Sequence record: PX645697.1 | Reading direction: 5' to 3' (one strand) | DNA length: 64,000 nucleotides | Source: a phage | Shown here: piece after piece, positions 1-64,000 of the stretch | How the letters are laid out: every line of letters begins with the position of its first letter | How positions within the stretch are numbered: position 1 is the stretch's first letter | Made by a program: the position numbers and the translations under genes | The notes under the pieces: generated by a model | Told to the model about the DNA's origin: nothing | The model's input: only the letters and a program-made list of their open reading frames with translations | The model's database searches: none

Positions 1-1311
1 GAGGATTCTCTTTGGTTATCTAACATCTACCAGAGGGGTAAATACTCTACGGGTAACGGTACAACGACTTTCCGTGTTCCTGACCGAAATGGTATTCAAG
101 AAGGGTCTCTGAAAGCTCTGTATGGTCGTGGTGATGGTGGAGCTTCGGCTGCTAATGGTCAAATATTTGATTCTGCTGCTCCTAACATTTATGGAGATAT
201 TGGTGGTGTTGTTGCTTATGGCCAGACTGGAGCTATTCTACGAGGTCAAGAGGAACAACCTCTCGCCCCTCAACCTTCAACTGGAAATGGTGTCTTGAGA
301 GTTAGTTTAGACGCCTCAAAAGCAAGTCCTGTATATGGTCGTTCCACTGATGAAATCCTAACCCGTAACTTTGTAGGTGTGTGGACTATTCGTGCTCATG
401 GAGGTTTTACTGCGGCTAACACTTCTTGGTCTGTTATCAACAGGGACAGCGCAGCTCCGGCTTTAAACACTTCTGTAGTTGGTGGTAAGGTGGAATCTAA
501 ATACACTAACCCAACCTCTTCCCAATATGCTCGTATGTATGTTTCCTCTTCTTGGGGGAGTGTTTGTTCTGCCGTGATTGAAGCACAAGGTGCAAGTACT
601 CACGCTTATAAGTTTTATGAGGATGGCACTGTTGATTTTAGGCAGTCTGGTAAGACAAACCCATTCCGCATGTACACACCAACTGGAACTTGGAATGGAC
701 TGACGGATGCGGGGACAAACAATTTAACCACCAATGGAATGGACAGGGTGGCGATTTCTAGTGGCTCTGACACAGTGGTGCATGGGTACTCTATTGGAGG
801 ATCTAAACCTAATGGTTATCCAACCAAGGTTGGGTATCATATGTATTTGCCGGGAAATGACGCCTTCGGTATCGCCTGTACAACTATTGGAGGAGACAAC
901 GGAAGGTTCTGTCGATATTTTTACGACATAGGCGGGCAGATATATGGCTCAACTGATTATGGAAACTTTAGCTATACAAAGAGTGGTGTCTCGGATGAAA
1001 ACCTGAAACATAACATTGTTGATATTGATGCAGAAAGAGCTATTGAAGTAATAAAAGGACTGAAGTTCAAATCCTTTGTTTACAACGATGATGAGAAGAA
1101 TCGATCTCGTCGTGGTATCATTGCACAGCAGGCAGAGACGGTAGAACCTCTGTATGTCAAGACTCGTAAGTATCCCGGAACTGGAAACGGCGATTCTATG
1201 AAAGAGCAGAAAGAGTTAGACACAACTCCTATGCTACTTGACACTATGCAGGTTGTTCAGAATTTGCTGAAGCGTGTAGAAGAGTTAGAAGCTCAACTGG
1301 CTGCTAAGTAA
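1..1311 (+). CDS. tail fibre / tailspike protein, C-terminal part (5' end outside window), ending in an intramolecular-chaperone self-cleaving (peptidase S74-like) domain
   Basis: Frame is open from base 1 into track ORF 295..1311; C-terminal ...SDENLKHNIVDIDAERAIEVIKGLKFKSFVYNDDEKNRSRRGIIAQQ... resembles the autoproteolytic chaperone module at C-termini of phage fibres/endosialidases; hairpin terminator follows. Confidence 0.7.
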   Translation, partial: EDSLWLSNIYQRGKYSTGNGTTTFRVPDRNGIQEGSLKALYGRGDGGASAANGQIFDSAAPNIYGDIGGVVAYGQTGAILRGQEEQPLAPQPSTGNGVLRVSLDASKASPVYGRSTDEILTRNFVGVWTIRAHGGFTAANTSWSVINRDSAAPALNTSVVGGKVESKYTNPTSSQYARMYVSSSWGSVCSAVIEAQGASTHAYKFYEDGTVDFRQSGKTNPFRMYTPTGTWNGLTDAGTNNLTTNGMDRVAISSGSDTVVHGYSIGGSKPNGYPTKVGYHMYLPGNDAFGIACTTIGGDNGRFCRYFYDIGGQIYGSTDYGNFSYTKSGVSDENLKHNIVDIDAERAIEVIKGLKFKSFVYNDDEKNRSRRGIIAQQAETVEPLYVKTRKYPGTGNGDSMKEQKELDTTPMLLDTMQVVQNLLKRVEELEAQLAAK

Positions 1312-1317
1312 AGGATT

Positions 1318-1335
1318 GCCCCTTCGGGGGCTTTT
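1318..1335 (+). terminator. rho-independent terminator after tail fibre gene
   Basis: GCCCC-ttcg-GGGGC hairpin followed by TTTT, 7 nt after stop codon. Confidence 0.6.
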
Positions 1336-1405
1336 AGAAGTTAAACTAGTGAATAGGTAATGAAACTAATATATCCCAAGAGGTTAATTTATAGGAGACA
1401 CTCAA

Positions 1406-1624
1406 ATGAAAATGATGAAACAAGCTGTATATGGTTTAGTTTGTTTAGGTGCAGGAGTCGTGGTATCTACTGCAATCCCTGTAAGCGCAGTTCATCCATT
1501 AGTTACAGCACCTGCTCCAGTAGAGAAACTTAGTTCTCAATGTAAGCAGCGAACCATTCAAAATAATCTAGTTGTTATTTGTCCTGATGCTGAATCTAAC
1601 GCTCTGAGAAAGATACTACCTTAA
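1406..1624 (+). CDS. small membrane protein, holin candidate (72 aa)
   Basis: Single N-terminal hydrophobic segment (VYGLVCLGAGVVVSTAIPVSA), located immediately upstream of the lysozyme gene; no homology evidence. Confidence 0.3.
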   Translation: MKMMKQAVYGLVCLGAGVVVSTAIPVSAVHPLVTAPAPVEKLSSQCKQRTIQNNLVVICPDAESNALRKILP

Positions 1625-1653
1625 TTTAAAGGGACCGCAAAAGGAGGTTAGAA

Positions 1654-2145
1654 ATGGATAACGCCGCATTGCCACCTGTACAACTAAACTTAAGCCCAGC
1701 TGGAATGGAATTCATCATGAAGCATGAGGGTATGAGAACCAAGGCTTATAAAGATTCCGCAGGTATCTGGACTATATGTGTAGGGGCTACGCGCGATATG
1801 AATGGTTATCCGGTTAGACAAGGATTAACGTATTCTATAGAGGATTGTCTAGCTCTGCTAGATAGAGACACACAAGACTCTGTTCGTGCTACTCAGAAGA
1901 ACATAAAGGTTCCTTTACTAGTTCATGAGTTTGATGCACTCACTTCTTTCAACTTCAATGTTGGCAGTGGGGCTTTGAGCACATCTAAGTTAAGGAAGGT
2001 AATCAATGGAGATGTTAAGGGGGATGTTTATTCCGAATTTCTTCGTTGGGATAAAATAACGGTCAAGGGAGAGAAGCAGAGAAGTCAGGGTCTTCATAAT
2101 AGAAGAGTTGCAGAAGCTAATCTTTACACCGAAGGTAAATATTAA
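1654..2145 (+). CDS. endolysin, GH24 lysozyme (T4/lambda lysozyme family)
   Basis: FIMKHEGMRTKAYKDSAGIWTICVG ... FDALTSFNFNVG ... GLHNRRVAEANLY matches catalytic Glu region and core of phage muramidases; SD AAAGGAGG upstream. Confidence 0.8.
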   Translation: MDNAALPPVQLNLSPAGMEFIMKHEGMRTKAYKDSAGIWTICVGATRDMNGYPVRQGLTYSIEDCLALLDRDTQDSVRATQKNIKVPLLVHEFDALTSFNFNVGSGALSTSKLRKVINGDVKGDVYSEFLRWDKITVKGEKQRSQGLHNRRVAEANLYTEGKY

Positions 2146-2157
2146 TGGAGGTGCCTT

Positions 2158-2961
2158 TTGGCTATCGAAACTAATGCGGTAGTTGTTACCGACTTAAACC
2201 CGCTCTATCCTAGAGACAGGGATTACATCTACGAAGGGGCGGCTCAAATCCGCCTCATTAAACAAACATTACAGAACACATTCCCCAATGTTACAGAACC
2301 AGTTGATATTGATTCTGACACCTTTAAGATTATGTCAGAGAAGCTCAAGTTTACTGGTGATGCAATGGATGTTGGCGGTCTTATGATCAAGAACGTTACT
2401 CCGGGAACTGGCGACAAGGACGTTGTTACTAAAGGCCAGATGGAAGCGTTCATGAAGAACTGGATGGAGAATAAGCTCTATCGAATTGGTTCTTACTACA
2501 TCACTGAAGAAGATATTAACCCCGGTGATTCAATCTCCTTAGGGTTTGGTTCTTGGGCTAAAGTGACTGGTGTCATTATGGGTACTGGTGTAGTAAACCC
2601 TGATGGCTCTGTCCCTAATGCTCAGAGAGTTGAGTTCCAAGCAGGTGGTACTGGTGGTCGTGTCTTCAATACCATTCGAACAGAGAACGTACCTTTGATG
2701 ACAGTTAATGGCTCCAGCTTCTCCTTATCCAGTAACACCCATAGCCACAATATGGTATTTGGTCGTGGAGATGCCAGTGGTCATAACAGCTCGCCAAACT
2801 GGTATAGTCCGGGTGGTGGATATAGTCAGAGAACTGATAATGATACTCACACTCATACAATCTCTGGTAGTGTAAGTCTTGGTCGTGATGATATCTCTCG
2901 TCAACCTATTAACACTTTGCCGCCATTCAGAGCAGCTCACATTTGGAGACGTATTAGCTAA
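2158..2961 (+). CDS. hypothetical virion/tail protein (TTG start per track)
   Basis: Track ORF in structural module; GGAGGTG upstream of TTG; no motif recognised. Confidence 0.4.
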   Translation: MAIETNAVVVTDLNPLYPRDRDYIYEGAAQIRLIKQTLQNTFPNVTEPVDIDSDTFKIMSEKLKFTGDAMDVGGLMIKNVTPGTGDKDVVTKGQMEAFMKNWMENKLYRIGSYYITEEDINPGDSISLGFGSWAKVTGVIMGTGVVNPDGSVPNAQRVEFQAGGTGGRVFNTIRTENVPLMTVNGSSFSLSSNTHSHNMVFGRGDASGHNSSPNWYSPGGGYSQRTDNDTHTHTISGSVSLGRDDISRQPINTLPPFRAAHIWRRIS

Positions 2962-2970
2962 GGAGGAATT

Positions 2971-5900
2971 ATGGCGCTGTATCCAATAAAGTCACTAGGT
3001 GCTGTAGGCGTTATCGCTGATCAGGCTCCGACAGACTTAGCTCCTAATGCTTTCACTAATGCTATAAATGCTCGATTTGTTGAGCAGAGAGTATTTAAGA
3101 CGGGGGGCAATGCCCCTCTTTCTTATGTAGATGAAGACAAGGATTTAACCCCTCTGTCTTTCGTTTCTATGCCTTTCGATTATTATAGCGCAGGTAATAG
3201 CTTTCTTGTTGTAGGTACAGATAAGAAGTTATATAAACTGACAGATGAAAGCTTGACTGATATTAGCCGTAAGGTTGCTACAGTCACTAAGAAGGCTTCT
3301 GCCTCAATTAAGATTTATCCAGTTGTTTCTCAGATCGTTCCTAAAGAATCAACTATCTCAATGAACTTCAATCAGACCAAGAATCTAGAGGTTTCTCTTC
3401 TTCCTGCTGATGCTAACAATACTGATCTTATTTGGGAGGTTAGTAATTCAACCTATGGGAGTGTTACAGTAGACCCTAGTGACTCTAAGCTTGCTACTCT
3501 AACATCTTTTGAGAAAGAGGGTAATCTTGTAGTAACTATTTCTACTGCTGATGATTCTGTAGTGGCTCAGATTGCTGTTAACATTATAGATGGCGATTCA
3601 GGCATCTTCTTGAGTCAAGATACTGTTACTATCCGTAAAGGAGGGACTACTACTCTCACGGCTGTTACTGGCAAAACTCCTGTAACTTGGTCCAGCAATA
3701 ACGCTTCTATTGTATCCGTAACCCCTAACTCCAACTCTCTAACCGCTGTCATTACAGCGAATGGAGAAGGTAATGTAACAATCACTGCTGATAACGGGAC
3801 TAAGACTGCTTCTTGTGAGATTGTTTCTATCCCTCAGATTGATAGTATCTCTTTAAGCCAGTCAGATGTTACTGTGAGCAGAGGTTCTCAGTATATCTTA
3901 ACTGCTACCCTTTCTCCTGCTAACGCCCCTAATCAAAATATTACTTGGACCTCTTCTAACCCAAATATTGCAACAGTATCAGGGACTAGCACACAAGGGA
4001 CGATCAACGCTCTACTTGCTGGTTTTACTGAGATTACAGCTACCACTGAAGAAGGTAATAGAGTTGCTGTCTGTACTGTACGTGTGGATTTAGCTGGAAG
4101 GACAATGAGAACAAGTGCTATGGCATTTGCCGCTCCTGTGTCAGAGTCAGTAGAAACTCAAGAGGAAGAAGTAGTAACTCCTACTGAAAGTGAAGAGACG
4201 GTTTATTTTGCTGAGCCTACATCTGGTATAGATACGTCGGGGATGTATGAAGGTAACAACTTCTATGACTATTCTAACGTGAATGACATTGAAGGTTTTG
4301 CAAGAGCTTCTTTACTCGCAACTCCTTTGTCATCTGTAACCTTAGATATTGTCAGCGCTTCTCTTGATGTTGGTGAAGAGATTGTCATTACAGCCACAGC
4401 TTCTCCAGAGGGTGAGTACTCTTATCAGTGGTCTGTTGATAAAACTGGTTATGTTTCTACAACCTCAGTTACTGGTAAATCTATCAAACTGGTTGCTCTT
4501 CGTAAAGGGGAGATTAACGTAACCTGTACTGTCAGTCAGATGACTCAGAAAGATTACGATGCTTTTGATGACTATCCTTGGTATCACGCTGTTATCTCTA
4601 ACTGTGCAGTTGCTACAACTCACTATGAAACCCCTCAGGTAAAAGAATTCGAATCAGAATACTTTGTAGATCTTCCGGGATGGGGTGAGCAAACAGTTGT
4701 GGATAATGATGGAAACCCTTCAGTCAAGAAGTTTAACTGGAAATGTGAGAGAGTAAGATCTTTTAACAACCGTCTTTTTGCTCTGAATATGAGAGAGGCT
4801 AATGCTTCTGGTGTTACTACTAACTACCCGCTTCGTCTTCGTTGGTCTAACTTTGCCAATGAGAATAAGGCTCCTACACTGTGGGATGACTTTGCCTATG
4901 ATCGAGTTGTGTCTTCGGACTTAGCTTCTAACATCGTAGGGCAGACTCAGGCTCTAGAGAATGGGTATGCTGGTTACATTGACTTAGCAGATTCTAATGG
5001 TAGCTTGATTGATATCCTACCTCTTAAAGACTACTTGTTTGTTTATACAGAGTTTGAAACGTATATTGGTTCTCCGACTAATAACACATACCAACCTCTG
5101 ATGTTCAAGAAGCTCTTTAACGACTCTGGTATCCTTGCTCCTGAGTGTGTGGTTGAAGTAGAAGGTAGTCACTTCGTAGTTACTCAGAACGATGTAATCT
5201 TACACAACGGTGCAACCAAGAAGTCAATTGCATCTAACCGTGTCAAGAACATGCTAATTAACGAGGTGTGCCTGGTTAACCCTCTAGCAACTCGAGTACA
5301 CTTGCATCAGGATAAGAAAGAAGTTTGGGTTCTGTACGTAGGTCCGGGAGAACCAAAAGAAAGCTTCGCTTGTACTAAAGCTGCTGTATGGAATTATGAG
5401 TTTGATACTTGGTCTTTCCGTACTATCCCATATGCTCAGTGTATCGGCCTAGTTGATCCTCCTGTTTTAGAGAGAGGTCCAATCTGGTCTGACTTCCAAG
5501 AGATCACTTGGGATGACCCATCTATTAAAGAACTTGTTTGGAGAAAGGATGCAACAAACTTCAGACAGAGGGTTACGATAGTAGGTTCGTTCTTGAGGGG
5601 ATTCTATCAGGTGGATGTAGGTGCTCTTGACTATTTCTATGACAGGCTAAACGATGTTGTTATAGAGAAACCTCTGGAAATGAGGTTGGAGAGGACTGGT
5701 ATAGATTTTGATAATGTGACGAATGAGTGGAATCAGAAGCATATTAACAGATTCCGTCCTCAGACAACTGGCTCAGGTACTTATATCTTTGAAGCTGGAG
5801 GTAGTCAATTCTCAAATGAATATGGACACCCACACACATCTAAGACTTATACAATTGGTGTTGACAGGCATGTCTCGGTGAGACTGAACCATCCATACCT

Positions 5901-5988
5901 TTTCTATAATGTTATAGATAATGATGTTAACAGTAATGCTGCTATCAATGGGTTAACGATAGAGTTTGCTGTTGGCGGACGGAGATAA
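2971..5988 (+). CDS. large tail fibre / receptor-binding-type structural protein with repeated bacterial Ig-like (Big_2-like) domains
   Basis: 1005 aa; repeated segments such as WSSNNASIVSVTPNSNSLTAVITANGEGNVTITADNGTKTASCEIV and ITWTSSNPNIATVSGTSTQGTINALLAGFTEITATTEEGNRVAVCTVRV typical of Big_2 repeats. Confidence 0.5.
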   Translation: MALYPIKSLGAVGVIADQAPTDLAPNAFTNAINARFVEQRVFKTGGNAPLSYVDEDKDLTPLSFVSMPFDYYSAGNSFLVVGTDKKLYKLTDESLTDISRKVATVTKKASASIKIYPVVSQIVPKESTISMNFNQTKNLEVSLLPADANNTDLIWEVSNSTYGSVTVDPSDSKLATLTSFEKEGNLVVTISTADDSVVAQIAVNIIDGDSGIFLSQDTVTIRKGGTTTLTAVTGKTPVTWSSNNASIVSVTPNSNSLTAVITANGEGNVTITADNGTKTASCEIVSIPQIDSISLSQSDVTVSRGSQYILTATLSPANAPNQNITWTSSNPNIATVSGTSTQGTINALLAGFTEITATTEEGNRVAVCTVRVDLAGRTMRTSAMAFAAPVSESVETQEEEVVTPTESEETVYFAEPTSGIDTSGMYEGNNFYDYSNVNDIEGFARASLLATPLSSVTLDIVSASLDVGEEIVITATASPEGEYSYQWSVDKTGYVSTTSVTGKSIKLVALRKGEINVTCTVSQMTQKDYDAFDDYPWYHAVISNCAVATTHYETPQVKEFESEYFVDLPGWGEQTVVDNDGNPSVKKFNWKCERVRSFNNRLFALNMREANASGVTTNYPLRLRWSNFANENKAPTLWDDFAYDRVVSSDLASNIVGQTQALENGYAGYIDLADSNGSLIDILPLKDYLFVYTEFETYIGSPTNNTYQPLMFKKLFNDSGILAPECVVEVEGSHFVVTQNDVILHNGATKKSIASNRVKNMLINEVCLVNPLATRVHLHQDKKEVWVLYVGPGEPKESFACTKAAVWNYEFDTWSFRTIPYAQCIGLVDPPVLERGPIWSDFQEITWDDPSIKELVWRKDATNFRQRVTIVGSFLRGFYQVDVGALDYFYDRLNDVVIEKPLEMRLERTGIDFDNVTNEWNQKHINRFRPQTTGSGTYIFEAGGSQFSNEYGHPHTSKTYTIGVDRHVSVRLNHPYLFYNVIDNDVNSNAAINGLTIEFAVGGRR

Positions 5989-6031
5989 CAACAAGGGGCT
6001 TCGTGCCCCTTTTATTGTTTTGGAGGAACTT

Positions 6032-7000
6032 ATGGGTGCAGGTGGTTTTCGTAAGAACACTGGTCGTAATAACACCACACTCCCGTACAACGTTGGGTTT
6101 CTCAATAATGTACAGGACACAGAAACATATAACGTAGCCGTATATGACGAGCTACAGAAAGTCAGTACAGCTACTAACCAAATGTTCCAAGCTATTGATG
6201 AGATTCATGATGAAATTGATGTTCGTATCAAAGCTCTTCATGCAATGAATCTACAATTTGATGAGCTTGAGAATAGAATTACTACAGAGATAGAGACAGC
6301 TATCGCAGATATTATAACACAGATGGGGAACCTCTCCACTGAAGATATTTGGGATAATTCTGTTCAACCTCCTGTAAAATTAGAAAGCACTGTATCTGGC
6401 TTTAAAACAAGTATTGAAGGTAACACAACTAAGATTCAAACGGTAGAAGGGATTGTTAACGACCAAGGTCAAGAGATTGCTTTAGTTCAGACAGAGATTC
6501 AAAATATTAATGGAAGCCTATCTCAGTATATGAAGCTTTCTGAGTATGAAGCTACTTGGGGTGTTAACTCTACGGTCAACGGAAGATACGCTGGGGTCAA
6601 GTTAACTAACAACGGAACAAACAGTCAATTCCAAGTAACAGCTAACAAGTTTATTGTTGGTGATGGCAGCTCTGGTAATACCCCTTTTGTATTTGAAGGC
6701 GGAAGAGCTAGGATGGAATTCGCTGATATAAAGAACGTCAATATCACAACAGCTCAGATTGCTAACGCTAGAATCCAATGGGCACAGATTGATAACGTAT
6801 CTATCTCCAACGCCCAGATCCAGAACTTATCAGCGGATAAAATCACTGCTGGTTCTATGTGGGGTTCTAACTGGAGACTTACTGTTGGTGGTGATTTTGT
6901 TATGGGTGGTACAGGCGGTTCTCAGTTATGGATGAACGGTAATAGAATAGATTTTTATGATGGGAGTGGAACTCTTCGCATAAGAATAGGGAGTTGGTAA
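6032..7000 (+). CDS. tail fibre-like protein
   Basis: Track ORF 5966..7000 trimmed to ATG at 6032 preceded by GGAGGA; C-terminal ...ITTAQIANARIQWAQIDNVSISNAQIQNLSADKITAGSM... fibre-like repeats. Confidence 0.4.
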   Translation: MGAGGFRKNTGRNNTTLPYNVGFLNNVQDTETYNVAVYDELQKVSTATNQMFQAIDEIHDEIDVRIKALHAMNLQFDELENRITTEIETAIADIITQMGNLSTEDIWDNSVQPPVKLESTVSGFKTSIEGNTTKIQTVEGIVNDQGQEIALVQTEIQNINGSLSQYMKLSEYEATWGVNSTVNGRYAGVKLTNNGTNSQFQVTANKFIVGDGSSGNTPFVFEGGRARMEFADIKNVNITTAQIANARIQWAQIDNVSISNAQIQNLSADKITAGSMWGSNWRLTVGGDFVMGGTGGSQLWMNGNRIDFYDGSGTLRIRIGSW

Positions 7001-7001
7001 C

Positions 7002-8036
7002 ATGGCATATGGAATATGGACAAGCCCGGTCGGTCCGGGTCCAGCGGCACCTGCTGACATTTACATTGACAGTGGTAGCACTTTCCCTCAACTCAGAAAT
7101 AGAGTCAGTGGGAATTTCTCTTTTAGCGGAAATACCTGTGACTTGCCTATAAGCGGTTGGGATGGTAGCGGTCAGATAGTTGTAGTCCCAACAGGGTCTG
7201 TTGTTTGGGAGAGATACATACCTCCTAATGTAACATCTGATGTGTATTGGCTAACGGATATATCTGTTATTAATAACTCAACCTTCAGAGTTACTATGGA
7301 CTATAACGTAAACGGTTGGGTATTTGATATGGCTTTTAATGTATATCAAATATGGCCTAGAGCTAATAGGAACTATGGAATCACATTCTCCAACTCTGCT
7401 GACTATTTCTCAATCTCTGATTCTGGAGTTGTTGGTCAATGTATTTGGGCTTGGGAAGGTGACATAAATGGCTCTCTTCAAATACCAGATATTGGAGGTT
7501 TTGATATGAGTCGAGCAACTGTCTATGCAAATTGGAGTAACGGCGGAGCAGGGCTACTATACAACCCATCTAATAGGGTTGTTTATGTGTACCAGAACAG
7601 ATCTCATGATAATGGTAACACAAATCAAACAGGGTACATTGGTGGTGTTAGGATTGCCGTATTCTGTGATGGTTCGGGAGTACCAACCCACAATGGAGGT
7701 TTAAATATCTTTTCTCCAAATGGGTCTCAGTGTGTTTTTTCTACATATAGAACCCCTTTTAGTGTTGAGGGATTTATGCCTATGAGTGGTGGTAACACAT
7801 CTTTGGCCTATCCAATGATACCTCTATCTTATGGTGCTGGAGCAATAAGAGGTAAGGCTAGTGGTTGGTATTTTCAACACACAAGATCTCACATGATGAA
7901 TGGCTCTTCTTTTGGTACAGGTTTCGGAAGGATGATTTACTCTTGGAGTAGTCAATATGATTTAGGAGGGGGTGGTGCCCTCGGGTTAAGTATTCCAATA
8001 TTAGATGCTAGAAAGATATTCAGGAGTATACAATAA
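7002..8036 (+). CDS. hypothetical structural protein
   Basis: Track ORF, tightly packed in structural operon; Gly/Ser/Asn-rich. Confidence 0.4.
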   Translation: MAYGIWTSPVGPGPAAPADIYIDSGSTFPQLRNRVSGNFSFSGNTCDLPISGWDGSGQIVVVPTGSVVWERYIPPNVTSDVYWLTDISVINNSTFRVTMDYNVNGWVFDMAFNVYQIWPRANRNYGITFSNSADYFSISDSGVVGQCIWAWEGDINGSLQIPDIGGFDMSRATVYANWSNGGAGLLYNPSNRVVYVYQNRSHDNGNTNQTGYIGGVRIAVFCDGSGVPTHNGGLNIFSPNGSQCVFSTYRTPFSVEGFMPMSGGNTSLAYPMIPLSYGAGAIRGKASGWYFQHTRSHMMNGSSFGTGFGRMIYSWSSQYDLGGGGALGLSIPILDARKIFRSIQ

Positions 8037-8045
8037 GGAGATATT

Positions 8046-8828
8046 ATGGCAATTAGAATGGGTATCGAAGAACTAGACCCAATGGTACAGCAAGCTTCAA
8101 AGAAGTATGGGATTCCTGCTGCTTTGATTCATGCTGTAATCCAAAGAGAGTCTAGTGGACGTCCTAAAGTAGCCTCTGGAACTGGTCCTGTAGGTTTAAT
8201 GCAGATCAGTAAAGGATTGGCTAAAGACTATGGATACAAACTAGAAGATAGACTGGACCCAGCAAAGAATATTGATATGGGCGCTCGTTACATAAGAGAT
8301 AACTTAAAAGCTTTTAATGGTGATGTTAAGAAAGCAATGGTTGGTTATTCAGAAGGTATCGGTGGAGCTAAGCAAATGTTCGCTGGTAAAAAGGGATTTA
8401 CTCCACAAGCTCTTGACTCCATGAACAATAAACACTTTCTTCCTTTCTATGGTGATGCAGCTTCTCAAATTGCTAACCCTGTTGGAGCTTTACAAGCTGT
8501 TCAACCAGTCAATCAGTTTAGTCCTGACTTGTTAGATAGAGAGAAGGCCGCACAAGCTCCAACTCAGGCAGACATTACTGCTTCTAAGACAGGTGCTTTA
8601 GGCGGAAATCCAGTAGAGTTTTACTCTGATGAAGTACAAGAAGGGGAAGATCAGAAGCCTCAACAGAACTTTGGTAATGCAGTATTAGGTGTAGCTGCTA
8701 TGCTTGCTGGTAAACCTCCGACTTCTCAAACAGTTCAGAGGGCAAGTGCACCACATGCAGCAGGTTCTCAGTACAGTCCACAAACACAAGCAGTGCTCAG
8801 ACGTTTGGCTAGCATTGGTGTAAAGTAA
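8046..8828 (+). CDS. lytic transglycosylase (SLT domain), probable virion-associated peptidoglycan hydrolase
   Basis: ALIHAVIQRESSGRPKVASGTGPVGLMQISKGLAKDYG matches the SLT catalytic ES...GLMQ motif. Confidence 0.7.
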   Translation: MAIRMGIEELDPMVQQASKKYGIPAALIHAVIQRESSGRPKVASGTGPVGLMQISKGLAKDYGYKLEDRLDPAKNIDMGARYIRDNLKAFNGDVKKAMVGYSEGIGGAKQMFAGKKGFTPQALDSMNNKHFLPFYGDAASQIANPVGALQAVQPVNQFSPDLLDREKAAQAPTQADITASKTGALGGNPVEFYSDEVQEGEDQKPQQNFGNAVLGVAAMLAGKPPTSQTVQRASAPHAAGSQYSPQTQAVLRRLASIGVK

Positions 8829-8847
8829 TAATCTTTAAGGAGGACTT

Positions 8848-9900
8848 ATGTCTTTATTTGGAAAATCAGCTTCTAGCAAAACCACAGTGGCCCCTTCCTC
8901 TCAGGTTGATGCCCTGCTGAAGCAGATTGTTGCTAATGCTCAGAATATGCAGAACAACGATCCGGGATTCATCTCCCAACAGCTGGCTGGGTTTAATGGC
9001 AACCAACAAGGTGCTCTGAACAACTTAGCAGCTTCTACTACTCAGAAGCAATTGGCTGACATGTACACGCCTCGTACACAGCAAGGGTTGGACCAATTAA
9101 ACTCTCTTGCACAGCAGTATCAGAATATTGTCAATGGTGGTGGTCTAACTGCTGATGGTGTTAATAACTTCAGTAAAGGATTGAATAACTCAGCTCTTGC
9201 TCAAGCGACTAGTAAGGCAGCTTCCAATGTATCCCTCGGAAATGGTTCTGACTCTGGTTCTCTTCGTAGGGCTGCGGCTCAAGGGGCTGCTTTGAACAGT
9301 GCTAATACAAACTTAGCCCGTACTATCAGTGGCAAGAATATGGGAATCAGTGCTCTTCAACAAGACCAAAACTTTCAGAGGGGTTTACTTGGTGCTCAGT
9401 CAGGATTGGCTGGACAGAATCTCAATCTTGGTGCTCAAGGTGTTCAGGCAACTCAACAAGCTATCCAGAATCAACTCATGGCTGGTAATCTACAACAGCA
9501 ACAAGCCCAAGCTCAAGCTGACATTAATTGGCAGAACGCTATTGGCTCTCAACAGTATGGGTGGAATCAGCTTAACAACCAACTTAATGTATTAAACAGT
9601 GTAAGCCCGATGGCTGGGTACACAATTAAGAATGCCGCTCCGGGCATTAACACAGGACAGCAGATTCTCGGTGCTGGTATCACTGGGTTAGGTATTGCAG
9701 GTCGTATGGGTGCTTTCTCTCCTAATCAACAGACTCAGAATGCTTGGAGTTCCTATAACAACTCAGGTGGGCAATCTGGAATGGCTGGACCTATGATTGG
9801 AGGTTCTAATCTTTCTCAACAGAAAGGTCAGTCTAACTGGTTATCCACAACAGGTAATAATATCTTAGGCGGTGTCTTAGGGGCATTCGGAGCAAACTAA
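8848..9900 (+). CDS. internal virion protein candidate, Q/N/G-rich
   Basis: Track ORF; N-terminus MSLFGKSASSKTT and GFNGNQQGALNNLAAS are paralogous to the next ORF. Confidence 0.4.
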   Translation: MSLFGKSASSKTTVAPSSQVDALLKQIVANAQNMQNNDPGFISQQLAGFNGNQQGALNNLAASTTQKQLADMYTPRTQQGLDQLNSLAQQYQNIVNGGGLTADGVNNFSKGLNNSALAQATSKAASNVSLGNGSDSGSLRRAAAQGAALNSANTNLARTISGKNMGISALQQDQNFQRGLLGAQSGLAGQNLNLGAQGVQATQQAIQNQLMAGNLQQQQAQAQADINWQNAIGSQQYGWNQLNNQLNVLNSVSPMAGYTIKNAAPGINTGQQILGAGITGLGIAGRMGAFSPNQQTQNAWSSYNNSGGQSGMAGPMIGGSNLSQQKGQSNWLSTTGNNILGGVLGAFGAN

Positions 9901-9912
9901 AGGAGATTTGAT

Positions 9913-10881
9913 ATGGCTTTATTTGGAGGAGGGAATAGTAAAACTACTTCCCAAATGATTCGCCCTGAATACATTCAACAGTATATTGACCAACTTAACA
10001 AACAGATTGGTAATACTAGTTCAGGGGATTATGTCTATCGTGACAATGTAGGGTTTAATAATAATCAGACAGAGGCACTTAATAACCTAGCACAATCTGG
10101 TGCTTTAGGCACTCTCTCACAGCAATACATGGATGCAGCAGGTCAAGGGTTAGGGTATCTAGATAATGCCTATAAAGGCTATCAGAGCCTTTCTGGACAA
10201 GGTGGGATTACTGGAGAACAGATTGGTGCTCTCGCTGGTCAACTGTATGATGATGACGCTGTGCAAGCAGCCATTACAGCTAATAATGAACAGGTTCAAC
10301 AGAACTTGGCACGTAATGCTCTTCCTCAGCTGGCTCAACAGTTTGCCGGTCAACAAGGTTCAGGTGCTCGTATGGCTAAGTCTTTTGCCCAAGGTGATGC
10401 TCTGAATCAGATGCAAGGCCAAGCAACAGATATTACCAATAGTGCCTATAACTCGGCTATTAGCCAAGCTGAAAGCATCCTCTCTGGTAATAGACAGAAT
10501 CAGGCAGCTGCTCTCTCTGGTCTTTCTAATATTGGTTCTAACCTTTCTAACCTAGGTCAGCAGGGTGCTAATTTGTCTCAACAACAAATAATGAATCAAT
10601 GGAATGCAGGGTTGCAGCAACAACAGCAACAACAGAATGAATATGATAATGCCTACCAGAATGCTCAGAACGCAGCTAATTGGGGATGGCAAGATATCAA
10701 TAACCAACTCGGTGCAGCAGGTGTACTTAACGGTGCTCTCGGACAAACTACAACTACTAAAACATCTGGTGGCAAAGGTGGTTTCCTTGGTGGAGCTATG
10801 AGTGGTGCAGCAGCTGGCTCTTCTTTTGGGCCTTGGGGTGCATTAGCTGGGGGTGTAATCGGTGGGTTGGCTAGTACTTAA
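9913..10881 (+). CDS. internal virion protein candidate, paralog of 8848..9900
   Basis: N-terminus MALFGGGNSKTT and GFNNNQTEALNNLAQS parallel the preceding gene; Gly-rich C-terminus. Confidence 0.4.
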   Translation: MALFGGGNSKTTSQMIRPEYIQQYIDQLNKQIGNTSSGDYVYRDNVGFNNNQTEALNNLAQSGALGTLSQQYMDAAGQGLGYLDNAYKGYQSLSGQGGITGEQIGALAGQLYDDDAVQAAITANNEQVQQNLARNALPQLAQQFAGQQGSGARMAKSFAQGDALNQMQGQATDITNSAYNSAISQAESILSGNRQNQAAALSGLSNIGSNLSNLGQQGANLSQQQIMNQWNAGLQQQQQQQNEYDNAYQNAQNAANWGWQDINNQLGAAGVLNGALGQTTTTKTSGGKGGFLGGAMSGAAAGSSFGPWGALAGGVIGGLAST

Positions 10882-10894
10882 TTAGGAGATAAAT

Positions 10895-12550
10895 ATGCAA
10901 CAGACAACTTACGCTCAGGTCAGAAGTCGTGACCCGAGAAATACTTTCTATGGTGTTAATCCGGGAGCGGCTTCGGCCTCTCCTTATATGGCTAGACCGA
11001 CTCAGACAGCAGATATTTCTATGTATCAACGTCCTGCTGTACCTTCATCTCTTGCGGGTCTTGTCTCTCAGGCAGAAGAAGATCAGAATGCTATGGTTAA
11101 TCCGGGATTCCAGCAACGTCTTATGGAACAGCAGAATCAAGGAACTCCTACCAGTCTTCAGGGTATTAATATTGGAGCACCGGCCCCTGTAGCATCTAAC
11201 CCTAACCTATCCACTGATCAAGGTTTACAGGATGCTGGGCTTATGCCTAGTGACCCTCTTCCGGTAACACCTCCTACTAAACCGTTAGAAGCTGGTCCTA
11301 TGGAGTTTACTCCTTCTCAGGTGGAACAGGCACAAGGTGTGATTAACACTCTTGCTCAAGGACAAGACACTGGTGATGGAATGGCTGCTGCTACTCGTGC
11401 TAAAGATCAGGAACGTGTTAACAATGATATCTTGCAAGTTGCGAAAGCTAAAGACCCTTCAGAAGCTTGGAACAAATTACAGAAAGAACCATTCTATCAG
11501 AACTCTAGTTTCTACACAGGTTTGATGGGTGTAGGTCTTTCAATCATGTCAGGTAAGTCTCCTATCGAAGCTTTCCAGATTGGTCAGGGAATGGCTAATC
11601 AAGATGAGACTAAGAAGCAACTGGAAGCTAACCGTGATGCTCTGATTGAACAAGGCTTCTCTCAAGACTCGATCGCAGCTGCTATTGCTAACGGAGACCC
11701 GTCTCTACTGAAGATGAGAGCTGTAGACCCTGCTCAGAAAGAAGCTCTGTATGCTGCTCGTGAAGAACGTCAGAATGCTGAATGGGATAGACGTCAACAG
11801 ATTCAAGAGCAGGCTATGCGTGAACGTGCCGAGGAAACTCGTCGTGCTGCTGAAAAGAGAACTGATATGAACTTTGAACGTCAGAAAGAGTTGATTGGTT
11901 ATCGTGATAGAGTTAAGGCTGAACGTGCTGAACAAGTTGCTCAAAGTTTCAACTTCCCCACGAAAGAAATCCGTAACGCTCAGAATACAGCTGAAGGTAC
12001 TATCGCTAAACAGTGGGCAGAGAAAGGTGGCTTGTTTAACCAGTCTAATAAAGACTTGGACTTGGCTGATAAAGCTGTTAAGGACAAAGACTATCAGACG
12101 GCCCGTTCTGCTTACATGCAGGCTATCATGAACTCCGCAAGGGCTGAAATTGGTTCTACTCGTTCTCTAACTGAAGAAGATTTGGGACATTTTGCAGAAG
12201 ACCCATCAATCTTTATCCGTGTAGGTAACAAGTTTGCTCTGAAGTCTGGGTGGCGTCCTACTGATTCTGCTCTTGCTTATGCTCGTAAACAGGCTAACGT
12301 CGGTCATACCTCTGCTATGAAAGGTGTTGCTGATGCTAAGAGAGATACTATCAACGCTTATGTTGGTTCTGGTATGGATAAGAAGAGAGCTACTGCATTG
12401 GTTAACCGTGCAATTCCTTCTGGCGGTTTCTATGACCCTCTCGGTGTTTTCTCTGATGAAGCAGAAGAGTATGTTGGTGGTGCAGCGACCAATCCTAAAC
12501 TGAATGGTGCTTTATCAGCTGTCGAAGACACTAGCTGGTTCACACAATAA
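10895..12550 (+). CDS. hypothetical virion protein
   Basis: Track ORF in structural operon; charged coiled-coil-like central region. Confidence 0.4.
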   Translation: MQQTTYAQVRSRDPRNTFYGVNPGAASASPYMARPTQTADISMYQRPAVPSSLAGLVSQAEEDQNAMVNPGFQQRLMEQQNQGTPTSLQGINIGAPAPVASNPNLSTDQGLQDAGLMPSDPLPVTPPTKPLEAGPMEFTPSQVEQAQGVINTLAQGQDTGDGMAAATRAKDQERVNNDILQVAKAKDPSEAWNKLQKEPFYQNSSFYTGLMGVGLSIMSGKSPIEAFQIGQGMANQDETKKQLEANRDALIEQGFSQDSIAAAIANGDPSLLKMRAVDPAQKEALYAAREERQNAEWDRRQQIQEQAMRERAEETRRAAEKRTDMNFERQKELIGYRDRVKAERAEQVAQSFNFPTKEIRNAQNTAEGTIAKQWAEKGGLFNQSNKDLDLADKAVKDKDYQTARSAYMQAIMNSARAEIGSTRSLTEEDLGHFAEDPSIFIRVGNKFALKSGWRPTDSALAYARKQANVGHTSAMKGVADAKRDTINAYVGSGMDKKRATALVNRAIPSGGFYDPLGVFSDEAEEYVGGAATNPKLNGALSAVEDTSWFTQ

Positions 12551-12570
12551 GACCTAAGTCCTGCCTTCTA

Positions 12571-12579
12571 TAATGTATA
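12571..12579 (+). promoter_or_regulatory. TAATGTATA motif, candidate phage-specific promoter element
   Basis: Exact 9-mer recurring 35-60 nt upstream of start codons at four other sites; lies 38 nt upstream of the ATG at 12618. Confidence 0.35.
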
Positions 12580-12617
12580 TAGGGGGTAGGACATTTTTAT
12601 TTATAAAAGGAGACGTT

Positions 12618-15600
12618 ATGGCTAACATTAAACCGTGGGAAGAAGCTTCCAAAGCTCCTGCGTATCTGAATGCCTCTCCGGAGCAGCAAGCTCAAATGAG
12701 AGAACAATATAAGGCAGCAGGTGGCTCTATTCCTGAGGAACAGCCAGTAGCACAACCACAACAAGAAGAACGTGGTGTTATAGGTGAGTTTGCTCAAGGT
12801 GTGTCAAATGCTCTTCAATCTGGTGGTGCAAATATTGCAGCTAGTGCTGCTAAAGGTATTGGTGGTTTAGTTGAGATTGGTGAGAATCTAGCTGGAGCAC
12901 AGACTAGTTATGGTAAGCGTATCCAAGAGAACTCTCAGAACCTTCTGAAAGAACGTATGGATAAGATTGAGGATGGGATTGGCAAAACTGTCGGTCAGTA
13001 TGCTGGCGTTGCTGGTGATATCGGTTTGACAGTTGCTAACCCATTGGCTGCTGCTGCTATCATCGCAGGTCGTGAGACAGGTCGTGCATATGCAGACCAA
13101 ACCCCTGAAGAGGGGGAAGATAAGTCTATTCTAGATGCAGCCTTAGTTGGTGGTGCTAACTACGCGGCTATGAGAATCCTTCCGGGTGCTGTTGGTACAG
13201 CTGAGTCCACACTTGGACGTATTGGTCAGAACGTTGCTACTAACGCAGTGGCTGGTGCTAAGGGCGGGGCTCTTATAGGTGCTGCTGAAGCTCAGAACAA
13301 GTATGGTGATGACAATGATCTAGCTAAGACATTGGAAGGTGTTATCGAAGAAGGAGCTATGGGTGCTGCATTTGGTGGTGCAGTTGGTGGGGTTCATGGT
13401 TTGATTAGCCGTCCGGATTCTGCTGTCTTCAGGAATACTCCAGAGTATGCGAAGACTGATATTGCTGCTGATGATGAACTGATTCGTAGTGCTAAGAATA
13501 TTGATGAGCTGAAAGAGGCTTACTCTAAAGCTGAAACTGCTAACGCTGCTTCTGCTCTGAACCTTCTCGATGAGAATGGATTCCGTATTACAGATGCTGT
13601 TGCTGTAGATTCTCCTGCTGCTCAGCGTATTCTTAATACTGACCAAGCTCGTGCTGAGAAAGCTGCTTCTGTTCAGAAAGAACATTCCAACATTCCTGGC
13701 CTTAATCCTTTAGCTTCTCCTGCTAAAACTCGTGGTAAAGCTTTCGCTGATAATGAGCACAACCAGAAACAGGCTGTTGCTATGAAGGATGCAATGGCTG
13801 ACTACACCAAGGATAATACTAAAACTCTTACAGATGTTCTAGATAACCTAGACCGTGAATTAACATCTCTCCGAGCTTCTGGTGATTTTACCGGTAGTCC
13901 GATTGACATTAAGAACCGTACGCAAGCTGACCGTGATTTCATTGATGCTTACAAGACTTTCTACAATGAAGCAAATCGATTCAAAGCTCGTGATGGGGAA
14001 GACTTTAATAACTTTGTAGAGAAAGCTACTGAACTACAGAAGATGGCTGATAATGTTTCTCCAGAGATGAAGAAAGCTATTGGTGGGTTGAAGAAACTGA
14101 AAGGTATGCCTGAAGGTTTTAATCCTATCCAAGATGCTTACACTCTGAACAATACAGCTAAATTCATGAGCAACCAAGATCGTGGCTGGACTTCCCTGAC
14201 TGATGATGGCTTCCGTGAGGCTTCTTCACCTAGTCTGGTAATGAACACTCTTGGTGCTGCTAAATATGCTCTGAATCGCTTCTCTTCTCAGCGTGCTCGC
14301 TCTCAACGTGTTAAGCAACAAGAATCTAACAGTGAAGCTATCCGCTCTCTAGCTCGTGGTGATTTGGAAGTTGCTCGTGCTAAATCCGCTGCTGATGAAG
14401 CTCGCACTAAGATGGAAGAAGAACCAGCTGTTGATGACATTAATTTTAAGACGCAAAATGATGTGGAAACTGAACCGGTTCGGGAGCCTTCTTCTAGTAC
14501 TGTGACGGGAGAAAATCTTCCTTCTTCTGCTCCTCAAGAAGCTCCTCTTACAGCTCGTGATTTAGTTGCTCAAAGACGTGCTATCCGTCAGGCTGAACAG
14601 CGTCGCGCTGAAGAAGAGGCATTGGCTGCTCAAGAAGCTCCGGTTGAACAGGCTCCACAAGCTGAACCTCTCCCTGCTCGTAATCCTTTAGAGGAGCGTC
14701 GTGTATTAGAGCAGCAACGTGCTCAAGAAGAGGGCCAAAAGGCTTCATCAGAGGATGCATCTTCTGTTACTAAAGAATCTCTCTCTCACTATGCTGAAGA
14801 TGGGATACTTTCTCAAGATTTAAATGGCAACATTGCCCTTCGCCTAAATCAGTTCACCCCGGCTGAGCAACAGTTTTTGCGTAACCATAATTTGGTTGAC
14901 TCAAATGATATGGTCAAAGCTAGTTCTCTAAGACAAGCTGATCCATTACCTACCCGTGCCCCTAAAGCTCCTAAAGAAGAGGTACAGGACGTTAAACCGG
15001 CAAGTGGTGTAGAACGTTTAGCTGCTATGTCTAGTGCTGCTCGTCAGGCTACTAAAGATCGTGCAGAACGCTTTGCTCGTTCTCTGTACTCTAAGGCTGC
15101 TAAGGCTAAAGCTACTGCTGAGAACTTCTTGTCTTACAAGGGTGATCCTAAGGAGTTGATGCGTCGTATTCGTCAGGAAGATAATGCTATCAACACTGAA
15201 CGTCATGAAGAAATGGCTCGTAACCAGCTGGCTTCTCAGCAAGGTATTGCTACTGCTAAGAACAACACTGTACGAACTAACTTTGCTGAATGGGTTAAAG
15301 AACGTGGTCTGCCAGAAGACATTGCTACTAAGGCATTACGTGCTGAAGAGAAAGGTTTAGGTGGGAACGTAACTAACTTGGATAGTCTGAAACGTCGTGC
15401 TGAAAGGTTGTATCAGAAGCAGCGTGAAGATGAGTTTGATAGACTGTACCAACAAGCTCTAGAAGAGAATAAAGCTTTCGATAACAAGAATGCTCCTAAG
15501 CTGGTTGACCAGAAGAAAGAGTTTCAGTCTGAGATTGATACTTTGATTGATGCAGAACCTTTACGTCCTGCTCAGAAAGACGCTATGCGTAAATTGATGA

Positions 15601-17198
15601 ATGACTTTGTAGATGGAAAGTTTAAATCTTCAGAGAAGGCTGGTAGGGAAGAGGCTTTGGAAGTTGGTCAGATGAAGGATATTTGGGATGGGTTTATTAA
15701 CACCTATAACAGAGAAGTGAATGCCTTCAACAAAGCTAACAAGAACTCTCAGTACGAAGCTGCTGCTAAGCATTTACAGGCTCGTGAAGAACGTCTTGCT
15801 ACACTCAGGAAAAAGGCTCAGGCTCGTTCGGATGCTAAAGCTGCTGTTGAGAATGAACGTAAAACTCTAGAGGCTATTGCAGCTCAGAAGAGTGAGATTG
15901 AGAAGATGATGGAAGGTTTACCTAAACCTGTTCGTGAGGCTCAGGAATCTCGTACACTGAAACAGTTGGCTGCTCACCACGATAAGAACTCTCCAGTTCC
16001 TCCAGAGAAGTTCCGTAGTTACATTGAACGTATCCATAACGCCGAGTCAGACTACCTTGATCGTCAGCGTCGTTTAACTGATGCAGAGGAAGATGCTCGT
16101 CAGGCTAAGTGGAACAAGATGTATGAGCAAGCGGAAGAGATGAACCGCAAGTTTGATGTGGACAAGAGAGTTAAGCGCAGTGAAGAGCTTAAAGCGGCCC
16201 AAGAGCGTGAGAATGATCTTATGGCAGTACAACGTCAACGTGATGATATTCATCGCCGCCTGATGCGTACTATGGAAGATAAGGGCATATCTAGAGAGGA
16301 TGCTGAAGCGTTTGCCGGCTCCTATATGGATAACCGTTATGCACTTCTTGAGAAACCTATGACTCCGACTGAACATCAGAATGCTCGTTCTCGTATCGAA
16401 GCTGATGTTGAGAAATTCGCTAAGAAGTATGAATCAATGACTCCTATTGAGAAAGAGATTGTTAAGGTTACTGGAGATACTGAAGGTAAGCTTGATAACT
16501 TGGATGCGGATACTAGGAAGGCTATTGAGGAGGCTCAGAAGGTTGACTCTGATATTAAGAAACTGCAAGAGGAAGAATTGGAGATGGAGAAGATTCGTTC
16601 TGCTCTGCCTGACGATGAAAAATCTCAAGCAAATTCTGATATCTTGGAAAGCATTAAACAACAGGAAGAGGTCTTTGCTGATAAAGTAGAGAAAGCTTTC
16701 TTGAGTGGGAAAAGCTTGGATGAGTTGGCTAGTGTGGCTGAAGTTTTAGACAGGGTTCATGGTGCAGATAAGGCTGGTAACAACCGTCGCTTTGTACGTG
16801 CATTGCAGACTGCTGCTGAAAACAAGAAGAAGTATGGTGATAATCCGGTAGCTTGGTTTAGTGCTGATGATTATTCTGCTATTGCTAAACTTGGCGCTTC
16901 TTCCGCAGGTGGTAACAAATCTAGAGCATTGGAGAAAATCTTTGGTTCTACAGCTGAACAGGCTAAGAGTAAGTTGCTTGGTAGGGATGATGTAGCGAAG
17001 ATGAGACGTGTAATTGAAGAGAACCCTGATGTTAAGATTCCTTCTTACAAGACAACGAATCGTACTGAGTACTTGCAGTTCTTGGAGAAGTTTAATGACG
17101 AAGGGAAGCCGAAGATTAAACGTGGCTCATTGTCAGAGAAGCTTGAACGCAGTAAGCGTCAATCGAGACTCCGTGTAAGAGTTCGACCTAAGGAGTGA
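12618..17198 (+). CDS. very large internal virion / ejection-type protein (about 1526 aa), coiled-coil rich
   Basis: Track ORF 12573..17198; start moved to ATG 12618 with AAGGAG 5 nt upstream, because the track start overlaps the TAATGTATA motif. Confidence 0.5.
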   Translation: MANIKPWEEASKAPAYLNASPEQQAQMREQYKAAGGSIPEEQPVAQPQQEERGVIGEFAQGVSNALQSGGANIAASAAKGIGGLVEIGENLAGAQTSYGKRIQENSQNLLKERMDKIEDGIGKTVGQYAGVAGDIGLTVANPLAAAAIIAGRETGRAYADQTPEEGEDKSILDAALVGGANYAAMRILPGAVGTAESTLGRIGQNVATNAVAGAKGGALIGAAEAQNKYGDDNDLAKTLEGVIEEGAMGAAFGGAVGGVHGLISRPDSAVFRNTPEYAKTDIAADDELIRSAKNIDELKEAYSKAETANAASALNLLDENGFRITDAVAVDSPAAQRILNTDQARAEKAASVQKEHSNIPGLNPLASPAKTRGKAFADNEHNQKQAVAMKDAMADYTKDNTKTLTDVLDNLDRELTSLRASGDFTGSPIDIKNRTQADRDFIDAYKTFYNEANRFKARDGEDFNNFVEKATELQKMADNVSPEMKKAIGGLKKLKGMPEGFNPIQDAYTLNNTAKFMSNQDRGWTSLTDDGFREASSPSLVMNTLGAAKYALNRFSSQRARSQRVKQQESNSEAIRSLARGDLEVARAKSAADEARTKMEEEPAVDDINFKTQNDVETEPVREPSSSTVTGENLPSSAPQEAPLTARDLVAQRRAIRQAEQRRAEEEALAAQEAPVEQAPQAEPLPARNPLEERRVLEQQRAQEEGQKASSEDASSVTKESLSHYAEDGILSQDLNGNIALRLNQFTPAEQQFLRNHNLVDSNDMVKASSLRQADPLPTRAPKAPKEEVQDVKPASGVERLAAMSSAARQATKDRAERFARSLYSKAAKAKATAENFLSYKGDPKELMRRIRQEDNAINTERHEEMARNQLASQQGIATAKNNTVRTNFAEWVKERGLPEDIATKALRAEEKGLGGNVTNLDSLKRRAERLYQKQREDEFDRLYQQALEENKAFDNKNAPKLVDQKKEFQSEIDTLIDAEPLRPAQKDAMRKLMNDFVDGKFKSSEKAGREEALEVGQMKDIWDGFINTYNREVNAFNKANKNSQYEAAAKHLQAREERLATLRKKAQARSDAKAAVENERKTLEAIAAQKSEIEKMMEGLPKPVREAQESRTLKQLAAHHDKNSPVPPEKFRSYIERIHNAESDYLDRQRRLTDAEEDARQAKWNKMYEQAEEMNRKFDVDKRVKRSEELKAAQERENDLMAVQRQRDDIHRRLMRTMEDKGISREDAEAFAGSYMDNRYALLEKPMTPTEHQNARSRIEADVEKFAKKYESMTPIEKEIVKVTGDTEGKLDNLDADTRKAIEEAQKVDSDIKKLQEEELEMEKIRSALPDDEKSQANSDILESIKQQEEVFADKVEKAFLSGKSLDELASVAEVLDRVHGADKAGNNRRFVRALQTAAENKKKYGDNPVAWFSADDYSAIAKLGASSAGGNKSRALEKIFGSTAEQAKSKLLGRDDVAKMRRVIEENPDVKIPSYKTTNRTEYLQFLEKFNDEGKPKIKRGSLSEKLERSKRQSRLRVRVRPKE

Positions 17199-17208
17199 TA
17201 AAAGAAAA

Positions 17209-17243
17209 GCCCCCAATCGAAAGAAAGGGGGCTTTATTTATTT
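17209..17243. terminator. bidirectional rho-independent terminator at the convergence of plus and minus modules
   Basis: GCCCCC-12 nt loop-GGGGGC flanked by A-run upstream and T-run downstream, so it is U-tailed in both orientations. Confidence 0.6.
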
Positions 17244-17397
17244 CTAGATTTTCTTGTAAGTGATAGTTCCTTCTTTAACAGCTTTATCATAAGCCGCTTT
17301 GAACTTTTTCATCATATCAATTTTGCTCTGTTTTATCTTTTCAAAATCCATCAAATTCATCATCATACATCCCAGCATTCTTCATTCATATAACCTC

Positions 17398-17625
17398 CTA
17401 GATCAAATCATAATACTGAATAATATCAGAGAGTTTGAACTCTCGAATCTCATCTTTCTCTATATCTATCGCTGTCATAATCCAACAAGGTTTGCCACCG
17501 TTATGAAAACGGGAGCTAGCAACGGAGGTTCGGAGTGGAATAACGGACCGGTCAGCAACCTCGCCTCTCCAATTGCGATAGCGAAAGCGAAGCACTTGTT
17601 GCGTAGATTTTTGATCATCACTCAT
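17398..17625 (-). CDS. hypothetical protein
   Basis: Track ORF 17398..17766 trimmed to internal ATG 17625 to avoid overlap with the HNH gene. Confidence 0.3.
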   Translation of the reverse strand: MSDDQKSTQQVLRFRYRNWRGEVADRSVIPLRTSVASSRFHNGGKPCWIMTAIDIEKDEIREFKLSDIIQYYDLI

Positions 17626-18019
17626 TTCCTTTTTTGAATTGTTTTCTTGCATCATTCTCTTCTTTTGTTTTAATCTTATGACAAGGGTCTTTACACAGAA
17701 CCTGAAAACCTTCTTTCTCACACAGAGCACGAGAGATAATTTCATCCCAAGTTGCTTCATGATCAAGAGGCACGATAGGATTTATATGATCTATAGCCAT
17801 ATCCTTTACAGGGTGGTCAGAACCACACATGGCACACTTAAAGTGCATTGCCAGTCTGCCTGTCTTTGGATTAATCTTCTGCTCTGTCTTGGCGTCTGCT
17901 AGTGCATCGAACATGGGCTTCCACTTTCTAGTCAGAGAACGAATCCCTGACTTGATGAAAGAGTTATAACGGGCTTCAGTCCACATTCCAGAGCATCTAG
18001 TCTTCTCAGACTTCGCCAT
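17618..18019 (-). CDS. HNH endonuclease
   Basis: Cys pairs plus DHINPIV...H motif: CAMCGSDHPVKDMAIDHINPIV...CKDPCHKIK. Confidence 0.5.
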   Translation of the reverse strand: MAKSEKTRCSGMWTEARYNSFIKSGIRSLTRKWKPMFDALADAKTEQKINPKTGRLAMHFKCAMCGSDHPVKDMAIDHINPIVPLDHEATWDEIISRALCEKEGFQVLCKDPCHKIKTKEENDARKQFKKGNE

Positions 18020-18195
18020 AATCAGCTTCTTCCCATACGCGCTTACCTACTCGATGTGATACTTTTTCGCGCTTTTCTTTAATATAGCGACTTCCTAATT
18101 CATGGCTATACTTAATGCGCTGCTCCTTACGAGATTCACGATTGGAGGAGTTTTCATCATATGAACGATAATCAAATTTACCCATTATAATATCC

Positions 18196-19017
18196 TTATT
18201 CCCAAGATTTATTTAACCACGACCAATCAAATAGGTCTTCCGGAGTCTGGCCAACAAAGAGCAGCCGAGCATTCTCAAGCATCTTCTCTTCATCTTCAGT
18301 ATCGAACTTCTTATAATATTCCATTCGTACTATATGATACATGGTCCACTTATCTGTAACATCAGCCAATAGTTTAGCTGCTGCTTTCTTCCCTATTCCT
18401 TGACGTCGAAGCTGGAGCTTACCACCCCACATAACTTCTTTACGTTCTCCACATCCGGGGATATTATCTGTACCATCTCCAATCAACATTTGATAGAAGA
18501 AGTTTTGCCATGAAACTAAATCAGATACGTAGTGAGGAGGAACCTCTTTCTGTCTTTCTCCACAAGCCCAACGGTAATGCCATCCGGGCGTTATCAACAA
18601 ATCTTTGTCTCTAGTACAGATAATAGTGTTCTTATCCCTACGTTGCCTTTCAGCTAGTGCATCGTCAGCCTCTCTCCCAAATACGTCTATGTATTCATAC
18701 TTGGCTTTAATGTAATCACCAACGTTTTGCCAGTGAAAAGGTCTTTCTCCGGGAGGTCTATTTGCTTTGTAATCTTGCTGCTTAGCAACATCGAAACGGA
18801 AGTTACCACCTTCGCTGAAGTAGAATACAACCTTACTGCAACCTGAGCGAGCAATGATAGTATCTATCTTGTACTGAAGTCGTTCAATCATGAAATTGTA
18901 ATCAACTGGAACACGTCCTGTGTCAAGAAAGGGATGCTCCTGAGTAAGAGCACCCACTTCATATCGAAGAACGTCAGCATCCACTATAGCTACTTCAGGG
19001 AGCTTAACGTCTTCCAT
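18196..19017 (-). CDS. 5'-3' exonuclease, FEN / T7 gp6-like
   Basis: YKANRPPGERP ... ICTRDKDLL ... IGDGTDNIPG pattern of flap-endonuclease-family phage exonucleases. Confidence 0.6.
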   Translation of the reverse strand: MEDVKLPEVAIVDADVLRYEVGALTQEHPFLDTGRVPVDYNFMIERLQYKIDTIIARSGCSKVVFYFSEGGNFRFDVAKQQDYKANRPPGERPFHWQNVGDYIKAKYEYIDVFGREADDALAERQRRDKNTIICTRDKDLLITPGWHYRWACGERQKEVPPHYVSDLVSWQNFFYQMLIGDGTDNIPGCGERKEVMWGGKLQLRRQGIGKKAAAKLLADVTDKWTMYHIVRMEYYKKFDTEDEEKMLENARLLFVGQTPEDLFDWSWLNKSWE

Positions 19018-19018
19018 A

Positions 19019-19545
19019 TTATTCTCCTAACAGCTTACGAATTTCATTGCGGAAGTTATCATACTCTTCAGGGTATTCAAACCCACATTCGAGAAGAGCG
19101 TAGTGAACAACCTTCAACAAATCCTGAGCCTTATTCTTATCCTTGTGTCGATAAGCATATTTGATCATGTTGGTTTGTTGGAAGTTCAACTGAGGGTTTG
19201 CATGATAAAATTCAACAGGCTGAATGATTTTAGATTCAGGGTTATAGTGTGCACCACCAACCATAGTATCTAAAGCTGGACTTCTTTTGCTGGTTTGTTC
19301 AGTTGTAGACTTAAAGCTGACTACAGGGACAGAGGAATAAATTGGATACTCTTCACCTACTGGCGGCTTTACCATCAACTTTTTCATTGCATACTGAATT
19401 TCTGTATCAGCAGAACACGAAGAGATTTCTTCAATAGATTTACGATAACTGTCAAGAACTGCACGTAGCATAGAGATTGTCCCATTCTTCTCTTTTGATC
19501 TCTCTGCTAATACAATAACTTCTGCTTTTTTGGATTCAAACTCTG

Positions 19546-19555
<10 letters not shown>
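19019..19555 (-). CDS. hypothetical protein
   Basis: Track ORF in co-oriented array. Confidence 0.35.
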
Positions 19556-21041
<1,486 letters not shown>

Positions 21042-21042
<1 letters not shown>

Positions 21043-21302
21043 TATTCTATTCCACGCTCTTTAAGAGCTTCTAACAATCCGTTGTGATTAGCAGCACATT
21101 CTGTGTACTGGTCCTGATACCACTCCAACGTAGTGGCTAGTGCTTTTCCTTGAGCACTCTCTAAAAGAGGTAGGTCAACCCTACATTCAGCTTTTAGGTT
21201 TGTTGGTAAGGGCATTGATTGCCTGCTGTTGTCGCTCGTTGAACAAGCTGACATACTCATCACTAGCGCAGACATTATAAAAAACTGGTTTAGTTTTCTC
21301 AT
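21042..21302 (-). CDS. o-spanin-like lipoprotein candidate, embedded/overlapping
   Basis: Internal ATG 21302; MRKLNQFFIMSALVMSMSAC lipoprotein-type signal with Cys; overlaps the 3' part of the next gene in another frame. Confidence 0.3.
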
Positions 21303-21561
21303 AATGCATCTCTTTATAAATGGTTTCCGTGTTCTTCTTCCAGTTAGATAAACCGGTAAGAACCCTCTGAGCAACTTCATCAGCTGCTCTATTTCTTTCA
21401 ATCTCTAACTCTTGTTGATGTTTCTCTTTGTCCAGATTACTGCTGTCTGTTTGATATTCGTTAAACTTCATACCACCAAAGAATACAAGAGCTGAGAAAA
21501 CGATAAACCCTAAGTTATCACTTAATGTGTTTTGCATGTTGTCTCCAACGAAAAAAGCCAC
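21187..21561 (-). CDS. i-spanin-like protein candidate (N-terminal TM plus coiled coil)
   Basis: LGFIVFSALVFFGGM hydrophobic segment followed by charged helical region; overlapped arrangement with the lipoprotein ORF. Confidence 0.35.
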   Translation of the reverse strand: MAFFVGDNMQNTLSDNLGFIVFSALVFFGGMKFNEYQTDSSNLDKEKHQQELEIERNRAADEVAQRVLTGLSNWKKNTETIYKEMHYEKTKPVFYNVCASDEYVSLFNERQQQAINALTNKPKS

Positions 21562-21572
21562 CCAGAGGTGGC
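21551..21572 (-). terminator. rho-independent terminator downstream of SSB-like gene
   Basis: Minus-strand GCCACC-ucug-GGUGGC followed by U6. Confidence 0.55.
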
Positions 21573-21594
21573 TAAGCTATAACAAGGAGAGTTA

Positions 21595-22341
21595 TTAGAA
21601 TGGGCTATCGTTGTCGTCTTCGTAAGTAGAAGCAGGCTCTTTATCAATCGTAGGGATTGAAGGAGTAGCTTCTTTCTGCTCTGTTTCAGAAGCACGAGTA
21701 ATTTCACGACCAGCCAGAGGCATGTTCTTAGCGTCATTAGCTTGAGTAAGCAGGTTGCGCTGGAACGGGAACATCAGTTGATAGGATGCTACGTTCTCAT
21801 CGGTTTCAGCATACGGTTCGAAGAATACCAGAGGACTACGAGCTTCACCAACTGCTGCACGATATTTAGTTGGGATTGGAGAAATGGTCTTGATGGAGTT
21901 TTTAACTTCACCAGCTTTGTTAGTGTAAGAGTTAACCAGAATGTTAACAGGCTGGCCTAACAGAACATCCTTGAACCAAGACAGATCACCTTTCAGCGCT
22001 TGAATACTTGGGTCAATCATCTTGCAAAGATCAAGAATACCAGAGTTCTTAGCTCGTGGGTTTACATCATAGCTCTTGAACTGGCAAGCCGGACGTGGTT
22101 CTAATGCCTTACCATCGGAATCTTTACCAGTAGCATCAACACCAATCAGCTCGAAAGCTAAATCCATACGGAAAGCCGGACTCTTAGGAGTTACTGCTTT
22201 GGTCTTCGGGTCAATCCAAGGATCACGATTGTGAACACCCAAACCTACTACACGAACAATACGTGCTTCGTATTCACCATCAGGGATTACATCGTAGTTG
22301 GATTTACGGGAAGCAGTTGCGATAGTTGGAATCATAGACAT
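21595..22341 (-). CDS. single-stranded DNA-binding protein candidate (T7 gp2.5-like)
   Basis: Size about 248 aa and acidic C-terminal tail ending in Phe (...YEDDNDSPF), as in gp2.5-type SSBs; own promoter motif and terminator. Confidence 0.4.
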   Translation of the reverse strand: MSMIPTIATASRKSNYDVIPDGEYEARIVRVVGLGVHNRDPWIDPKTKAVTPKSPAFRMDLAFELIGVDATGKDSDGKALEPRPACQFKSYDVNPRAKNSGILDLCKMIDPSIQALKGDLSWFKDVLLGQPVNILVNSYTNKAGEVKNSIKTISPIPTKYRAAVGEARSPLVFFEPYAETDENVASYQLMFPFQRNLLTQANDAKNMPLAGREITRASETEQKEATPSIPTIDKEPASTYEDDNDSPF

Positions 22342-22400
22342 ATTGTAATTTCCTTATTTAATTTGAAAGATTGTTGCTCTCTTTGAGCGGTTATGTATAG

Positions 22401-22409
22401 TATACATTA
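22401..22409 (-). promoter_or_regulatory. TAATGTATA motif (minus strand) upstream of SSB-like gene
   Basis: Exact 9-mer 59 nt upstream of ATG 22341; part of a palindromic TATGTATA-G-TATACATA arrangement. Confidence 0.35.
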
Positions 22410-22472
22410 CGCTTATACCGATAAGAGTACTATATAATATAAGTATCTTTGGTAGTAGATATAACACATTAG

Positions 22473-22481
22473 TAATGTATA
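22473..22481 (+). promoter_or_regulatory. TAATGTATA motif (plus strand) in large intergenic region
   Basis: Exact 9-mer pointing into a 270-bp stretch without ORFs. Confidence 0.25.
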
Positions 22482-22577
22482 TATTGTATAGCTGATAAAG
22501 TTATTGCAGGCTTGTATATTGGGCAATTCACAGAATCCCTTGCAAGTACCGAAGGGCAGGAGCCACCTGCGAGATAA

Positions 22578-22643
22578 AAATAGAGAATTAAGGAATCCTT
22601 GATTTAGGTTGTAGGGACTCCTAGGGACTTTGATTCTCTATTT
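22578..22643. repeat. 11-bp perfect inverted repeat (AAATAGAGAAT / ATTCTCTATTT) flanking a 44-nt loop that contains tandem TAGGGACT copies
   Basis: Read directly from sequence; located in the 416-bp intergenic region 22342-22757. Confidence 0.5.
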
Positions 22644-22757
22644 AAAAGAATATTAATTACTTATTACCTAAATAATTAACTAACTTACTTAAACCAAATT
22701 CAAGAATAATAGATAAAAAGATTATTCCTAAGAAAGCTAAAAAGTAAATAATATAAG

Positions 22758-23006
22758 TTACCATTCAAGTAAACCTTTAAAGTTAGTTTGTTCTACTATC
22801 CTCTGATAACGAAGATTAGAATCAGCTTGTTTCTTTAACATCTCATTATATTGATCTCTGATAGAGTCTTTATGTACTACAGGTTCTTTAAATAATGAGA
22901 TCTTGTTCTTTTCTTCTTTCATCAAAAACCTTCCTAATCTCTTGCAGAGAAACAGCTTTATAATCAATTTGCTCCATTGATGTACAGAAATATCTCCAAT
23001 CATCAA
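22758..23006 (-). CDS. hypothetical protein (5' end uncertain)
   Basis: Track ORF; upstream part overlaps phosphoesterase gene, true start probably internal. Confidence 0.3.
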   Translation of the reverse strand: MMIGDISVHQWSKLIIKLFLCKRLGRFLMKEEKNKISLFKEPVVHKDSIRDQYNEMLKKQADSNLRYQRIVEQTNFKGLLEW

Positions 23007-23391
23007 TTACATGATTATGTGTATGAGCATAAATATTAAACCTTCCTCTCATCTCATCAGTGTGAATAGGAATATGAGTTACCCAAAACTCTTTGTACTT
23101 ATAATCACCAGAGATTCTACGGAAGACTTTCATCATATCAGGGAGAAGTTCTAACCTGTCATGGTTTCCTAAAACTAGATGCTTCTCTCCTTTTACTTCA
23201 GCGATGATATCAAGGGCATACTTTTCAAACACCCAGTCACCAGTAAAGAAGATTTTATCTCGCTTAGTTACATGATCAAATGCAGCTAGAATTGCTTTGT
23301 CATGTTCTTCGATGGTTTTAAATTGCTTACGAAAACTACAGATGTTGCGATGACCTAAGTGACCATCCCCTGCAAAATAAACTTCAGCCAT
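22888..23391 (-). CDS. calcineurin-like metallophosphoesterase
   Basis: GDGHLG ... FFTGDWV ... LVLGNHD ... HTHNH motifs. Confidence 0.6.
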   Translation of the reverse strand: MAEVYFAGDGHLGHRNICSFRKQFKTIEEHDKAILAAFDHVTKRDKIFFTGDWVFEKYALDIIAEVKGEKHLVLGNHDRLELLPDMMKVFRRISGDYKYKEFWVTHIPIHTDEMRGRFNIYAHTHNHVIDDWRYFCTSMEQIDYKAVSLQEIRKVFDERRKEQDLII

Positions 23392-23400
23392 AAAGACCTC

Positions 23401-23616
23401 TTAGATAGTGCACCCGTCGCAAGTTAAATCACCTAGAAGGGATAGAGAAAGTAATCTGGATTGCTCATCACTGTATAGTTGATCTATCTCTTCTTTAAGT
23501 TTTGCCAACTCAATGAAATTGATAAGTTGACCATGTTCAAGACAGTCAGTTTTTAGTATGAACAAAACTTCAGCGTCTGTTGAATCTTCACTTGAGTATT
23601 TATCGATGTATTCCAT
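23401..23616 (-). CDS. hypothetical protein
   Basis: Track ORF in array. Confidence 0.35.
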   Translation of the reverse strand: MEYIDKYSSEDSTDAEVLFILKTDCLEHGQLINFIELAKLKEEIDQLYSDEQSRLLSLSLLGDLTCDGCTI

Positions 23617-23618
23617 TT

Positions 23619-23840
23619 TTATGCCACATCTCCTTGTTTATTGTTAATAACATCCAGTGCTGTATAAGCTTTACCTGTTCCTAAGTATTCCAGAACTGGA
23701 GGACTCTTCTTTTCTTCAGCGACTACATAAGGTGTGATTTTTCCTTTCAGTACAGCCTGAGATGCTTTAGCACTATCTTCAGATGTGTGAATAGTAGTAA
23801 GCCCTTTCTTCCCAATTCTATAAGTGTGAACCCAAATCAT
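23619..23840 (-). CDS. hypothetical protein
   Basis: Track ORF in array. Confidence 0.35.
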   Translation of the reverse strand: MIWVHTYRIGKKGLTTIHTSEDSAKASQAVLKGKITPYVVAEEKKSPPVLEYLGTGKAYTALDVINNKQGDVA

Positions 23841-23842
23841 TC

Positions 23843-24004
23843 TTATTCCTCATATTCCCAATTTCTTTCATAATATCCAGAGTTGTAGTTTAGGGCGCAC
23901 CTCTCGGCCTCTTCTATGTCGTCAGTGTTTAGGATATTTACCCATCCTCCAACTTCATCAAAACCTTCTTCTACTTCGTTAAACCATACACTATACTTTT
24001 TCAT
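23843..24004 (-). CDS. hypothetical protein
   Basis: Track ORF trimmed to ATG 24004, which overlaps the stop of the upstream small gene as ATGA. Confidence 0.35.
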   Translation of the reverse strand: MKKYSVWFNEVEEGFDEVGGWVNILNTDDIEEAERCALNYNSGYYERNWEYEE

Positions 24005-24177
24005 CGAGAAGTTCTTCCCCAATCTTTTACATAGCATCGACCGTTAACCCACTTTGTCTCTGACTTAAATTCTTGAGACAATCTCACTTCACAGTCTTCT
24101 CTACTGGCATCTCCTCCGATATCAATCAGATACAGGAATAGAGCTATACCTAAAGCCCAAAGAATTATCTTCTTCAT
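24001..24177 (-). CDS. small membrane protein, 58 aa (not in ORF track)
   Basis: Hand translation MKKIILWALGIALFLYLIDIGG...; ATG overlaps stop of the HAD gene (ATGA) and its stop overlaps the next start. Confidence 0.45.
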   Translation of the reverse strand: MKKIILWALGIALFLYLIDIGGDASREDCEVRLSQEFKSETKWVNGRCYVKDWGRTSR

Positions 24178-24566
24178 CGAATCACCAAAGGCTCTTCAGA
24201 GTACACAGGAGCGGCTATTTCTACAGGAGGTGCTGCCCTCAGGTCATTAAGTCTTACTCCCTTCAGCATACCGTCTAGGTGGTCCTTTTTGGGGATTCCA
24301 ACAGGGAAGTCGTCAATCCAAATATCGACGAAGAAACCTATCTGTCGACAGACCTCATCCTTCTGTACACCATTACAAAAGATAATAGGAATCTGCAAAC
24401 ACTCTGCATCAATCTTAATGTCGTGGTTATCGTACCCATTAGGCTCTGCAAAGCGATAAGTTACAAAGCGTACATCGTAGCCCTTTTCTTGCATTAATGC
24501 CACCACAGAGCTCCACAGCTTTTTATCTGAGGTATAAGTGTCATCATAATCTAAACCAATATTCAT
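24174..24566 (-). CDS. HAD-superfamily 5'-nucleotidase-like protein
   Basis: IGLDYDDTYT (DxDxT) and WIDDFP motifs; start set at ATG 24566 with AAGGA upstream. Confidence 0.45.
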   Translation of the reverse strand: MNIGLDYDDTYTSDKKLWSSVVALMQEKGYDVRFVTYRFAEPNGYDNHDIKIDAECLQIPIIFCNGVQKDEVCRQIGFFVDIWIDDFPVGIPKKDHLDGMLKGVRLNDLRAAPPVEIAAPVYSEEPLVIR

Positions 24567-24585
24567 GTCAAATCCTTTAGACAAG

Positions 24586-24605
24586 AAAAGCCGCCCGAAG
24601 GCAGC
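24586..24605 (-). terminator. rho-independent terminator
   Basis: Minus-strand GCUGCC-uucg-GGCGGC hairpin followed by UUUUCUUG. Confidence 0.5.
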
Positions 24606-24612
24606 TTCTTAT

Positions 24613-24789
24613 TTAACTGTTCACTTTAGCTTCAAGAGTTTCATTTTCAATACTCAAGTCAATCACTACACCAGTAAGCTCAACAACTGCTTGGCGAAGG
24701 GCATCTTTACCCATAGAGTGTACTTGAGATAAGAAGAAAGCTTTACCTTCTTCAGTGGACAGGGTTTCTTTTAATTCAGAAGCAGTCAT
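24613..24789 (-). CDS. small protein, 58 aa (not in ORF track)
   Basis: Hand translation MTASELKETLSTEEGKAFFLSQVHSMGKDALRQAVVELTGVVIDLSIENETLEAKVNS; AAGGAA 5 nt upstream of ATG; terminator follows. Confidence 0.45.
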   Translation of the reverse strand: MTASELKETLSTEEGKAFFLSQVHSMGKDALRQAVVELTGVVIDLSIENETLEAKVNS

Positions 24790-24798
24790 TGATATTCC

Positions 24799-24993
24799 TT
24801 ATGTTATGTTATAAATTCGCATGATTGTACCGCCATTGGCTTCAATAGCAGCAACCATTTGGTTTCGTTCTTCATCCGTGTAAACTAACACACTTCTAAA
24901 CTCACCCGTTGCATCAGTATAAAGGATGTTGTATTTCGGAGGTGGCTTACGGTAGATACCTTCCATCATTCTTTCTCCTCTCGTTCTTTCCAC
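24799..24993 (-). CDS. hypothetical protein
   Basis: Track ORF. Confidence 0.35.
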   Translation of the reverse strand: MERTRGERMMEGIYRKPPPKYNILYTDATGEFRSVLVYTDEERNQMVAAIEANGGTIMRIYNIT

Positions 24994-25149
24994 AGTTCAG
25001 CAAGTTCTAAATAAAACTCAGCTTCATCAGGACGTCCTTGTTCATTACAGATGGCGCTCTGACGATAACACCAATCCGATGGCATCTCTTCCACTTCAAT
25101 CTCCTTGTTACGAACCAATCAATAAGAATAGTTCATTCGTCTTATTTAT

Positions 25150-25341
25150 TCACTCTACCAACGCAGGCACTTCTATCCTTTTAACTGTGAATGTCTTGTT
25201 TGGAAACTTTCGAACTAACTCTGCTGCTTTGGTTATTGCTAAGTTCTCTGTCTCAAAGATACACAGTTGACCATTTAATGCTACAAGAGTGGAGCCACCA
25301 CTGAAGATGGCCCAAGATTCATAATAACCTTTAACACTCAT
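25150..25341 (-). CDS. hypothetical protein
   Basis: Track ORF. Confidence 0.35.
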   Translation of the reverse strand: MSVKGYYESWAIFSGGSTLVALNGQLCIFETENLAITKAAELVRKFPNKTFTVKRIEVPALVE

Positions 25342-25349
25342 AATCTACC

Positions 25350-27194
25350 TTAGTGCGTATGCATCCAGTTGAGTCCAATCTGGCAATCAGAAGCCAGAGG
25401 ACATTCCATGTTCAAATACTCACCAGCTTTCTTAACACAAAGCTCGGTGTGTTCTTTGAGTTTCTGTACATCGTTACGGTTCACTGAGAACTGGCCCTCG
25501 TCGTGCATGTCAATTACTTTAGCACAACGAACTCCATCTTTCTCAATCCATTTGTTAAGGAACATCATAGCATATTTCATAACAACAGCACCAGCACATT
25601 GCAGGAGAGTGTTAAGGGCTTTATGAACCATAACCTTTCCAGTGGCATCCCGTCTCATTGTAATCTTACGACCATCAACTCCAATCAAGTATCCTTGAGC
25701 AGCCTTCTCTGTCATACGATCAATGAGGATTGCAATACATGGGTTCTCTGCCAAGAATCGTGCTCGCATCACTGAACCTTCGTCAGCCCCACCACCTACA
25801 ATCGAACCAAGCTTAGCATCACCAGCACCATAGTTGAATGCGTAGATAAACGTCTTAGCGTTGTCACGAGTAGGAAGACCAGCAAGTTTCTGGTTATGGG
25901 AGTGGATATCACCTTCAAGAAGAATATCACGATACATAATAGCAGAAGCTAAACCACGTTCTGCCAGAGCTTTCTTAGCTGGATTATTCTCTTCGATTGC
26001 TTCAGCAAGCATATCCCTACATTCTTTAATGAGGTAGTGTGCAAGCATACGCAACTCTAATCCAGAACCATCATACCCTAAGAATACTTCTTTACCAGCG
26101 GGTATGTAATATTTGTAAGCACCTACAGGTTTGTCTTTCTTCCCCGGCTTACCTTTCTCATAAATTACGTTAGTACCTTTTCGTATATAACAACCATCAG
26201 GAACAACGTTAGTAATAACGAAAGGACGAGAGTGATCAACATCTGAGTTATAGTCAGACTCAAACAAACCGCGACACTCATGACCAAACAAACCACGGGA
26301 GGGAATATTAACCACGATACGATGTTTGAATCGAAAAGTCGGCGTAGCGCAGCTGTTAGCTTCTGCCGAAAGTTTACCATCTTCGCGTTCCTTTGCTATG
26401 AGTCCACTGATAAGACCTAGCCTGTGAGCCGCTACAACGCGTCTCTTAAGCAAACTCCCGACACTCCCTAGCTCACCCCCTAACCCTTCTTCAAGAGTCT
26501 CCTCGAGGTTTGTAGGAGCTGTAGGCCACTTGTTTGAGGTAGCTAGTGCTATCTTAATCTCATCAAAAGTGATAGGTCTACGTCGGTTAGGGTTTAAACC
26601 TAAACCAAATACATAAGCCTTCATATAGTTCTTAGTCTTAAACCTAAAATGCTTCTCTAAGAACTTCCTAATATCAGCGTCAACCATCTCGGCTGTCTGC
26701 TTCTGTTTAGCATTACCTCGCATCCAAGCTGAATACCATGCTTGGTATGTTCCATACTTTCGCATATCTTTCTTGATTTCAAAAGTATTCCAAGGCTTCT
26801 TAGATACGTTAAACTCTGGAGGAAGAAAGCCCTCATCCATAAGGGCTTCTTTAACTCGTGCATCTTTCGATGGGTCAAAGTCCACGTATTCAACACAGGT
26901 GAATGCTCCACCAATGTCTTCTCTCTTAAGACCAACTCTATCACAATAGGCTTGAGGCCACTTCTGTAAAGCTCCAGACTTCTTAAATGGCTTCATATAA
27001 GTAGAGCCATCTAATCTCATCTTAGGTAAGAGAGGAATCAGTTCTTTGTCAATATTAACAATAATCTCTTTAAGGAGGTGAACATACCACCGAGCATTTC
27101 TTCGGTTGAAACTCACTCCGTGCTTCGCTTGCTTAGAGATTATATCAGCGACAGTCATCTCTGTCAAAAATGGGAGAGCGTCCGGGTTGCTCAC
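25350..27194 (-). CDS. DNA polymerase, family A, polymerase domain only
   Basis: Motif A GYDGSGLELRMLAHY, motif B RDNAKTFIYAFNYGAGDAKLG, motif C VIDMHDEGQF; no DEDD exonuclease motifs in N-terminal part. Confidence 0.8.
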   Translation of the reverse strand: MSNPDALPFLTEMTVADIISKQAKHGVSFNRRNARWYVHLLKEIIVNIDKELIPLLPKMRLDGSTYMKPFKKSGALQKWPQAYCDRVGLKREDIGGAFTCVEYVDFDPSKDARVKEALMDEGFLPPEFNVSKKPWNTFEIKKDMRKYGTYQAWYSAWMRGNAKQKQTAEMVDADIRKFLEKHFRFKTKNYMKAYVFGLGLNPNRRRPITFDEIKIALATSNKWPTAPTNLEETLEEGLGGELGSVGSLLKRRVVAAHRLGLISGLIAKEREDGKLSAEANSCATPTFRFKHRIVVNIPSRGLFGHECRGLFESDYNSDVDHSRPFVITNVVPDGCYIRKGTNVIYEKGKPGKKDKPVGAYKYYIPAGKEVFLGYDGSGLELRMLAHYLIKECRDMLAEAIEENNPAKKALAERGLASAIMYRDILLEGDIHSHNQKLAGLPTRDNAKTFIYAFNYGAGDAKLGSIVGGGADEGSVMRARFLAENPCIAILIDRMTEKAAQGYLIGVDGRKITMRRDATGKVMVHKALNTLLQCAGAVVMKYAMMFLNKWIEKDGVRCAKVIDMHDEGQFSVNRNDVQKLKEHTELCVKKAGEYLNMECPLASDCQIGLNWMHTH

Positions 27195-27210
27195 TTTATA
27201 CTCCTTTAAA

Positions 27211-27633
27211 TTATTGGTAAATCAAATCCGTAAATGCTTGATTGTCTTCTATCACATCTAACACGGTAGCTTCATAACTGTAAGCCCTAACCGCCCCGTT
27301 AACAACTATCCGAGGAGTAGGTGGAGGTGGTGCATGGTTAGCCCTAGCTTCACTAGGTTGCTCTCGTACTAGATGAGCCACAACCCTTTGGTTGGCGACC
27401 TCTTCTCTTTCTCGGATAGCTCTCTGGATGTAAGCCAACTTCATACCCCAAGCTTCTTCAAACTCTTGAGGGTGCTTATCACTGATAACCACATACTGAC
27501 GTTCAGGGGTACCAGAGCGAATCTCTGACAATAGTTCATGGAACAAATCCAGCTCATGTTCAGTGAGATTCATTTCGATATCATCCCACTTGAGAACTAG
27601 GAAACGGTTTTGATGTCTAGTCGGTAATGGCAT
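27211..27633 (-). CDS. hypothetical protein
   Basis: Track ORF. Confidence 0.35.
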   Translation of the reverse strand: MPLPTRHQNRFLVLKWDDIEMNLTEHELDLFHELLSEIRSGTPERQYVVISDKHPQEFEEAWGMKLAYIQRAIREREEVANQRVVAHLVREQPSEARANHAPPPPTPRIVVNGAVRAYSYEATVLDVIEDNQAFTDLIYQ

Positions 27634-27636
27634 AGC

Positions 27637-27921
27637 TTAACCTTTTGGGAATGGCATTAAAGATTCCATAGCAGTCTTAATTTCACTATTGATTCGTGAA
27701 TCACGGTAAGAGATAAACTTACCTTTGCTGTCACGTAACATCACATGGGTTCTGGATGTTTTGTGAGGGAGCAATGTGATACTGGTTGGGATAGTGTCAA
27801 CCCCTGCAAGATATGTGTCAATAGTCTTGCTTTCAGTCAACAGATAAGACCAAGTACGCGGTTTCTGCTCCGGGCGGTTGGGGTATGTGTCTCGAATCTG
27901 AACCATAGCTAACTTATTCAT
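27637..27921 (-). CDS. hypothetical protein, paralog of 27923..28174
   Basis: Shared C-terminal ...GKFISY...FPKG pattern. Confidence 0.4.
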   Translation of the reverse strand: MNKLAMVQIRDTYPNRPEQKPRTWSYLLTESKTIDTYLAGVDTIPTSITLLPHKTSRTHVMLRDSKGKFISYRDSRINSEIKTAMESLMPFPKG

Positions 27922-27922
27922 A

Positions 27923-28174
27923 TTAAACTCCTTTAGGGAATGGGATGAGGTTTTCTACTGCAACACGGAATTCTTTCTCTACATCTTTATTCTTGTAGGA
28001 AATGAACTTCCCATCAGCACCACGGAGGATTACGTTAGTACGAGCTGTTTTTGGATTATGACTAATCTGGTTTGCAATAATATTAGCAATGCCGTGGTTA
28101 TTGGTAAATTTCCATTTAACCATACGATTGTTAGACATTACATCAATGATATTTACAGATTTTACAATAGACAT
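27923..28174 (-). CDS. hypothetical protein, paralog of 27637..27921
   Basis: Shared C-terminal ...GKFISY...NLIPFPKG pattern. Confidence 0.4.
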   Translation of the reverse strand: MSIVKSVNIIDVMSNNRMVKWKFTNNHGIANIIANQISHNPKTARTNVILRGADGKFISYKNKDVEKEFRVAVENLIPFPKGV

Positions 28175-28208
28175 ATTTATTACCTAAGAAGTTTAATTTG
28201 GTTTATAT

Positions 28209-28237
28209 AAAAGAAAAGGCCACCCAAATGGGTAGCC
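28209..28237 (-). terminator. rho-independent terminator
   Basis: Minus-strand GGCUACCC-auuu-GGGUGGCC followed by UUUUCUUUU. Confidence 0.45.
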
Positions 28238-28242
28238 TCATA

Positions 28243-28566
28243 TTACGATGAGCTTAAAGCTCCTTTTCGCTTAGCAGCACCAGCCGCTTTTCCAGCTCGA
28301 TCACCACTTTTGCCGCCGTTTGAACGGTTTGAGCTGACTGATTCAACACGTAAGTTGCTTGACGCATTAGAGCCTCCAGACTTGACAGCTCGTTTGTGTC
28401 CAACATCTTTACCTCTGACAGCAGCTTTTCCATCGCGCTTTTCAACGATGCGACGTGCACGGTGGCGCTGAGCATCTCCGCTCTTGCTCCCAACGCCTGT
28501 CTCACCACGGGCAATTGCGGTACGTCTTTCTTGCGCATAATCTCTTTTTCCTACATGATCTGCCAT
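28243..28566 (-). CDS. small basic low-complexity protein (K/R/G/A/S-rich)
   Basis: AAGGAG 6 nt upstream of ATG 28566; TAATGTATA motif 36 nt upstream; terminator downstream. Confidence 0.45.
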   Translation of the reverse strand: MADHVGKRDYAQERRTAIARGETGVGSKSGDAQRHRARRIVEKRDGKAAVRGKDVGHKRAVKSGGSNASSNLRVESVSSNRSNGGKSGDRAGKAAGAAKRKGALSSS

Positions 28567-28602
28567 TTAGAACTCCTTAATATATCAGTGTACACTAAGG
28601 AG

Positions 28603-28611
28603 TATACATTA
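28603..28611 (-). promoter_or_regulatory. TAATGTATA motif (minus strand)
   Basis: Exact 9-mer 36 nt upstream of ATG 28566. Confidence 0.35.
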
Positions 28612-28620
28612 TGGATGCTA

Positions 28621-28809
28621 TTAAAACTCTGCTAAGTATTTAATATCAGAGGCATATACCTCATCAAAGGAAATAACTTCTCCATTGTAAAGAAGTTCTA
28701 TTTTCAGTATACCAGAGCATTTAGTGTCTTTAGAATCAACCCTGATAGAGAGCTTATCAACTATCTGAGCTTTAATCTCTTCTATTACCGACTCTTGAGT
28801 GTTATTCAC
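28621..28809 (-). CDS. hypothetical protein
   Basis: Track ORF 28621..28869 trimmed to GTG overlapping the upstream stop. Confidence 0.3.
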   Translation of the reverse strand: MNNTQESVIEEIKAQIVDKLSIRVDSKDTKCSGILKIELLYNGEVISFDEVYASDIKYLAEF

Positions 28810-28987
28810 TCCACCCTCCCGGTGGTACAAAATCATCAGGAACATCAATGATAGTAGGTTCTCCATCATTCATGCAGGTGTCTTCATTGAACTCTTCACA
28901 CTCAAAGCACGCTCGTTCGATATTTTTGTAGAAGTCGATGGTTGCTGAACCATCACCACAATCTCGGATAACTAGAGCTACTTTCAC
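28802..28987 (-). CDS. hypothetical Cys-containing acidic protein
   Basis: Track ORF. Confidence 0.3.
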   Translation of the reverse strand: MKVALVIRDCGDGSATIDFYKNIERACFECEEFNEDTCMNDGEPTIIDVPDDFVPPGGWSE

Positions 28988-29727
28988 TTCTCTTGTCCTT
29001 TTTCCATTGCTTTAACAATAGCTTTACAGAAACCAGAACGAACAATGTCATCTGATTCGCCATCTACTATCTCAGCGAACTCATACAGATCATGTTCATC
29101 AATAAAGTTAGTAGCCCAAGTAAGACCACTCTCACGACCACGCATATCATGCTGGTTAGTATCACCCATGCAGAACAGCTGAGAGGTCTCTCCCAATCGA
29201 GTCATGATTGAGAAGGCTTCATCTTTAGTGGTGTTCTGGAACTCATCTACGATAACAATAGCATCGTTGAAAGAACGACCACGGAGATACTCCAGAGGTA
29301 CGAACTCAATATTACTGTTACCGAGCTGGCATTCATAGAACCCTTTACCATATCGCTGAGTAATAACATCAATGATAGGCATCAAATATGGTTCAAACTT
29401 CTCACGCATCCCTCCCGGAAGCAACCCAAGAGAATTACCCATGCCGACCGAAGGGCGACTCAGGATAATCTTCTGAATCTTACCACTCTTCAGTGCATCG
29501 ATAACCGTGGAAGTGATTACAAAGGTCTTACCACAGCCCGCAGGAGCGTCTGTGAACACAACTTGTTTAGTCTTAATAGCATTGAGTAGCTCAGACTGAA
29601 ACTGGTTCTGAGGGACTACAGGCTTTGCTAAAACCACCTCTTCATACTCTCGCTTACCTTTACGAGTAACAAGTGCTTCCCGACGAAGGTCTTTCCGTGA
29701 TTCTTTCCGTGATTGACGACGACTCAT
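28984..29727 (-). CDS. phoH: PhoH-like ATPase
   Basis: Walker A DAPAGCGKTF and Walker B VIVDEFQN in PhoH-type arrangement. Confidence 0.7.
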   Translation of the reverse strand: MSRRQSRKESRKDLRREALVTRKGKREYEEVVLAKPVVPQNQFQSELLNAIKTKQVVFTDAPAGCGKTFVITSTVIDALKSGKIQKIILSRPSVGMGNSLGLLPGGMREKFEPYLMPIIDVITQRYGKGFYECQLGNSNIEFVPLEYLRGRSFNDAIVIVDEFQNTTKDEAFSIMTRLGETSQLFCMGDTNQHDMRGRESGLTWATNFIDEHDLYEFAEIVDGESDDIVRSGFCKAIVKAMEKGQEK

Positions 29728-29921
29728 TTACGCTCTCCAATTTCTTCGTAATGACACTCAGTGGTTAAACAATCTTTACAGATTGCTGTGTAAACCCTGA
29801 CGTTAGTAAATCGTTTGTTCTTCCCTTTGGTTGGAGAGCCTTTGGCAAGCTCTCTGATAACCTTGTTACTTAAATGAAGGTTTGTTCCTTCACATCTAGA
29901 GCACTTCACCACAATGTCCAT
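29724..29921 (-). CDS. small zinc-ribbon protein
   Basis: CSRCEG...CKDC Cys pairs. Confidence 0.35.
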   Translation of the reverse strand: MDIVVKCSRCEGTNLHLSNKVIRELAKGSPTKGKNKRFTNVRVYTAICKDCLTTECHYEEIGERK

Positions 29922-30106
29922 TCAGTAAGAGACCACAGAGAGTCACCTATGTGGGCATTGTCATTCCTGATGAGGTCTTTGATTTTATCAACATCAGTCA
30001 AGTGAGTCACATTCAAAATATCCTCAACATCCGGGGCATATTTAAATATGGCAACAATACTGTTGCGATCTTCAGCGTATCTTTCTAGAACATAAACTAC
30101 GCTCAT
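29906..30106 (-). CDS. hypothetical protein
   Basis: Track ORF. Confidence 0.35.
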   Translation of the reverse strand: MSVVYVLERYAEDRNSIVAIFKYAPDVEDILNVTHLTDVDKIKDLIRNDNAHIGDSLWSLTEWTLW

Positions 30107-30426
30107 GCGAAGTTAACCTCTTTATGAAGTCTGTAAACAGCCGTCGCCATACAAGCAACAGCTTCGTTATGTGGGAGATGCATCCCTGTAGAACCATCCC
30201 AATCTTTGAACTCATTGTCAAAGACTCCGGTAGGCTCTGGATACAAGGCTTGCAACTCAACCAAATCGTTAGCAACTTGTTGCCATTTATCATCAGACCA
30301 GATAGGGTCATCCAACCAGTAATACAAATAGGAATGGATGATCAATTGCCTTCTATGCCGATTGATTACTTCAGCGGGACTTATCTCACTTCCGTTTGAA
30401 GTCCTAAATGTATTACCGTCGATCAT
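30103..30426 (-). CDS. hypothetical protein
   Basis: Track ORF. Confidence 0.35.
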   Translation of the reverse strand: MIDGNTFRTSNGSEISPAEVINRHRRQLIIHSYLYYWLDDPIWSDDKWQQVANDLVELQALYPEPTGVFDNEFKDWDGSTGMHLPHNEAVACMATAVYRLHKEVNFA

Positions 30427-30629
30427 TATGAAAATTTCCGTTCTGTTAAAAAGTATATAACTTCATTATCTGGAGACCGAACTTTCTCTCCATTTACTAA
30501 TTTCTTAGCATCTTCATATGAAGTACAATCCAAAGCAGGGTTATCAGGTGTTGGCTTCCCTAGGAAATATTTCCAAGTCCAACGCTCTCCGTCATCGTCT
30601 TGGCAGTCAAGAGTCCACAAAGTTTTCAT
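30426..30629 (-). CDS. hypothetical protein
   Basis: Track ORF. Confidence 0.35.
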   Translation of the reverse strand: MKTLWTLDCQDDDGERWTWKYFLGKPTPDNPALDCTSYEDAKKLVNGEKVRSPDNEVIYFLTERKFS

Positions 30630-30811
30630 TTCACAACCTTAAATTTGAATGTTGTTGGGTGATAATAGTGCAACCTATTAATAGTGTGCTTTGTTTCAAG
30701 ATATATCCTACAGGAGTGGCACATAACATGAGACAAACTAGTCACAGGATTGGGCTTAAAATTGATGATAGGCTTCTCTTTCTTACAGAAGCTACAGACT
30801 TTCTTTTCCAT
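30626..30811 (-). CDS. small zinc-ribbon protein
   Basis: Trimmed to ATG 30811; CSFCKK...CHSCR. Confidence 0.3.
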   Translation of the reverse strand: MEKKVCSFCKKEKPIINFKPNPVTSLSHVMCHSCRIYLETKHTINRLHYYHPTTFKFKVVK

Positions 30812-31025
30812 CTTTTCTCCAGTGGTCAACGAACTGCTGAAACACTTTACGGTCAAATGTGAAATTACGAGCAATTCCGCATTCTCTAAAAGTGGCAGGC
30901 ATATAATCTACATCACCTTCAGATGTATGACCATAGACTTGAATAAGCTTCTTAATCTTATCCTTCTCTCTTCGAGGAAGCATTCTAAATGCCTCCTGAA
31001 TATCTGTAATATGTTTTATCTTCAT
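30792..31025 (-). CDS. hypothetical protein
   Basis: Track ORF. Confidence 0.35.
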   Translation of the reverse strand: MKIKHITDIQEAFRMLPRREKDKIKKLIQVYGHTSEGDVDYMPATFRECGIARNFTFDRKVFQQFVDHWRKDGKESL

Positions 31026-31037
31026 CAGAAATTCCTG

Positions 31038-31169
31038 CTAATCCTCTGAGTTGTGGGAACAGCAATATTCACATACTCCACAACAAGGGCAAATTTCTAC
31101 ACTTGGGTCATATGCATCATCAACTGTCATCCCACACTTGGTGCAGAACACATCATCATCTTCTTCCAA
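31038..31169 (-). CDS. candidate Cys-rich small protein, 43 aa (TTG start, not in track)
   Basis: Hand translation ...EEDDDVFCTKCGMTVDDAYDPSVEICPCCGVCEYCCSHNSED; begins 3 nt after thyX stop. Confidence 0.25.
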   Translation of the reverse strand: MEEDDDVFCTKCGMTVDDAYDPSVEICPCCGVCEYCCSHNSED

Positions 31170-31171
31170 TA

Positions 31172-31855
31172 TTAACTCTCCAAAGTTTTCTTCAGAGCTG
31201 CCCACGAGATTGGGTAGATCTTAGCCATCTCTTCGTCTACGGATTTAGCAAACACTCGAACTTCATATTGAGCGTGAGATGAGAGTCGCTGACGACACAG
31301 CTCAAACCAGCCATACAAAGAACCAGTCCACACCCACTCAGTGATCATCCCCTGAGGAAGAACAAATCGAGCTTGCTCTGGTGCAATAAATTCAATCAAC
31401 TTGTCATATGCTGCTAGAGAATCTTCATATGCATCGTTAATCAGCATTAATGCTTCATCTCGCTCTCCGTCGATGAGTTGAATCCCTGAACCTGCATGGA
31501 GGTCCGCAGGTCTCGCAAAAATCTCTTTAGGGATGAAGACTTCAACTGCTCCATCTTTATACCGCCGGGACATTTCGTTCCACGAGAATCCAACCTGATG
31601 CTTGCCCAACTGTCTCGCAATTGCGATAGGTGCTTTGCATCGGAAACTGACTTGTGGGTGTCGGAATGGAGTAACATGCTTCTCTCTTGCGAGGAAATTG
31701 ATGAGACGTTCATCACGTTCATTTAAATCACCTTCACGGGTTACACCAAAGGAAACTCGAGCTGCGTTTACTACAGTTTTATCCGAGCCTAAAAACTCTA
31801 CCAGTTCTGCTTTAAGCTGATCATTCATTACTTTTTCTCTCCATCCATGAAGCAA
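31172..31855 (-). CDS. thyX: flavin-dependent thymidylate synthase (ThyX)
   Basis: ThyX-type motif ARVSFG...FRHPQVSF...QRLSSHAQYEVR. Confidence 0.7.
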   Translation of the reverse strand: MLHGWREKVMNDQLKAELVEFLGSDKTVVNAARVSFGVTREGDLNERDERLINFLAREKHVTPFRHPQVSFRCKAPIAIARQLGKHQVGFSWNEMSRRYKDGAVEVFIPKEIFARPADLHAGSGIQLIDGERDEALMLINDAYEDSLAAYDKLIEFIAPEQARFVLPQGMITEWVWTGSLYGWFELCRQRLSSHAQYEVRVFAKSVDEEMAKIYPISWAALKKTLES

Positions 31856-32273
31856 GTTTTCTAACTTCCTCTATCGTTATATCACTTTTTAACCTATTTA
31901 CTCTTCTTGACAAAAAGGTCACATTCCCTTGAACGTACCCTTTGTCTGGAATAAATCTGTCAAGCTCAGCTAAGTCATCAGAACCTTTTTCACCATCTAT
32001 CTTTATAGGCGTATCTAATACCGGACAGAATCCAGTCCAAATAGACTCTAGATACTCAGGAGTTAAATCAAAAGGTACGTTATCCCTTTTTGCTTTTATT
32101 TTAGTTCTGACATTCTTTAATTTAAAAGGTTGTGTCCTTTTATATTTTAGATATCTAGCTCTTTGACTTTCGTTGGCGCAAGAATAACAATAAGGCCGTA
32201 ACCTACCAGACCTATCATTACGCACAGGAAATTGATCTATGTCCAAATCCTTTTCACAGGAATTACAGATCAT
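31821..32273 (-). CDS. zinc-finger protein, possibly degenerate HNH-like nuclease
   Basis: N-terminal CNSC...CYSC; C-terminal IPDKGYVQGNVTFLSRRVNRLK. Confidence 0.3.
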   Translation of the reverse strand: MICNSCEKDLDIDQFPVRNDRSGRLRPYCYSCANESQRARYLKYKRTQPFKLKNVRTKIKAKRDNVPFDLTPEYLESIWTGFCPVLDTPIKIDGEKGSDDLAELDRFIPDKGYVQGNVTFLSRRVNRLKSDITIEEVRKLASWMERKSNE

Positions 32274-32338
32274 CGATCGCTTCCCATAGCTTCGATTAAT
32301 GTTGCTTGTAATTGTTCATTCATCCGTGAATTTCCCTA

Positions 32339-32539
32339 TTAATATTCTTTTACACAATAAACCACTAAGGTTCCTTGATCTGTTAATATTGACTTATGTA
32401 AGCTGACATTACTATAAAACTTTGGAGCTATCTTAAGGGCTTTCTTAAAACGACGAGCTTCTTTACGAGTAGCAAAGTGCTCTGTTACAGGAACTTTGTC
32501 GTTGTGTAGATAGTAAACTACTGTCCAATATTTTTTCAT
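32339..32539 (-). CDS. small protein, member of KEARR-KK paralog family
   Basis: MKKYW...TRKEARRFKK shared with four ORFs at 34.4-35.5 kb. Confidence 0.4.
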   Translation of the reverse strand: MKKYWTVVYYLHNDKVPVTEHFATRKEARRFKKALKIAPKFYSNVSLHKSILTDQGTLVVYCVKEY

Positions 32540-32814
32540 AATTTAATACCCAAAGCAGTTACTAAGAAAGCTTTCAGGTTTGCTTCGGTCTGCATACCAG
32601 ATAAGCTATAATGTGCATCGCTGTTACGATTAGGCACAACGAAAGCAGGGATACTTCGTACACCATACTTAACAGCTTGTTCACGACCATCACCTTCAAG
32701 GATGTTAATCTCTTCTACTTCTACATCAAACTCCTTAACAACCTTCTCAAAGGTAGGAGCCATTGCTTTACATGGAGCACACTGATCACTATAAAACTTA
32801 ATTACTTTACTCAT
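32536..32814 (-). CDS. thioredoxin/glutaredoxin-like protein
   Basis: CAPC active-site motif in thioredoxin-fold context (KFYSDQCAPCKAMAP...IPAFVV); start trimmed to ATG 32814. Confidence 0.55.
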   Translation of the reverse strand: MSKVIKFYSDQCAPCKAMAPTFEKVVKEFDVEVEEINILEGDGREQAVKYGVRSIPAFVVPNRNSDAHYSLSGMQTEANLKAFLVTALGIKL

Positions 32815-33004
32815 TCTATTCCTTGTTAATAAACAGGTTGATATGACGCTGGGTAGCAGGAACAACAATAAAAGATTTATACTGACCTTTTGCTAGGTCA
32901 TGAGCAATCTTCTTTGTCTGACCAAGACCCATCACACAGCCACTAACGATAATGGCATGTGCTTGTAATTCTTCAGGTAGGTTTAGTTTCACTCTTTGGA
33001 TTCC

Positions 33005-33190
33005 TTATAGCATACAAAGAATAATAACAAGAGGTAGTGTTATAGCAAAATGTACCAGAACAACACTACCTAGCTTGATAGCTTTAACATCCTCTTCTGC
33101 TGGGTTTTCTTTAATTGCTAAATTTCGAGCTTTATATATAACAGTACCAACTATTAACGACCACACGGCCCACACAATCAGTGAAATCAT
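33005..33190 (-). CDS. small two-TM membrane protein
   Basis: Track ORF; MISLIVWAVWSLIVGTVIY... paralogous to the adjacent untracked ORF. Confidence 0.45.
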   Translation of the reverse strand: MISLIVWAVWSLIVGTVIYKARNLAIKENPAEEDVKAIKLGSVVLVHFAITLPLVIILCML

Positions 33191-33199
33191 ATCAAATCC

Positions 33200-33379
33200 T
33201 TATGCAGTCAGGAGGTGAAGCAGGAATGGGATAACAACAGCTACGATAACCATGATAGTTGATGCTGTTTGAATCTCACCTTTCTTATCAGGGGTTTCTT
33301 CAATAAGCTTACCAGAAGCCCAATAAATACCACCACCAATAAAGATAGCCCAAATACCCCATACGATTGCTGATAACAT
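33200..33379 (-). CDS. small two-TM membrane protein, 59 aa (not in track), paralog of 33005..33190
   Basis: Hand translation MLSAIVWGIWAIFIGGGIYWASGKLIEETPDKKGEIQTASTIMVIVAVVIPFLLHLLTA. Confidence 0.45.
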   Translation of the reverse strand: MLSAIVWGIWAIFIGGGIYWASGKLIEETPDKKGEIQTASTIMVIVAVVIPFLLHLLTA

Positions 33380-33440
33380 ATATCTATATCCTTATAAATA
33401 AGTTCGCCCCACCTCGGGTTAGGAGACAGGGCGGAGGTTT

Positions 33441-34040
33441 TTAGTAAGACACATCACCACTTGAGTGGGACATGTTGCTCTTGACAAAGTAGCAATACTT
33501 GCCAAGACCTTCATTAATTTCTTGAAGCATACTCTGATCAACTGGATAAGTGACTAAATCACCATCAAACTCATCCATCTTCTCAATAATACACAACAAG
33601 GTCATGCACATATCAGAGAGCATTCCATCCATGTCTAGATCAGCATTACCCTCTGAGAACCAAGCATGAGAGAGGTAGTTAGCTGCTGTAGCGTCCACTT
33701 TAACACAGTGGTAACGCATACGTTCAGCAATACGATCTCCTACCTGTCGTGCGTAATCTTCCAGCTCGTCAAACATACCATGAACACCCTGAAATCCTGC
33801 ACCAGAGACGTTCCAGTGGTAGTTTTTAGCTTTAATATGCAAGAGTTCCATGTTAGCTTGTAAGCAGCTTAGGATGTGTTCTAGGTTGTTTCCGCTAATC
33901 ATGCCCTGCATAGTTTCAAGGCGAGAGATTGAAAGCTCAGATCGGTCTAACATGTTATATTCTGCACGACCGATTTCAGGTAAATCAAAGACATTCTTAT
34001 GCATTTGGGTTATCTCCATCAAGTTCAACTGAATTAGCAA
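33441..34040 (-). CDS. Dps-like / ferritin-like protein
   Basis: KNYHWNVSGAGFQGVHGMFDE...DRIAERMRY matches the Dps ferroxidase-region pattern HWN..G..F..VH.M.D....AER. Confidence 0.5.
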   Translation of the reverse strand: MLIQLNLMEITQMHKNVFDLPEIGRAEYNMLDRSELSISRLETMQGMISGNNLEHILSCLQANMELLHIKAKNYHWNVSGAGFQGVHGMFDELEDYARQVGDRIAERMRYHCVKVDATAANYLSHAWFSEGNADLDMDGMLSDMCMTLLCIIEKMDEFDGDLVTYPVDQSMLQEINEGLGKYCYFVKSNMSHSSGDVSY

Positions 34041-34326
34041 CGTTACGTTCGATGTTTGCCATCACTTGCTGCGTTATGACAATGCAGTTCTGTGGGTCAA
34101 CTGATTTAGAACGCCCCATTTCAGGGTCATACACTTTAACTCGCTTAGCAGTTGAACCTGTAACCTGAAGAACCTTCAACAGATATCCCTGATTACCAAT
34201 AGACCATGCAACAACATCACGATTCTTGATGAATCGACCAAGCATATCACGATGATAGAACTGCTGCATAACCTTTGATTTATTAATCTCTTCGGCTGGC
34301 GGAGCCACTTTACTCAAATCTAACAT
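33997..34326 (-). CDS. hypothetical protein
   Basis: Track ORF; AAATGTATA variant motif 35 nt upstream. Confidence 0.3.
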   Translation of the reverse strand: MLDLSKVAPPAEEINKSKVMQQFYHRDMLGRFIKNRDVVAWSIGNQGYLLKVLQVTGSTAKRVKVYDPEMGRSKSVDPQNCIVITQQVMANIERNVANSVELDGDNPNA

Positions 34327-34364
34327 TTCACTCTCTCCTGTTTAACACAATATTCTTATACTGT

Positions 34365-34373
34365 ATATACATT
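34365..34373 (-). promoter_or_regulatory. AAATGTATA variant of the recurrent motif
   Basis: One mismatch to TAATGTATA, 35-40 nt upstream of ATG 34326. Confidence 0.3.
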
Positions 34374-34398
34374 TGAGAGTGATCATATCTACTACCAA

Positions 34399-34608
34399 TC
34401 AGTAGTAAATTACTTTAGACATAAAAGAACCAGTGTTAGGGTCTTCATACCAGCGATGTATGTCAGCGCTTTTTACTATTGTGCCCAGAGTCTTCAACTG
34501 TTTCTTAGCAATACGAGCCTCTTTGCGAGTGTCAAACAATTTGATGCTATCTTTTCTCATATGTTGCTCAAGATCCCAAACAACATGAATAGCCCACATC
34601 TTTTTCAT
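34399..34608 (-). CDS. small protein, KEARR-KK paralog family
   Basis: MKKMW...TRKEARIAKK...VIYY. Confidence 0.45.
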   Translation of the reverse strand: MKKMWAIHVVWDLEQHMRKDSIKLFDTRKEARIAKKQLKTLGTIVKSADIHRWYEDPNTGSFMSKVIYY

Positions 34609-34823
34609 TAGTAATGTACCTTTCCGCTGATATAAATACGGCCTGAGGTATACTCATAGCCCTTGAGAATCTTAATAGAGATAAGATATCCAGTGTGTAA
34701 TTCACTGAACGATTTCTTAAGCCTACGTGCATCTTCTCGTGTTTTCTGGTAGGCCATGGTCACCCCCCCACTTGTCCACTCTGTCTTAACTAACCAAATT
34801 CTTTTCATAAGACCTGCCCTCAT
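34608..34823 (-). CDS. small protein, KEARR-KK paralog family
   Basis: ...TREDARRLKK...KVHY. Confidence 0.45.
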   Translation of the reverse strand: MRAGLMKRIWLVKTEWTSGGVTMAYQKTREDARRLKKSFSELHTGYLISIKILKGYEYTSGRIYISGKVHY

Positions 34824-35035
34824 TAGTAGTACACCTTGCTTCCAGCCATGAACGCCCCTGTCGAGCTTATCATGGCTTTGCTGATAGTAACTTTCTTACA
34901 CCGTAAACATACCTTCCAGTTCTTTTTACAGATTCGAGCTTCTTGTCGAGTGTTACAAAAAATAGCCGAAGATATTTCTTGGGTGTTGTTATCATAAACA
35001 CGAACACACCACTTTTTCATTGTTCCAAACTCCAC
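34823..35035 (-). CDS. small protein, KEARR-KK paralog family
   Basis: ...TRQEARICKK...KVYY. Confidence 0.45.
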   Translation of the reverse strand: MEFGTMKKWCVRVYDNNTQEISSAIFCNTRQEARICKKNWKVCLRCKKVTISKAMISSTGAFMAGSKVYY

Positions 35036-35226
35036 TATCTGTCAACCGATTCAGGGACAAACTGCATTACACAGACCTGATTACGAGGAAGGTTTATTTC
35101 ACAAGCGGTTTTTCTATCAGCAACCTTAGATGACGAGTTAGGGCCAATTTGAGCCATCATTAATCCCATAGCTAACATGCCGAGGATTACACCAATTGCT
35201 AGAGATGCTACAGTTTCTTGTTTCAT
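35035..35226 (-). CDS. small membrane protein
   Basis: Hydrophobic segment ASLAIGVILGMLAMGLMMAQI. Confidence 0.35.
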   Translation of the reverse strand: MKQETVASLAIGVILGMLAMGLMMAQIGPNSSSKVADRKTACEINLPRNQVCVMQFVPESVDR

Positions 35227-35241
35227 ATCGGATACACTCTA

Positions 35242-35490
35242 TCAGTAATATATCTTTTCATTGATAACCAAAGTGTCGTAATTCTCTGTCTGAGAGTGGA
35301 CCGCTTTGTGAATAGTAGCTACTACATCAACAGCATCTTTAAAGCGTCGATAATGGTTTATGGTTACTTTTTTGAGACGTCTAGCCTCCTCTCTTGAGGG
35401 AAGCTGAGTTTTTAGAACAGTGATTTTACCTGTTGAAATCTTGGTAATCACAACTTTCAGTGCCCAACAATCCAGAGCAGCCTTTTTCAT
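35242..35490 (-). CDS. small protein, KEARR-KK paralog family
   Basis: ...SREEARRLKK...KIYY. Confidence 0.45.
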   Translation of the reverse strand: MKKAALDCWALKVVITKISTGKITVLKTQLPSREEARRLKKVTINHYRRFKDAVDVVATIHKAVHSQTENYDTLVINEKIYY

Positions 35491-35693
35491 TTTACTAAAC
35501 CCTTCATGTAGTCATAAAGATCATTAGAAGCTTTACCCCATTCAAGGTGCTTCTTATCCATATAACTCTTACAAGCTTCTTTACTGCTTTCATCACAAGT
35601 ATCAAATCGATGACATGCTCGACCAAATGTCATAGCTTTTAATTGAACCTCGGTAGTCAAACCTTTCAGTTCTTGGAACTCTTCTTCAGTCAT
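35487..35693 (-). CDS. hypothetical protein
   Basis: Track ORF. Confidence 0.35.
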   Translation of the reverse strand: MTEEEFQELKGLTTEVQLKAMTFGRACHRFDTCDESSKEACKSYMDKKHLEWGKASNDLYDYMKGLVK

Positions 35694-36227
35694 TTACACA
35701 CCTTTAGATGCAACTACACCTTCAGAGTTATTATAACGACCCTTCACTGCATAGGAATGTTCCCCTGCATGAGAGTGCTCAAACATCACCATCTGACCAA
35801 CACGCATACCAGCACGAACTCGTAAGCTATGATGCTTGGTTACGTTATGGAACTCAAATGTCAGCTTACTGCTGTTAAACCCTGCGTCTGCCCACCCGGC
35901 GTGGAGGTGGTTCAAACCACAACGAGCCATAGATGAACGTAGGACAAACAGACTTGAGATGTTATCTGGAAGATTAAACTCCTCCATGGAGTGAGCCAAG
36001 AAGAACTGACCCGGAGTGATAACCAAACCCTCTTCAGGAATCTTTACTTCCTTCCACTGAAGATTCTCTTTCGCATCAATATCAACGATGCCATCAGCCT
36101 GTTCTTCAACAAGGATAGTATCACCAATACGGATATCCACACTAGCAGCGTTAACATATTTATGCTCCGCATTCAGATAGCCATTGTCAATTACATCGTG
36201 CAGTTCAATACTTCCTAGTAAACTCAT
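35694..36227 (-). CDS. dcd: dCTP deaminase / dUTPase-family protein
   Basis: VDIRIGD...PGQFFLAHSMEEFNLPDN...LRSSMARCGL...AGWADAGF pattern of Dcd family. Confidence 0.65.
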   Translation of the reverse strand: MSLLGSIELHDVIDNGYLNAEHKYVNAASVDIRIGDTILVEEQADGIVDIDAKENLQWKEVKIPEEGLVITPGQFFLAHSMEEFNLPDNISSLFVLRSSMARCGLNHLHAGWADAGFNSSKLTFEFHNVTKHHSLRVRAGMRVGQMVMFEHSHAGEHSYAVKGRYNNSEGVVASKGV

Positions 36228-36236
36228 TCTTATTCC

Positions 36237-37583
36237 TTAGTTATTTGTTTCTACGTCAAAAGAGATTCCACGACCCGCCTCATCGGCAAACCGAACTGTA
36301 CGGGTTTGAGGTTCTAATATTTCAGGGTTGTCAGCAACAAAGCGATCAGCGAGATTCTGGTTGACGGTCTCAGCAAGCTCCTCATGAGAAGGAACATCAA
36401 GACTACCTACCACATCTTGGGAAGAAGCTTCATCAGTCCAGATAACCCGAGCAGGAACAGCAAAACCCTGACCAGAGAGCTGACGTGCACTAACGTTGAA
36501 GCCATTTGGACGACCACGAGAAGGACTAGACATCCATCTCTCCATAGAATCACTTGTGATACCAAGAGCTTCTTCAAAAGATGTTCTACGAGTAGGGCTT
36601 TCTCTTCGTGACTCTTGTGCTCGACGCATTGCAGGGGCTACAAACACCCCTTCAATTGCATTGTGTCGGTTAGGTTCCTCTTCTCGACCAAGCAGATCAC
36701 CACCCGTGTTAGTCGTTAAATTTGTCAACCCCTCAGACCAATACGCATGAATCTGACCAGAACCGTGAAGACTAGACATAATCTGAATCTCTTCATAAGG
36801 GATTCCAAAGAATAGACTCATGTCTCGGTTAACACAATACTGAGCACTTGTTGTATCTTCAATAAGAGAAACCTGACCTAATCCATTAACCAGATGGCTA
36901 ACTGGCTGAGGTGTAGGAAGGTATCGAGTTTGGGCCATATATTGATATGCAACAGATGGAGCTGAGAATCTTAACACTTGTGAATTAGGCCACTTTTTGT
37001 GAACGTATCTGATTTCACGACTAGAAACAACCACAGGACAAGGAGAGGTCATAGCTAAATATCCATGAGGGGTCATGAATAAGTTATCAAGAGTCATCGC
37101 ACCACGGCACATCATAGGAAAATTATCCAACACCTCCTCAATAGAAGTAGGATAGTTAAACATGAATTGAATGCGGGTTCCATTCCACTGAAATTCAATA
37201 ATATCAGTGAATGTTAATTGAGAGTTCCCAGCATAGGATTCGTTTGTAGATTCAGCAAGAAGAGATGAATATTCAATATCTTGTGACTCAAGCCACTCCT
37301 TAACGTTGCTTTCAACCTCTCTTCCAAGATCTTGCCACTGATCATGGCGGACGAAAGTGTTTTGGGTTCTTGGTGTTTGTCCTCTGACAATAAAGATATC
37401 AATGTCATGTGGAGCTATATTGTTAAGGACAGCATCACGAATAGCCCCACCAGTAATGATGGGACAGATACCGTCTGGAATCAAGTTGTTGTTAATCAAC
37501 TGTTCAATGAAGTGACGACCAACAGTGATATCAGGTTGTTGAGCAACCTTATCTTCAATTTGGTTAATCGGGATAACAATCAT
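36237..37583 (-). CDS. Pol-beta-superfamily nucleotidyltransferase (CCA-adding / poly(A)-polymerase-like head) with low-complexity C-terminus
   Basis: ITGGAIRDAVLNNIAPHDIDIFIV matches the GG-x-RD...DxD head motif; start set at ATG 37583 just after exonuclease stop. Confidence 0.4.
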   Translation of the reverse strand: MIVIPINQIEDKVAQQPDITVGRHFIEQLINNNLIPDGICPIITGGAIRDAVLNNIAPHDIDIFIVRGQTPRTQNTFVRHDQWQDLGREVESNVKEWLESQDIEYSSLLAESTNESYAGNSQLTFTDIIEFQWNGTRIQFMFNYPTSIEEVLDNFPMMCRGAMTLDNLFMTPHGYLAMTSPCPVVVSSREIRYVHKKWPNSQVLRFSAPSVAYQYMAQTRYLPTPQPVSHLVNGLGQVSLIEDTTSAQYCVNRDMSLFFGIPYEEIQIMSSLHGSGQIHAYWSEGLTNLTTNTGGDLLGREEEPNRHNAIEGVFVAPAMRRAQESRRESPTRRTSFEEALGITSDSMERWMSSPSRGRPNGFNVSARQLSGQGFAVPARVIWTDEASSQDVVGSLDVPSHEELAETVNQNLADRFVADNPEILEPQTRTVRFADEAGRGISFDVETNN

Positions 37584-37584
37584 T

Positions 37585-38142
37585 TTACATTTTCCAATAT
37601 AATGAAGGTGGGTCGTAAGGGTCAAATCCCGTGAGTTCACACAAGAAAAGATAAACCTTAACAGTTAAGTTAACGTCCTGTTCACAATAAGTAAACATAT
37701 CTTCAGTGAAAGCATCCCATGCTTCCTCTTGCTCACCGTAATCTCCTTTAAGTTCCTCTAAGAACTCACCCCATTGCTTCAAGCCGTGACCTCTTGGGCC
37801 ACGTCTAGGGTCGCCTTTCGGATACTCAGGACTGTCACCAATACGGTCAGGTTTAAGATATCGACTAAGACAGAGAGTGTCAAAGACGTTAAAACGATAG
37901 TTGATCAGATTGGGATACATCTTCTTCAGAGCACAAAGGTCGAAGTCAATAATATTATGACCTACGAGCACATCAGCTTCTGTAAGTTTACGAATCCCAT
38001 CTTCAATTTGGTGAGGCCGATAGCCCCACCTTTCACCAGTTTCAACATCGAAGATGTAAATACACCATACTTTAGTTATGTCATCGTACAGTGCATTACT
38101 CTCGATATCGAATGCAAATACTTTCTTCTTTTTCTTTACCAC
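37585..38142 (-). CDS. DEDD-type 3'-5' exonuclease (DnaQ-like), stand-alone
   Basis: Exo [11 protein letters not shown], Exo [13 protein letters not shown], Exo III FTYCEQD. Confidence 0.6.
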
Positions 38143-48326: not shown

Positions 48327-49523
48327 TTATTTTCCTAAAAATAATCCGCTCATAATACCATCCCACTCAGAGGATGGAATCACTGAATACACTGAACTTT
48401 GGTCCAGAGTTCCACTACTAAATCGTTGAACGATGTTATAGATGTTGAACAGATCTTTAGTCTCAGCACGAATGCCGTAGATTAGACTATTAGCTGTTCT
48501 TTCATCTTTAGACACTCGACGGGTAAAGTTAATCAGAAGGTTGTCACATTTCAGGATTTCTGATTCACTCTCTACTAAGTCGGGGTGCATCACCGGCAAG
48601 AACATCGAGTTATTAACTCGTAATTCTGCTGTTTCATCATTCTCATAATGAATCCACTTAAAATCTTCATCACGGAAATGACCACACCCATCTCTATATG
48701 ACTGTTGACGCCAAGGCACTTGAAATGCTTCAGCATACTTATTAGCCATGCCAACTGTAAACAGCGACGCTGGGAAGATACAAGCATCCCAATCATTACC
48801 AACCAGAGTTGCTTTCGTTTCACCTAAGAGGTTAGTGTAAGTGCTAACCATTCGTGAGTAAACGTAAGCCTGAAGAATTGTCCATCCTTCAACCAACCAT
48901 TTATGGAGGAAGGTTTCAACTTGACTCTCTTCATCTTCACAATAGAAGGTTCGATCTAACATCAAATAGAATAGACAACGATCAGCAGGAACATTTTCAG
49001 TTGCTACCCCCATAAAACCTTTATCGTGCCAGCGTAAACAGGAGGGACGATCTTTGTCCACAAATGCTTCCATAGCTTCCAGTACAGCACGAGGTGTGGT
49101 TCGATGTTCAGGGTTTTTGTCGTTCCAACGTTCGATGTTATTCTTGGGAGGTGTGTCTTCATCTTCATACGAACACCAACTTAAAGCTTCAGCTACATGC
49201 TTTTCATCACGCCAACGTCTAAAACCTAACATCTTCATATGAGTTCCGGAGTTCCAGATATGCTTGATTTTACACATATCCATCTCTCGGCTTAACAGGA
49301 ACTCTTCCCCATCAGCACTACGAACGTTAGCTTCTTCATGCCACACTCGAACGTGCATATTCCATCCATGAGTTGCCTCATACATGTTAGGGTCGAAGTA
49401 TTCATCTTCGTAATCATCTTCATCAACGCCACCATTATAGTTGCGAAGCTGAAGGAACCCATAACAAGGAGGGTGGACCGTTAAAACATTACCTTCAGTA
49501 TCTTCTAATGTTACTGGAAACAT
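48327..49523 (-). CDS. hypothetical protein
   Basis: Track ORF. Confidence 0.35.
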   Translation of the reverse strand: MFPVTLEDTEGNVLTVHPPCYGFLQLRNYNGGVDEDDYEDEYFDPNMYEATHGWNMHVRVWHEEANVRSADGEEFLLSREMDMCKIKHIWNSGTHMKMLGFRRWRDEKHVAEALSWCSYEDEDTPPKNNIERWNDKNPEHRTTPRAVLEAMEAFVDKDRPSCLRWHDKGFMGVATENVPADRCLFYLMLDRTFYCEDEESQVETFLHKWLVEGWTILQAYVYSRMVSTYTNLLGETKATLVGNDWDACIFPASLFTVGMANKYAEAFQVPWRQQSYRDGCGHFRDEDFKWIHYENDETAELRVNNSMFLPVMHPDLVESESEILKCDNLLINFTRRVSKDERTANSLIYGIRAETKDLFNIYNIVQRFSSGTLDQSSVYSVIPSSEWDGIMSGLFLGK

Positions 49524-49534
49524 TATACCAACCT

Positions 49535-49897
49535 CTATTGGTTTTTAATCAACTCAATTGACTTACGGATATAAAGAATATCTCGGAAGTTTCTGTAGTT
49601 GTTCATAAATTGGTGCTTCTGGAAAGTAGCTTCTTCCAGAGCTTTCTTTGCTTCTGCGTAGTTTTTACGGGCAAGATGTACAACCCGCTCTGGTAACGTA
49701 TTTGCATGACGGATGACATACTTGTGAGCTTTCATGTTGCTTTGCTCACGAGCAATCTTACCTTTAGCAACTTTGATACCATTTGCAATCCAAGCAAGTT
49801 CTTGCTCAAGATCATCGTTGGACATTCCACCGAGATTTGATGCAACCTTGTTCAGAGTTTCAATATTAACGTTGCCCTTAATGGGACGTGTATTCAT
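49535..49897 (-). CDS. hypothetical protein
   Basis: Track ORF. Confidence 0.35.
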   Translation of the reverse strand: MNTRPIKGNVNIETLNKVASNLGGMSNDDLEQELAWIANGIKVAKGKIAREQSNMKAHKYVIRHANTLPERVVHLARKNYAEAKKALEEATFQKHQFMNNYRNFRDILYIRKSIELIKNQ

Positions 49898-49899
49898 AC

Positions 49900-50052
49900 T
49901 TACTCCTGTTGTTTACACTCGTCAATAACCCACTGATAAGTGGATTGCCCAGAAAAGAAACACTGAATAAATCCAGATGTTCTCTGCGTTACCAGTGCTA
50001 GTGCACAAATCACTACCGCTGCTGCTAGCAGTTTTAAATCTAATTTAGACAT
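49900..50052 (-). CDS. small membrane protein, 50 aa (not in track)
   Basis: Hand translation MSKLDLKLLAAAVVICALALVTQRTSGFIQCFFSGQSTYQWVIDECKQQE; stop 2 nt before next ATG. Confidence 0.4.
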   Translation of the reverse strand: MSKLDLKLLAAAVVICALALVTQRTSGFIQCFFSGQSTYQWVIDECKQQE

Positions 50053-50166
50053 ATTTCCTCTCATTGAATTTAAAAAAGGACTCTCCTAAAAGAGCCAAGC
50101 TTTAAATCCAAAAAAAGATATTACCCAATATCTGTGGATAACCTGCTCTTAAAATATCTATCCGAC

Positions 50167-50281
50167 GGATGTTCGAGGATTATTCCTCTCCCTAGCATCG
50201 GCCCCATACGGGAAATATATTAAGATTAGGTTAGTTGAGCCAGAATAGCTCACATAGCCCTCTGATACTCACAAGGGCTAT
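50167..50281 (-). repeat. conserved 3' element, copy A (GGATGTTCGAG, CTCTCCCTAGC blocks and 8-bp-stem hairpin ATAGCCCT/AGGGCTAT)
   Basis: Hairpin begins 5 nt after stop of gene 50287..50538; element repeated at 55248-55348. Confidence 0.5.
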
Positions 50282-50286
50282 AGATG

Positions 50287-50538
50287 TTACTCTGTGGCTC
50301 CGTCGAAGCGGAGGATTGCTGTTGGAACAGGAATCACAACCATATCAATCTCTAAACGGAAGAGATGACCCGTACTTAGCTGAACTGCTGTTACCGGTTT
50401 AGCGATACCACCAACAGATGCTGAGGGGATTCGAATAAAGAAATCCCCCGGATATTCCGTTGCACGAAATACATCTCCCGGTGACATATCCTTTACTTGG
50501 ATAATTGATTCAGGAGGGGTTTTATTAGCAATTTGCAT
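50287..50538 (-). CDS. small protein, early-region paralog family
   Basis: ...VKDMSPGDVFRATEYPGDFFIRI... Confidence 0.4.
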   Translation of the reverse strand: MQIANKTPPESIIQVKDMSPGDVFRATEYPGDFFIRIPSASVGGIAKPVTAVQLSTGHLFRLEIDMVVIPVPTAILRFDGATE

Positions 50539-50771
50539 TACAGACCTTTCTTAGCACGATCTTTGGCAGTTTTACCAGTGCGGATGCGATGGGAAACGTT
50601 AACCAGAGTGCCACCGTCAACCACGGTAACGCTCTTGTTTTTAGCCAGATCGAACACAGTCTTCTCTGTGCCACCCAAGCGAATTTGCTTAGGTTCACTG
50701 AAGGTTTGGGTTGATTTGGATTGGAACTGGAACGGTTGACGGATTGCATCAATTGCACTTACTTTAGACAT
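50538..50771 (-). CDS. hypothetical protein
   Basis: Track ORF; stop overlaps next start (TAATG). Confidence 0.4.
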   Translation of the reverse strand: MSKVSAIDAIRQPFQFQSKSTQTFSEPKQIRLGGTEKTVFDLAKNKSVTVVDGGTLVNVSHRIRTGKTAKDRAKKGL

Positions 50772-51005
50772 AGGGGAAATTCCTTAAAAAGTCATGGCTG
50801 CGTAGAGGGAATTCCCTACGCAAATTGGGCCGCCCACAGAGAGGCGTCATAGTACTAAAAGGAGGAGAGAAGAGGGCTTATTTAGCTACCTTTTTCTGTC
50901 CGTTTACAAACCAGATGATTGAACCATCAGGCTGCCGTTGACCGAAGCCTTTCATGTTGGTCATTTCTTCTGTAGAATCATTAAATGTGATCACTTGTTT
51001 TCCTA

Positions 51006-51218
51006 TTAACAGGCGTAGTTACGTAGGTATACATGCTGATCTCTCAGCACCTCACCAAGAAAAGATTTGTAATCTTCTGTTATGCCAGAATAAAACTTCT
51101 CTTTAGCTTCTCCTTCGGACACTTTCCACAACTTAGAAAGCTGATTGAACAATACTTCCTCAGAGGAGAATAGTAGGTATGCATTCTGGATGAGTATATC
51201 TTTCTCTTCTTGAGTCAT
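51006..51218 (-). CDS. hypothetical protein
   Basis: Track ORF. Confidence 0.35.
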   Translation of the reverse strand: MTQEEKDILIQNAYLLFSSEEVLFNQLSKLWKVSEGEAKEKFYSGITEDYKSFLGEVLRDQHVYLRNYAC

Positions 51219-51227
51219 AGAACACCC

Positions 51228-51473
51228 TTACATTGGAGTTAAGATGATCTCTGCTTTGGTATACTTCACACCAACTTCAAGAGTGTCAGCAACGGGACGA
51301 GGAACGCCTGTCCCAAGACAAACAGCTCTTCGATACCCTCCAGTCACAGGCATCATCAAATAGATGATCTGATTATCATCTTCTTTTAAAGTAAAGATGT
51401 CAGCGACTGATAAGTCTTTAACAAAGAGTTTCTTTTCTTCTTTGTGACGGACCTTGATATGTATTGTGCTCAT
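51228..51473 (-). CDS. small protein, early-region paralog family
   Basis: ...VKDLSVADIFTLKEDDNQIIYLM... Confidence 0.4.
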   Translation of the reverse strand: MSTIHIKVRHKEEKKLFVKDLSVADIFTLKEDDNQIIYLMMPVTGGYRRAVCLGTGVPRPVADTLEVGVKYTKAEIILTPM

Positions 51474-51475
51474 AC

Positions 51476-51721
51476 CTACTCCTGAACCACAGACATACGA
51501 ATCATTTCCACCGGAGTGTCACCCTTCATAACACCCAGCACACCAGTCAGTAGGTTAACTGTAGTAATCCAACCCTCTTCTACAGAGATCTTGTTGGACA
51601 CATTATTAACACGCATGTAATACTGAGGTGATGCTGTACCCCGCTGAACTACGAAAGGGTTTCCGGGGATGATAGTATCCAGCGGATGTGTGTTATCTTT
51701 GACCTTGGGGATAATTTTCAT
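51476..51721 (-). CDS. small protein, possible family member
   Basis: Track ORF. Confidence 0.35.
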   Translation of the reverse strand: MKIIPKVKDNTHPLDTIIPGNPFVVQRGTASPQYYMRVNNVSNKISVEEGWITTVNLLTGVLGVMKGDTPVEMIRMSVVQE

Positions 51722-51729
51722 CTTGATTC

Positions 51730-52041
51730 CTATTTAAGTTTAAGGCTGATATTAAGGTGCATACACGCCCTATTCTGTACAGCGGCATAACTTCTACCGA
51801 GTATGTCGGCCATTCTCTGAATAGGCATGAACCCAGCGTTACGAATAACAAACTGATCTTCTTCTTCTGTCCACTTGACACGAACAGTAGCTCTTGATAT
51901 ATCGAACTTGGTACAGGCTGTGTTAACAGCATTCTCCGTTACATTCATAATCTGAGCAACTTCTTGAACCGAGTACTCTTTGATTAGTCTCCGAAGATTT
52001 TCAATCTGCATCGGAGTCCATATAGTTCTTCGTGCTTTCAT
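51730..52041 (-). CDS. tandem HTH-like protein, putative transcription regulator
   Basis: Two repeats WTPMQIENLRRLIKEYSVQEVAQIMNVTENAVNT / WTEEEDQFVIRNAGFMPIQRMADILGRSYAAVQNRA. Confidence 0.35.
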   Translation of the reverse strand: MKARRTIWTPMQIENLRRLIKEYSVQEVAQIMNVTENAVNTACTKFDISRATVRVKWTEEEDQFVIRNAGFMPIQRMADILGRSYAAVQNRACMHLNISLKLK

Positions 52042-52593
52042 ACATCCTCCAATTAATTGTTAAAACTATCAGGGGAGCACACTAGCTCTGGGCCACGCTG
52101 TAGACATCGGCCTACCTTCCACAGCTAATCAGCTAATGTACTCTCCTAATAGTTTATGAATAGGGGGAGGGGACGAATCCTCCCTTATCCTATTAATTAG
52201 TGTTGCATGTAAGATCTAACAATCGGTTGCCTTTGTAGGAATAAGCGTAAAGCTAATCCAGCACTAAACTCCCGCCCCCTTAGTGGGCTGGGTTATTAAA
52301 GGGTAACGCCCTTATGGGCTAGTTACGTGAATGTTAGTTTGATAGGAGATCTGAAGTCCTATCTCAAAGGACTCTCGTAAGAATCCTTCACGATAGTCAC
52401 GCTTTGAGCGTGGTACAGATTAATGTTGCATGACGTTGATTATATAACTCAAAATATCGAGGCTTTCTCCAATCTCGATCTCTCATAAAGGATTGTAGGA
52501 TGAAATGTCTATCACATCCCAGCCATTCCGATACATCTATAGCTAACCTGATTGGAGACCCTCTAAACTCTCTTCGCTCCACACTAACCTCTA

Positions 52594-52767
52594 TTAGCAA
52601 GACTCATCACAAGGTTGATCACCACATGTTTTACAAATCACGGGTGAATAACTACAGGCAGGATACACTGACACACCATCAAACGTCTCACACCCACAAT
52701 CAGGGCATGTACCGTTGGATTCCATGTCATCATCATCATATACTTCACCGCCACCATAACAGCTCAT
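52594..52767 (-). CDS. small Cys-rich zinc-ribbon protein, 57 aa (not in track)
   Basis: Hand translation MSCYGGGEVYDDDDMESNGTCPDCGCETFDGVSVYPACSYSPVICKTCGDQPCDESC; AAGGAG 6 nt upstream. Confidence 0.45.
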   Translation of the reverse strand: MSCYGGGEVYDDDDMESNGTCPDCGCETFDGVSVYPACSYSPVICKTCGDQPCDESC

Positions 52768-52776
52768 ATGAACTCC

Positions 52777-52998
52777 TTAGTAAACTAAACCTATAGCCTT
52801 TGCATCAGGCTGAGGGACTACTTTTGCACTAGGGCGATAGCCATCCACTGAGCCATTCCAAAGATTGACACAGGTGATATACCCATCGTTCAAGTAGTCT
52901 GTTTTAATCCAGAAGTGTTTATCGTGACCAAAAATACTTCCGTTTGGCAGTGTGGACAGTTCAACAGTTTTAAGTGACTGCTTAGAGTCTAGTTTCAT
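52777..52998 (-). CDS. small protein, early-region paralog family
   Basis: ...STLPNGSIFGHDKHFWIKTD... Confidence 0.4.
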   Translation of the reverse strand: MKLDSKQSLKTVELSTLPNGSIFGHDKHFWIKTDYLNDGYITCVNLWNGSVDGYRPSAKVVPQPDAKAIGLVY

Positions 52999-53005
52999 AA
53001 TAACC

Positions 53006-53254
53006 TCAATTATCGTAGCATGTATTCCAATACATGTAGTTAACGTACGTTCTCGGTTTGATTCCGTACATGATGAAGTGAGTCTTCTTGATCCTTTCCT
53101 TCAGCGTGTAATAAAGGCCATCACTGAAGTTACCAACCTTTACTTGGAAGCGTAAGGAGCGAGCATCCATTCGAAGCATGGAAATTAGCTGTACCCTACT
53201 ACCTCCAGCCATCTCTTCAAGAAGCTTCTTTGTATTCCAATAATGAGCTGTCAT
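53006..53254 (-). CDS. hypothetical protein
   Basis: Track ORF. Confidence 0.35.
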   Translation of the reverse strand: MTAHYWNTKKLLEEMAGGSRVQLISMLRMDARSLRFQVKVGNFSDGLYYTLKERIKKTHFIMYGIKPRTYVNYMYWNTCYDN

Positions 53255-53255
53255 A

Positions 53256-53543
53256 TTACCACTCCTTACCGGTTGTTGTTACAGAACCACCACACCACTG
53301 CGCATCGGATAAGGTTTTAGTCTCCTCATCTACTGCTGCACCATTCAGGCATGAGATACCACTGTAACGCATATCAATTTCACCAGAAGGAACCTTCTCG
53401 CCCTTATGCCAGCGAGATACGCAAACACCTTCCACTGCTACTGCACACCATCCATCAGGACGGCTCTGTACGCAGCCTGTAAGGGCTATGCAGACGATGA
53501 AGATACAGATTAAGGATATTACACCACCCCAACTCATAACCAC
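53256..53543 (-). CDS. lipoprotein candidate
   Basis: Signal-like N-terminus ending in lipobox ALTGC. Confidence 0.4.
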   Translation of the reverse strand: MVMSWGGVISLICIFIVCIALTGCVQSRPDGWCAVAVEGVCVSRWHKGEKVPSGEIDMRYSGISCLNGAAVDEETKTLSDAQWCGGSVTTTGKEW

Positions 53544-53642
53544 CTCTCATTCAATTTGGCGCACCGTGGAGGATTCTAACCTCCAACCAATTTCTTAGAA
53601 GGAAACTGCTCTATACAATTGAGCTAACGGCGCTGGATTTGT

Positions 53643-53957
53643 TTACAAGGAGAAGGACTTCTTGCAATCTTTCTCTTCAAAAGTGTAGTAGCCCGTTGCA
53701 TCAGGGAAGTAGGCATACTTTATTTCTTTGCCATCTACAGCCATGATACGATTACCAGAGGTCGTTTCAACAAACAGAAGCCCATCTCTTACCATACCGT
53801 GAGCTTCTTTAATATCAGTTAAGCTGTGTTCTTTAAGGACACATTGCTGGACACTCTGATACTTAACCCCAATCTCTGCACTGTTAACAGAGACAATACC
53901 AATGGTTGTCATCAGCATCAAGGTTGATATGATAAAATGCTTCTGCTTCACGTTCAC
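53643..53957 (-). CDS. secreted/periplasmic protein candidate
   Basis: N-terminal signal-like segment FIISTLMLMTTIGIVSVNSA. Confidence 0.4.
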   Translation of the reverse strand: MNVKQKHFIISTLMLMTTIGIVSVNSAEIGVKYQSVQQCVLKEHSLTDIKEAHGMVRDGLLFVETTSGNRIMAVDGKEIKYAYFPDATGYYTFEEKDCKKSFSL

Positions 53958-53964
53958 CTCTTAT

Positions 53965-54174
53965 TTAACTGAAAATATGCAAGGCCACATCATGACCGAT
54001 ATGACCGGGAACTTTATGCTGTTCTATTTTCAAACAGAGTTTACAGACACGAGATACACGAGACTCTTTCGCTTCAACTGGAGTGTCTGTAGCGTGAGTG
54101 ATATGTAGGTTTTCAGTGATCACCCACTCGTGTTTACATCCAGAATCTTCGGGCTTTTTCTTACGAAAGAACAT
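53965..54174 (-). CDS. hypothetical small protein
   Basis: Track ORF. Confidence 0.3.
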   Translation of the reverse strand: MFFRKKKPEDSGCKHEWVITENLHITHATDTPVEAKESRVSRVCKLCLKIEQHKVPGHIGHDVALHIFS

Positions 54175-54182
54175 AACACCCC

Positions 54183-54344
54183 TTAGATTATGTCACGATG
54201 ACTAACTTCACCACACACCTTACACTGGATAATGTAACGTGTGCCCTTGTCATTGTTTCCATCTGAATCTGTATAGACCAGAGGGCGAGTATTAATAATC
54301 TTCCAATCATGACAATGAAAGACACGCTTTAGCCACTTGAACAT
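54183..54344 (-). CDS. small zinc-ribbon protein
   Basis: Track ORF trimmed to ATG 54344; HCHDW...CKVCG. Confidence 0.3.
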   Translation of the reverse strand: MFKWLKRVFHCHDWKIINTRPLVYTDSDGNNDKGTRYIIQCKVCGEVSHRDII

Positions 54345-54351
54345 ATTAACC

Positions 54352-54603
54352 TCAAGCACAAGCAGGGAGAGTGATGATTTTATACTTGCCTTCAAACTCT
54401 CCAAATAAACCCAAGAATGTAGGACTGTAAGTACCAGTACAAACAAACTCATCAAACAGTGCGTTATAGCTAGGCTTAATCTTCCAAGCCCATACATAAC
54501 CCATCTTGTCAATTGCAATGTAACGAGTGTTCAGAGGAACAGTCATCATCACATCATCAACTTCGATCACTTTAGTGATTGGTGCAGCTTGGAAGTTTTT
54601 CAT
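54352..54603 (-). CDS. hypothetical protein
   Basis: Track ORF; start overlaps stop of upstream small gene. Confidence 0.4.
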   Translation of the reverse strand: MKNFQAAPITKVIEVDDVMMTVPLNTRYIAIDKMGYVWAWKIKPSYNALFDEFVCTGTYSPTFLGLFGEFEGKYKIITLPACA

Positions 54604-54776
54604 ACTTTACCTTTAATAAAAATGTCATTACCACAGACACAGCATGAACGAACAACAGTAGCGCCACGCTGAACGATGCGAACCTCTTCTTTAACCAGAT
54701 TGACACGAGCACCACAGCAAGGAGAGTTGACATAAGAGTAACCGGCTTGTGTATTCTTGATTGTTTGCTTAGACAT
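54600..54776 (-). CDS. small zinc-ribbon protein, 58 aa (not in track)
   Basis: Hand translation MSKQTIKNTQAGYSYVNSPCCGARVNLVKEEVRIVQRGATVVRSCCVCGNDIFIKGKV; stop TGA overlaps next ATG. Confidence 0.45.
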   Translation of the reverse strand: MSKQTIKNTQAGYSYVNSPCCGARVNLVKEEVRIVQRGATVVRSCCVCGNDIFIKGKV

Positions 54777-54820
54777 TTGAGCTTCCTCTTGTTAGTTTAA
54801 GTAAGAGCTGTCCCTTAATT

Positions 54821-54849
54821 AAAACAACAAAGGCCACCCGAAGGCAGCC
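54821..54849 (-). terminator. rho-independent terminator
   Basis: Minus-strand GGCUGCC-uucg-GGUGGCC (two G-U pairs) followed by UUUGUUGUUUU. Confidence 0.45.
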
Positions 54850-55247
54850 CTTTATTAAATCAGTTATTGTAAACCCAACCACCTTGACGTTTACGGATGT
54901 TACCCATCAGACGCAGCATGGCAGATTCAATCTTCAGAGCACCATTTGTTACTGCATCCATACGTTCAGGGCGGTTCATACGTTTGGTTGATACTTTCAT
55001 ACACATCTCTCTTTGTTAGTGGAGGCATTATTGCCAGTTGATATAAGGGATAGCCCTAGTCAGGAGGCTAATTCTGACCGCGCACTCATTGCCGACCTTC
55101 TCTGCCTAAGAGTTCAGGTTCTAGAGCTATCTCTTATCCCAACTGGTGAAGACTCCCTACCCCTAGGAAGTCTCCTGAATCCCAAACCAATATGTACCCC
55201 TACATATCGGAAATCTTTCGAAAATTAACAGGTTTTAGTCTAGCACC

Positions 55248-55348
55248 GGATGTTCGAGCAAGCTCTCCCTAGCGGTGTGGCATATGCCTGAATTAATAAG
55301 TTAATGAGGAACACCCTCACATAGCCCTCTGATAAACACAAGGGCTAT
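55248..55348 (-). repeat. conserved 3' element, copy B
   Basis: Same three blocks and ATAGCCCT/AGGGCTAT hairpin, ending 9 nt after stop of gene 55358..55576. Confidence 0.5.
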
Positions 55349-55357
55349 AAGTCGGTG

Positions 55358-55576
55358 TTACTTTTGAGTCACATGAAGATCAGGGCGAGGTGTAACAGTG
55401 GTGCCACCCTTAAAAAGACCAACATAACCAGTACGAAGATTGGCTGCTTTATGTGAACCATTATTTGCTACCTCTTCAAGCAGCAACCAGAACCGGCTAT
55501 CATAAAAGAAAACCGACCCACTTTCTAGATCACATATTTTTGAAAACTTAAGAGGTTTACCTTCATTGATTTCCAT
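55358..55576 (-). CDS. small protein, early-region paralog family
   Basis: ...ICDLESGSVFFYDSRFWLLLEE... Confidence 0.4.
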   Translation of the reverse strand: MEINEGKPLKFSKICDLESGSVFFYDSRFWLLLEEVANNGSHKAANLRTGYVGLFKGGTTVTPRPDLHVTQK

Positions 55577-55834
55577 TTACTTACCTTTATTAGTAATAAC
55601 AACATCATGAAGCACAACAGCAGGGAGGTTGGAGTTGAGTTTCATAACCTGATTGGTATTTAAACTCAGAACCGTGCACCCTTCATCGCGAGGCTTAGTC
55701 TCTGTCACATGTGGTGTGAAGAGTTGTACAATCATGTAATAATCGATACATGTTGACTTTACTTGGAACACATCACCAAGTTTCAAATCACCTACACACA
55801 ACTTATTAACCTTAGGATTAAGATCAATCTTCAT
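55577..55834 (-). CDS. small protein, early-region paralog family
   Basis: ...VGDLKLGDVFQVKSTCIDYYMIV... Confidence 0.4.
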   Translation of the reverse strand: MKIDLNPKVNKLCVGDLKLGDVFQVKSTCIDYYMIVQLFTPHVTETKPRDEGCTVLSLNTNQVMKLNSNLPAVVLHDVVITNKGK

Positions 55835-56084
55835 CTTTAGCCTCGATGTTAGTTATGTGGAGATCGTTGCGCACTTGGCAGACTTCATCACGATTAATAG
55901 GGATGAGTTTTCCAGTGACTACATCAACGCAGTTCACATAATTATCTGCATATAAAGAATCGGTTCGAATATAAAGGAACCCTTTAGACTCAAAGAGAAC
56001 CCCCGGCTTCATGTTATTTAAGCGAAGCATTGTACGGTTAGGTTTAATATTAACCTTCACTGTTAATCTCCTGCTGCTTAGCAA
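55824..56084 (-). CDS. small protein, early-region paralog family
   Basis: ...LNNMKPGVLFESKGFLYIRTD... Confidence 0.4.
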   Translation of the reverse strand: MLSSRRLTVKVNIKPNRTMLRLNNMKPGVLFESKGFLYIRTDSLYADNYVNCVDVVTGKLIPINRDEVCQVRNDLHITNIEAKDED

Positions 56085-56346
56085 TAGCTACTCGCAAGTC
56101 TTCATTAGCACGAGCAAGGCGCAACACTTCGTGGTTGAGGCTCTGAAGACGTTTGTTTCTGTCCTCAACTTGCATAATAAGATCGTTAAGAATCACTTTA
56201 ACTTTCTCATTATACATCTCATCCACTCGGACTAGGGATTTATACATTCTCTCCCAGCTTGCTGCTTTGTTTCTTAGAATAATAAATCCTATAACGCTGA
56301 TAGTTAAACAGCTTACAAAAAGGAATTTATATACTTCTAAAGTCAT
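56050..56346 (-). CDS. membrane protein with N-terminal TM and coiled coil
   Basis: FLFVSCLTISVIGFIIL followed by charged helical region. Confidence 0.35.
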   Translation of the reverse strand: MTLEVYKFLFVSCLTISVIGFIILRNKAASWERMYKSLVRVDEMYNEKVKVILNDLIMQVEDRNKRLQSLNHEVLRLARANEDLRVAIAKQQEINSEG

Positions 56347-56545
56347 ATTATTTACCCTTTATCAGAGATTAAAAGTAATATTATTTAAGTAAGTTATATT
56401 TAGTAAACTTATTTTCTAAGAAATTTTCAAAGGGTCTATATACAGAGCATTACCCATAGTCCCAGAATACTACCATCTTTTTCAATAAATTTACTAAGTG
56501 GTTGGTTTATAAAGGAATTTAGTTTGTCAAATCTGGCACTAGTGA

Positions 56546-56935
56546 CTATTCCCTAGAGCTATTATCGAACACTAAATCACCACAATACATAGGATTGGCA
56601 TACCATTTTGGCACCCCTTCGCTCTTACTCTGAAAGTAAGTCCCACTATACAGCGGAACATAATTCTTCTTAAGGGCACGTTTAGCCAGCCGCTCGCTTT
56701 CTCCAATGGCTTGCTTAGTCATTGGATTTTTATCACGAATCAGCTTTACATAACGTTTATAAGGTTTCTCCTGTTTTAATAGTACCGGAATCCACTCAAA
56801 CTGGTTCTTTTGTCTTATCACCTGTTCAGCGGTCAGTTTTCGTTGGGCCATTCTATTTATCACGGTATCCGCAACTAAAGCTTTACATGCGGTTGGCTGG
56901 TTCCCTGCCTCATAATAAATAGTCAATGTCAACAT
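56546..56935 (-). CDS. cell-wall hydrolase, SleB/CwlJ-like
   Basis: TIYYEAGNQPTACKALVADTVINRMAQ...QFEWIP resembles the SleB-type hydrolase core. Confidence 0.45.
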   Translation of the reverse strand: MLTLTIYYEAGNQPTACKALVADTVINRMAQRKLTAEQVIRQKNQFEWIPVLLKQEKPYKRYVKLIRDKNPMTKQAIGESERLAKRALKKNYVPLYSGTYFQSKSEGVPKWYANPMYCGDLVFDNSSRE

Positions 56936-56984
56936 TAGCTGTGCCGTTGTTATCAGAACTTGATACCTCCTGTTTTACGGGCAT

Positions 56985-57010
56985 AAAAAAGCCCCAGCCG
57001 TAGCCGGGGC
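56985..57010 (-). terminator. rho-independent terminator
   Basis: Minus-strand GCCCC-10 nt loop-GGGGC followed by UUUUUU. Confidence 0.5.
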
Positions 57011-57262
57011 GGTTATTAACGTGATACTGCTTCCATGAATCCTATCATAAGTATCAATAAGGTGATAATAACACCAAAAAGCATACCACATAGGAAGAAA
57101 GATCCACCTTCCCCTAGATATGAAATAGCTGATTCCACGGATAACTCCTACAGCAACGCAAAAAGCCGCTCAAAGGCGGCTATGCGGAAGCTTCAAATGG
57201 GGAGAGGGCACGACGCGACAGAAAGAGCGTCATAGTACTAAAAGAGGGGGCTGTATTCCCTA

Positions 57263-57706
57263 CTACTTTACCCTTGCTTCTTTGATGGGGTCAATGTATT
57301 TTTCAACGCCCCACTTGTGTTTACTGTCAGCGTAGAAAACATCAGGTGCGCACTGACTAGTCTTAGGGAAAGCCTGCGGGTCTTTCGTGCTACCCTTAGA
57401 CTTCTGTTTACCTCGGGTGCGACCATTACAGAAGATTTCTAACTTCTTCTCCTCTTCTGTTTTAGCTCCCCCGCTCTTTAACAAAGAACGTTTATGATCG
57501 GCTAACAATAACGCATCAGCACGATGAACGCGATGGCCTACACGTTTTGCCACACTAGAAGGGATATAGGATTCAGCTTCAGCCCTTGCAGCACGACGTT
57601 TTAAACTGCGCTTACTAATGTAATTGGTTGCCTTCGGCTTCTCTTTCTCCAGTTCAGAGATAGAAAAACAACGCCCGCCCTTCATGCTGATTTTAGATTT
57701 AGTCAC
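57263..57706 (-). CDS. basic hypothetical protein
   Basis: Track ORF, K/R-rich. Confidence 0.35.
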   Translation of the reverse strand: MTKSKISMKGGRCFSISELEKEKPKATNYISKRSLKRRAARAEAESYIPSSVAKRVGHRVHRADALLLADHKRSLLKSGGAKTEEEKKLEIFCNGRTRGKQKSKGSTKDPQAFPKTSQCAPDVFYADSKHKWGVEKYIDPIKEARVK

Positions 57707-57775
57707 AATCTTATTCCTTTCAGTGATAAGTTATATCGGGCAAGCCCATCAAGTCGATAGGCTTGAACAAATAAC

Positions 57776-57985
57776 TTAATCGAGTAAACTAAATGACTTC
57801 CAACTACGTAGCAGGATTGTACCATCATCCATAGCTACGCATAACTTTAACAGTTTCTTGTTAGCACTACTTACCGTTGTAATTCGTCCAGTTGTACATT
57901 TACCTTTGTTGCTATAAAGGTATACAACACGACGGCCTAACAGTCGGGAAGGAGCTTTCTTAAATTCTGAAATGTTAGTGATCAT
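57776..57985 (-). CDS. hypothetical small protein
   Basis: Track ORF. Confidence 0.35.
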   Translation of the reverse strand: MITNISEFKKAPSRLLGRRVVYLYSNKGKCTTGRITTVSSANKKLLKLCVAMDDGTILLRSWKSFSLLD

Positions 57986-58206
57986 AATGCTTGATACCTT
58001 TGAATGTGTTCGATACGGGTGGATTGAGCAAATGACGCTTTAACAGCCATTTTCCTAACTTCTTCCTTACGTTGGTTGGCGTGTATAGTATCCCAATGGT
58101 TGTTATCACGTTGGCGCTGTAATATCTTACTACACTTGCGATGGTTTCCCGTGCTGCGATGTTTCTCACAAATAGGACACTTGCCAAAAGTATTACTGAA
58201 TATCAT
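57982..58206 (-). CDS. small zinc-finger protein
   Basis: CPICEKH...H..C pattern. Confidence 0.3.
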   Translation of the reverse strand: MIFSNTFGKCPICEKHRSTGNHRKCSKILQRQRDNNHWDTIHANQRKEEVRKMAVKASFAQSTRIEHIQRYQAL

Positions 58207-58430
58207 TTTCTCAATCCCAGCTTTCTTAAGATACGGCCTAACGTTGTTTCTTGCGTGATAATATAGCTTATCGCTTCACGTTCCAACGTTTCAATTTTCA
58301 TTGGTGACGGATACCATTCACCAGTAAGCACGCATTTACACTCAACGCCATACTTTTTAGATAGGCGGTAATGTTGACCGTTGACAAGATTCCGATAAAT
58401 CGTGGTATGCGTAATTAACATGATCGTCAC
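58203..58430 (-). CDS. hypothetical small protein
   Basis: Track ORF. Confidence 0.35.
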   Translation of the reverse strand: MTIMLITHTTIYRNLVNGQHYRLSKKYGVECKCVLTGEWYPSPMKIETLEREAISYIITQETTLGRILRKLGLRK

Positions 58431-58532
58431 CTTTGATTATATTCTTTGATTAATGCACTGAATCAATGCACTGATAAAAGAAAAGGCGCTACCCGTTAAG
58501 ATAGCGCCTCATGTTTATTATAATCGTATTAC

Positions 58533-59432
58533 TTATGCCGCCTGACGTGCCGCCATAATCTCAGCCGCTTTACGCAATACTTCTTCCTCTTCTTCTTTCG
58601 CAGCTTGTTCGGTACGGGTAGCAACCGTTGAAGAGATACGACCGCGCAGGTTGTCTAACTTCTCCTGCATTTTGGCAATAGTTGATTCCATTTCATCAGC
58701 GTACGAATCCAGTGATTCCAACTCCTTGCTCGATGCGTTCATCAAGTAGTCATCAGAGATCGCTACCGTTGAAGCCGTGACCTTCTTGATGAGTGAATCA
58801 AAGGACTTTTTAACCTTCCCAACTTCTTCACTCAGGGCGATAGTGTTATCGCTAGTTGCGCCGTTGCGCTCATCAGCCAGTAATTTGGCTTCAATACGGA
58901 TTGCATTCAAGCGTTCAACTAAAGCGTAAATATCCTGATTAAAATCTTCCTTGTTTTTCGCCGGGATTTGCAGGTGTGCCGCTACGTTGTCATTGCAACC
59001 TTTGAAGAAGTTAGGGTTATCGACTTCAATTTCACGACCTAAAGCAAAGTTTTCGAAAGCGTTTGACCAGCGAGCGCGGTTTTGTTCCATTTTGGCCTTA
59101 ATTTGCGCTTCTTTCGCATCTTCTTTCGCTTTCGCTTCACCTTCCAGATTAATCCACTTTTTACGACCGTTTGCCGCCTCGGTGTTAAACTTGATAGGAG
59201 TCAGGAAAGTAATTGCAGTGGCGATCACATCCATATCGCGGAAACGTTCGGTTAACAGAAAATCGACCGCCGCTTGCAATACGTCCAGCTTTTTACCGTT
59301 ACTGCGGAAGTGCTGCAAGTGCCCTAACAGAAAATTAGAAACATCTTGCTTAATCGCTGCGTTATTGCTACGAATGTTGTTAGCCAGTGCGTTAAAACCA
59401 GATTCTTTTACCAGATTAAAAACTTTAGCCAT
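58533..59432 (-). CDS. hypothetical coiled-coil protein
   Basis: Track ORF 58533..59441 trimmed to ATG 59432 (AAAGGTG upstream; track start GTG is inside the SD). Confidence 0.4.
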   Translation of the reverse strand: MAKVFNLVKESGFNALANNIRSNNAAIKQDVSNFLLGHLQHFRSNGKKLDVLQAAVDFLLTERFRDMDVIATAITFLTPIKFNTEAANGRKKWINLEGEAKAKEDAKEAQIKAKMEQNRARWSNAFENFALGREIEVDNPNFFKGCNDNVAAHLQIPAKNKEDFNQDIYALVERLNAIRIEAKLLADERNGATSDNTIALSEEVGKVKKSFDSLIKKVTASTVAISDDYLMNASSKELESLDSYADEMESTIAKMQEKLDNLRGRISSTVATRTEQAAKEEEEEVLRKAAEIMAARQAA

Positions 59433-60355
59433 GATATTCACCTTTCAATTGTAAGGGCACTATGCCCCGCTCTCTATGAGCTTTTTAAGTCACTATTAAC
59501 TTAACTATAACCACTCGTTGTTAAGTAGTTATAGGTAAGCAGGGCGGTCTTATCAGGAGTTAACCTTGCCGCCCCCTTATCCGTGATGTTTCATCTGGTA
59601 TCTTTAATTAGTCGCTATAAACGAAGCCGACCTGATAGCGATGATCAATCATCACAATAAGGCTATGCGTCCGACTCTATTTAATCACATTGCTGTAACC
59701 GTCGGCAATACCGTCTACTTTGTTTTCGCTCCCGCTTATCCTTTGTGCCAACTCCTAACCGCTAACCATCGCCCACTACGGGAGGTTATTGCGGAAAGAG
59801 ATCATTGACCGCCTAATATTCCGGCGTTTTATATCTTTCGGCGGGTTTACTACATAACCCGACTATGTACTTCCGTCATAAGACGAATCTCAAGCCGTTC
59901 ACATCGTAAACGTTCGCATTAAACCTTATTGTTAAATAGCAATTTGCCACTTTTTAACCACTCCCCGCCGCTCTCAATTGAACGTTAATTCGTCGGGATT
60001 GCCTACCCTGATTAACTTCTTTCACTGTAGCACCGTGTTAGCGATGGCCGCCGCTACCCTTTAACCGTGGGCGATTAGTTTAAGCCGTTGCGTGTACTCA
60101 ATGAATCCGTTTATCAGTGGTGACGTTTCCAGTTAAGGGATTGTAAGACTGTTTACCCTGATAGTTTAGGGGTCTTACACCGTTTTATCTGGTATGCTTT
60201 CCGATGGTTATTATCTTCCAGCATATGCAACCGATATAGGAGAATGTTTAAATTATTAAAGAGCGGTAAATCTATCAACGTGCTTTCTCACGTTATGCAA
60301 CTGTTAGCCGTTGTTACGCTTTTCACTAAAGCGGTGATTTGCTCAAGTGATGCTC

Positions 60356-60384
60356 ATTATGGACCATGATGTTTTCGCTGTCAA
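60356..60384 (-). promoter_or_regulatory. sigma70-type promoter (TTGACA-N17-CATAAT) with A-rich upstream region
   Basis: Read on minus strand: -35 at 60384-60379, -10 at 60361-60356. Confidence 0.5.
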
Positions 60385-60807
60385 TCGCTTTTTAATCTTT
60401 TTCGTCGTTCCCGCTATTGGGAGGATATATCAATCAGCTTTATTTGATTGAAGATTAAGCGATAAGGCTTAACTCATGATTCACATTGTTAAAGAGCGTT
60501 TTTAGCCTTTTATAGTGTCTGCTAGTCACTGCGTCATTGAAGGCTTACTTATTCATTAACGGGGCGCCTAATCCCGAACTACTCGCTGCACTATGTGCCA
60601 CCTTTCCCGCGATACGTTGATTTGGGAACTAGTTAGCGATGTTTTGCTAACTTGTGGTTAGTATGAACTACTTTAACCACGTTTGCAATCTCTTTTTTAT
60701 CATCTTCTTTTATTTTCTTTTCCCTTATCTCGCTTGAATCTATGCGAAAGGGCAAGATGATAAGTTTTTAAAGAGCGGGATTTTTTAAGTCATCGCTGAC
60801 TATGCTC

Positions 60808-60836
60808 ACTATATATCAGGCTGTTTTCGGTGTCAA
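60808..60836 (-). promoter_or_regulatory. sigma70-type promoter (TTGACA-N17-TATAGT) with A-rich upstream region
   Basis: Read on minus strand: -35 at 60836-60831, -10 at 60813-60808. Confidence 0.55.
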
Positions 60837-61098
60837 TACTCTTTTAAGAATATTTTTCACTTTCTAGCCTGATTTTTAAAGAGCGGTTGAAGTCTCTCTC
60901 TTCACGGGGTATTGCGTAGTGCCCAACGTTCTCTGTTACCGCGCTATAGGTAGTAACTTAGTATCCGACAATCAGACCTTCTTCACTCGGTGAAGCCCGG
61001 CCTCTCAATTTACTGTTAGTGAGGCGGTTACAGTGTACCTGCTACCGATTCCGTGGTGGCGTCTTACTGCTTGTTGCTTACTGCTTACTACGGGATTT

Positions 61099-61126
61099 AT
61101 ATTAATATATAGGAAAATCTTGTCAA
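61099..61126 (-). promoter_or_regulatory. sigma70-type promoter candidate (TTGACA-N16-TAATAT)
   Basis: Read on minus strand: -35 at 61126-61121; -10 less certain. Confidence 0.4.
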
Positions 61127-61336
61127 TACCTTTTTTTCAAATTATTTTATATCTCACTGTTTTATAAAGGAATTTATTTTAGGGAGGATAGGAACTACAA
61201 AGAAATCAGGAGGTAAAGGAACGGGTGCGCGTGATACATCATAGGAAACGGCTTGTAAATCGATATTTAACGGCCTAAAACGCATCGTAGCGAGCTAAAA
61301 GGGAGTAAGGAATACAATCACCTTAGAAAACAGAAA

Positions 61337-61353
61337 AGCGCCATAGCGGCGCT
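61337..61353 (-). terminator. rho-independent terminator
   Basis: Minus-strand AGCGCC-gcuau-GGCGCU followed by UUUUCUGUUUUC. Confidence 0.5.
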
Positions 61354-61429
61354 TATAGGAAGGATTAGAGCATCAGATAGATTATGACCATAGGCATGAC
61401 TACGGCACAATACAGTAGAAAGATTAAGC

Positions 61430-61807
61430 CTATGGATTTACACATTGACCATTACCGGACTCAATTTCATTCATGGACTCATCAAAGAGCGTCAACGATG
61501 AGCGCATCAAGTGATCTATCGTGATTTGTTTACCGGTAGTTTCATTTACCAGCAGAATAGCTTTGTTATCTGATTGCACATGATCAAAATCATTTACATG
61601 CAAAATAATAACTTTAGGTGACTGTTTACCAGTTTCATAGTTTTCTATCAAATAGGTGCACTGTAAACCGTCAACCGTAGCAGGGGAGAATATTGCAGCC
61701 TTAACACTACCCATAGACGATAGGAGAACGCCCAGCAGGAGAACGACAAGGAAGAAGCCCACAAATACTTTTACTACAAATTTGATAATACCCATGATAA
61801 TAATCAC
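61430..61807 (-). CDS. membrane-anchored hypothetical protein
   Basis: N-terminal hydrophobic segment FVVKVFVGFFLVVLLLGVLLS. Confidence 0.4.
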   Translation of the reverse strand: MIIIMGIIKFVVKVFVGFFLVVLLLGVLLSSMGSVKAAIFSPATVDGLQCTYLIENYETGKQSPKVIILHVNDFDHVQSDNKAILLVNETTGKQITIDHLMRSSLTLFDESMNEIESGNGQCVNP

Positions 61808-61899
61808 CTATAGTTAGAGAATATAAGAATAAAGCATATCAGCGACGAATAACGCCACTGTAACGACGAACAAGCACCGCCAAAAACAATCATGAATCA

Positions 61900-62166
61900 T
61901 TAGTTGCCTTTACCTTTAAATAATGCTACTCTAAGCAGTTCGATCTCTTCCAGTGAAAGAAGAATCCGACGTTGCGCCAAATACTGACCAGCTGCGACGG
62001 AATCCATGATCAAAGCAACAGCGGGAAAACTCACCGTCTTAATACTATCGCCGACAATAAACAAGATTAAGCACTTGTCAGAGCTGTCAGTGTATGAGAA
62101 ATCAATCTCACCATAATTATGGGTTGGAATAGTGAAGCTGTACTCTTTAGCCATTTTTGTCACCAT
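61900..62166 (-). CDS. hypothetical protein
   Basis: Track ORF. Confidence 0.35.
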   Translation of the reverse strand: MVTKMAKEYSFTIPTHNYGEIDFSYTDSSDKCLILFIVGDSIKTVSFPAVALIMDSVAAGQYLAQRRILLSLEEIELLRVALFKGKGN

Positions 62167-62411
62167 TTTGGCAAATCAATATCAAGAAGACCAGCAAGCG
62201 ACAAATCGCCGTCAATATAGATCGACTTGAAATCATCACGGGTAATTTCAAAATTAGCAAAGGCTAACCAATCCTTAAGAGGCTGGAATTCCATCCTGCA
62301 AAAAGTGATAATAGGCAATGTTATCTGACCGTCCAAAGTGTTGAACATGATTTCAGAACGACCAACAAAACAAGAAAAACCGTTAGATAATTTAACTTCT
62401 TTAATAGCCAT
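62160..62411 (-). CDS. hypothetical protein
   Basis: Track ORF. Confidence 0.35.
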   Translation of the reverse strand: MAIKEVKLSNGFSCFVGRSEIMFNTLDGQITLPIITFCRMEFQPLKDWLAFANFEITRDDFKSIYIDGDLSLAGLLDIDLPKW

Positions 62412-62436
62412 TTTTACACTCCCAAAAATAAGTTAT

Positions 62437-63309
62437 TTACTTACTAGCCTTGATGCAGTTGGCTAGATTAACGTGAACGGTATAAACAGCGTTATCCGCA
62501 TTATTGTAAACGGTAGTGGCGATCATCGACTCATTAACCGGACCATAACTCACTAGATTCGTGACAGCTTTCGCATGGCTGTAACGTTGTACAGTGCCAT
62601 ACGTCACCATATCCGCATCGTTATCAGTACGCTTGAGAACTAGATCACTGTTAGGCTGATTGTCTAGTGTTTTGGTACTAACGACCAGACCATCACGGGA
62701 AACGTTACTGAATTTAACCTTTAAAACGACCTGATTGGTGTCACTATCAGCACCATTGCAAATCATCCAACCTTTATTGATGGAACTAGCGAAAACGTCA
62801 GCGGCATTAGTTGCGGGAGTAGGACTAGCGATAGCCTTGTCAGAAAGAGATGTGACCAGTGCACTAACACCAATCGCTGCAACCAGTGCATAACTTGCCA
62901 GATTAATAGACTTCATAATCTTACTTGCAACAGTAGGCTTGATTGGCTGTTTCTTGTTTTTCTTGTTCCATGCTTCAACCATGACAGACAAGCGGGATAA
63001 TTCAGCTTTCACATCGCGGCATGACTCAGGCCAATCCTTCTGATTCCAGCTATCTAAATTCGCCTGAATGTAGCAATTAATAGCGTCCTGCATATCGGTA
63101 AAACCGTTTTCTTTGAACGTGCTTTCATCTTCACACTGTAAAGCGTTCGCAGTAGAATTGATGATCAAGCAAGCCAGCATTACAGAGTTTTTGAATCCTC
63201 TACGTGCACTTTCGTTTTCCATCCACGCATCAGGACTACCAACGGTTAAGCCTAAAGAGGAAAGGCTTTCGTTTGCTTTGTTCAAGTGATTAATTGCTAC
63301 TTTAGACAT
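62437..63309 (-). CDS. bitopic membrane protein, first gene downstream of a near-consensus sigma70 promoter
   Basis: Central TM LASYALVAAIGVSALVTSL; promoter at 63353-63381. Confidence 0.4.
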   Translation of the reverse strand: MSKVAINHLNKANESLSSLGLTVGSPDAWMENESARRGFKNSVMLACLIINSTANALQCEDESTFKENGFTDMQDAINCYIQANLDSWNQKDWPESCRDVKAELSRLSVMVEAWNKKNKKQPIKPTVASKIMKSINLASYALVAAIGVSALVTSLSDKAIASPTPATNAADVFASSINKGWMICNGADSDTNQVVLKVKFSNVSRDGLVVSTKTLDNQPNSDLVLKRTDNDADMVTYGTVQRYSHAKAVTNLVSYGPVNESMIATTVYNNADNAVYTVHVNLANCIKASK

Positions 63310-63352
63310 TTGATGATCCTTCTGGTTGATGAAAACTACAAACTACGCTCGC

Positions 63353-63381
63353 AACTATATAATAAAGGAAAAGGCTGTCAA
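63353..63381 (-). promoter_or_regulatory. sigma70-type promoter (TTGACA-N17-TATAGT)
   Basis: Read on minus strand: -35 at 63381-63376, -10 at 63358-63353; 44 nt upstream of ATG 63309. Confidence 0.55.
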
Positions 63382-64000
63382 CTATTTATTTTCTAACTTT
63401 CTCGCATCTCACTGAAAACTAAAGAAATTTAATTTACTAAACTTTCCATACTCAGAGAATCAGCTTACTAGATATTGTTACTTTATAACACTACGGGTAA
63501 CAGACCAACAGACCAGGACGAACGGGGGAGAATACAGCCGCAGGACAGACCACGGGGAAACATAGCAAGATAGTGCGGTAATAATATACCACTTAAATAA
63601 TTAGTTAACTATTAATGTAAACTCATACACATCGAACGTTAAAAGAAAAAGACCAACAGAACGCTGAAAAAAGAAAGTAATAAAAGAAATAATAAACATC
63701 AACTACTATCTTCCACTTAATTAATACATACATCATTATTGCACTCATAATCATTACCATTGAAACTATTTACAATCAAACTATGGGGGAAGTGGGTAGT
63801 AACTGTGGGGTATTATTAGCCTATTCATAGTGCCTTAATCTAATCATTATCAGTGCTAGCCTTTCTCTCACTCTTTAAAGGGGAACTAAATAAACGGGTA
63901 GGTAATGTATTGGGTAGTATACACGGGGGAATAATTACGGGGAGTAGGCACGGGGAAAGGTTGGAACGTTGATAGGGATGTAAAGGCATTGCCAATAGCC

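Follow-up and report, generated by a model that had tools for sequence, protein, structure and literature searches.

In phage phiEco32, six promoters used by the holoenzyme containing the phage sigma factor gp36 have been located upstream of genes 6, 13, 26, 40, 58 and 68 (Lavysh et al. 2022, PMC8948821). They share a single conserved element, tAATGTAtA, and transcription starts 6-8 bp downstream of it (PMC8948821; PMC4331800; PMC12276001); in published accounts these promoters are described as 'single-element'. The six rows of Table S3 in that paper give TAATGTAgA for P6, TAATGTATA for P13, P26, P40 and P58, and aAATGTATA for P68, and promoter counterparts are tabulated for phages NJ01, ECBP2, KBNP1711, SU10 and 172-1 (PMC8948821). 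The same six promoters were found computationally by Guzina and Djordjevic, whose search was limited to the gene-sense strand of intergenic regions (PMC4331800).

P68 is the promoter of the cryo-EM open complex solved in 2025 (PDB 9m7y), in which AATGTA is centred at -11.5. In the N-terminal domain of gp36, residues N95, S91 and S94 read A-14, A-13 and T-12 in duplex DNA, E79 and H80 read G-11, the first unwound base, and W90 and Y83 stack at the fork. The C-terminal domain touches -37G and -34A through R187 and Y186 (PMC12276001). The contacts at -14, -13, -12, -11, -37 and -34 have structural and mutational support, the requirement for those at -37 and -34 having been demonstrated for P68 only (PMC12276001). 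A second phage protein, gp79, inhibits the sigma-70 holoenzyme and co-activates the gp36 holoenzyme: it displaces region 4 of sigma-70, anchors the gp36 C-terminal domain, stimulates P26 and P68 three- to four-fold and blocks sigma-70 (PMC12276001). P26 is transcribed in vitro by the gp36 holoenzyme (PMC12276001). According to the authors of the SU10 study, some of these promoters are possibly used by both holoenzymes. No transcriptome mapped to these phages was found in our literature search.

Two other systems invite comparison. The related phage 7-11 also places its own sigma factor on the host core polymerase and has promoters at similar genome positions. Its gp47-dependent late promoters are, however, bipartite (GTAAtg-N16-aCTA), unlike the single element of the gp36 promoters, its sigma is only 15% identical, and it has neither gp79 nor a middle promoter class (PMC8948821). 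Bacterial ECF sigma factors (group 4) are, like gp36, small two-domain members of the sigma-70 family, and the PDB entry calls gp36 an 'ECF sigma factor'. ECF promoters have two conserved boxes, an AAC-type box at -35 read by region 4.2 and a CGT-type box at -10 read by region 2.4, whereas in gp36 promoters one extended -10-like element dominates and the -35 part is short and variable, which is not a bipartite arrangement.

Window sites with published counterparts

The stretch of DNA analysed here, 64,000 nucleotides in its entirety and referred to as the window, comes from a phiEco32-like Kuravirus that is 94-96% identical to SU10, EcoN5 and others. Its region 10000-24000 matches 99 phage records, nearly all of them from phiEco32-group Escherichia phages, at 94-96% identity. 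The window is collinear with phiEco32 (NC_010324) from ~13.4-14.8 kb to the right end, at 87-97% identity, and because it begins at ~13.4-14.8 kb in phiEco32 numbering, P6 and P13 fall outside it. The last 137 bases (63858-63994) are 92% identical to phiEco32 positions 1-137, so the window crosses the genome terminus or terminal repeat of phiEco32 numbering. A tRNA-Arg gene (anticodon TCT) is present at 53557-53633(-), and phiEco32 likewise has one.

The reading frame at 19935..20582(-), described in the original prediction as an ECF-like sigma factor, is a real phage sigma gene and the orthologue of gp36. The protein is 100% identical to phi32_gp36, counted from the second Met of the ORF, and matches chain F of PDB 9m7y over all 214 residues (E 1e-145). 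All of the gp36 DNA-contact residues (E79, H80, Y83, R84, W90, S91, S94, N95, Y186 and R187) are kept. The 'ECF-like' label is the looser part of the description: the search with Pfam returned only a sub-threshold Sigma70_r2 match (18.3 bits against a cut-off of 24), region 4 was not detected by it, and the promoter is not bipartite. The gene for the gp79 orthologue was located at 40817..41065(-) (tblastn, 100% identity over 82 aa at 40820-41065(-); PDB 9m7y_G, E 1e-51). This protein also gave weak whole-sequence PDB matches to TAL-effector repeat proteins (3ugm_A, E 1.4e-8, with no single stretch passing), a likeness that is probably a compositional or helical-repeat resemblance.

A search of both strands of the window recovered the four exact copies of TAATGTATA named in the original prediction, at 12571-12579(+), 22401-22409(-), 22473-22481(+) and 28603-28611(-), together with a fifth that it had overlooked, at 7337-7345(+). 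A genome-wide motif count had been proposed as a check, and the five copies proved to be above chance: dinucleotide-preserving shuffles of the window gave an expectation of 0.70, and a count of five was not reached in any of 100 shuffles (Poisson P ~8e-4). The one-mismatch variant AAATGTATA also exists, though not at 34365-34373 but one base away, at 34366-34374(-). As a class, one-mismatch variants are not enriched in the window (22 found against 21.2 expected from the shuffles). For this reason AAATGTATA stands out by position, without statistical support, and the motif alone is a poor predictor outside conserved positions. The claim that four of the five sites then listed precede, by 35-60 nt, a start codon with a Shine-Dalgarno sequence was borne out, the distances from the 3' end of the motif being 38 nt (start at 12618), 59 nt (22341), 36 nt (28566) and 39 nt (34326), with a Shine-Dalgarno sequence at each.

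These four sites were matched to phiEco32 promoters, in each case with the motif at -15..-7. The orthologue of the late promoter P26 (12571..12579(+), exact motif) has its phiEco32 counterpart at 26014(+), in the gap between genes 25 and 26; its predicted +1 is 12586 and it would drive the 1541-aa gene that starts at 12618. The orthologue of the middle promoter P40 (22401..22409(-), exact motif; Table S3 of PMC8948821) has a predicted +1 at 22394, with the gene 40 homologue starting downstream at 22341, and its element is kept in all relatives examined. Two further middle promoters follow: the P58 orthologue at 28603..28611(-), assigned by exact motif and position (predicted +1 28596, gene start 28566), and the P68 orthologue at 34366..34374(-), in which AAATGTATA is the same variant as in published P68 (predicted +1 34359, gene start 34326).

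Since the sites map collinearly to P26, P40, P58 and P68, the reading of 12571, 22401, 28603 and 34366 as cognate promoters of the phage sigma was correct, and it is already known: the motif is confirmed, was rightly interpreted and has been published as the phiEco32-type sigma promoter element. For 22473(+) that reading has no published counterpart. Compared with the phiEco32 promoters, the four window sites have the same 9-mer at the same positions, with identical sigma and gp79 and no differences. On the strength of homology to mapped promoters and of identical proteins, the 9-mers at these four sites are very probably the -10-like elements (-15 to -7) of phiEco32-type middle and late promoters. 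The polymerase reading them would be the E. coli core enzyme with gp36 bound and with gp79, a small phage protein, assisting, and transcription would start ~7 nt past the element.

In the first 50 kb of phiEco32, the pattern [TA]AATGTA[TG]A gave eight matches, six of which are the published promoters, at 1677(+), 9101(+), 26014(+), 36632(-), 42937(-) and 46862(-). The seventh is 36704(+); the eighth, 33937(-), falls within gene 35 and, unlike the others, is not conserved in ECBP2 or EP335. The six published sites and the seventh are all located in intergenic gaps, as judged by the phiEco32 annotation, and the promoter sites recur in ECBP2 (Suseptimavirus) and EP335 (Nieuwekanaalvirus). The copy at 7337..7345(+), by comparison, lies inside the gene 21 homologue (7002-8036), where it encodes F-N-V-Y. 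The motif is absent at its phiEco32 counterpart, TTCAACGTATAC; because phiEco32 differs there only synonymously, the window motif arises from synonymous codon choice. It also has neither T at -38 nor A at -34, and is probably a coding-sequence coincidence and not a promoter. Another candidate, AATGTATA at 56241(-), was rejected as a ribosome-binding site with its start codon.

The bases further upstream were also compared. T at -38 and A at -34 are common to all seven phiEco32 sites and, in the window, to P26, P40, P58, P68 and 22473(+), with G-37 in P68 and 22473(+) only. Across the sites, positions -38..-34 reduce to T-R-R-N-A, and only the -15..-7 element is conserved in all of them. At P26, -38..-30 is occupied by TAAGACCTA (12548..12556(+)), a block that the late promoter P13 also has upstream. 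It stands in the same register at P13 and P26 in phiEco32, ECBP2 and EP335, with different flanks (9078(+) and 25991(+) in phiEco32, 9416 and 26266 in the related sequence L042, 9165 and 26293 in L043). The middle promoter P68, whose -38..-30 block is TGGTAGTAG, has TGGTAGTAGATA in common with 22473(+) at these positions. Such blocks could be upstream elements that differ by promoter class and decide between late and middle timing. Another copy of TAAGACCTA adjoins TAATGTTTA at 20646-20663(-), 64 nt upstream of the sigma gene start. The combined sequence, TAAGACCTATAATGTTTA, has a perfect TATAAT and overlaps a near-consensus gp36 element. The SU10 paper mentions a sigma-70 promoter for the sigma gene, and this is probably it.

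Two readings compete with recognition of the motif by gp36. Recurrence by chance in an AT-rich genome is of negligible probability: of the five exact copies, that at 7337 does look accidental, and one-mismatch variants are at chance level, but the excess of five copies over 0.70 expected and the occurrence of the sites at the same positions in three genera refute it, and the wholly intergenic placement of the seven phiEco32 sites also stands against it. It is very unlikely that the motifs are ordinary AT-rich sigma-70 -10-like elements used by the host holoenzyme and not by the phage sigma. TATAAT does overlap the P26 element (cTATAATgt), one of several sites with an overlapping sigma-70-like -10 hexamer, a match of sigma-70 type (TAGATA-18-TATATT) lies across 22473(+), and dual holoenzyme use was proposed in the SU10 paper. 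However, in vitro transcription and cryo-EM place the gp36 holoenzyme on P26 and P68, and gp79 shuts off sigma-70 (PMC12276001). The G at -11, essential for the gp36 holoenzyme, is not part of the sigma-70 -10 hexamer, and sigma-70-like matches in the region numbered three, against 4.5 in shuffles.

The seventh site and its upstream block

The seventh consensus site, outside the published six, is the exact motif at 22473..22481(+), with a predicted +1 at 22488 and its phiEco32 homologue at 36704(+). It is located where 315 bp separate gene 40 (start 22341) from the 35-aa homologue of gene 41 (22657-22764, -), back to back with P40 and in the opposite direction, pointing away from gene 40. Of 27 related sequences, taken from IMG/VR contigs, metagenome contigs and 14 GenBank phages that span three genera, 26 keep the 9-mer unchanged. 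The exception is contig ERZ1034915 NODE-75 (L034 2494-2502, window orientation), which carries TAATATATA, with G-11 changed to A and the downstream element intact. It could represent a sequencing error or a promoter-down phage.

The 14-mer TTGGTAGTAGATAT occupies -39..-26 of P68 (34385..34398(-)) and holds the -37G and -34A contacted by gp36 (PMC12276001). An identical block in the same register was found at -39..-26 of the seventh site (22449..22462(+)), these being the only two copies in the window. Among the relatives, GGTAGTA is kept at -37..-31 of the seventh site and the -30..-16 spacer varies. In sequence, the site lacks nothing expected of a gp36 promoter, and it beats P40 and P58 at the -35 positions.

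Unlike the four window sites assigned above, neither 22473(+) nor 36704(+) has an entry in the published promoter lists compared here, being absent from Table S3 (PMC8948821) and from the lists of PMC4331800. Where promoters are annotated in this gap in GenBank (SU7, 4E8), they are minus-strand predictions only, and a full-text literature search for the motif string returned no further relevant paper. A scan of IMG/VR for GGTAGTA-N15-WAATGTATA was uninformative, with two matches (P68 and the seventh site) in each of five Kuravirus-like contigs and single chance-like matches in the other 75 contigs. In distant relatives whose gp40 is 67-70% identical (L008-L010, L038, L039 and L041), neither the motif nor the downstream element was found and no covariation was added; from L008-L010 TAATGTATA is absent, as it is from phage 7-11.

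The neighbouring P40 element has peculiarities of its own. It lies in a near-perfect palindrome, GTTATGTATA-g-TATACATTAC (window 22390-22410), and a one-mismatch copy, TTATGTATA, faces the opposite way directly downstream of it and is partly kept in relatives. The palindrome may be an operator, or it may affect promoter escape. Between the homologues of P40 and the seventh site, ~120 bp are inserted in L004, L018, L030, L031, L033 and L035, and in the phages with this insert P40 has its own GGTAGTT at -37..-31.

The conserved non-coding stretch at 22488-22645

If active, 22473(+) would fire into a conserved non-coding stretch (22488..22645(+)) that, according to folding, alignment and consensus structure, is predicted to yield a transcript of ~155-160 nt (158-189 nt in relatives). 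The folding z-score of the stretch is -2.4. In 5' to 3' order, a hairpin at 22488-22504, which opens with the predicted +1 (A22488), precedes a middle module that varies; the hairpin GCAGG-AGCCA-CCTGC (22556-22570) comes next, and a long hairpin closes the stretch. The 5' hairpin occurs in the variants ATAGCT/AGTTAT, ATAGTT/AACTAT, ATAGA/TCTAT and AGAGTTA/TAACTCT, in all of which pairing is kept. Covariation was detected at two of its pairs, with seven cells changed on both sides and a score that none of 500 shuffles reached; it is confined to this hairpin, the other helices being invariant. Five sequences have G-U at one pair of the 5' hairpin, where the opposite strand would have a C-A mismatch.

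The middle module (22505-22555) exists in two unrelated forms, of ~45 nt and ~72 nt, the longer with its own hairpin TCTCTCA/TGAGAGA. Their distribution is mosaic among the phages (L004, L006/L013, L014, L018, L030-L035) and independent of the 5'-hairpin variant, which suggests modular exchange. The 90 nt that follow, containing the hairpin GCAGG-AGNCA-CCTGC and the long hairpin, are nearly invariant, with substitutions and indels located in the loops. Within them, the 30-nt block 22562-22591 shows a mean pairwise identity of 0.98, higher than any block of gene 40.

The long hairpin, AAATAGAGAAT...ATTCTCTATTT (22578..22643), was recognised as an inverted repeat that folds, and is invariant in 16 aligned sequences. 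With a loop longer than 8 nt, it escaped a simple terminator scan. On the minus strand T5 follows it, on the plus strand only T3, a weak 3' end, so its clearest role is in ending the upstream minus-strand operon, of which it is probably the terminator. It possibly acts in both directions, stopping the plus-strand transcript too. A direct repeat, TAGGGACT-CC-TAGGGACT, at 22612-22629 is replaced by GAGGACT-CC-TAGGACT in six phages, each copy having lost one G; this paired loss is compatible with a hairpin that has a smaller loop, or with a site that a protein reads twice.

No conserved ORF was found in the stretch, and its plus strand lacks an ATG in 17 of 19 variants. A search of 22000-23200 against Rfam, with E values up to 1, gave no match, and comparison of the stretch with 5,426 E. 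coli genomes found no similarity. Against the rest of the window, the putative RNA showed no complementarity of 12 nt or more, with 11-mers at chance level, and the window holds no second copy of the element beyond the 14-nt -35 block at P68.

Phage promoters and RNAs without an associated gene are represented by the T7 'replication promoters' phiOL and phiOR, the lambda OOP antisense RNA and the phi29 pRNA. The seventh site resembles these in being a phage-specific promoter sequence without an ORF ahead and with a short, predicted structured transcript, and like OOP it lies opposite the 3' end of a convergent operon. Unlike OOP, its RNA would overlap only the 3' UTR and terminator and not coding sequence, barring read-through. 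Furthermore, 22488-22645 shares neither sequence nor Rfam similarity with any of them.

Alternative readings of the seventh site and significance

We tentatively propose, as the likeliest of three readings, that 22473(+) may be an unreported seventh gp36 promoter, kept in Kuravirus, Suseptimavirus and Nieuwekanaalvirus and making a structured non-coding RNA of 155-190 nt. The RNA would open with the 5' hairpin, in a stabilising role, and stop at the long hairpin, which would serve the convergent operon as terminator too. Such an RNA could be an antisense or regulatory RNA, or a replication primer. A rather doubtful alternative holds that the site is inert or architectural, forming one half of a 10-bp inverted repeat with P40 that serves protein binding or polymerase parking and gives no functional RNA. 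The copies at 22473(+) and P40 (GTAATGTATA / TATACATTAC) do form a perfect 10-nt inverted repeat, 61 nt apart; there is no gene downstream on the plus strand, the site is missing from the promoter lists compared (PMC8948821, PMC4331800), and the metagenome contig with TAATATATA has lost the critical G at -11. The spacing of the repeat is not kept, however, given the ~120 bp that separate the two copies further in some phages. An inert site would also not account readily for a -35 block held in the exact P68 register while the spacer drifts, for a hairpin at the predicted +1 whose pairing survives two-sided changes, or for 100 nt of downstream sequence more conserved than gene 40.

T7 promoters act at the primary origin of T7, and ColE1 RNA II at the plasmid origin. 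By analogy, 22473(+) might be a 'replication promoter' whose transcript would prime or activate a replication origin in the gap between genes 40 and 41. The absence of a gene to express would agree with this, as would the order of features: beyond the predicted structured transcript lie the 100 bp with the highest AT content in the region (22650-22749, 18% G+C). The phage also encodes a family A polymerase and a primase-helicase, a replication set resembling that of T7. We nevertheless regard an origin here as unlikely: the AT-rich stretch codes for the 35-aa peptide; it does not occur in ECBP2, Bas88, Paul and others, in which the phosphoesterase gene comes directly after; and apart from one short duplicated AGGGACT, iterons were not found.

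As regards the sites with published counterparts, the analysis recovers, from the raw sequence, promoters of a class already mapped in 2012 and seen by cryo-EM in 2025. Its value lies in annotation, since it defines where the middle and late units of transcription lie in this isolate. If the seventh site fires, the transcription map of phiEco32 is incomplete, and a conserved non-coding RNA or a replication promoter would be controlled by the sigma factor of this phage group. If the proposal made here for 22473(+) is true, a well-studied model phage would have a small RNA driven by its own sigma factor.

Follow-up and report, generated by a model that had tools for sequence, protein, structure and literature searches.

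What does the long spacer between the gene 40 homologue and the next minus-strand gene of this phage contain, and is it made into RNA? The window, i.e., the whole stretch of 64,000 nucleotides that was analyzed (sequence record PX645697.1), is that of a Kuravirus (phiEco32-like) coliphage. Across the 2 kb surrounding the spacer, identity to dozens of Kuravirus phages of Escherichia (phiEco32-like, Gordonclarkvirinae) is 95-99%, the closest match to this region being phage MN03 (98.8%). The phage carries T7-like replication proteins. The original prediction described an AT-rich, gene-free gap of 416 bp (22342-22757) and suggested a small structured RNA or a replication origin. The spacer is real but is 315 bp long (22342-22656) rather than 416, because a homologue of phi32_41 occupies 22657-22764 on the minus strand; this ORF matches PHROG 24970 (E 1.7e-24) and is annotated in relatives. 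It is missing in ECBP2/Paul-type phages, although the element described here is kept in them. The plus-strand stretch devoid of ORFs, put at 270 bp, amounts to ~175 bp, and AT-richness holds for the flanks (15-30% GC) but not for the body, as 22505-22640 is an island of 40-52% GC with G > C. The features of the locus are collected in Table 1.

Table 1. Coordinates of the elements identified in and around the spacer (positions are those of the window)
Feature	Position	Strand	Remarks
Phage sigma factor gp36	19935-20582		215-aa ORF
Gene 40 homologue (phi32_40)	21595..22341	-	"SSB-like gene" of the original prediction
Gene-40 mRNA leader hairpin	22374..22386	-	GCUC-AAAGA-GAGC; 9 nt downstream of the predicted P40 start
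P40 -10 element	22401..22409 (read 22409-22401)	-	TAATGTATA; published gp36-dependent middle promoter
-35/upstream element of the plus-strand promoter	22449..22462	+	TTGGTAGTAGATAT; G-37 = 22451, A-34 = 22454
-10 element of the plus-strand promoter	22473..22483	+	TAATGTATATA; A-14, A-13, T-12, G-11 = 22474-22477
P1, 5'-terminal hairpin	22488..22504	+	AUAGCU-GAUAA-AGUUAU; begins at the predicted +1, A22488
Linker	22505-22508	+	UGCA; no variation
Variable arm	22509-22550	+	First and last bases pair
Conserved 3' domain	22551..22643	+	GAAGGG, P3, GAGAUAA, P4
P3 hairpin	22556-22570	+	GCAGG-AGCCA-CCUGC
P4, long hairpin	22578..22643	+	66 nt; base = inverted repeat of the original prediction
Tandem TAGGGACT	22612..22629	+	First copy in the P4 apical loop, second in the 3' strand
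phi32_41 homologue	22657..22764	-	35-aa hydrophobic ORF; context only, outside the element
Metallophosphoesterase gene	22888-23391		

The phiEco32-like phages have no RNA polymerase of their own, and their middle and late genes are read by the host core polymerase with gp36 and gp79. The hallmark of gp36 promoters is the motif tAATGTAtA, located about 6-8 nt upstream of the start, and six such promoters are listed for phiEco32 (P6, P13, P26, P40, P58 and P68; Table S3, PMC8948821). The exact motif TAATGTATA is present five times in the window vs 0.70 expected, a count reached in none of 100 shuffles. One of the five is the plus-strand copy at 22473-22481, which the original prediction had correctly located; of the other four, three correspond to published promoters and one lies within a gene. 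The motifs of the spacer are real and beyond chance, and one half of the divergent pair is a published promoter. Indeed, the SU10 promoter "between CDS37 and CDS38" (Table S2) matches the minus strand at 22371-22411 at every position; it is listed as P40 in Table S3 of PMC8948821, and its start is predicted at ~22394 by the numbering of the P68 structure. The hairpin in the gene-40 leader is an invariant block among closer relatives, and its stem is changed yet still pairs in distant ones (GUUCA/UGAAC, GUCC/GGAC, ACUCA/UGAGU). A palindromic pair had also been described at 22392-22409. Its inverted arms are present (10 nt, 90% complementary), but they read TATGTATA-G-TATACATT and not ...ACATA. 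As an operator the palindrome was rejected, and it does not represent a feature, because relatives keep only its minus-strand half (TAATGTATA, 22409-22401).

The other half of the divergent pair points away from gene 40 and has all the parts of a P68-type promoter. From 22449 to 22483 it reads TTGGTAGTAGATAT-aacacattag-TAATGTATATA, and P68 itself, located on the minus strand of the window at 34399-34364, reads TTGGTAGTAGATAT-gatcactctc-AAATGTATATA. Both have a 14-nt upstream element, a 10-nt spacer and the core AATGTATATA, and they differ at position -15, which is A in P68 and T in the plus-strand promoter. Moreover, P68 precedes gene 68 and is followed at 40 nt by a ribosome-binding site, whereas the plus-strand promoter faces the other way and has no gene ahead. 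In the cryo-EM structure of the P68 open complex (NAR 2025, PMC12276001), the C-terminal domain of gp36 contacts G-37 and A-34 and its N-terminal domain contacts A-14, A-13, T-12 and G-11; mutation of contacted bases abolished or strongly reduced transcription. All of these bases (6/6) are found at matching positions in the plus-strand promoter. In the 64-kb window, GGTAGTAGATA is present only twice, in this promoter and in P68, and the 14-mer TTGGTAGTAGATAT is found at only two places.

The composite pattern was identified exactly twice, on opposite strands (P68 and the spacer), in four of five complete or near-complete phiEco32-like genomes of IMG/VR; the fifth carries a variant upstream box at the spacer site, so that its P68 copy alone matches. 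Across 20 distinct variants of the promoter, both boxes are kept (the -10 element being at least 90% conserved) while the sequence between them varies freely, which is the pattern expected of a working promoter. The length from box to box is fixed or differs by one, being 1 nt shorter in the group formed by contigs L056-L060 and L066, and in one metagenome variant (L033) G-11 is changed to A. The promoter is absent from the two published tables of gp36 promoters that were consulted, Tables S2 and S3. As far as the accessible literature goes, the site would represent an unreported seventh gp36 promoter and a paralogue of P68, with a start predicted at A22488 by P68 numbering.

From this putative +1 to the end of the inverted repeat, the predicted RNA would measure ~156 nt (~180 nt in phages with a longer arm), with no conserved reading frame. 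The original prediction of a small structured RNA is supported by the comparison of relatives, which reveals compensatory changes in a hairpin at the predicted +1 and a covarying closure of the arm. In every variant, the 5' hairpin P1 opens at the predicted +1; 100% of its cells are paired, and three of five pairs show changes on both sides. It takes the forms AUAGCU/AGCUAU, AUAGUU/AACUAU, AUAGA/UCUAU, AGAGUU/AACUCU, ACAUC/GAUGU and ACAGU/ACUGU elsewhere, and contains G.U in 5 of 20 sequences. The position of the arm is occupied in different relatives by at least four unrelated sequences of 33-68 nt, and the arm types are combined across genera, which points to recombination. The pair closing the arm is G-C in 11, C-G in six and U-A in three sequences, the next pair being always G-C, and the type-b arm harbors an inner stem (CUG/CAG, CCG/CGG or CCUG/CAGG) around a conserved loop. 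Of the cells, 95% pair, a share that drops to 31-50% if the pairing partners are shifted by 1-3 columns. The covariation analysis called for by the original prediction is positive for P1, the base of P2 and one arm stem, to which pair variation is limited, but not for P3 and P4, which are invariant and show no covariation; P3 and P4 neither support nor contradict the fold, because neither ever varies.

The 3' domain is ~90-97% identical where the DNA of gene 40 is just 80-83% identical, and nhmmer finds it once in the window (E 4e-31). The conserved unit stops at 22643-22646, which is 11-14 nt short of the stop codon of the 35-aa ORF (22657), and in ECBP2 it ends ~35 nt before the phosphoesterase gene. 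The perfect 11-bp inverted repeat reported at 22578-22588 / 22633-22643 is indeed present and extends to 14 nt with 93% complementarity. It forms the base of P4, whose plus-strand form runs through 16 uninterrupted pairs, including two G.U pairs that never vary; in phage XT32, one A-U pair of P4 is turned into G.U. For P3, pair counts do not separate the hairpin from an alternative helix UGCA/UGCR. The tandem copies noticed inside the inverted repeat are also there, TAGGGACT lying at 22612-22619 and 22622-22629 with no further copies in the 64 kb, and the second copy contributes to both the apical stem (CCUA) and the helix with UCC(U). The counterparts of the two copies in ECBP2-type phages are GAGGACU and UAGGACU, and the 2-nt and 1-nt deletions that alter them land in a predicted loop and a predicted bulge. 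Iterons were considered for these repeats and rejected, since there are two 8-mers only and their spacing is 10 nt here vs 9 nt in ECBP2-type phages.

The invariant G.U pairs exist on the plus strand only, where the minus strand would have A.C mismatches. Folding of P4 gives -23.5 kcal/mol for the plus strand vs -18.2 for the minus strand, and in each of the 23 variants tested the plus-strand fold is the more stable one; z-scores from shuffling, at about -2 to -3, are similar for the two strands. Three features favor the plus strand: the promoter, the hairpin located at +1, and the G.U pairs.

The element is widely distributed among close relatives. In the phage collection, all 99 phiEco32-like records matching the 2-kb region also match the spacer, and the element was found in every Kuravirus, Suseptimavirus and Nieuwekanaalvirus genome examined, as well as in metagenome contigs. 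A more diverged form is present in the Logan/ENA contigs L056-L060, which have 71% identity in the gene 40 product. The element is absent from 7-11 and GAP52, which have short spacers, and from several contigs with a 63-70% identical gene 40 product and spacers of ~145 bp. Contig L066 (68% identity) keeps P40 and the divergent orphan promoter, followed by a different hairpin made of A/U only, and three relatives at a similar distance are without the element. The promoter boxes are also kept in contigs L055 and L062, which end within the element. The orphan promoter is somewhat more widespread than the RNA body, as these three contigs keep it.

Database searches did not relate the element to any known RNA. 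Rfam 15 gave no credible match at gathering or permissive thresholds for the window and the type-b loci, the best matches to the region and to these loci having E values of 0.6-8, far under the thresholds. The gene-40 leader gave a weak "DUF2815 RNA" match without significance (E 7.8). The sole Rfam/tRNA match passing thresholds in the window is a tRNA-Arg at 53557-53633, and a tRNA/tmRNA scan of the spacer returned nothing. The predicted RNA is not borrowed from the host, because BLAST found no match to it in E. coli genomes and a pattern scan of 185,579 bacterial and archaeal species, run on representative genomes, gave 0 matches. A search for trans targets within the phage found chance 9-11-mers only. 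A role as a CsrA sponge was considered and rejected, the four GGA motifs of the predicted RNA being no excess over chance. Finally, in the accessible literature on phiEco32-like phages, neither an RNA nor an origin is mentioned for this spacer.

The neighboring gene was called SSB-like, and its product is plausibly an OB-fold, SSB-like protein. It has an acidic C-terminal tail ending in ...DSPF, and this tail with its terminal phenylalanine recalls T7 gp2.5. No Pfam or PDB sequence match was found for it. All eight gene 40 homologues tested match the NCBIfam entry "phage replication initiation protein, NGO0469 family", under its cut-off, and the name of this family traces to a weak similarity noted in 2007. 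The single-sequence AlphaFold model of the gene 40 product has a pLDDT of 37 and is useless.

We propose that the plus-strand promoter drives a middle-phase non-coding RNA of ~156 nt, a reading to which, taken as a whole and from sequence comparison, we give a probability of roughly 0.55; that some plus-strand non-coding transcript is produced at all deserves more confidence than that. The spacer would hold two back-to-back gp36 promoters, P40 driving gene 40 and the second having no gene ahead. During the middle phase, the host core RNA polymerase carrying gp36, together with the activator gp79, would start at A22488 and produce, from 5' to 3', the 5' hairpin, the UGCA linker, the exchangeable arm with its conserved closing helix, the purine-rich GAAGGG with the small hairpin, and the 66-nt terminal hairpin bearing both TAGGGACT copies. 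The terminal hairpins P1 and P4 would shield both RNA ends. As for the near-invariant 3' domain, its most likely role is to bind a partner common to these phages, which could be a host or phage protein or an RNA, while the arm would be free for swapping. Read from the minus strand, P4 with the T-run that follows it probably also ends transcription of the upstream minus-strand operon. The 3' end of the plus-strand RNA could arise by weak termination, by trimming back to the hairpin, or through read-through. A plus-strand intrinsic terminator was not found in the consensus scan, and the tail following P4 is UUUAAAAG, or UUAAAAUC in ECBP2-type phages.

The main rival explanation, though unlikely, is that the spacer is a transcription-activated origin. 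The transcript of the orphan promoter would stay hybridized to the template or serve as a primer for the T7-like replication proteins, as happens at the T7 primary origin and at T4 ori(uvsY) and ori(34), with the G-rich folded RNA aiding an R-loop and the very AT-rich DNA at 22640-22760 unwinding. Consistent with this, an orphan promoter of the middle (replication) class adjoins the gene for the putative OB-fold, SSB-like protein, the RNA body has G > C with a skew of about +0.3, and a stretch of 15-18% GC comes after the hairpin; this AT-rich DNA, however, begins only past a GC-richer body of 155 nt, and it is reduced to ~35 bp in ECBP2/Paul-type phages. The contig L066 fits the origin, as it keeps the promoter with nothing but A/U downstream and AT-rich DNA directly following, and L055 and L062 keep the promoter boxes as well, their contigs ending before the downstream sequence. 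The skew itself shows no inflection here and turns only at ~17.5 kb, where gene orientation flips, although skew follows orientation and this is a weak test. There are two short repeats only and no iteron array, with a spacing that goes from 10 to 9 nt in relatives, and the origin suggested by the original prediction finds no specific support in either. Moreover, an origin of T7 or T4 type needs neither compensatory changes in a 5' hairpin nor a near-invariant 3' domain. We keep this explanation because an orphan promoter beside a replication-type gene resembles the T7/T4 origins, and because of L066.

More doubtful still is the possibility that the locus holds nothing but cis elements of the minus-strand operons, in which the hairpin and T-run would be the terminator and 3'-end stabilizer of the upstream middle operon and the rest would be upstream DNA of P40. 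The plus-strand promoter would then be weak or fire against read-through, and the RNA would be a by-product or an antisense to the 3' UTR, as in lambda OOP. The element is indeed always flanked by the end of the upstream operon on one side and by P40 on the other, and its P3 and P4 are without covariation. On the minus strand, but not on the plus strand, the complement of P4 is followed by an invariant T-run, UAUUUUUAUCU. On that strand, however, the two invariant G.U pairs become C.A, leaving 11 A/U-rich pairs around a 44-nt loop, and there is no terminator call in the scan and no annotation in the WFI101126 record. Nor would a terminator explain the P68-type boxes, the hairpin at the plus-strand +1 or the covarying arm helix, and the loop sequence is more conserved than the neighboring coding DNA.

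A small plus-strand protein gene giving ...KGR(S/R)HLRDKNRELRNP is highly improbable: a frame of 21-32 codons is open over 22504-22602 and its counterparts in several variants, but no start codon, Shine-Dalgarno sequence or reading frame is conserved on the plus strand across variants (most lack ATG and have differing UUG starts), one-base indels put SU7-type and ECBP2-type sequences out of frame, the N-terminal part is exchanged together with the arm, and conservation extends 55 nt beyond the only shared stop codon.

The spacer is a candidate for a new phage small RNA, or for an origin transcript. phiEco32 is a model for the re-programming of host RNA polymerase by a phage, through gp36 and its co-factor gp79, and the six gp36 promoters in the two published tables all precede genes. 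If our reading is true, the seventh, twin of the P68 promoter studied by cryo-EM, would add a non-coding output to the gp36 program. An RNA acting as a replication primer would locate the origin of this phage group, whereas a regulatory or decoy function would make the swappable arm an unusual case of modular evolution in a phage RNA. Many of the phages bearing the element are under development for therapy. More tentatively, all phiEco32-like phages may share a new, modular class of non-coding RNA made by their own sigma factor, with an invariant 3' domain and a cassette-like arm, which would prime or license replication beside the OB-fold gene or titrate a host factor, and whose arm would be tuned by recombination between phages.

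Besides P68, three groups of known systems offer a comparison. The first is OOP of phage lambda, an RNA of 77 nt with a canonical terminator that overlaps the cII coding region and destabilizes cII mRNA. Like OOP, the candidate RNA would be a short orphan phage transcript directed against the neighboring operon, with a hairpin at its end and located beside replication genes. It would be about twice as long, however, with a swappable arm and no U-tract on the plus strand, and it would overlap a 3' UTR only; no overlap of the OOP type with a convergent coding region was found, the conserved unit ending before the stop of the 35-aa ORF.

The second comprises the primary origin of T7, made of the promoters 1.1A/1.1B and an AT-rich region, and the T4 origins ori(uvsY) and ori(34), made of a middle promoter and an unwinding element. 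As in the spacer, a phage promoter of the replication phase is followed by a transcript that need not code, with AT-rich DNA beyond. These origins need no conserved RNA fold, whereas here ~155 nt of folded, covarying and partly invariant sequence come before the AT-rich DNA.

The third group consists of small non-coding RNAs of virulent phages, most of them with no function assigned, which is also what the candidate RNA would be. It includes four ncRNAs of the Pseudomonas phage PA5oct that were found by transcriptomics (PMC7318152). Band C and band D of T4, which are stable RNAs, also belong here. The candidate RNA has no sequence or Rfam relation to these; it is defined by comparison of genomes rather than by a transcript, and its synthesis would depend on the sigma factor of the phage.

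The mRNA of gene 40 carries a leader hairpin (GCUC-AAAGA-GAGC) a few bases downstream of the start of P40, the gp36-dependent middle promoter of this gene, and the hairpin block shows no variation among close relatives. In distant relatives lacking the RNA element, the candidate non-coding RNA downstream of the P68-like plus-strand promoter, the sequence of this leader stem differs and its pairing is kept (GUUCA/UGAAC, GUCC/GGAC, ACUCA/UGAGU, GUCCU/AGGAC). The hairpin could act as a 5' stabiliser, or as an operator through which the OB-fold protein autoregulates its own synthesis. Relatives without the RNA element (L030-L032 and L063) have another conserved spacer in common, of ~145 bp, which lies upstream of the gene 40 homologue and harbors repeated GCTAAGCT / AGCTAGC motifs as well as a TAATGGATA-like box directed toward gene 40.

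Coordinates of the features discussed
Feature	Position	Strand
Gene 40	21595-22341	minus
Leader hairpin of the gene-40 mRNA	22374-22386	minus
35-aa ORF, phi32_41 homologue	22657-22764	minus
Fifth exact copy of TAATGTATA	7337-7345	plus
344-aa late-region ORF	7002-8036	

An insertion of ~146 bp lies between the plus-strand promoter and P40 in myPSH1131 (about 467-650 of L015), ES17 and EcM-vB1-type records. In this group of phages other sequence takes the place of the flanks, and the upstream box shows a slight change (TGGTAGTATATC). In one metagenome variant (contig of ERZ1034915) the promoter reads TAATATATATA, the contacted G-11 being changed to A, which is either a sequencing error or a natural promoter-down variant. 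The diverged group (L056, L058, L060 and L066) harbors an additional plus-strand -10-like box, CATGTATATA, located ~27 nt upstream of the -10 element and immediately upstream of the -35 element; this box could represent a tandem promoter. Two independent Logan assemblies (L055 and L062) both end 20-60 nt downstream of the promoter, and these breaks would fit mixed populations with differing variable arms. The fifth exact copy of TAATGTATA in the window lies outside the published promoter set, within a late-region ORF, and no P68-type upstream element is present at this copy, which represents either an internal late promoter or a chance match.

The very hydrophobic phi32_41 homologue (PHROG 24970) is found in part of the phiEco32-like phages and is absent from those of the ECBP2/Paul type, in which the RNA element is followed by ~35 bp and then by a phosphoesterase gene. 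An HNH homing endonuclease gene is inserted directly downstream of gene 40 in L001 (1592-2005, WFI101126), SU10, Ptacy1532 and FH3, and is absent at this place in the window.

Finally, gene 40 and seven homologues all match NCBIfam NF046043 ("phage replication initiation protein, NGO0469 family"), with E-values of 2e-5 to 1.5e-7, under the cut-off of the model. The basis of this family name is a weak similarity from 2007, and the name may be a mislabel of an SSB-like family; the gene 40 product is predicted to adopt an OB fold, whose nearest relative is the SSB-like PrgE.

Follow-up and report, generated by a model that had tools for sequence, protein, structure and literature searches.

Split replicative polymerases in described systems

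A described counterpart of the polymerase in our window (the whole 64,000-nucleotide stretch of phage record PX645697.1) is T7 gp5, which was the best sequence match of both of its halves and the best fold match of the polymerase model. T7 gp5 is a single chain of 704 aa which uses host thioredoxin, whereas the window encodes two chains of 185 and 614 aa and the phage has its own thioredoxin. In both T7 and the window, a gp4-type primase-helicase gene is located just upstream. In E. coli Pol III, polymerase activity (alpha, DnaE) and DEDD-type proofreading (epsilon, DnaQ) are also found on separate polypeptides, which assemble. A comparison of split polymerases with DP1/DP2 of family D has been drawn previously (PMC10201439). 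It should be noted that Pol III and DP1/DP2 belong to families C and D rather than A and that their polymerase subunits have no homology to that of the window, the likeness being functional.

Within family A, the PolA of S-SBP1-like cyanophages is likewise cut at the exonuclease/polymerase boundary into two genes (Czernecki et al. 2023, PMC10201439), and in the same study an AlphaFold2 model of the non-covalent complex of the two S-SBP1 products superposes on a fused homologue. The S-SBP1 fission is recent, with two overlapping genes that arose through a 1-nt frameshift, whereas in our case the genes lie 10 kb apart and the split is found in several divergent lineages.

In phiEco32 and its relatives, the separation of the two genes is already known, having been annotated since 2008 and covered in several papers. 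The phiEco32 GenBank record (2008) states that phi32_53 “lacks 5'-3' and 3'-5' exonuclease domains” and that phi32_74 “contains 3'-5' exonuclease domain”, and the name given to the exonuclease protein in RefSeq and PHROGs is “DNA polymerase exonuclease subunit”. The split organisation of LUZ24-like phages was explicitly compared with that of phiEco32 in 2012 (PMC3517423) and the split was described as common to the whole phiEco32-type group in 2023 (PMC9965538). Our literature searches found no biochemical studies of Kuravirus or LUZ24-type split polymerases, and the literature on the “DNA polymerase exonuclease subunit” consisted of genome announcements and phage characterisation, with no mechanistic study by titles and abstracts.

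The polymerase and exonuclease genes of the window

The window belongs to Kuravirus (phiEco32-like podophage, Gordonclarkvirinae, E. coli), with 93–98% nucleotide identity to phiEco32, NJ01, 172-1 and others, and 95–98% identity to these relatives over the polymerase (pol) and exonuclease (exo) genes. The genes concerned are:

25350..27194, minus strand: family A DNA polymerase subunit of T7 type (pol), 614 aa, with thumb, palm and fingers only (Pfam, PHROG-17, phmmer, motifs, AlphaFold2)
37585..38142, minus strand: stand-alone DEDDy 3'-5' proofreading exonuclease (exo), 185 aa, corresponding to T7 gp5 residues 1 to about 200 (Pfam, PHROG, T7 alignment)
38136..39926, minus strand: T7 gp4-type primase-helicase, 596 aa, directly upstream of exo (DnaB_C, PHROG 239)

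Pol begins with a GTG start codon, with an AAGGAG ribosome-binding site upstream, and its protein is listed as 100% identical to a protein cluster that takes its name from the polymerase of Shigella phage SGF2. The sole Pfam match of the 614-aa protein was DNA_pol_A (residues 361–611, E = 7e-23); exonuclease families gave zero Pfam matches at E ≤ 0.01 in this ORF, and the 5'-3' and 3'-5' exonuclease domains are both absent from it. Motif A reads DGSGLELR, with the catalytic D375 aligned by MAFFT to T7 D475, motif B reads RDNAKTFIYAFNYG and motif C is H564-D565-E566, which aligns with VHDE of T7. D375, E380 and R382 of motif A, R443, K447 and Y451 of motif B and the whole of motif C were invariant in an alignment of 52 homologues. 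There is a Tyr at the position equivalent to T7 Y526, and the T7-like cluster has been reported to carry Tyr at position B3 (PMC10201439).

By phmmer the polymerase matched T7 gp5 residues 289–704, while the MAFFT alignment begins at approximately T7 residue 205, in the T7 thumb. The AlphaFold2 model (pLDDT 91) starts with two long helices, and the top 27 Foldseek matches to it in the PDB were all T7 gp5 (E = 1.6e-25 to 8e-19, TM about 0.55–0.59), followed by Pol I and Bst polymerases at approximately E = 1e-15. The model also contains ordered insertions which are absent from T7 gp5, at residues ~135–265, at 328–369 before motif A and at ~388–420 after motif A. At the T7 thioredoxin-binding position, the thumb insertion is ~30 residues shorter than in T7 and was modelled as an ordered beta/alpha element (pLDDT 86–91); the thioredoxin-binding region of S-SBP1 is also ~30 residues shorter (PMC10201439). 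A cryptic exonuclease remnant within the polymerase ORF was ruled out by the Pfam blank, the thumb-aligned N-terminus and the AlphaFold2 model.

The exonuclease matched Pfam DNA_pol_A_exo1 (PF01612) over residues 4–167 (E = 4.5e-8) with a score of 33.5 bits against a curated cut-off of 23.6, T7 gp5 residues 3–178 by phmmer (E = 4e-11) and PHROGs 38876 and 403, both “DNA polymerase exonuclease subunit”. It contains Exo I (D12/E14), Exo II (N63/D68) and Exo III (Y152/D156), and all six residues were invariant in 17 aligned sequences including T7 (15 homologues of stand-alone size plus T7). D12, E14 and D68 align with T7 gp5 D5, E7 and D65, and the YxxxD of Y152/D156 aligns with T7 YNVQD. This protein is most closely related to the N-terminal domain found in fused T7-like polymerases: among the best 150 representatives, 81 were fused proteins of ≥ 550 aa, 36 were intermediate and 33 were ≤ 240 aa, the last number being an upper bound since P0020, P0042 and P0080 extend into the start of the polymerase domain and are probably fused genes cut at contig ends.

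We found that the two ORFs, exo followed by pol, are colinear with T7 gp5 in the MAFFT alignment, with the break at the exo/pol domain boundary (approximately T7 residues 195–205) and with no missing or duplicated segment at the break by MAFFT and by the phmmer ranges against T7 gp5. On the fused PHROG-17 profile, the exonuclease ORF occupies positions 667–826 and the polymerase ORF positions 836–1233. As specific protein families were matched at very low E-values, this is not a chance pattern. Sequence, profile and fold results agree, and we confirm that a T7-type polymerase is divided here between one gene for the polymerase and another for the proofreading exonuclease. The first-pass annotation had described the polymerase ORF as having motifs A, B and C but no DEDD exonuclease motifs, and had placed a separate DEDD exonuclease with Exo I–III motifs about 10 kb away, next to the primase-helicase; each of these points held. 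The T7 gp5 alignment which it had proposed for the domain boundaries was run, and places the junction of the two ORFs at the domain boundary, with no exonuclease inside 25350..27194.

Exo and pol are separated by 10,390 bp and are both on the minus strand. The stretch between them encodes a nucleotidyltransferase, a dCTP deaminase, a Dps-like protein, thioredoxin, ThyX, an Nlig-Ia domain, PhoH and small genes, with 20 annotated genes separating the pair in phiEco32 and 26 in phage 172-1. This distance and gene content fit the phiEco32 type and not a recent fission of the S-SBP1 kind. The phiEco32 genes phi32_53 and phi32_74 and their orthologues in NJ01, 172-1, SU10, YF01 and SGF2 have the same ORF lengths (1845 and 558 nt), order and orientation as ours. 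The intervening 10 kb is mosaic in comparison with every deposited genome, the 15-kb block aligning in 6–9 pieces at 87–89% coverage and 93–95% identity; for example, phiEco32 does not have the HNH/EndoVII-like ORF which is found here between thyX and the thioredoxin gene. At ≥ 80% coverage we found 94 records for pol and 75 for exo, and the whole 15-kb block was present at ≥ 80% in one place in 42 records. The precomputed PF01612 domain was absent in 119 of the 120 best pol homologues. One 799-aa representative (P0071) is as long as exo and pol together only by coincidence, being a fused relative with no more than 22% identity in its polymerase part. Another representative, P0112, breaks off inside motif B, as a truncated protein would.

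The same arrangement was found outside Kuravirus. Phages of the LUZ24/PaP3 type (Bruynoghevirus) have separate exo and pol genes, annotated as “DNA polymerase part I / part II” or as exonuclease subunit and polymerase, and share with the window the upstream order of an S6-glutaminyl-transferase-like ATP-grasp gene, gamma-glutamyl cyclotransferase, one small gene, primase-helicase and exo. Their exonuclease is 34% and their polymerase 39–41% identical to the proteins of the window, their polymerase is shorter (about 540-aa class, compared to 614 aa) and their exo-pol gap is 1.7 kb, compared to 10.4 kb here. An unrelated 42-kb metagenomic contig carries primase-helicase, exo, a 4.6-kb gap and pol. 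The order primase-helicase, exo, variable cargo, pol is thus present in three lineages with gaps of 1.7, 4.6 and 10.4 kb, and, while the distance to pol varies, exo adjoins the primase-helicase gene in each of the three split lineages that were compared.

Neighbouring replication genes and expression

The primase-helicase matched PHROG 239 “DNA primase/helicase” (E = 1e-175) and, in Pfam, DnaB_C plus a weak Toprim_2. As the first-pass annotation had stated, the exonuclease gene adjoins it: the GTG start of exo (at 38142) overlaps the primase-helicase stop in the 7 nt GTGGTAA (38136..38142), with a GGAG ribosome-binding site upstream of the exo start, and the two genes are apparently translationally coupled. 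Exo occupies the spot where T7 gene 5 would begin, right behind the primase-helicase gene. The gp4-type primase-helicase is the expected replisome partner of the split polymerase. Further features of the window which may bear on replication and its timing are:

18196..19017, minus strand: 5'-3' exonuclease, FEN-like, 273 aa (PHROG 107 “exonuclease”, E = 3e-65)
28603..28611, minus strand: second candidate phage-sigma promoter, exact TAATGTATA, on the coding strand 1.4 kb upstream of pol
32536..32814, minus strand: phage thioredoxin with a CAPC active site, between the exo and pol genes (Pfam Thioredoxin, E = 1.8e-13)
34366..34374, minus strand: candidate gp36-sigma promoter, AAATGTATA, one mismatch from tAATGTATAtA, intergenic and upstream of the phi32_68 homologue

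The product of 18196..19017 is predicted to be a third Pol I-type activity with its own gene, although its Pfam match to 5_3_exonuc_N was weak (E = 1.7e-6, under the curated cut-off); an own gene for the 5'-3' exonuclease has been listed in phiEco32-type phages (PMC9965538). As T7 gp5 works with host thioredoxin, the phage thioredoxin would by analogy be a candidate processivity cofactor. That a phage thioredoxin may act as polymerase cofactor has already been proposed for the related phage Privateer (PMC7881722), and mass spectrometry of a PEG-precipitated preparation of phage SU10 detected both thioredoxin and polymerase (PMC4281155).

The early/middle gene boundaries of phiEco32 and its gp36-sigma promoter motif, tAATGTATAtA, have been described (PMC4281155). 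By homology to these classes, exo and the primase-helicase gene would belong to an early cluster and pol to a middle cluster. Both candidate promoters fall between exo and pol, and the placement of the one at 34366..34374 suggests control of pol by a middle promoter, upstream of which exo lies. Across the whole window, however, the phage-sigma motif had 22 matches against 21 expected, which is no enrichment, so that both candidates are argued for by their position and the literature only. With exo early, pol middle and promoter motifs between them, the two halves may not be made in step. This apparent assignment of the halves to separate temporal classes sets the window apart from S-SBP1. It should also be noted that no terminator was detected for early transcription in a phiEco32-type phage, and early transcripts may continue as far as the middle genes (PMC4281155).

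One could go further and envisage a split which is functional rather than neutral, in which exo would be made early and coupled to the helicase, pol would follow later from phage-sigma promoters, and the dosage of proofreading and polymerase would be regulated apart, or exo would be an epsilon-like proofreader acting in trans on the helicase; the phage thioredoxin would replace host TrxA as clamp and the exo-pol stretch would be a conserved, expandable cargo slot. We regard this larger scheme as speculative and improbable.

Proposed association of the two products

We consider it quite probable that the replicative polymerase of this phage is a T7 gp5-type enzyme encoded in two genes, with products which reassociate non-covalently. 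The exo and pol polypeptides would do so via the exo/pol interface of fused T7-type enzymes, and the resulting two-subunit proofreading polymerase would work with the gp4-like primase-helicase. This putative physical association is suggested by homology and by the published AlphaFold2 complex of another split lineage (PMC10201439). Each half is predicted to be active, and the catalytic residues are intact in both.

In an alternative reading, the exonuclease would proofread in trans or in association with the helicase and would not be a stable subunit of the polymerase, which would itself be exo-less. Made early with the primase-helicase, it would either travel with the helicase or work unattached at mismatched 3' ends, much as epsilon is a polypeptide of its own in Pol III. 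The coupling of the exo start to the primase-helicase stop, the assignment by homology to phiEco32 of these two genes to the early class and of pol to the middle class, and the position of exo beside the primase-helicase gene in all three split lineages, with pol from 1.7 to over 10 kb away, are all consistent with such a role. However, since gene 5 follows gene 4 in T7, adjacency to the helicase gene is the ancestral position, and the temporal separation may be blurred by early transcripts, for which no terminator was detected, running into the middle genes (PMC4281155). Moreover, the exonuclease is plainly homologous to the N-terminal domain of T7 gp5, a domain that packs on the polymerase domain, and the complex modelled for another split lineage keeps the fused-type interface (PMC10201439). 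We therefore think a proofreader acting in trans unlikely, while giving it some weight. DEDD exonucleases have many roles, and the small protein could instead serve in host DNA degradation or the processing of recombination ends, unrelated to replication fidelity, leaving the phage polymerase without proofreading. That the N-termini of fused T7-like enzymes are its closest relatives (fused proteins made up 81 of the best 150 representatives), that an exo-less polymerase accompanies it in every lineage checked and that its gene sits in the replication module, adjoining the primase-helicase gene, make such a role very unlikely.

The halves of cyanobacterial DnaE are rejoined by a split intein. 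Given this example and the frameshift fission of S-SBP1, we also considered whether the split could be an artefact or an expression device: an error of sequencing or assembly, what is left of a pseudogene, a programmed frameshift, or two halves which a split intein would join by trans-splicing. We found no evidence in favour of an artefact, a frameshift or a split intein. The two ORFs are 10.4 kb and 20–26 genes apart, each has its own ribosome-binding site, and dozens of phages which were sequenced independently carry both of them intact. Pfam found no intein families in exo or pol, and as exo stops and pol starts at the T7 domain boundary, the extra 100 + 35 residues of a split intein, with IntN at the C-terminus of exo and IntC at the N-terminus of pol, are absent. 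An explanation of this kind can be given next to no credence, and the reading of the pair as one T7-type enzyme in two reassociating chains is the one which we retain.

Natural two-gene versions of a T7-type polymerase lend themselves to the study of what keeps the interface together when the covalent link is absent, and of whether fidelity can be adjusted independently of synthesis. These questions have already been posed in the literature for phiEco32-type phages, of which the window is no new case, and the value added here is modest and comparative. Kuravirus-like phages and Bruynoghevirus share the split with at least one uncultured lineage, and the pattern common to them is that exo is always anchored to the primase-helicase gene, with a variable gap before pol.

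Domain organisation of the two genes

The polymerase and its proofreading exonuclease are encoded by two separate open reading frames (ORFs):

25350..27194, minus strand: polymerase, 614 aa; GTG start, with an AAGGAG ribosome-binding site upstream
37585..38142, minus strand: exonuclease, 185 aa; GTG start, with GGAG upstream

The first-pass annotation had described a polymerase ORF with motifs A, B and C and without an exonuclease, and a stand-alone DEDD 3'-5' exonuclease with motifs Exo I–III about 10 kb away, beside the primase-helicase gene. This observation was confirmed in every particular, and the way it was interpreted agrees with the accepted view. In Pfam the only family matched by the polymerase was DNA_pol_A (residues 361–611, E = 7e-23), with no exonuclease family found across the whole 614-aa protein, and the exonuclease matched DNA_pol_A_exo1 (residues 4–167, E = 4.5e-8, above the curated cut-off). 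The two genes lie 10,390 bp apart. The exonuclease GTG and the stop codon of the primase-helicase ORF 38136..39926, which lies upstream, overlap (GTGGTAA), and the ATG of the next gene begins one base after the exonuclease end. Judged on profile matches, PHROGs is more informative than Pfam for the identity of both proteins: the exonuclease matched "DNA polymerase exonuclease subunit" families (phrog_38876, E = 2e-78; phrog_403, E = 8e-38), and on the fused-polymerase profile phrog_17 the exonuclease covers positions 667–826 and the polymerase positions 836–1233, so that the two matches abut. In a search against solved structures, T7 gp5 residues 3–178 aligned with the exonuclease (E = 4e-11) and residues 289–704 with the polymerase, the strongest block being 496–704 (E = 1.6e-32).

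In an alignment that also included T7 gp5 and the Klenow fragment, the exonuclease followed by the polymerase runs colinear with T7 gp5, and the exonuclease end and the polymerase start (MSNPDALPFLTEM…) meet at approximately T7 residues 195–205, which places the break at the exonuclease/polymerase domain junction. Exo I is D12/E14 (opposite T7 D5/E7), Exo II is N63/D68 (D68 opposite T7 D65) and Exo III is Y152/D156 (opposite the T7 YNVQD motif); these residues were unchanged across 17 sequences, T7 among them. In the polymerase, D375 marks motif A, R443/K447/Y451 mark motif B, with a Tyr at the T7 Y526-equivalent position, and H564-D565-E566 mark motif C, all unchanged across 52 homologues. 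The 52-sequence alignment gave an AlphaFold2 model of the polymerase with a mean pLDDT of 91 and a pTM of 0.79; its top 27 fold matches in the PDB were T7 gp5 throughout (lowest E = 1.6e-25), with Pol I-type enzymes lower. Compared with T7 gp5, the polymerase has three extra ordered insertions (approximately residues 135–265, 328–369 and 388–420), and the thioredoxin-binding-region insertion is about 30 residues longer in T7.

A cryptic exonuclease remnant inside 25350..27194 was excluded by Pfam, by the model and by the alignment, which matches the T7 thumb from residue 205 onwards. A split intein was also excluded because every residue at the junction is accounted for, with none left over. 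An assembly or frameshift artefact was ruled out because 10 kb and 20–26 genes intervene and both genes are intact in dozens of genomes. The analysis shows homology to the fused enzyme, catalytic residues that are intact in each half, where the break falls, and conservation of the split.

The split in Kuravirus and other phages

Both genes have 95–98% nucleotide identity to many Kuravirus (Gordonclarkvirinae) podophages of E. coli and Shigella, among them phiEco32, NJ01, 172-1, IMEP8, EcoN5, SGF2 and Paul. At the protein level, the polymerase has a listed identity of 100% to a cluster that takes its name from the polymerase of Shigella phage SGF2. In the best records the 15-kb block from polymerase to primase-helicase was matched at 93–95% identity over 87–89% of its length in 6–9 pieces, and the window is thus a mosaic variant and not a copy of a deposited genome.

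The split is already known from database annotation and published description. It is documented in the 2008 GenBank record of phiEco32, where phi32_74 is described as a type I DNA polymerase with a 3'-5' exonuclease domain and phi32_53 as lacking 5'-3' and 3'-5' exonuclease domains, in RefSeq, where the 172-1 exonuclease orthologue is named "DNA polymerase exonuclease subunit", and in published accounts including Glukhov et al. A 2023 Kuravirus survey described a polymerase and separately encoded 5'-3' and 3'-5' exonuclease subunits as shared by every member of the group, and reported the same arrangement for 7-11, Privateer, Vp_R1 and BUCT695 (PMC9965538). An independent, recent fission was described in S-SBP1-like cyanophages by Czernecki et al. 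2023, whose AlphaFold2 exonuclease-polymerase complex superposes on a fused homologue (PMC10201439).

Among the best 120 polymerase homologues in a 5.8-billion-protein collection, 119 had no precomputed match to the exonuclease family PF01612, and one had both PF01612 and PF00476. The best 150 exonuclease representatives (50% identity) comprised 81 of ≥ 550 aa (fused), 36 intermediate and 33 of ≤ 240 aa, some of the short ones being clearly fused genes truncated at contig ends; the nearest neighbours of the window's exonuclease were mostly of stand-alone size.

In the Bruynoghevirus p2-10_Or1 the genes run ATP-grasp S6-glutaminyl-transferase, gamma-glutamyl cyclotransferase, small gene, primase-helicase, exonuclease subunit, 1.7 kb, polymerase, and the annotations of phiEco32 and 172-1 have the same upstream synteny. 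A 42-kb metagenomic contig, with a polymerase 43% and an exonuclease 38% identical to those of the window, has primase-helicase, a 135-aa ORF, a 180-aa exonuclease, 4.6 kb and polymerase. From these orders, the exonuclease stays anchored by the primase-helicase gene, where gene 5 would start in T7, and its distance from the polymerase widens from 1.7 to 4.6 to 10.4 kb (p2-10_Or1, contig, window). In a comparison of p2-10_Or1 642–7778 with phiEco32 and 172-1, the replication block from the ATP-grasp gene through the exonuclease is common to Kuravirus and Bruynoghevirus despite genomes of ~77 kb vs 44 kb, which suggests common origin or exchange of the whole module, split included.

The polymerase gene of the window is uninterrupted. 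In several close relatives it is broken by an insert bearing a homing endonuclease, and some would therefore have a three-piece polymerase unless the insert is spliced out. At the loci matching 25350..27194, the CDS of Bas94 (1501–4051), like that of Bas93, carries an annotated join that skips an 'endonuclease VII' ORF, and PE006 (1497–3912) has a homing endonuclease ahead of the last 51 polymerase codons. LAMP and pEC-N1203-2Af.1 were matched in two pieces, the latter match spanning two polymerase CDSs with a hypothetical protein. In the protein search many homologues were N-terminal pieces of ~450 aa (e.g. P0164 and the BUCT695 polymerase), which cover ~72% of the query and therefore stop close to motif B (residues 443–456).

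Genes between and around the two ORFs

The interval contains many small ORFs as well as the first eight genes listed here; the last three lie outside it.

Genes between the exonuclease and polymerase, and elsewhere in the window
36237..37583, minus strand: nucleotidyltransferase (PHROG 12715, E = 2e-247; weak Pfam PolyA_pol head domain, E = 0.002)
35694..36227: dCTP deaminase
33441..34040: Dps-like protein
32536..32814: thioredoxin
31821..32273, minus strand: HNH/EndoVII-like endonuclease, 150 aa (PHROG 3322 and 1035)
31172..31855: ThyX
30103..30426, minus strand: stand-alone Nlig-Ia domain, 107 aa (Pfam Nlig-Ia, E = 3e-35)
28984..29727: PhoH
25150..25341, minus strand: 63-aa ORF directly downstream of the polymerase (Pfam T4_Y13H, a small T4 protein family, E = 2e-25)
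18196..19017: FEN-like 5'-3' exonuclease, a separate gene
53557..53633, minus strand: tRNA-Arg (anticodon TCT), single gene in a leftward-transcribed region

The nucleotidyltransferase lies directly downstream of the exonuclease, and its homologue in one relative is annotated as a class II CCA-adding enzyme nucleotidyltransferase domain. Its longest-ORF start (37640) overlaps the exonuclease; 37583, as annotated in phiEco32, is more likely. The HNH/EndoVII-like ORF separates thyX from the thioredoxin gene, which are directly adjacent in phiEco32, and is probably a free-standing homing endonuclease insertion. The 107-aa product is the NAD+-binding Ia domain of DNA ligase only, far too short for a ligase; its relatives carry the annotation 'NAD-dependent DNA ligase'. 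Minus-strand ORFs of 66–82 aa in 34399..35490 and at 32339..32539 appear paralogous, with a common 'E/DAR+.KK' stretch and mostly '…Y(Y)' ends; four are near-tandem between the Dps-like and dCTP deaminase genes and one adjoins the thioredoxin gene. Shortly upstream of the polymerase, the adjacent minus-strand ORFs 27637..27921 and 27923..28174 (94 and 83 aa) look like tandem paralogues, sharing '…GKFISY…' and '…L(M/I)PFPKG' ends.

Expression timing and a probable two-subunit polymerase

By homology to phiEco32, the SU10 paper placed genes 69–125 in the early class and 25–68 in the middle class, which makes the exonuclease (gp74) and primase-helicase (gp75) early and the polymerase (gp53) middle (PMC4281155). 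Consistent with these classes, the stretch between the two genes carries two copies of the phiEco32 gp36-sigma promoter motif: an exact one at 28603..28611 and one with one mismatch at 34366..34374, intergenic upstream of the phi32_68 homologue. Exact copies of the published motif's core, TAATGTATA, number five (7337, 12571 and 22473 on the plus strand; 22401 and 28603 on the minus strand); when one mismatch is allowed, the count across the whole window matches what chance would give. The structural-gene block on the plus strand holds two exact copies and the replication-gene block on the minus strand another two, and the pair 22401(−)/22473(+) points outwards, like divergent promoters. A terminator was not detected where the early genes end, and read-through into the middle genes is therefore possible (PMC4281155); as the motif also showed no enrichment across the whole window, the timing difference is a lead and not a result. 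It keeps alive a minority alternative, in which the exonuclease works in trans or with the helicase.

Mass spectrometry of an SU10 preparation precipitated with PEG detected both thioredoxin and polymerase (PMC4281155). The phage's own thioredoxin may serve the polymerase, a published hypothesis for Privateer (PMC7881722).

A two-subunit proofreading polymerase is the best-supported reading. We infer that the two proteins associate physically, taking fused T7 gp5 and the published model of the S-SBP1 complex as analogues: the DEDDy exonuclease (185 aa) would bind to the polymerase (614 aa) via what was ancestrally the interdomain surface, and both would act together with the gp4-like primase-helicase.

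Follow-up and report, generated by a model that had tools for sequence, protein, structure and literature searches.

The Gordonclarkvirinae are prolate podoviruses of the phiEco32 type. Promoters for the gp36 sigma factor have been mapped experimentally upstream of phiEco32 genes 6, 13, 26, 40, 58 and 68 (PMC8948821, PMC4331800); P68 is termed a middle promoter, and its activity in vitro is stimulated ∼3-fold by gp79 (PMC12276001). For phage SU10, the genome paper places the same promoter motif between CDS68 and CDS69, lists CDS66 with the middle genes and gives no homologue of CDS66 in phages 7-11 or GAP52.

Two kinds of described phage protein are most relevant to the genes considered here. 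Class II holins and the S21 pinholin are phage-encoded proteins of ∼60–70 residues with two transmembrane (TM) helices. Small inner-membrane proteins that virulent phages make before the late phase, and that have no part in lysis, serve mostly in superinfection exclusion where their function is known, T4 Imm and Sp being examples. T4 Imm, with a mass of 9.3 kDa, is bound to the membrane and blocks genome translocation by attaching to the tape measure protein (bioRxiv 10.64898/2026.03.06.709160).

We have analysed two adjacent small genes, here called B and A, in a 64,000-nucleotide stretch of phage DNA (sequence record PX645697.1), referred to below as the window. Around the pair, the window shares 90–95% DNA identity with Escherichia phages of the Gordonclarkvirinae (genera Kuravirus, Nieuwekanaalvirus and Suseptimavirus). 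Across 24 kb the top DNA matches are WFI101126, MN05 and NJ01, at ∼94–95% identity, and comparison of this 24 kb region gave no identical record. On sequence grounds, the window is that of a Kuravirus-like (phiEco32-type) coliphage.

Paralogy and predicted fold of the pair

Gene B (33200..33379, minus strand) encodes 59 residues that are predicted to form a helical hairpin of two TM helices, and gene A (33005..33190, minus strand) encodes a diverged, 61-residue paralog with the same predicted fold. Both open reading frames are found where the original prediction placed them, their location on the minus strand being an added detail; B, described there as untracked, is an annotated CDS in the records of related phages, as is A. 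Each gene begins with ATG and has an upstream TAAGGA Shine–Dalgarno (SD) sequence. The ratio dN/dS inside each sequence type is ∼0.1–0.3, from which we conclude that B and A are real, constrained genes. They already carry the annotation 'hypothetical protein' in ∼100 public genomes of related phages; new here are their paralogy, the hairpin fold, the existence of three types and an optional copy, the placement in a middle operon, and the rejection of a holin assignment.

The view that the two proteins are tandem paralogs, first taken from inspection of their translations, is borne out. BLASTP with compositional adjustment aligns A and B at 33% identity over 58 residues (E 2e-10), and both match the same family, phrog_9296. 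Their local alignment score is 94, compared with 34 ± 8 for sequences shuffled so that the compositions of TM1, the loop and TM2 were each kept separately, and none of 5000 such shuffles reached 94. At 7.3 standard deviations above segment-preserving shuffles, the similarity is more than a common hydrophobicity.

Both proteins match phrog_9296 over its full length (59/59 profile positions), with E-values of 2.3e-30 for A and 3.6e-34 for B. This is a family of unknown function, and the PHROG matches of the pair are all to families of that kind. B is 100% identical to phiEco32 gp66 (phi32_66; locus L003) and to SU10 CDS66, and A is identical to KBNP1711 gp067. With a full profile match and the same synteny there is no difference between the pair and the gp66 family; the pair is the family itself. 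Its members fall into three discrete types, B1 (the phiEco32 type), B2 (the MLP3/SU7/Bas88 type) and A, with identities of ∼51% between B1 and B2, ∼32–33% between A and B1, and 42–44% between A and B2. Thirteen positions are invariant across the types: Met1, Ser3, Ile5, Trp7, Trp10, Gly15, Tyr19, Glu28, Pro30, Ile36, Ser40, Pro51 and Leu56 in B numbering.

Searches for remote homologues in Pfam (E ≤ 10), NCBIfam and PADLOC, and against the PDB by sequence profile, gave zero matches. Three word-indexed searches of 5.8 billion proteins returned only 19 clusters, all from kuravirus-like phages, and when the profile was run exhaustively against 1.84 billion representatives, only the three types and one frameshifted fragment came back. 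The single extra match in the latter search, the 1106-residue protein P0020, aligns in 10 short matches to profile positions 6–21 and looks like a repetitive hydrophobic artefact. IMG/VR holds five loci of the family, four of them from isolate genomes, and in a fold search of BFVD the family itself is the sole significant match. By these searches phrog_9296 is an orphan family confined to the Gordonclarkvirinae.

The two hydrophobic helices per protein that were originally noted are recovered by hydropathy analysis, by the Hessa scale and as hairpins in AlphaFold2 models, so that the claim stands up to TM prediction. Kyte–Doolittle maxima over 19 residues reach 1.75–2.8 and lie at residue 1 and at residues ∼41–43 in both A and B, and the helices have Hessa-scale insertion energies of −1.4 to +1.0 kcal/mol. 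For TM1 the corresponding values are 1.75–2.1 and −0.5 to +1.0 kcal/mol. The AlphaFold2 models show helices 2–28 and 30–58 in B (pLDDT 93) and 2–28 and 32–60 in A (pLDDT 91). In both, the predicted hairpin is tight and antiparallel, and is broken at the invariant E-x-P sequence.

Neither protein has a soluble domain, and the charged residues all fall within a turn region of ∼20 residues around E-x-P, the last of them being Glu35 in B and Lys39 in A. Lys and Arg are confined to the loop, which has five of them in A, three in B1 and four in B2, and the termini are free of both; the net charge of the B1 loop is −1. By the positive-inside rule, applied to charge counts only, the loop is probably cytoplasmic and both termini periplasmic. 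Some genomes have a single gene and others a tandem pair of paralogs, as is also the case for EmrE/SMR and Fluc-type pairs. A dual-topology pair of the SMR/Fluc type is nevertheless rejected: the K+R bias of A, B1 and B2 points the same way, and since every Lys and Arg sits in the loop in each type, opposite orientations of A and B are not indicated.

The invariant residues of TM1 map to two opposite faces, one with Ser3, Trp7 and Trp10 and the other with Ile5, Gly15 and Tyr19, as judged by alignment and helical-wheel arithmetic. This arrangement suggests an intramolecular interface with TM2 on one side and contact with an external partner on the opposite side. The family alignment contains no conserved cysteine or metal ligand, and ∼18 loop residues are exposed. 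We infer that B and A insert in the inner membrane and act purely through intramembrane helix–helix contacts.

Operon context and variation at the locus

A motif search places the P68 element of the window, AAATGTATA, at 34366..34374 (minus strand), where it fits the tAATGTAtA consensus of the gp36-sigma middle promoter. It lies two genes upstream of B, in front of the gp68 homologue, and the operon that begins there runs gp68, Dps-like gene, B, A, phrog_19504 gene, thioredoxin gene and onwards. The immediate upstream neighbour of B (33441..34040) encodes a Dps/ferritin-like DNA-binding protein; several records label this gene 'integrase', which looks like an annotation error. Downstream of A come the phrog_19504 gene (32816..32992, minus strand; 58 residues, GTG start), the thioredoxin gene, a gene for a phrog_4939 protein, an inserted EndoVII/HNH-like gene, and ThyX. 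In phage E20-1 the CDS at the thioredoxin position (OP293233.1; 1858..2133 of locus L005) is labelled 'holin', another apparent error of annotation.

Because they lie within the P68 middle operon, B and A are expected to be made together with replication and nucleotide-metabolism proteins, well before lysis, the middle class itself being drawn from secondary accounts of phiEco32-like transcription. Mass spectrometry of SU10 detected the products of both flanking genes, the Dps-like protein and thioredoxin; in the SU10 proteomics passages gp66 is not named among the detected products, which is unsurprising for a hydrophobic protein of 59 residues. The distant relatives 7-11, Proteus phage 3H10_20 and GAP52 (Grimontviridae) keep the thioredoxin–gp68–Dps cluster and have no membrane protein nearby. 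We conclude that the hairpins are not obligate partners of the neighbouring enzymes.

The pair is flanked by five paralogs of phrog_4939, a family of unknown function (32339..32539, 34399..34608, 34608..34823, 34823..35035 and 35242..35490, all on the minus strand; 66–82 residues), which share a T-R-(K/Q)-E-A-R...K-K motif and a C-terminal Tyr-Tyr. Paralogy of small genes is thus general in this part of the genome. Between ThyX and a phrog_4939 gene lies an Endonuclease VII/HNH-like open reading frame (31821..32273, minus strand; 150 residues, phrog_3322 and phrog_1035). It is absent from this position in KBNP1711, phiEco32 and Paul, and so probably arrived by insertion of a homing endonuclease; in EP335 and ShigP1 another insertion adjoins ThyX.

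Comparison of the junction sequences at 11 loci reveals a recurrent arrangement. The SD of B, TAAGGA at 33389..33394 (minus strand), lies 9 nucleotides 5' of the ATG and is kept in all relatives examined. The same hexamer at 33197..33202 (minus strand) combines the stop codon TAA of B with the overlapping SD of A, forming a translational-coupling junction; TAAGGA also ends A, and in single-copy phages it links B directly to the thioredoxin gene. After B, the same GCATAAGGA junction is found whether A or the thioredoxin gene comes next, and the stop/SD junctions are apparently the points at which modules have been exchanged. The reading frame of B continues into A across the junction (TAA-GGA-TTT-GAT, 33191..33202, minus strand), and every two-copy locus examined keeps the 9-nucleotide spacer. 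Were the B stop codon read through, a hypothetical fusion with four TM helices would result.

A conserved RNA hairpin with a stem of 11–13 bp (33405..33433, minus strand) occupies the interval between the stop codon of the Dps-like gene and the SD of B, and is followed by a U-rich stretch. Its calculated stability is −18 to −20 kcal/mol in three to four sequence versions, including a wholly different stem at locus L010. The element is terminator-like, but its U-tract is weak in the window. It is probably a partial intrinsic terminator, an attenuator or a transcript-stability element that sets the level of the B/A message.

Comparisons among relatives show which parts of the locus vary. By tblastn the upstream slot is filled in all 98 kuravirus-like records, by a B1-type gene in 74 and a B2-type gene in 24. 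A is present, at ≥80% identity, in 45 of the 98, with a patchy distribution over three genera. The slot is syntenic, between the Dps-like and thioredoxin genes, in phiEco32, Paul, KBNP1711, NJ01, EP335, MLP3, E20-1, ShigP1 and Bas88, and four gene orders are seen within it. B is followed directly by thioredoxin in phiEco32, Paul and ShigP1, by A and then thioredoxin at the metagenomic locus L020, by the phrog_19504 gene and thioredoxin in EP335, MLP3 and E20-1, and by A, the phrog_19504 gene and thioredoxin in the window, NJ01, KBNP1711 and Bas88. The phrog_19504 gene is optional too, and its occurrence does not follow that of A. The A protein found beside B1 in the window is 100% identical to that found beside B2 in KBNP1711 and Bas88, and B1 does not differ between loci that have A and loci that lack it. 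Since A and B1 are unchanged across these pairings, neither co-adaptation of A and B nor rapid diversification is indicated. Within the subfamily B is thus universal, and A an optional cassette that phages acquire or lose at the junction.

Candidate roles of the hairpins

The reading that we favour, tentatively, is that B and A have a non-lytic, protective role in the inner membrane, of the superinfection-exclusion or immunity type; immunity was one of the alternatives in the original prediction. Once lodged in the inner membrane of an infected cell, they would stop the genome-delivery proteins that a second, related phage inserts into the membrane. The principle would be that of T4 Imm and HK97 gp15, exclusion proteins that act at the inner membrane against genome translocation. 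The types B1, B2 and A would then give different or additional specificities, and the optional A might add a second one. We count in favour of this reading the middle-operon position, the translational coupling, the restriction to one lineage, the cassette-like polymorphism and the independence from neighbouring genes. B and A resemble Imm and HK97 gp15 in being small, in lacking an enzymatic domain, in their (predicted) location in the inner membrane and in being expressed ahead of the late phase, here from the P68 middle operon. A periplasmic N-terminus, known for Imm (bioRxiv 10.64898/2026.03.06.709160), is predicted for B and A.

The likeness has its bounds. Imm, an 83-residue protein with four helices in its model, acts on a tape measure protein, whereas B and A are two-helix hairpins without detectable sequence similarity to it; Pfam, PHROG and NCBIfam show no homology of the pair to Imm or to annotated exclusion families. 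To our knowledge, podoviruses such as the kuraviruses have no tape measure protein, and the analogy of target is therefore loose. Further points stand against exclusion: B is universal and highly conserved within each type, which fits a housekeeping role at least as well; there is no sign of co-adaptation; the topology is read from charge counts; and the B1 loop has a net charge of −1.

Nearly as likely is a host-directed role, in which the hairpins would engage a protein of the host inner membrane, either inhibiting it or giving protection from it, as part of host takeover or anti-defence in the replication phase. Possible targets include a transporter, a protease, a division or envelope-synthesis factor, or a membrane-embedded abortive-infection effector. 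The anatomy and timing of the proteins suit this possibility as they do exclusion, the two conserved faces of TM1 suggest an external partner, and the universality of B fits a constant host target. The Gordonclarkvirinae are also reported to be highly resistant to the defence systems tested (PMC11990801). However, the pair has no homology to known anti-defence or host-takeover proteins and gives no PADLOC-related signal, and it is not obvious why a host target that is conserved should call for three discrete types.

A more ambitious, and unlikely, proposal is that the hairpins constitute a new class of membrane 'plug' proteins, with B1, B2 and A as interchangeable cassettes, each closing off a different membrane-inserting pore or channel. 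If that target were the channel through which competing kuraviruses deliver their genomes, the result would be modular exclusion in a virulent podovirus. In the most exotic form, the hairpin would be a mimic of the ATP-synthase c subunit that lacks the carboxylate and poisons the host ring complex.

The neighbourhood of the pair could instead point inwards, to a membrane anchor or organiser for the replication and nucleotide-metabolism machinery, or to a redox partner of the Dps-like protein and thioredoxin. B is universal in the subfamily, and the pair appears to share a transcript, as well as translational coupling, with the genes for the Dps-like protein, thioredoxin and ThyX. Such a role is nonetheless improbable: the ∼18 exposed residues of the loop include no conserved cysteine or metal ligand, the Grimontviridae keep the enzyme cluster without a hairpin beside it, and A and the 58-residue neighbour come and go independently.

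A role in lysis, whether as a class II holin, as a pinholin/antiholin pair or as a regulator of the timing of a late class III-type holin, is a poor prospect. Lysis-timing regulators may be encoded outside the lysis cassette, as is T4 rI, and B and A do have the small size and two TM domains of a class II holin (∼60–80 residues), with a Gly-Gly-Gly run in TM1 of B. Among the class II holin and pinholin traits that can be tested, however, the two-TM architecture is the only one that the pair has in common with these proteins. A hydrophilic, charged C-terminal tail is absent, with no Asp, Glu, Lys or Arg after residue 35 in B or residue 39 in A, and both proteins end inside TM2. There is no dual start of the M-K/R-x-M kind; the N-termini read M-L-S-A-I and M-I-S-L-I, each with one Met and no Lys or Arg. 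The pair has no match to a holin family in Pfam (E ≤ 10), PHROGs or NCBIfam, and it differs from class II holins also in its middle rather than late expression.

The comparison with the S21 pinholin is no closer. Both TM helices of the pair are strongly hydrophobic, TM1 is not SAR-like, TM2 has no glycine zipper, and there is no sequence match. Nor would a pinholin suffice, because the endolysin of this phage has no N-terminal hydrophobic segment. A specific holin–antiholin pair is disfavoured by the finding that A is identical beside B alleles that are only 51% alike.

The position of the pair leads to the same conclusion. The endolysin gene (1654..2145, plus strand), which encodes a 163-residue protein of the soluble lysozyme type, lies ∼31 kb away and on the opposite strand, in agreement with the original remark that the pair sits far from the lysozyme gene; B and A are downstream of the middle promoter P68 and not in a late lysis cassette. 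Directly upstream of the endolysin gene is a dedicated holin candidate (1406..1624, plus strand), a 72-residue protein with one TM helix that matches phrog_11161 ('holin'). Its homologue in phage Paul is annotated 'holin class III' (Center for Phage Technology), and published descriptions of kuraviruses agree with this late holin–endolysin arrangement. In favour of a lysis role for the pair it may be said that the late 'holin' is itself a prediction. The candidate begins M-K-M-M-K, which resembles a dual start, and has two cysteines in its C-terminal part. The proposed resemblance to class II holins or pinholin/antiholin pairs thus fails on tail, dual start, family match, cassette and timing, and B and A are almost certainly not the holin of this phage.

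Spanin genes have been reported for phiEco32-like phages (PMC6139136). We did not locate any in the window, where the PHROG labels of the candidate membrane open reading frames are uninformative; the annotation of the early region of Paul lists none. The product of one frame (53256..53537, minus strand; 93 residues, phrog_4281, of unknown function) is hydrophobic in its N-terminal segment and carries an L-T-G-C lipobox; it may be an early-region lipoprotein, for example an o-spanin or a Cor/Llp-like exclusion protein.

Holes or depolarisation during the expression of replication genes would be self-defeating, and the membrane-depolarising role once offered as an alternative is disfavoured on this account. 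The pair does share a hairpin geometry with subunit c of F-type ATP synthases: nearly all Foldseek matches in the PDB are c subunits (best TM-score 0.81, rmsd 1.3 Å over 52 residues), the predicted topology is likewise N-out/C-out with a polar, proline-containing loop, and the spacing between the loop and TM2 prolines is 21 residues both in B (Pro30, Pro51) and in Escherichia coli subunit c (Pro43, Pro64). Kinship with subunit c is rejected, however, the similarity being that of a generic hairpin: the Foldseek E-values are 0.3 or worse and c subunits dominate the helical hairpins of the PDB, hhalign gives a probability of 0.6%, Pfam ATP-synt_C (PF00137) is not matched at E ≤ 10, and B and A have no TM2 carboxylate, with Val or Ile at the equivalent of Asp61, and an E-N/T-P loop in place of RQP. 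That the hairpins are mimics that insert into or cap host c-rings, or general ion-leak or depolarising peptides, is barely credible, since depolarisation in mid-infection would trigger premature lysis.

Implications for kuravirus-like phages

Kuravirus-like phages are common coliphages that have a broad host range, resist many defences and are candidates for therapy, yet a function is known for only a minority of their small genes. B and A make up an ordinary, uncharacterised accessory gene family, small phage membrane proteins being a familiar kind. For annotation, gp66 and its optional paralog can now be described as (predicted) middle-phase inner-membrane hairpins and not as lysis proteins. 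The pair also offers compact, easily cloned candidates for superinfection exclusion or for action on a host membrane target. Should the exclusion reading be true, it would matter for the design of phage cocktails, in that related kuraviruses could exclude one another.

Follow-up and report, generated by a model that had tools for sequence, protein, structure and literature searches.

A divergent Dps-family mini-ferritin in the replication block of a phiEco32-like Escherichia coli phage

Results

Organization of the locus

The window, meaning the whole 64,000-nucleotide stretch of phage sequence record PX645697.1, shows 92-94% DNA identity to phiEco32-like E. coli phages (Kuravirus, Gordonclarkvirinae), and its source is a phiEco32-like (Kuravirus) podophage of E. 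coli, from a group described as lytic. Positions 33441..34040 on the minus strand hold an open reading frame of 199 codons, the translation of which includes KNYHWNVSGAGFQGVHGMFDE and DRIAERMRY. An earlier note, made from the sequence alone, had read this frame as a Dps-like ferritin-fold protein of a lytic phage. The TTG at 34040 is merely its mechanical start, the first possible start after a stop. An ATG at 34004 (MHKNVFDLP...) follows a GGAG located 9 nt before it, and there is an 8-nt overlap between this start and the end of the preceding gene. Considering that the GGAG spacing, the equivalent N-termini of homologues (MH[KN]N) and the start annotated in phiEco32, IMEP8 and KBNP1711 all agree on it, this ATG is likely to be the true start, giving a product of 187 aa with a computed mass of 21.3 kDa and pI of 4.7; the segment between TTG and ATG probably lies outside the translated protein. 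Coordinates of the features are provided in Table 1.

Table 1. Features of the Dps locus in the window
Feature	Position	Strand	Remarks
Dps-family (mini-ferritin) CDS, 187 aa + stop	33441..34004	-	phiEco32 gp67 orthologue; Pfam, PHROG, PDB, AlphaFold2/Foldseek
5' part of the ORF, TTG 34040 to ATG 34004	34005..34040	-	within the 3' end of the gp68-like gene
N-terminal extension, ~40 residues, net charge -2	33885..34004	-	Kuravirus-type clade only
Ferroxidase-centre codons H63, W64, H75, D79, D90, E94	33723..33818	-	helices A and B; alignment with E. coli Dps
gp68-like gene, 109 aa, PHROG 10984	33997..34326	-	8-nt overlap with Dps start
gp68-Dps promoter region	34364..34409	-	sigma-70-like and phage-sigma motif
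Hairpin directly after the Dps stop	33405..33433	-	11 pairs, 7 GC

The upstream gene encodes a gp68-like protein, in which a Pfam scan recognised no family. Its AlphaFold2 model, of moderate confidence (pLDDT 66.6), predicts a five-stranded SH3-like barrel with flanking helices; a Foldseek search with this model returned nothing below an E-value of 1e-3, and nothing beyond the modelled SH3-like barrel could be assigned. Homologues with 31-39% identity conserve the pattern HRDxLxR...W...P-x-N-x-[IV]-V-I. In Kuravirus, Privateer and LAh_6 the gp68 homologue lies directly upstream of Dps with an overlapping or abutting stop and start, while in phage 7-11 it is found 1.3 kb from Dps, beside thioredoxin (homologue coordinates: L003 3639-3923, L004 2397-2663 and L005 3109-3462). 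Judging from this arrangement, the gp68-like gene and Dps appear to be a translationally coupled, promoter-proximal pair with Dps second, and the gp68-like protein may be a partner of Dps.

A sigma-70-like promoter, TTTACT-16-TATGAT, is present at 34409..34382 (-) and is followed at 34374..34364 by AAATGTATATA, a match to tAATGTATAtA, the phage-sigma motif of phiEco32. For phage SU10, a sigma-70 promoter has been reported upstream of CDS68 in the same position, the phage-sigma motif has been given and CDS68-25 have been classed as middle genes (PMC4281155). Based on the promoter motifs upstream and this classification, a middle transcription unit begins with the gp68-like gene, followed by Dps. 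The unit continues downstream with two small membrane-protein genes and genes for thioredoxin, an HNH endonuclease, ThyX, PhoH and DNA polymerase, while dCTP deaminase, exonuclease and primase/helicase genes lie upstream. The hairpin following the Dps stop (-15.9 kcal/mol, z -1.7) shows no clear gain over shuffled sequences and is a weak candidate for a terminator or attenuator.

Several other elements were seen in the window. Exact AATGTATA sites number seven against about 2.9 expected (7338, 12572 and 22474 on the plus strand; 22401, 28603, 34366 and 56241 on the minus strand); the positions agree with the phage-sigma promoters described for phiEco32/SU10, of which three are late and three middle, and 56241 is an extra site. 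Around Dps, five small paralogous ORFs of 66-82 aa (32339-32539, 34399-34608, 34608-34823, 34823-35035 and 35242-35490, all on the minus strand) start with MKK..., share a 'TR[KQ]EAR..KK' motif and end in -YY, -HY or -EY; the one that was scanned belongs to PHROG 4939 (unknown function). Directly downstream of Dps are two tandem paralogous hydrophobic ORFs (33200-33379 and 33005-33190, minus strand; 59 and 61 aa; PHROG 9296), which are probably membrane-spanning; phiEco32 and IMEP8 have one copy, and KBNP1711 also has two small genes there. An endonuclease VII/HNH-like ORF (31821-32273, minus strand, 150 aa, PHROG 3322/1035) located between thioredoxin and ThyX has no counterpart on the map of phiEco32; it is probably a mobile homing endonuclease. 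A single tRNA gene, tRNA-Arg(TCT), occurs at 53557-53633 (-).

Assignment of fold and family

The sole match in the Pfam scan was Ferritin-like (PF00210), with a score of 30.9 bits (gathering score, 24.5) and an alignment covering just residues 67-119 of the ORF. In the PHROGs search the protein was assigned to family 3636 (3e-54). A phmmer search against all PDB sequences returned 59 matches, all of them Dps-family proteins except one marginal hit (E 0.69); the best reached 3.4e-9, and M. smegmatis Dps2, B. subtilis MrgA and B. anthracis Dlp-2 were detected at about 1e-8 to 3e-9. A profile built from 16 phage homologues improved the best PDB match to 5.7e-15, covering the whole domain.

The AlphaFold2 model, a single chain built on a 70-sequence alignment, has a mean pLDDT of 90.2 and predicts helices at residues 41-65, 71-98, 107-112 (short), 125-150 and 154-176. 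The order of these helices corresponds to the A-B-BC-C-D topology of Dps, that is, a four-helix bundle with a short BC helix. When the model was searched against the PDB with Foldseek, each of the best 50 matches was a Dps protein, with TM(target) up to 0.93 and, for most of these 50, an rmsd of 1.2-1.6 Å over about 140 residues. In the alignment of phage homologues the BC helix and helix-end residues are strongly conserved, which is compatible with assembly. The Ferritin-like score above its cut-off, the PDB matches and the confidently predicted bundle thus bear out the ferritin-fold, Dps-like assignment of the earlier note, which had proposed an HMM search and a structure prediction as checks.

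Membership in the family does not make the protein an orthologue of a known cellular Dps. It scores far below the cut-offs of NCBIfam equivalogs of cellular Dps (34.4 against 114 bits for NF006975; 31 against 170 for NF041388, DpsA) and, for this reason, by sequence it is best described as a divergent family member rather than an orthologue of any characterised cellular Dps. E. coli Dps itself was detected by phmmer only at an E-value of about 0.15, and by the phage-family profile at 2e-6. Recent capture of the gene from the host was rejected on the phmmer comparison of this 0.15 with the 3e-9 obtained for Gram-positive and actinobacterial Dps. In a library of 1.84 billion representative proteins just 13 match below 1e-10. 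By these sequence comparisons the gene product belongs to a phage clade that has diverged within the Dps family, and is no recent copy of a host gene.

Conservation of the ferroxidase centre

In Dps proteins the ferroxidase centre lies between subunits of a hollow dodecamer with 23 symmetry. In a BLASTP comparison, residues 55-95 of the phage protein align without gaps with residues 43-83 of E. coli Dps, placing H63, W64, H75, D79, D90 and E94 at E. coli H51, W52, H63, D67, D78 and E82, and a MAFFT alignment including L. innocua Dps and four distant phage homologues gave the same register. The resemblance to the Dps ferroxidase region that the earlier note had recognised by eye around DRIAERMRY is borne out, with the His/His/Asp/Glu ligands falling exactly on E. 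coli H51/H63/D78/E82. Of the two grounds that the note had named for abandoning the assignment, lack of a predicted ferritin-like fold and lack of these ligands, neither applies: the fold is predicted with high confidence and the ligands align.

All six residues are invariant in the 16 phage homologues, down to 48% identity, and across a wider set of 70 sequences, in which identity falls to about 22%, H63, H75, D90 and E94 do not vary. In comparisons with phiEco32, IMEP8 and KBNP1711 (dS being saturated for KBNP1711), the Nei-Gojobori method gave a dN/dS of 0.04-0.09 for the whole gene and 0.02-0.05 for the core; values for the N-terminal 42 codons are higher, up to 0.38, indicating more relaxed selection than in the core. 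These substitution patterns point to strong purifying selection that keeps the iron site. That the protein belongs to the Dps family and has an intact iron site is considered almost certain.

Departures from cellular Dps proteins

Compared with the cellular structures of M. smegmatis Dps2 (2z90/4m35), B. anthracis Dlp-2 (1jig), B. subtilis MrgA (2chp) and L. innocua Dps (1qgh), the phage protein has 20-26% identity, the common bundle with its BC helix and an identical set and spacing of ferroxidase ligands, but adds a 40-residue N-terminal extension. This extension includes a predicted extra helix at residues 19-37 (AlphaFold2, pLDDT ~70) and carries the conserved motif S-[IM]-x-R-L-[ED]-x-M.

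A flexible tail rich in Lys and Arg provides the DNA contact in E. coli-type Dps, although it is not a defining trait of all Dps proteins. E. coli Dps has the same family membership and ferroxidase residues as the phage protein, whereas its Lys-rich DNA-binding N-terminal tail is absent from the phage protein and its pI is 5.7 as against 4.7. The sequence and a count of charges revealed no basic (Lys/Arg-rich) tail at either terminus of the window protein; the net charge is -2 for the first 40 residues, -1 for the C-terminal tail and -15 overall. As there is no basic tail and the net charge is -15, tail-mediated DNA binding is unsupported, and direct DNA binding by the Kuravirus protein seems unlikely from its sequence. 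phiEco32 gp67 has been annotated as 'DNA-binding protein; member of the Dps family' since its GenBank deposition in 2008; for the Kuravirus protein the 'DNA-binding protein' label is probably wrong and looks like a transferred family name.

The acidic, ferritin-like three-fold pore by which iron enters L. innocua Dps is lined by D121, D126 and D130. In the phage clade the corresponding stretch reads P-[VI]-[DT]-[QK]-[SN]-x-L (P-V-D-Q-S-M-L in the phage protein, D-V-T-N-D-M-L in cellular Dps), and the equivalents of L. innocua D126 and D130 are P154 and S158; the alignment to Dlp-2 has the same register. A near-invariant D156 lies between these two residues, and variable D147 and D149 are nearby. 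Since two of the three pore aspartates are replaced by Pro154 and Ser158, iron uptake may differ from that of Listeria Dps. The phage protein is also unusually rich in Met (14) and Cys (5) and has a conserved DMCMTL motif. A conserved Met/Cys-rich stretch, GMLSDMCMTLLC, was noted at the start of helix C (residues 128-140; 33585-33623, minus strand); E. coli Dps has zero Cys as compared with the five in the phage protein.

Distribution among phages

Orthologues in phiEco32 (gp67, ABY52868), SU10 (CDS67), NJ01, 172-1 and IMEP8 share 95-98% amino acid identity over all 187 residues, and the few substitutions fall mainly in the N-terminal extension. In phiEco32-type loci the gene occupies the same site, flanked by the gp68-like gene on one side and the small membrane protein/thioredoxin genes on the other, with the same promoter layout; the window has two tandem small membrane-protein genes after Dps, as against one in phiEco32. 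Using tblastn, the Dps gene was found in 149 phage records, spanning all Kuravirus-like phages as well as Salmonella 7-11, Proteus Privateer, Cronobacter, Aeromonas LAh_6-like, Streptomyces, Synechococcus and Listeria phages. Relatives are encoded on at least 358 IMG/VR contigs, and phage-borne Dps is therefore common.

The gene is conserved in all podophages of the C3 morphotype. It lies within a replication and nucleotide-metabolism block in Kuravirus, Nieuwekanaalvirus, Grimontviridae and Lahexavirus phages, and in the C3 podophages this same block includes the gp68-like gene. Dps proteins of other phages (Grimontviridae Privateer/7-11, Lahexavirus LAh_6, Coruscant, Lactobacillus phages and 'Gratiaviridae') have the same fold and ligands at 28-44% identity; they do not have the long Kuravirus-type extension, and those of Privateer and 7-11 carry short Arg/Lys-rich N-terminal tails. 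Directly after Dps in Privateer, 7-11 and LAh_6 there is a stand-alone ATP-cone protein of about 90-100 aa (L003 4398-4694, L004 4411-4710 and L005 3929-4201), annotated as an NrdD fragment, hypothetical or NrdR-like, with no counterpart in the window.

ThyX is a flavin-dependent thymidylate synthase with a side reaction that produces H2O2, and in Kuravirus, 7-11, LAh_6 and Streptomyces phage Coruscant its gene is less than 3.5 kb away from Dps. On examination of 80 IMG/VR Dps loci by tblastn, ThyX was found in one, which is 7-11-like; a general functional link between Dps and ThyX was accordingly rejected, and the linkage is regarded as lineage-specific synteny.

Among sequences of uncultured phages, a Dps fold is fused to a portal-like N-terminal part in one IMG/VR ORF (L051 4236-5453, plus strand), and the BFVD entries A0A6J7XDU5, A0A6J7WPK9 and A0A6J7WIS1, which have a Dps fold, are named 'prohead protease'. 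As judged from sequence and names, there are hints of a capsid-internal Dps in some uncultured-phage lineages. A Pfam scan of ten multidomain Dps proteins from the representative library detected no second domain, and a PHROGs search with six of the ten detected no head-morphogenesis family.

Many GenBank records of Kuravirus phages, including those of IMEP8, 172-1, ES17, EcoN5, IME267, PAS59, XT73 and others, call the Dps ORF 'integrase'. The 'integrase' CDS of IMEP8 (UCR91985; L002 1501-2064), for example, is the Dps ORF. Identity as a tyrosine or serine integrase was rejected: no integrase or recombinase family matched, the only Pfam match being Ferritin-like. With the sole 'integrase' in its relatives being a mislabelled Dps ORF and the Kuravirus group being described as lytic, the earlier description of the phage as lytic is upheld.

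Discussion

This protein has been reported and annotated before. For the SU10 orthologue, mass spectrometry identified 6 peptides covering 35.8% of the protein, more peptides than for any other product of the middle genes, and gp68 was detected as well (PMC4281155). Because the sample had only been precipitated with PEG and also contained DNA polymerase, thioredoxin and sigma factor (PMC4281155), these data indicate expression and not association with the virion. CDS67 (DPS domain) and CDS68 were noted to be among the few middle genes common to all five C3 podophages then known (PMC4281155). The Privateer homologue was among ten proteins identified by mass spectrometry in CsCl-purified virions, in a paper that calls its function unverified (PMC7881722); the supplements give no spectral counts for it. 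DPS genes have also been described in 'Gratiaviridae' and 36 other gut phage genomes by Benler et al. (2021), who proposed that they shield anaerobic hosts from oxidative stress and cited Lactobacillus phages as earlier cases (PMC8008677). The literature searched contained no biochemical or genetic test of any phage or Kuravirus Dps.

Dps proteins oxidise Fe(II) preferentially with H2O2. We favour, as a reasonably probable reading, a functional mini-ferritin that oxidises and stores Fe(II) and so limits Fenton damage while the phage replicates its DNA. The roles suggested in the earlier note, protection from oxidative damage and sequestration of iron, are plausible. In this reading a hollow dodecameric shell would be built, in which pairs of subunits would form the ferroxidase sites, H63 and H75 coming from one and D90 and E94 from the other. 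These sites would oxidise Fe(II), preferentially with H2O2, and Fe(III) would be deposited inside the shell, such that both Fenton reagents would be removed while phage DNA is replicated, with less hydroxyl-radical damage as the outcome. Dps would be made from the first middle promoter together with replication and nucleotide enzymes (dCTP deaminase, thioredoxin, ThyX and DNA polymerase), under phage middle promoters and not under RpoS/OxyR, which control E. coli Dps. As phiEco32-type phages redirect the host RNA polymerase, induction of the host Dps by OxyR/RpoS is presumably blocked by the phage take-over of transcription, if the biology of phiEco32 is a guide, and a copy of the phage's own would then be useful. 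We infer, rather than observe, the dodecamer, the ferroxidase activity and the benefit to the phage.

It is also conceivable, if unlikely, that the protein chiefly binds and condenses DNA, coating replicating or newly injected phage genomes against nucleases, restriction enzymes and radicals, with iron chemistry being secondary. Some cellular Dps proteins are established to do so, databases give the gene the name 'DNA-binding protein', the Grimontviridae homologues have the Arg/Lys-rich tails mentioned above, and the modelled barrel of the co-transcribed gp68-like partner resembles SH3, Tudor and PWWP domains, a fold that often binds nucleic acids, which is weakly suggestive. However, the window protein is strongly acidic, with pI 4.7, a net charge of -15, an extension of -2 and an essentially uncharged C-terminal tail; the Lys-rich tail of E. 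coli Dps is absent, the label appears to come from the family name and the invariant ferroxidase centre speaks for selection on iron chemistry. That the ORF is a decaying, non-functional captured host gene, or a mis-called frame such as an 'integrase', is extremely improbable: many records do label it 'integrase' or 'hypothetical protein', but strong purifying selection, invariant catalytic residues and detection by mass spectrometry oppose this, and Pfam recognises Ferritin-like only and no integrase family.

Co-purification of the Privateer homologue with CsCl-banded virions (PMC7881722) is not predicted by a purely cytoplasmic role, and speaks for a protein located in or on the prolate capsid, where it would guard the packaged genome from iron and peroxide or be delivered with the DNA. 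Fusions of the Dps fold to head-morphogenesis-like proteins elsewhere (the BFVD 'prohead protease' entries and the portal-like IMG/VR ORF) and conservation of the gene in all C3-morphotype podophages are in keeping with such a location. Against it, Dps is a middle gene in the replication block, outside the late structural operon, no capsid-targeting signal was identified in it, and the SU10 detection in a PEG-only sample speaks for expression only; a stable iron-loaded shell of 250 kDa could, moreover, merely co-band with the phage in CsCl. Taken together, a virion-associated protein is judged quite unlikely. A related and very doubtful proposal combines Dps of the C3 podophages with the coupled SH3-like gp68 in a protective shell associated with the virion or DNA; such a shell would travel with the phage genome or be placed on it instead of scavenging iron freely in the cytoplasm, and would parallel encapsulin/ferritin systems and the fusions of Dps to head proteins in uncultured phages.

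That the C3 podophages share a Dps gene, and that it belongs to this family, can already be found in GenBank and in two papers (SU10 and Privateer). Minor refinements added here concern the partner gene gp68 with its coupled translation, the changed pore motif, the acidic nature of the extension and the wrong 'integrase' label. The mislabel has a practical side, since it could wrongly flag strictly lytic Kuravirus phages that are candidates for therapy as temperate.

Follow-up and report, generated by a model that had tools for sequence, protein, structure and literature searches.

Gad2 of Bacillus phage SPbetaL7 is an anti-Gabija protein that is necessary for escape from Gabija; it is a predicted nucleotidyltransferase and is toxic on expression. 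Toxicity upon overexpression is also described for a transferase of a T7-like phage whose gene adjoins the primase/helicase gene and whose homologues are annotated as Gad2 family. Phages of the Gordonclarkvirinae withstand host nucleases unusually well; this resistance is unexplained, and the BASEL panel for such phages comprised restriction-modification systems and Fun/Z, not Gabija. Here, we compare with these systems a nucleotidyltransferase gene of a Kuravirus, a phiEco32-type Escherichia coli phage, of which a stretch of 64,000 nucleotides (“the window”) was analyzed.

The transferase gene is located on the minus strand at positions 36237-37583 (ATG at 37583, TAA at 36237-36239) and encodes 448 amino acids plus stop. 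Its product is orthologous to phiEco32 gp73 (phi32_73) and SU10 gp74 and has homologues of 80-91% identity in about 70 Kuravirus genomes; in a PHROG profile search it matched phrog_12715 “nucleotidyltransferase” across residues 1-448 (E 2e-247, 457 profile positions). The gene upstream (37585-38142, minus strand) encodes a family-A DNA polymerase 3'-5' exonuclease subunit (PF01612, E 4.5e-8; phrog_403) and the gene downstream (35694-36227, minus strand) a dCTP deaminase (PF22769, E 3.7e-34; TIGR02274, 107.8 bits against a cut-off of 92.8), so that both flanks named in the preliminary description were confirmed. A T7-type primase/helicase gene two genes upstream (38136-39926, minus strand; Pfam and phrog_239, E 1e-175) is part of the same conserved block. 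The transferase gene was flanked by the genes for the exonuclease subunit and dCTP deaminase in all annotated phage genomes examined, as well as in 4/4 metagenome contigs with neighboring genes. This synteny is rigid, being kept in metagenomic relatives at 24-28% identity, and in each of the relatives examined it included the primase/helicase gene. The SU10 authors mapped the transferase gene to the sigma-70 early region, and mass spectrometry detected 1 peptide of SU10 gp74. A scan for promoters and terminators around the gene returned no more than chance. The phage also encodes ThyX and thioredoxin.

Such a setting would suit an accessory of the split T7-like replisome or of the dCTP deaminase/ThyX pathway, extending DNA 3' ends, primers or nicks by nucleotide addition, or contributing to covalent DNA modification; we consider this reading unlikely, though well short of implausible. 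In its favor are the fixed position downstream of the primase/helicase in all genera as well as in the metagenomic relatives, the stop codon (TAA) of the exonuclease gene one base ahead of the transferase ATG (junction ...AAAATGTAAAATGATT), and an analogous small transferase of phiKMV-like phages encoded between helicase and DNA ligase; loss of the ribose sensor RRD (see below) would moreover permit use of dNTPs. The BASEL authors proposed the dCTP deaminase and this transferase as a DNA-modification pathway. A further point in favor is that the window contains sites for EcoRI, EcoRV and EcoKI, enzymes that such phages resist. DNA containing dU was considered as a product, but ThyX weakens this idea, as ThyX, thioredoxin and dCTP deaminase together make up an ordinary route of dTTP supply. 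Against modification in general, we know of no DNA hypermodification pathway that employs a Pol-beta-fold transferase of this type, and against a replication accessory, gene order in phages mirrors timing as much as function.

The folded core (aa 1-272; 36768-37583, minus strand) was modeled with AF2 on residues 1-270 using an alignment of 28 diverse sequences, and was predicted to have helices at its N terminus, then a head resembling that of class II enzymes, a short part similar to a neck, and a pair of C-terminal helices; the model contains the head-domain fold of class II enzymes. Motif A (ITGGAIRDAVLNNIAPHDIDIFI, aa 43-65; 37389-37457, minus strand) provides a GG turn, R49-D50 and the putative metal-binding residues D60 and D62; its GGAIRD...DIDIF pattern spans aa 45-64 and includes the two catalytic Asp of class II enzymes, D60 and D62 aligning with D21 and D23 (the catalytic DxD) of the E. 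coli CCA-adding enzyme. Residues G45, G46, R49, D50, D60, D62 and F64 were invariant in 28 sequences, and because this invariance extends to homologues of only 23% identity, motif A is, as judged by alignment, not a chance match. Assignment to the Pol-beta-type nucleotidyltransferases, as put forward earlier along with catalytic positions for the motif Asp residues, is therefore supported by motif A and by the PHROG profile matches. The same region was aligned to IIAGGAITSLFNNKEINDVDIYF of Gad2.

Beyond motif A the family departs from class II enzymes. A beta-hairpin (FTDIIEFQWNGTRIQFMFNYPT, aa 125-146; 37146-37211, minus strand; strands 125-133 and 136-146 in the model) carries a residue that was acidic throughout the 28-sequence alignment (D/E127) and two that were invariant (I128 and Q139). 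By sequence patterns and strand register, not coordinates, Q139 putatively sits at the site expected of the third carboxylate. Gad2 has a Gln in the same “hQhh” strand, with a Q-to-Q pairing in the hhalign alignment, while from pattern and spacing only we infer that a Glu in the S. suis Gad2 homologue and an Asp in LKD16 gp16 are equivalent to Q139. A Gln at this site could mean weak or altered catalysis. Taken further, it could have turned the fold into a noncatalytic, nucleotide-sensing protein, i.e., a nucleotide-binding regulator or replisome scaffold; the pattern-based contrast of an invariant Q139 with the Asp of LKD16 gp16 and the Glu of the S. suis Gad2 homologue and of PcnB/CCA enzymes, together with NTase-fold pseudoenzymes such as MiD49 among the fold matches, would fit that account. 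We nevertheless regard it as barely plausible, since G45, G46, R49, D50, D60 and D62 are strictly invariant among deeply diverged sequences, indicating retention of metal/triphosphate chemistry, and the always-acidic D/E127 might stand in for the missing carboxylate.

Following the hairpin, the counterpart of motif B (SIEEVLDNFPMMCRGAM, aa 147-163; 37095-37145, minus strand) takes the place of RRDFTINA of class II enzymes and is without RRD. This equivalence is transitive, by hhalign through Gad2 and by the order of secondary structure in the model: the segment was aligned to FDFTVCMGA of Gad2, itself aligned to RRDLTINALA of the E. coli CCA enzyme. F155 was conserved in most members and P156 was nearly invariant in the 28-sequence alignment, whereas no conserved Arg-Arg-Asp, the motif of ribose 2'-OH recognition, was found in the family (equivalent segment LDNFPMMCRGAM). 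Further on, a helix (SREIRYVHKKWP, aa 188-199; 36987-37022, minus strand; helix 188-197 in the model) may be the counterpart of RxxRF, the latter half of motif D. In the family this helix reads R-[DE]-x-x-Y-x-x-[KR]-K-x-P, with Y193 and K197 nearly invariant, and it was aligned at low stringency, and hence low confidence, to RVQKY of Gad2, which pairs with RVARF of the CCA enzyme. The templating residues EDxxR of motif D were absent from the family, with only the RxxRF half matched in that low-confidence alignment. Equating R-D-x-x-Y of the family with E-D-x-x-R was considered and was not supported by transitive alignment through Gad2.

Comparison with CCA-adding enzymes and poly(A) polymerases gave a correspondingly limited likeness. 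Pfam PolyA_pol (PF01743) matched at E 0.0017 and 19.1 bits, under the 23-bit cut-off, with homologues reaching 13-20 bits; a PDB profile search recovered CCA enzymes at E 0.37 over 22 residues, and PDB sequence searches returned chance or motif A matches only. By sequence and by hhalign, likeness to E. coli CCA and PcnB stopped after the 24-25 residues of motif A, and an extended hhalign alignment to these enzymes, pairing WLED..SLL with LEDDLKRRD, was rejected because the model orders the strands differently. Fold comparison aligned 140-166 residues of the ∼270-residue folded part with CCA enzymes, but body and tail domains, with which class II enzymes hold their tRNA or RNA primer, are absent. 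With PolyA_pol below threshold, only motif A kept, and RRD, EDxxR, body and tail all missing, the protein does not, on comparative grounds, qualify as a full CCA-adding or poly(A)-polymerase-type enzyme. Of the assignment to that type in the preliminary description, motif A thus stood, while RRD, EDxxR and the body and tail domains were lacking and the nearest profile relative proved to be Gad2; the profile search it had proposed likewise failed for PolyA_pol and succeeded for two PHROG nucleotidyltransferase profiles (2e-247 and 6e-8), so that the nucleotidyltransferase assignment was not refuted.

These results bear directly on repair of tRNA 3' ends, the leading idea of that description. 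In this reading the enzyme would add CCA, or restore part of it, against host nucleases or transferases that damage acceptor ends. The description had recognized no tRNA genes in the window; ARAGORN and Rfam both identified a tRNA-Arg(UCU) gene at 53557-53633 (minus strand), and the Rfam scan of the window found no other element. The CCA end of this tRNA is encoded, so the phage has no need of CCA addition for it; CCA is likewise encoded in 14/15 tRNAs of Klebsiella phage KpS8, and CCA addition to phage tRNAs was rejected on this basis. A link to tRNA is suggested by the resemblance of both head fold and motif A to class II CCA enzymes, by the Gad2 homologue of KpS8, which is encoded directly after a 15-tRNA array, and by reports that OLD-family Toprim nucleases, the family of GajA, cut tRNAs. 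However, besides the encoded CCA ends, a folded part of only about 270 aa without tRNA-binding body and tail domains, the subthreshold PolyA_pol match, and the absence of RRD and EDxxR, which define CCA/ATP-CTP selection, make repair very unlikely. The host has its own CCA enzyme and, to our knowledge, phiKMV-like phages with a related transferase are generally free of tRNAs. A role in tRNA repair should not be deduced from annotation as a “class II CCA-adding enzyme domain”.

In profile comparisons, the closest relative of the family is Gad2, and not a cellular tRNA enzyme. Alignment of the family profile with that of the Gad2 N-domain by hhalign gave Prob 93.6%, E 2e-7 and a score of 52.5 over 101 columns, where column-shuffled profiles reached at most 20.8. 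In reciprocal HMM searches, all members of the other family were recovered above decoys, and E. coli PcnB and CCA scored worse. Pfam PF26128 “Gad2” had a precomputed match on Kuravirus homologues, albeit a “faint” one only. A second line of evidence came from phrog_1614, which matched residues 36-155 of this protein (E 6e-8), Gad2 (8e-6), Gad2 homologues (2e-8 and 6e-8) and LKD16 gp16 (1e-39); P0066 matched phrog_1614 at 5e-9. Second only to the orthologue, transferases of the phrog_1614 type gave the strongest structural matches among viral proteins, though pairwise profile likeness to the LKD16 gp16 type was confined to about 41 columns (Prob 43%). Profile matching thus shows, at the level of sequence, that the family, Gad2 and the podophage replication-module transferases belong together. 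The Gad2 alignment covered query residues 41-171 (to 197 at low stringency); Gad2 residues of about 200-400 had no counterpart, BLAST of the tail against Gad2 returned nothing, and no deposited Gad2 structure was found in the PDB. The family itself is tiny, with 33 representatives among 1.84 billion proteins, all confined to phages, and a repeat homologue search with the profile added no members. PADLOC and NCBIfam had no match for the transferase, NCBIfam being without a Gad2 model.

The C-terminal tail (aa 273-448; 36240-36767, minus strand) is biased towards Ser, Glu, Arg, Gly and Ala (Ser 10.1%, Glu 10.1% and Arg 9.6% over aa 271-448), has a net charge of -10, is indel-rich and is predicted to be disordered: AF2 pLDDT was <50 for residues 269-448, in a full-length model from a shallow alignment (overall pLDDT 48) that was unusable for the core. 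The Ser/Arg/Glu-rich, disordered C terminus noted previously was therefore borne out in composition and predicted disorder, although its length is about 178 and not 150 residues, and “low-complexity” was too strong a term for a region with an entropy of 3.95 bits, compared with 4.18 bits in the core, and no repeats. The tail is not alignable between genera and shows in-frame indels within Kuravirus, with dN/dS of about 0.3-0.5; by these measures it is evolving fast yet under purifying selection, as expected of an interaction region. Two conserved islands were identified. WSEGL (aa 282-286; 36726-36740, minus strand) is an instance of a short motif, aromatic-[ST]-x-G-[LR], whose spacing from the core is constant (always about 88-90 residues past YxxKK) and which was present in 9/19 members with a recognizable anchor (2.0 expected from shuffles); W282 was invariant across four genera. 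The 37 C-terminal residues (ADRFVADNPEILEPQTRTVRFADEAGRGISFDVETNN; 36240-36350, minus strand) were nearly invariant among Kuravirus homologues, with dN 0.042 and dS 0.09 over the last 30 codons. An overlapping element in the tail, suggested by low synonymous divergence in three genomes, was discarded because with ten genomes dS varied equally in neighboring genes.

A tail of this kind raises the question of RNA 3'-end tailing, with the protein acting as a minimal poly(A)/poly(N) polymerase in which a disordered Arg/Ser-rich tail replaces the RNA-binding C-terminal region of PcnB, and marking host or phage RNAs for decay or stabilization. PcnB likewise ends in a basic region of low order, and early expression of the protein would agree with such a role, but the tail is net acidic rather than basic, many family members have an extension of just 60-100 aa, there is neither a ribose 2'-OH sensor nor the set of templating residues of the neck, and likeness to PcnB is insignificant past motif A. 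Tailing of RNA is, in our view, distinctly unlikely.

Because its sequence is closest to Gad2, a counter-defense or replication helper is more likely than a tRNA repair enzyme. Our tentative preference, which we hold to be quite possible, is a Gad2-like counter-defense enzyme, now a fixed part of the replication operon, that shields phage replication by nucleotidyl transfer. Points in favor are the invariant active-site motif, the profile links to Gad2, the properties of Gad2 and of the T7-like transferase, the confinement of the family to phages, early expression, the fast-evolving yet constrained tail and the nuclease resistance of the Gordonclarkvirinae. The early Kuravirus protein would then consist of two parts, an enzyme (aa 1-272) and a tail (aa 273-448) that is flexible, evolves fast and holds short conserved islands. 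The former would be a catalytically competent, if atypical, Pol-beta-fold transferase from a phage-specific clade that includes Gad2 and the small phiKMV-like transferases; it would bind a nucleoside triphosphate and Mg2+ through G45-G46, R49-D50, D60 and D62, and then move the nucleotide onto an acceptor hydroxyl. In this lineage the RRD ribose sensor, EDxxR template and tRNA-binding body and tail would have been lost, with an invariant Gln at the presumed third-carboxylate position. The tail may tether or target the enzyme, candidate acceptors are the 3' end of a nucleic acid, a nucleotide and a protein of the host, and replicating phage DNA or the nucleotide pool may be what is protected from Gabija/OLD-type host nuclease defense. 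Several points argue against counter-defense. Homology to Gad2 is remote and limited to the core, so that function need not be conserved, and “works like Gad2” holds little mechanistic content. Anti-defense genes are usually accessory and mobile, and a core gene in rigid synteny down to 24-28% identity fits a housekeeping role in replication or nucleotide metabolism.

If the counter-defense reading is extended, Gad2-type transferases might form a general enzymatic answer of phages to nuclease immunity, with the Kuravirus enzyme as its core-gene form, nucleotidylating DNA ends or nicks or making a nucleotide-derived inhibitor. This generalization is speculative and we think it quite improbable, yet it would explain together the resistance of Gordonclarkvirinae to restriction despite the presence of sites and resistance to Gabija/OLD-type systems, and the DxD-plus-Gln site would mark a new type of reaction in the Pol-beta superfamily. 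The transferase is a candidate for the nuclease resistance of phages that carry restriction sites, and the link between the families makes the BASEL phages Bas89-94, in E. coli K-12, a tractable means of learning what such enzymes transfer and onto what.

Compared with other nucleotidyltransferases, the protein lacks the GS...SDxD and NP-x-hh[DE] motifs and the defense-cyclase profile matches of CD-NTase/cGAS-like enzymes and of the phage cGAMP-making nucleotidyltransferases (Ho et al.), as well as the palm with fingers, thumb and 8-kDa domains and the GSxRRG...DxD motif of DNA polymerase X/terminal transferase. With class II CCA enzymes and PcnB (PF01743 head) it shares an alignable motif A with the catalytic DxD, but differs in having no RRD, EDxxR or body and tail, and in the Gln at the putative third carboxylate. 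The Autographiviridae “poly(A) polymerase head domain” transferases (phrog_1614; Pseudomonas phage LKD16 gp16) resemble it in their head-only architecture, in GGAxRD...PxDIDxxF and in being encoded beside primase/helicase in a replication module; they are shorter (167-230 aa), without a tail, and LKD16 gp16 has an Asp where Q139 is found here. Gad2 is similar in being phage-encoded, in an N-terminal core with AGGA...ND(V/I)D(I/V)(Y/F)F, in the “hQhh” strand with Gln, in the F(D/P)xxxCxGA segment, and in a variable C-terminal extension past the core. Identity to Gad2 is about 20%, however, and the likeness is confined to the transferase core; this family has GGA-I/V-RD, as do CCA enzymes, whereas most Gad2 proteins have GGA-I-TS, and a disordered tail is found where Gad2 has residues of about 200-400. 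Finally, while the gad2 gene occupies a variable anti-Gabija locus of SPbeta-like phages, the gene described here is a fixed core component of a replication operon.

The phage was assigned to Kuravirus (Gordonclarkvirinae) by megablast and tblastn, and the 5-kb region around the transferase gene was 93-96% identical to SU10, VTCCBPA_211, 172-1, NJ01 and others in the same searches. Kuravirus is the phiEco32/SU10 group of prolate E. coli podophages. Orthologues of the transferase are phi32_73 of phiEco32 ("hypothetical protein") and gp74 of SU10 ("nucleotidyltransferase"). Its open reading frame runs on the minus strand from an ATG at 37583 to a TAA at 36237-36239 (448 aa); a longer form with a GTG start (to 37640) overlaps the upstream gene and is disfavored, since all homologues begin with MI.IP. 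As the preliminary description had stated, the gene lies between those for an exonuclease and a dCTP deaminase. Upstream is the separately encoded 3'-5' exonuclease subunit of a split family-A DNA polymerase (37585-38142, minus strand), with the transferase ATG one base past its stop codon and a T7-type primase/helicase gene beyond it; downstream is the dCTP deaminase (35694-36227, minus strand). The exonuclease domain has its own 185-aa gene adjoining the primase/helicase, and in SU10 (12084-13928) the polymerase-domain gene is ∼9 kb further downstream. Just past the dCTP deaminase, four tandem open reading frames of 66-82 aa (34399-35490, minus strand) are paralogues (32-42% identity) with a common C-terminal pattern, W...TR-E-AR..KK...K-[VI]-x-Y-Y. 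A gamma-glutamyl cyclotransferase (GGACT) gene is found at 40146-40565 (minus strand); upstream of GGACT in SU10 (25124-33498) are ATP-grasp, amidoligase, glutamine amidotransferase and COOH-NH2 ligase genes, and together these resemble a system for modifying a peptide or metabolite. Among ten Kuravirus genomes, dS was 0.055 in transferase codons 1-30 (37494-37583, minus strand) and 0.09 in the last 30 codons (36240-36330, minus strand), compared to 0.3-0.8 elsewhere; translational coupling, or constraints on ribosome-binding sites where the gene meets its two neighbors, may account for this.

Searched exhaustively with HMMER (query, transferase residues 1-230), 1.84 billion cluster representatives yielded only 33 proteins (E up to 1e-3), which form two classes by length, one of 274-321 aa and one of 395-482 aa. 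Five metagenomic relatives were looked up, one on a contig too short to show neighbors; the four contigs carrying neighboring genes (24-28% identity for their transferases) all shared the order GGACT, primase/helicase, exonuclease subunit, transferase, dCTP deaminase, then thioredoxin and ThyX. Gene order in Nieuwekanaalvirus and Suseptimavirus was as in Kuravirus. Because of this constancy across metagenomic contigs and genera, the transferase counts among the core genes of the phiEco32-like lineage, and its synteny is rigid. That it behaves as a fixed core gene and not as a mobile anti-defense gene is compatible with a pure replication or DNA-end function, which we nonetheless consider rather unlikely, and is the strongest argument against a protective role like that of the anti-Gabija protein Gad2.

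The N-terminal core (aa 1-272) contains the head motif that had been claimed, with ITGGAIRDAVLNNIAPHDIDIFI found at aa 43-65 (motif A). In a 28-sequence family alignment, G45, G46, R49, D50, D60, D62, F64, I128 and Q139 were invariant, W97, L108, Y117, M141, P156, Y193 and K197 nearly so, and position 127 was always Asp or Glu. A full-length AF2 model from a shallow alignment was poor in the core and had pLDDT <50 for residues 269-448, whereas residues 1-270 with a diverse alignment gave pLDDT 87 and pTM 0.84. The predicted structure opens with helices, followed by strand 39-44, helix 46-53 and strand 61-67; a long helix (80-100) and a short strand lead to a hairpin (125-133 and 136-146), after which small strands and helices continue up to residue 270. 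All top 38 Foldseek matches in the PDB were class II enzymes, at a query-normalized TM of only 0.33-0.45, as expected if the match is limited to the head; TENT5 (8.4), CD-NTases (7.5), Pol X (about 7) and MenT (5.9) ranked below the leading matches in the fold comparison. Among viral models, orthologues aside, the best matches were Autographiviridae proteins of 167-230 aa described as "poly(A) polymerase head domain" (LKD16, LIMEzero, phiAS7, PP2 and Cd1 among them). In LKD16 this protein (gp16) is encoded in a replication module, between helicase and DNA ligase.

The transferase matched two PHROGs labeled nucleotidyltransferase (phrog_12715 over its full length, E = 2e-247; phrog_1614 more weakly, 6e-8), while the Pfam PolyA_pol head match was sub-threshold (E = 0.0017; 19.1 bits versus 23). 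Aligned with the CCA enzyme and PcnB of E. coli MG1655 (hhalign), the family profile matched over only 24-25 motif A residues, with D60/D62 falling on the catalytic D21/D23 of the CCA enzyme. Elsewhere the resemblance ends: there is no conserved Arg-Arg-Asp in the family, the motif B position reading LDNFPMMCRGAM; the helix at the motif D position, R-[DE]-x-x-Y-x-x-[KR]-K, does not match the EDxxR template and fits only the RxxRF half in a transitive alignment through Gad2 (both equivalences come from profile alignments and secondary-structure order, not coordinates); and the body and tail domains of CCA enzymes are absent from the transferase. Beyond motif A and the fold, then, the CCA-adding assignment was not borne out, and RNA tailing, as by PcnB, seems unlikely. 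The invariant Q139 is in the hairpin strand TRIQFMF. Its apparent counterpart is Asp in LKD16 gp16 (VDLLL) and Glu both in the S. suis Gad2 homologue (LELI) and in PcnB/CCA enzymes (IEVATF/EYALA). Pol-beta enzymes carry their third carboxylate at the equivalent place. From pattern, spacing and strand register, Q139 would occupy this place; a non-catalytic role is considered highly improbable.

Contrary to the preliminary description, the window does hold a tRNA gene: a single tRNA-Arg(UCU) at 53557-53633 (minus strand; ARAGORN and Rfam). It reads GCGCCGT...ACGGTGC-G-CCA, so its 3' CCA is encoded; tRNA end repair by the transferase is judged quite improbable. In the Klebsiella myophage KpS8 (1160-7458), a Gad2 homologue directly follows a 15-tRNA array and an endonuclease VII gene, with CCA encoded in 14 of the 15 tRNAs.

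The tail (aa 273-448) has the bias toward Ser (10.1%), Glu (10.1%) and Arg (9.6%) that was described, and is also biased toward Gly (8.4%) and Ala (8.4%), with net charge -10, but is not of low complexity in the strict sense. It cannot be aligned between genera, and among Kuravirus homologues whole blocks of it are inserted or deleted in frame. Since roughly half of the family lacks the tail or has a short one, and no extra gene fills the gap at short-tail loci in metagenomic contigs with neighbors, the tail is a lineage-specific extension and not a fused gene. Among the ten Kuravirus genomes dN/dS was 0.3-0.5 in the tail versus about 0.1-0.2 in the core, with the last 30 codons strongly conserved. 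An aromatic-[ST]-x-G-[LR] motif (WSEGL, aa 282-286) occurs in 9 of 19 members (2 expected), about 88-90 residues past YxxKK. All this is consistent with a flexible region that mediates interactions.

The protein was seen in SU10 proteomics, and the SU10 authors placed its gene in the sigma-70 early region. The BASEL study, which had already pointed out the gene, found Gordonclarkvirinae remarkably resistant to restriction systems without a known mechanism, and proposed dU or another DNA modification as a possible product of the dCTP deaminase and the transferase. However, dU-DNA is unlikely, because ThyX (31172-31855) and thioredoxin, both encoded in the window, provide an ordinary dTTP pathway. 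Sites for EcoRI (7), EcoRV (28) and EcoKI (7) are present, which rules out site avoidance as the cause of resistance to these three. Across the window (1-64000), CCWGG (3 observed, about 73 expected) and GATC (146 observed, 304 expected) are strongly depleted and PstI sites number 0 (11.5 expected).

Gad2 is a 400-aa protein of Bacillus phage SPbetaL7 with an AlphaFold-predicted nucleotidyltransferase domain; the phage becomes sensitive to Gabija when this gene is knocked out, in-trans expression of a homologue cancels the defense, the SPbetaL7 gene is toxic, and a 2026 review lists the mechanism as not elucidated. PF26128 appears in the precomputed Pfam column of Kuravirus homologues, under the name "Gad2 (faint)" in the contig look-up. 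Against a profile of Gad2 and eight homologues from the Gad2 paper's supplementary tables, the family core aligned over 101 columns (hhalign: Prob 93.6%, E = 2e-7, score 52.5), covering motif A and the Gln strand and placing FPMMCRGA on FDFTVCMGA of Gad2; column-shuffled controls reached at most 20.8 (n = 30) and the reversed profile 22.2, and the same query scored 31 against CCA/PcnB and 32 against LKD16 gp16. When 630 test sequences were ranked with the Gad2 HMM, the first decoy (about 0.4) came after nearly all family members (1e-7 to about 0.06; one weak member scored 0.46). With the family HMM, the nine Gad2 sequences (3e-6 to 0.09) all preceded PcnB (0.3), CCA (1.1) and decoys. The common hub is phrog_1614: the transferase, distant family members, Gad2 and two of its homologues all match it, and LKD16 gp16 does so strongly. 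According to a recent preprint, overexpression of a transferase adjoining the primase/helicase of a T7-like P. putida phage is toxic, and homologues of that transferase are annotated "Gad2 family". Gad2-like protection during replication is the role we tentatively favor for the Kuravirus transferase. Existing annotation is nucleotidyltransferase, or in some records "class II CCA-adding enzyme domain"; new here are the missing CCA-enzyme features, the invariant Gln in the predicted active site, the tiny, rigidly syntenic family with its lineage-specific tail, and the remote kinship with Gad2 and phiKMV-type transferases. From these profile relationships we conclude that the Kuravirus enzyme, Gad2 proteins and phiKMV-type small transferases belong to a single phage-specific clade of class-II-like head domains, in which the Kuravirus family is a separate branch, probably outside Pfam Gad2.
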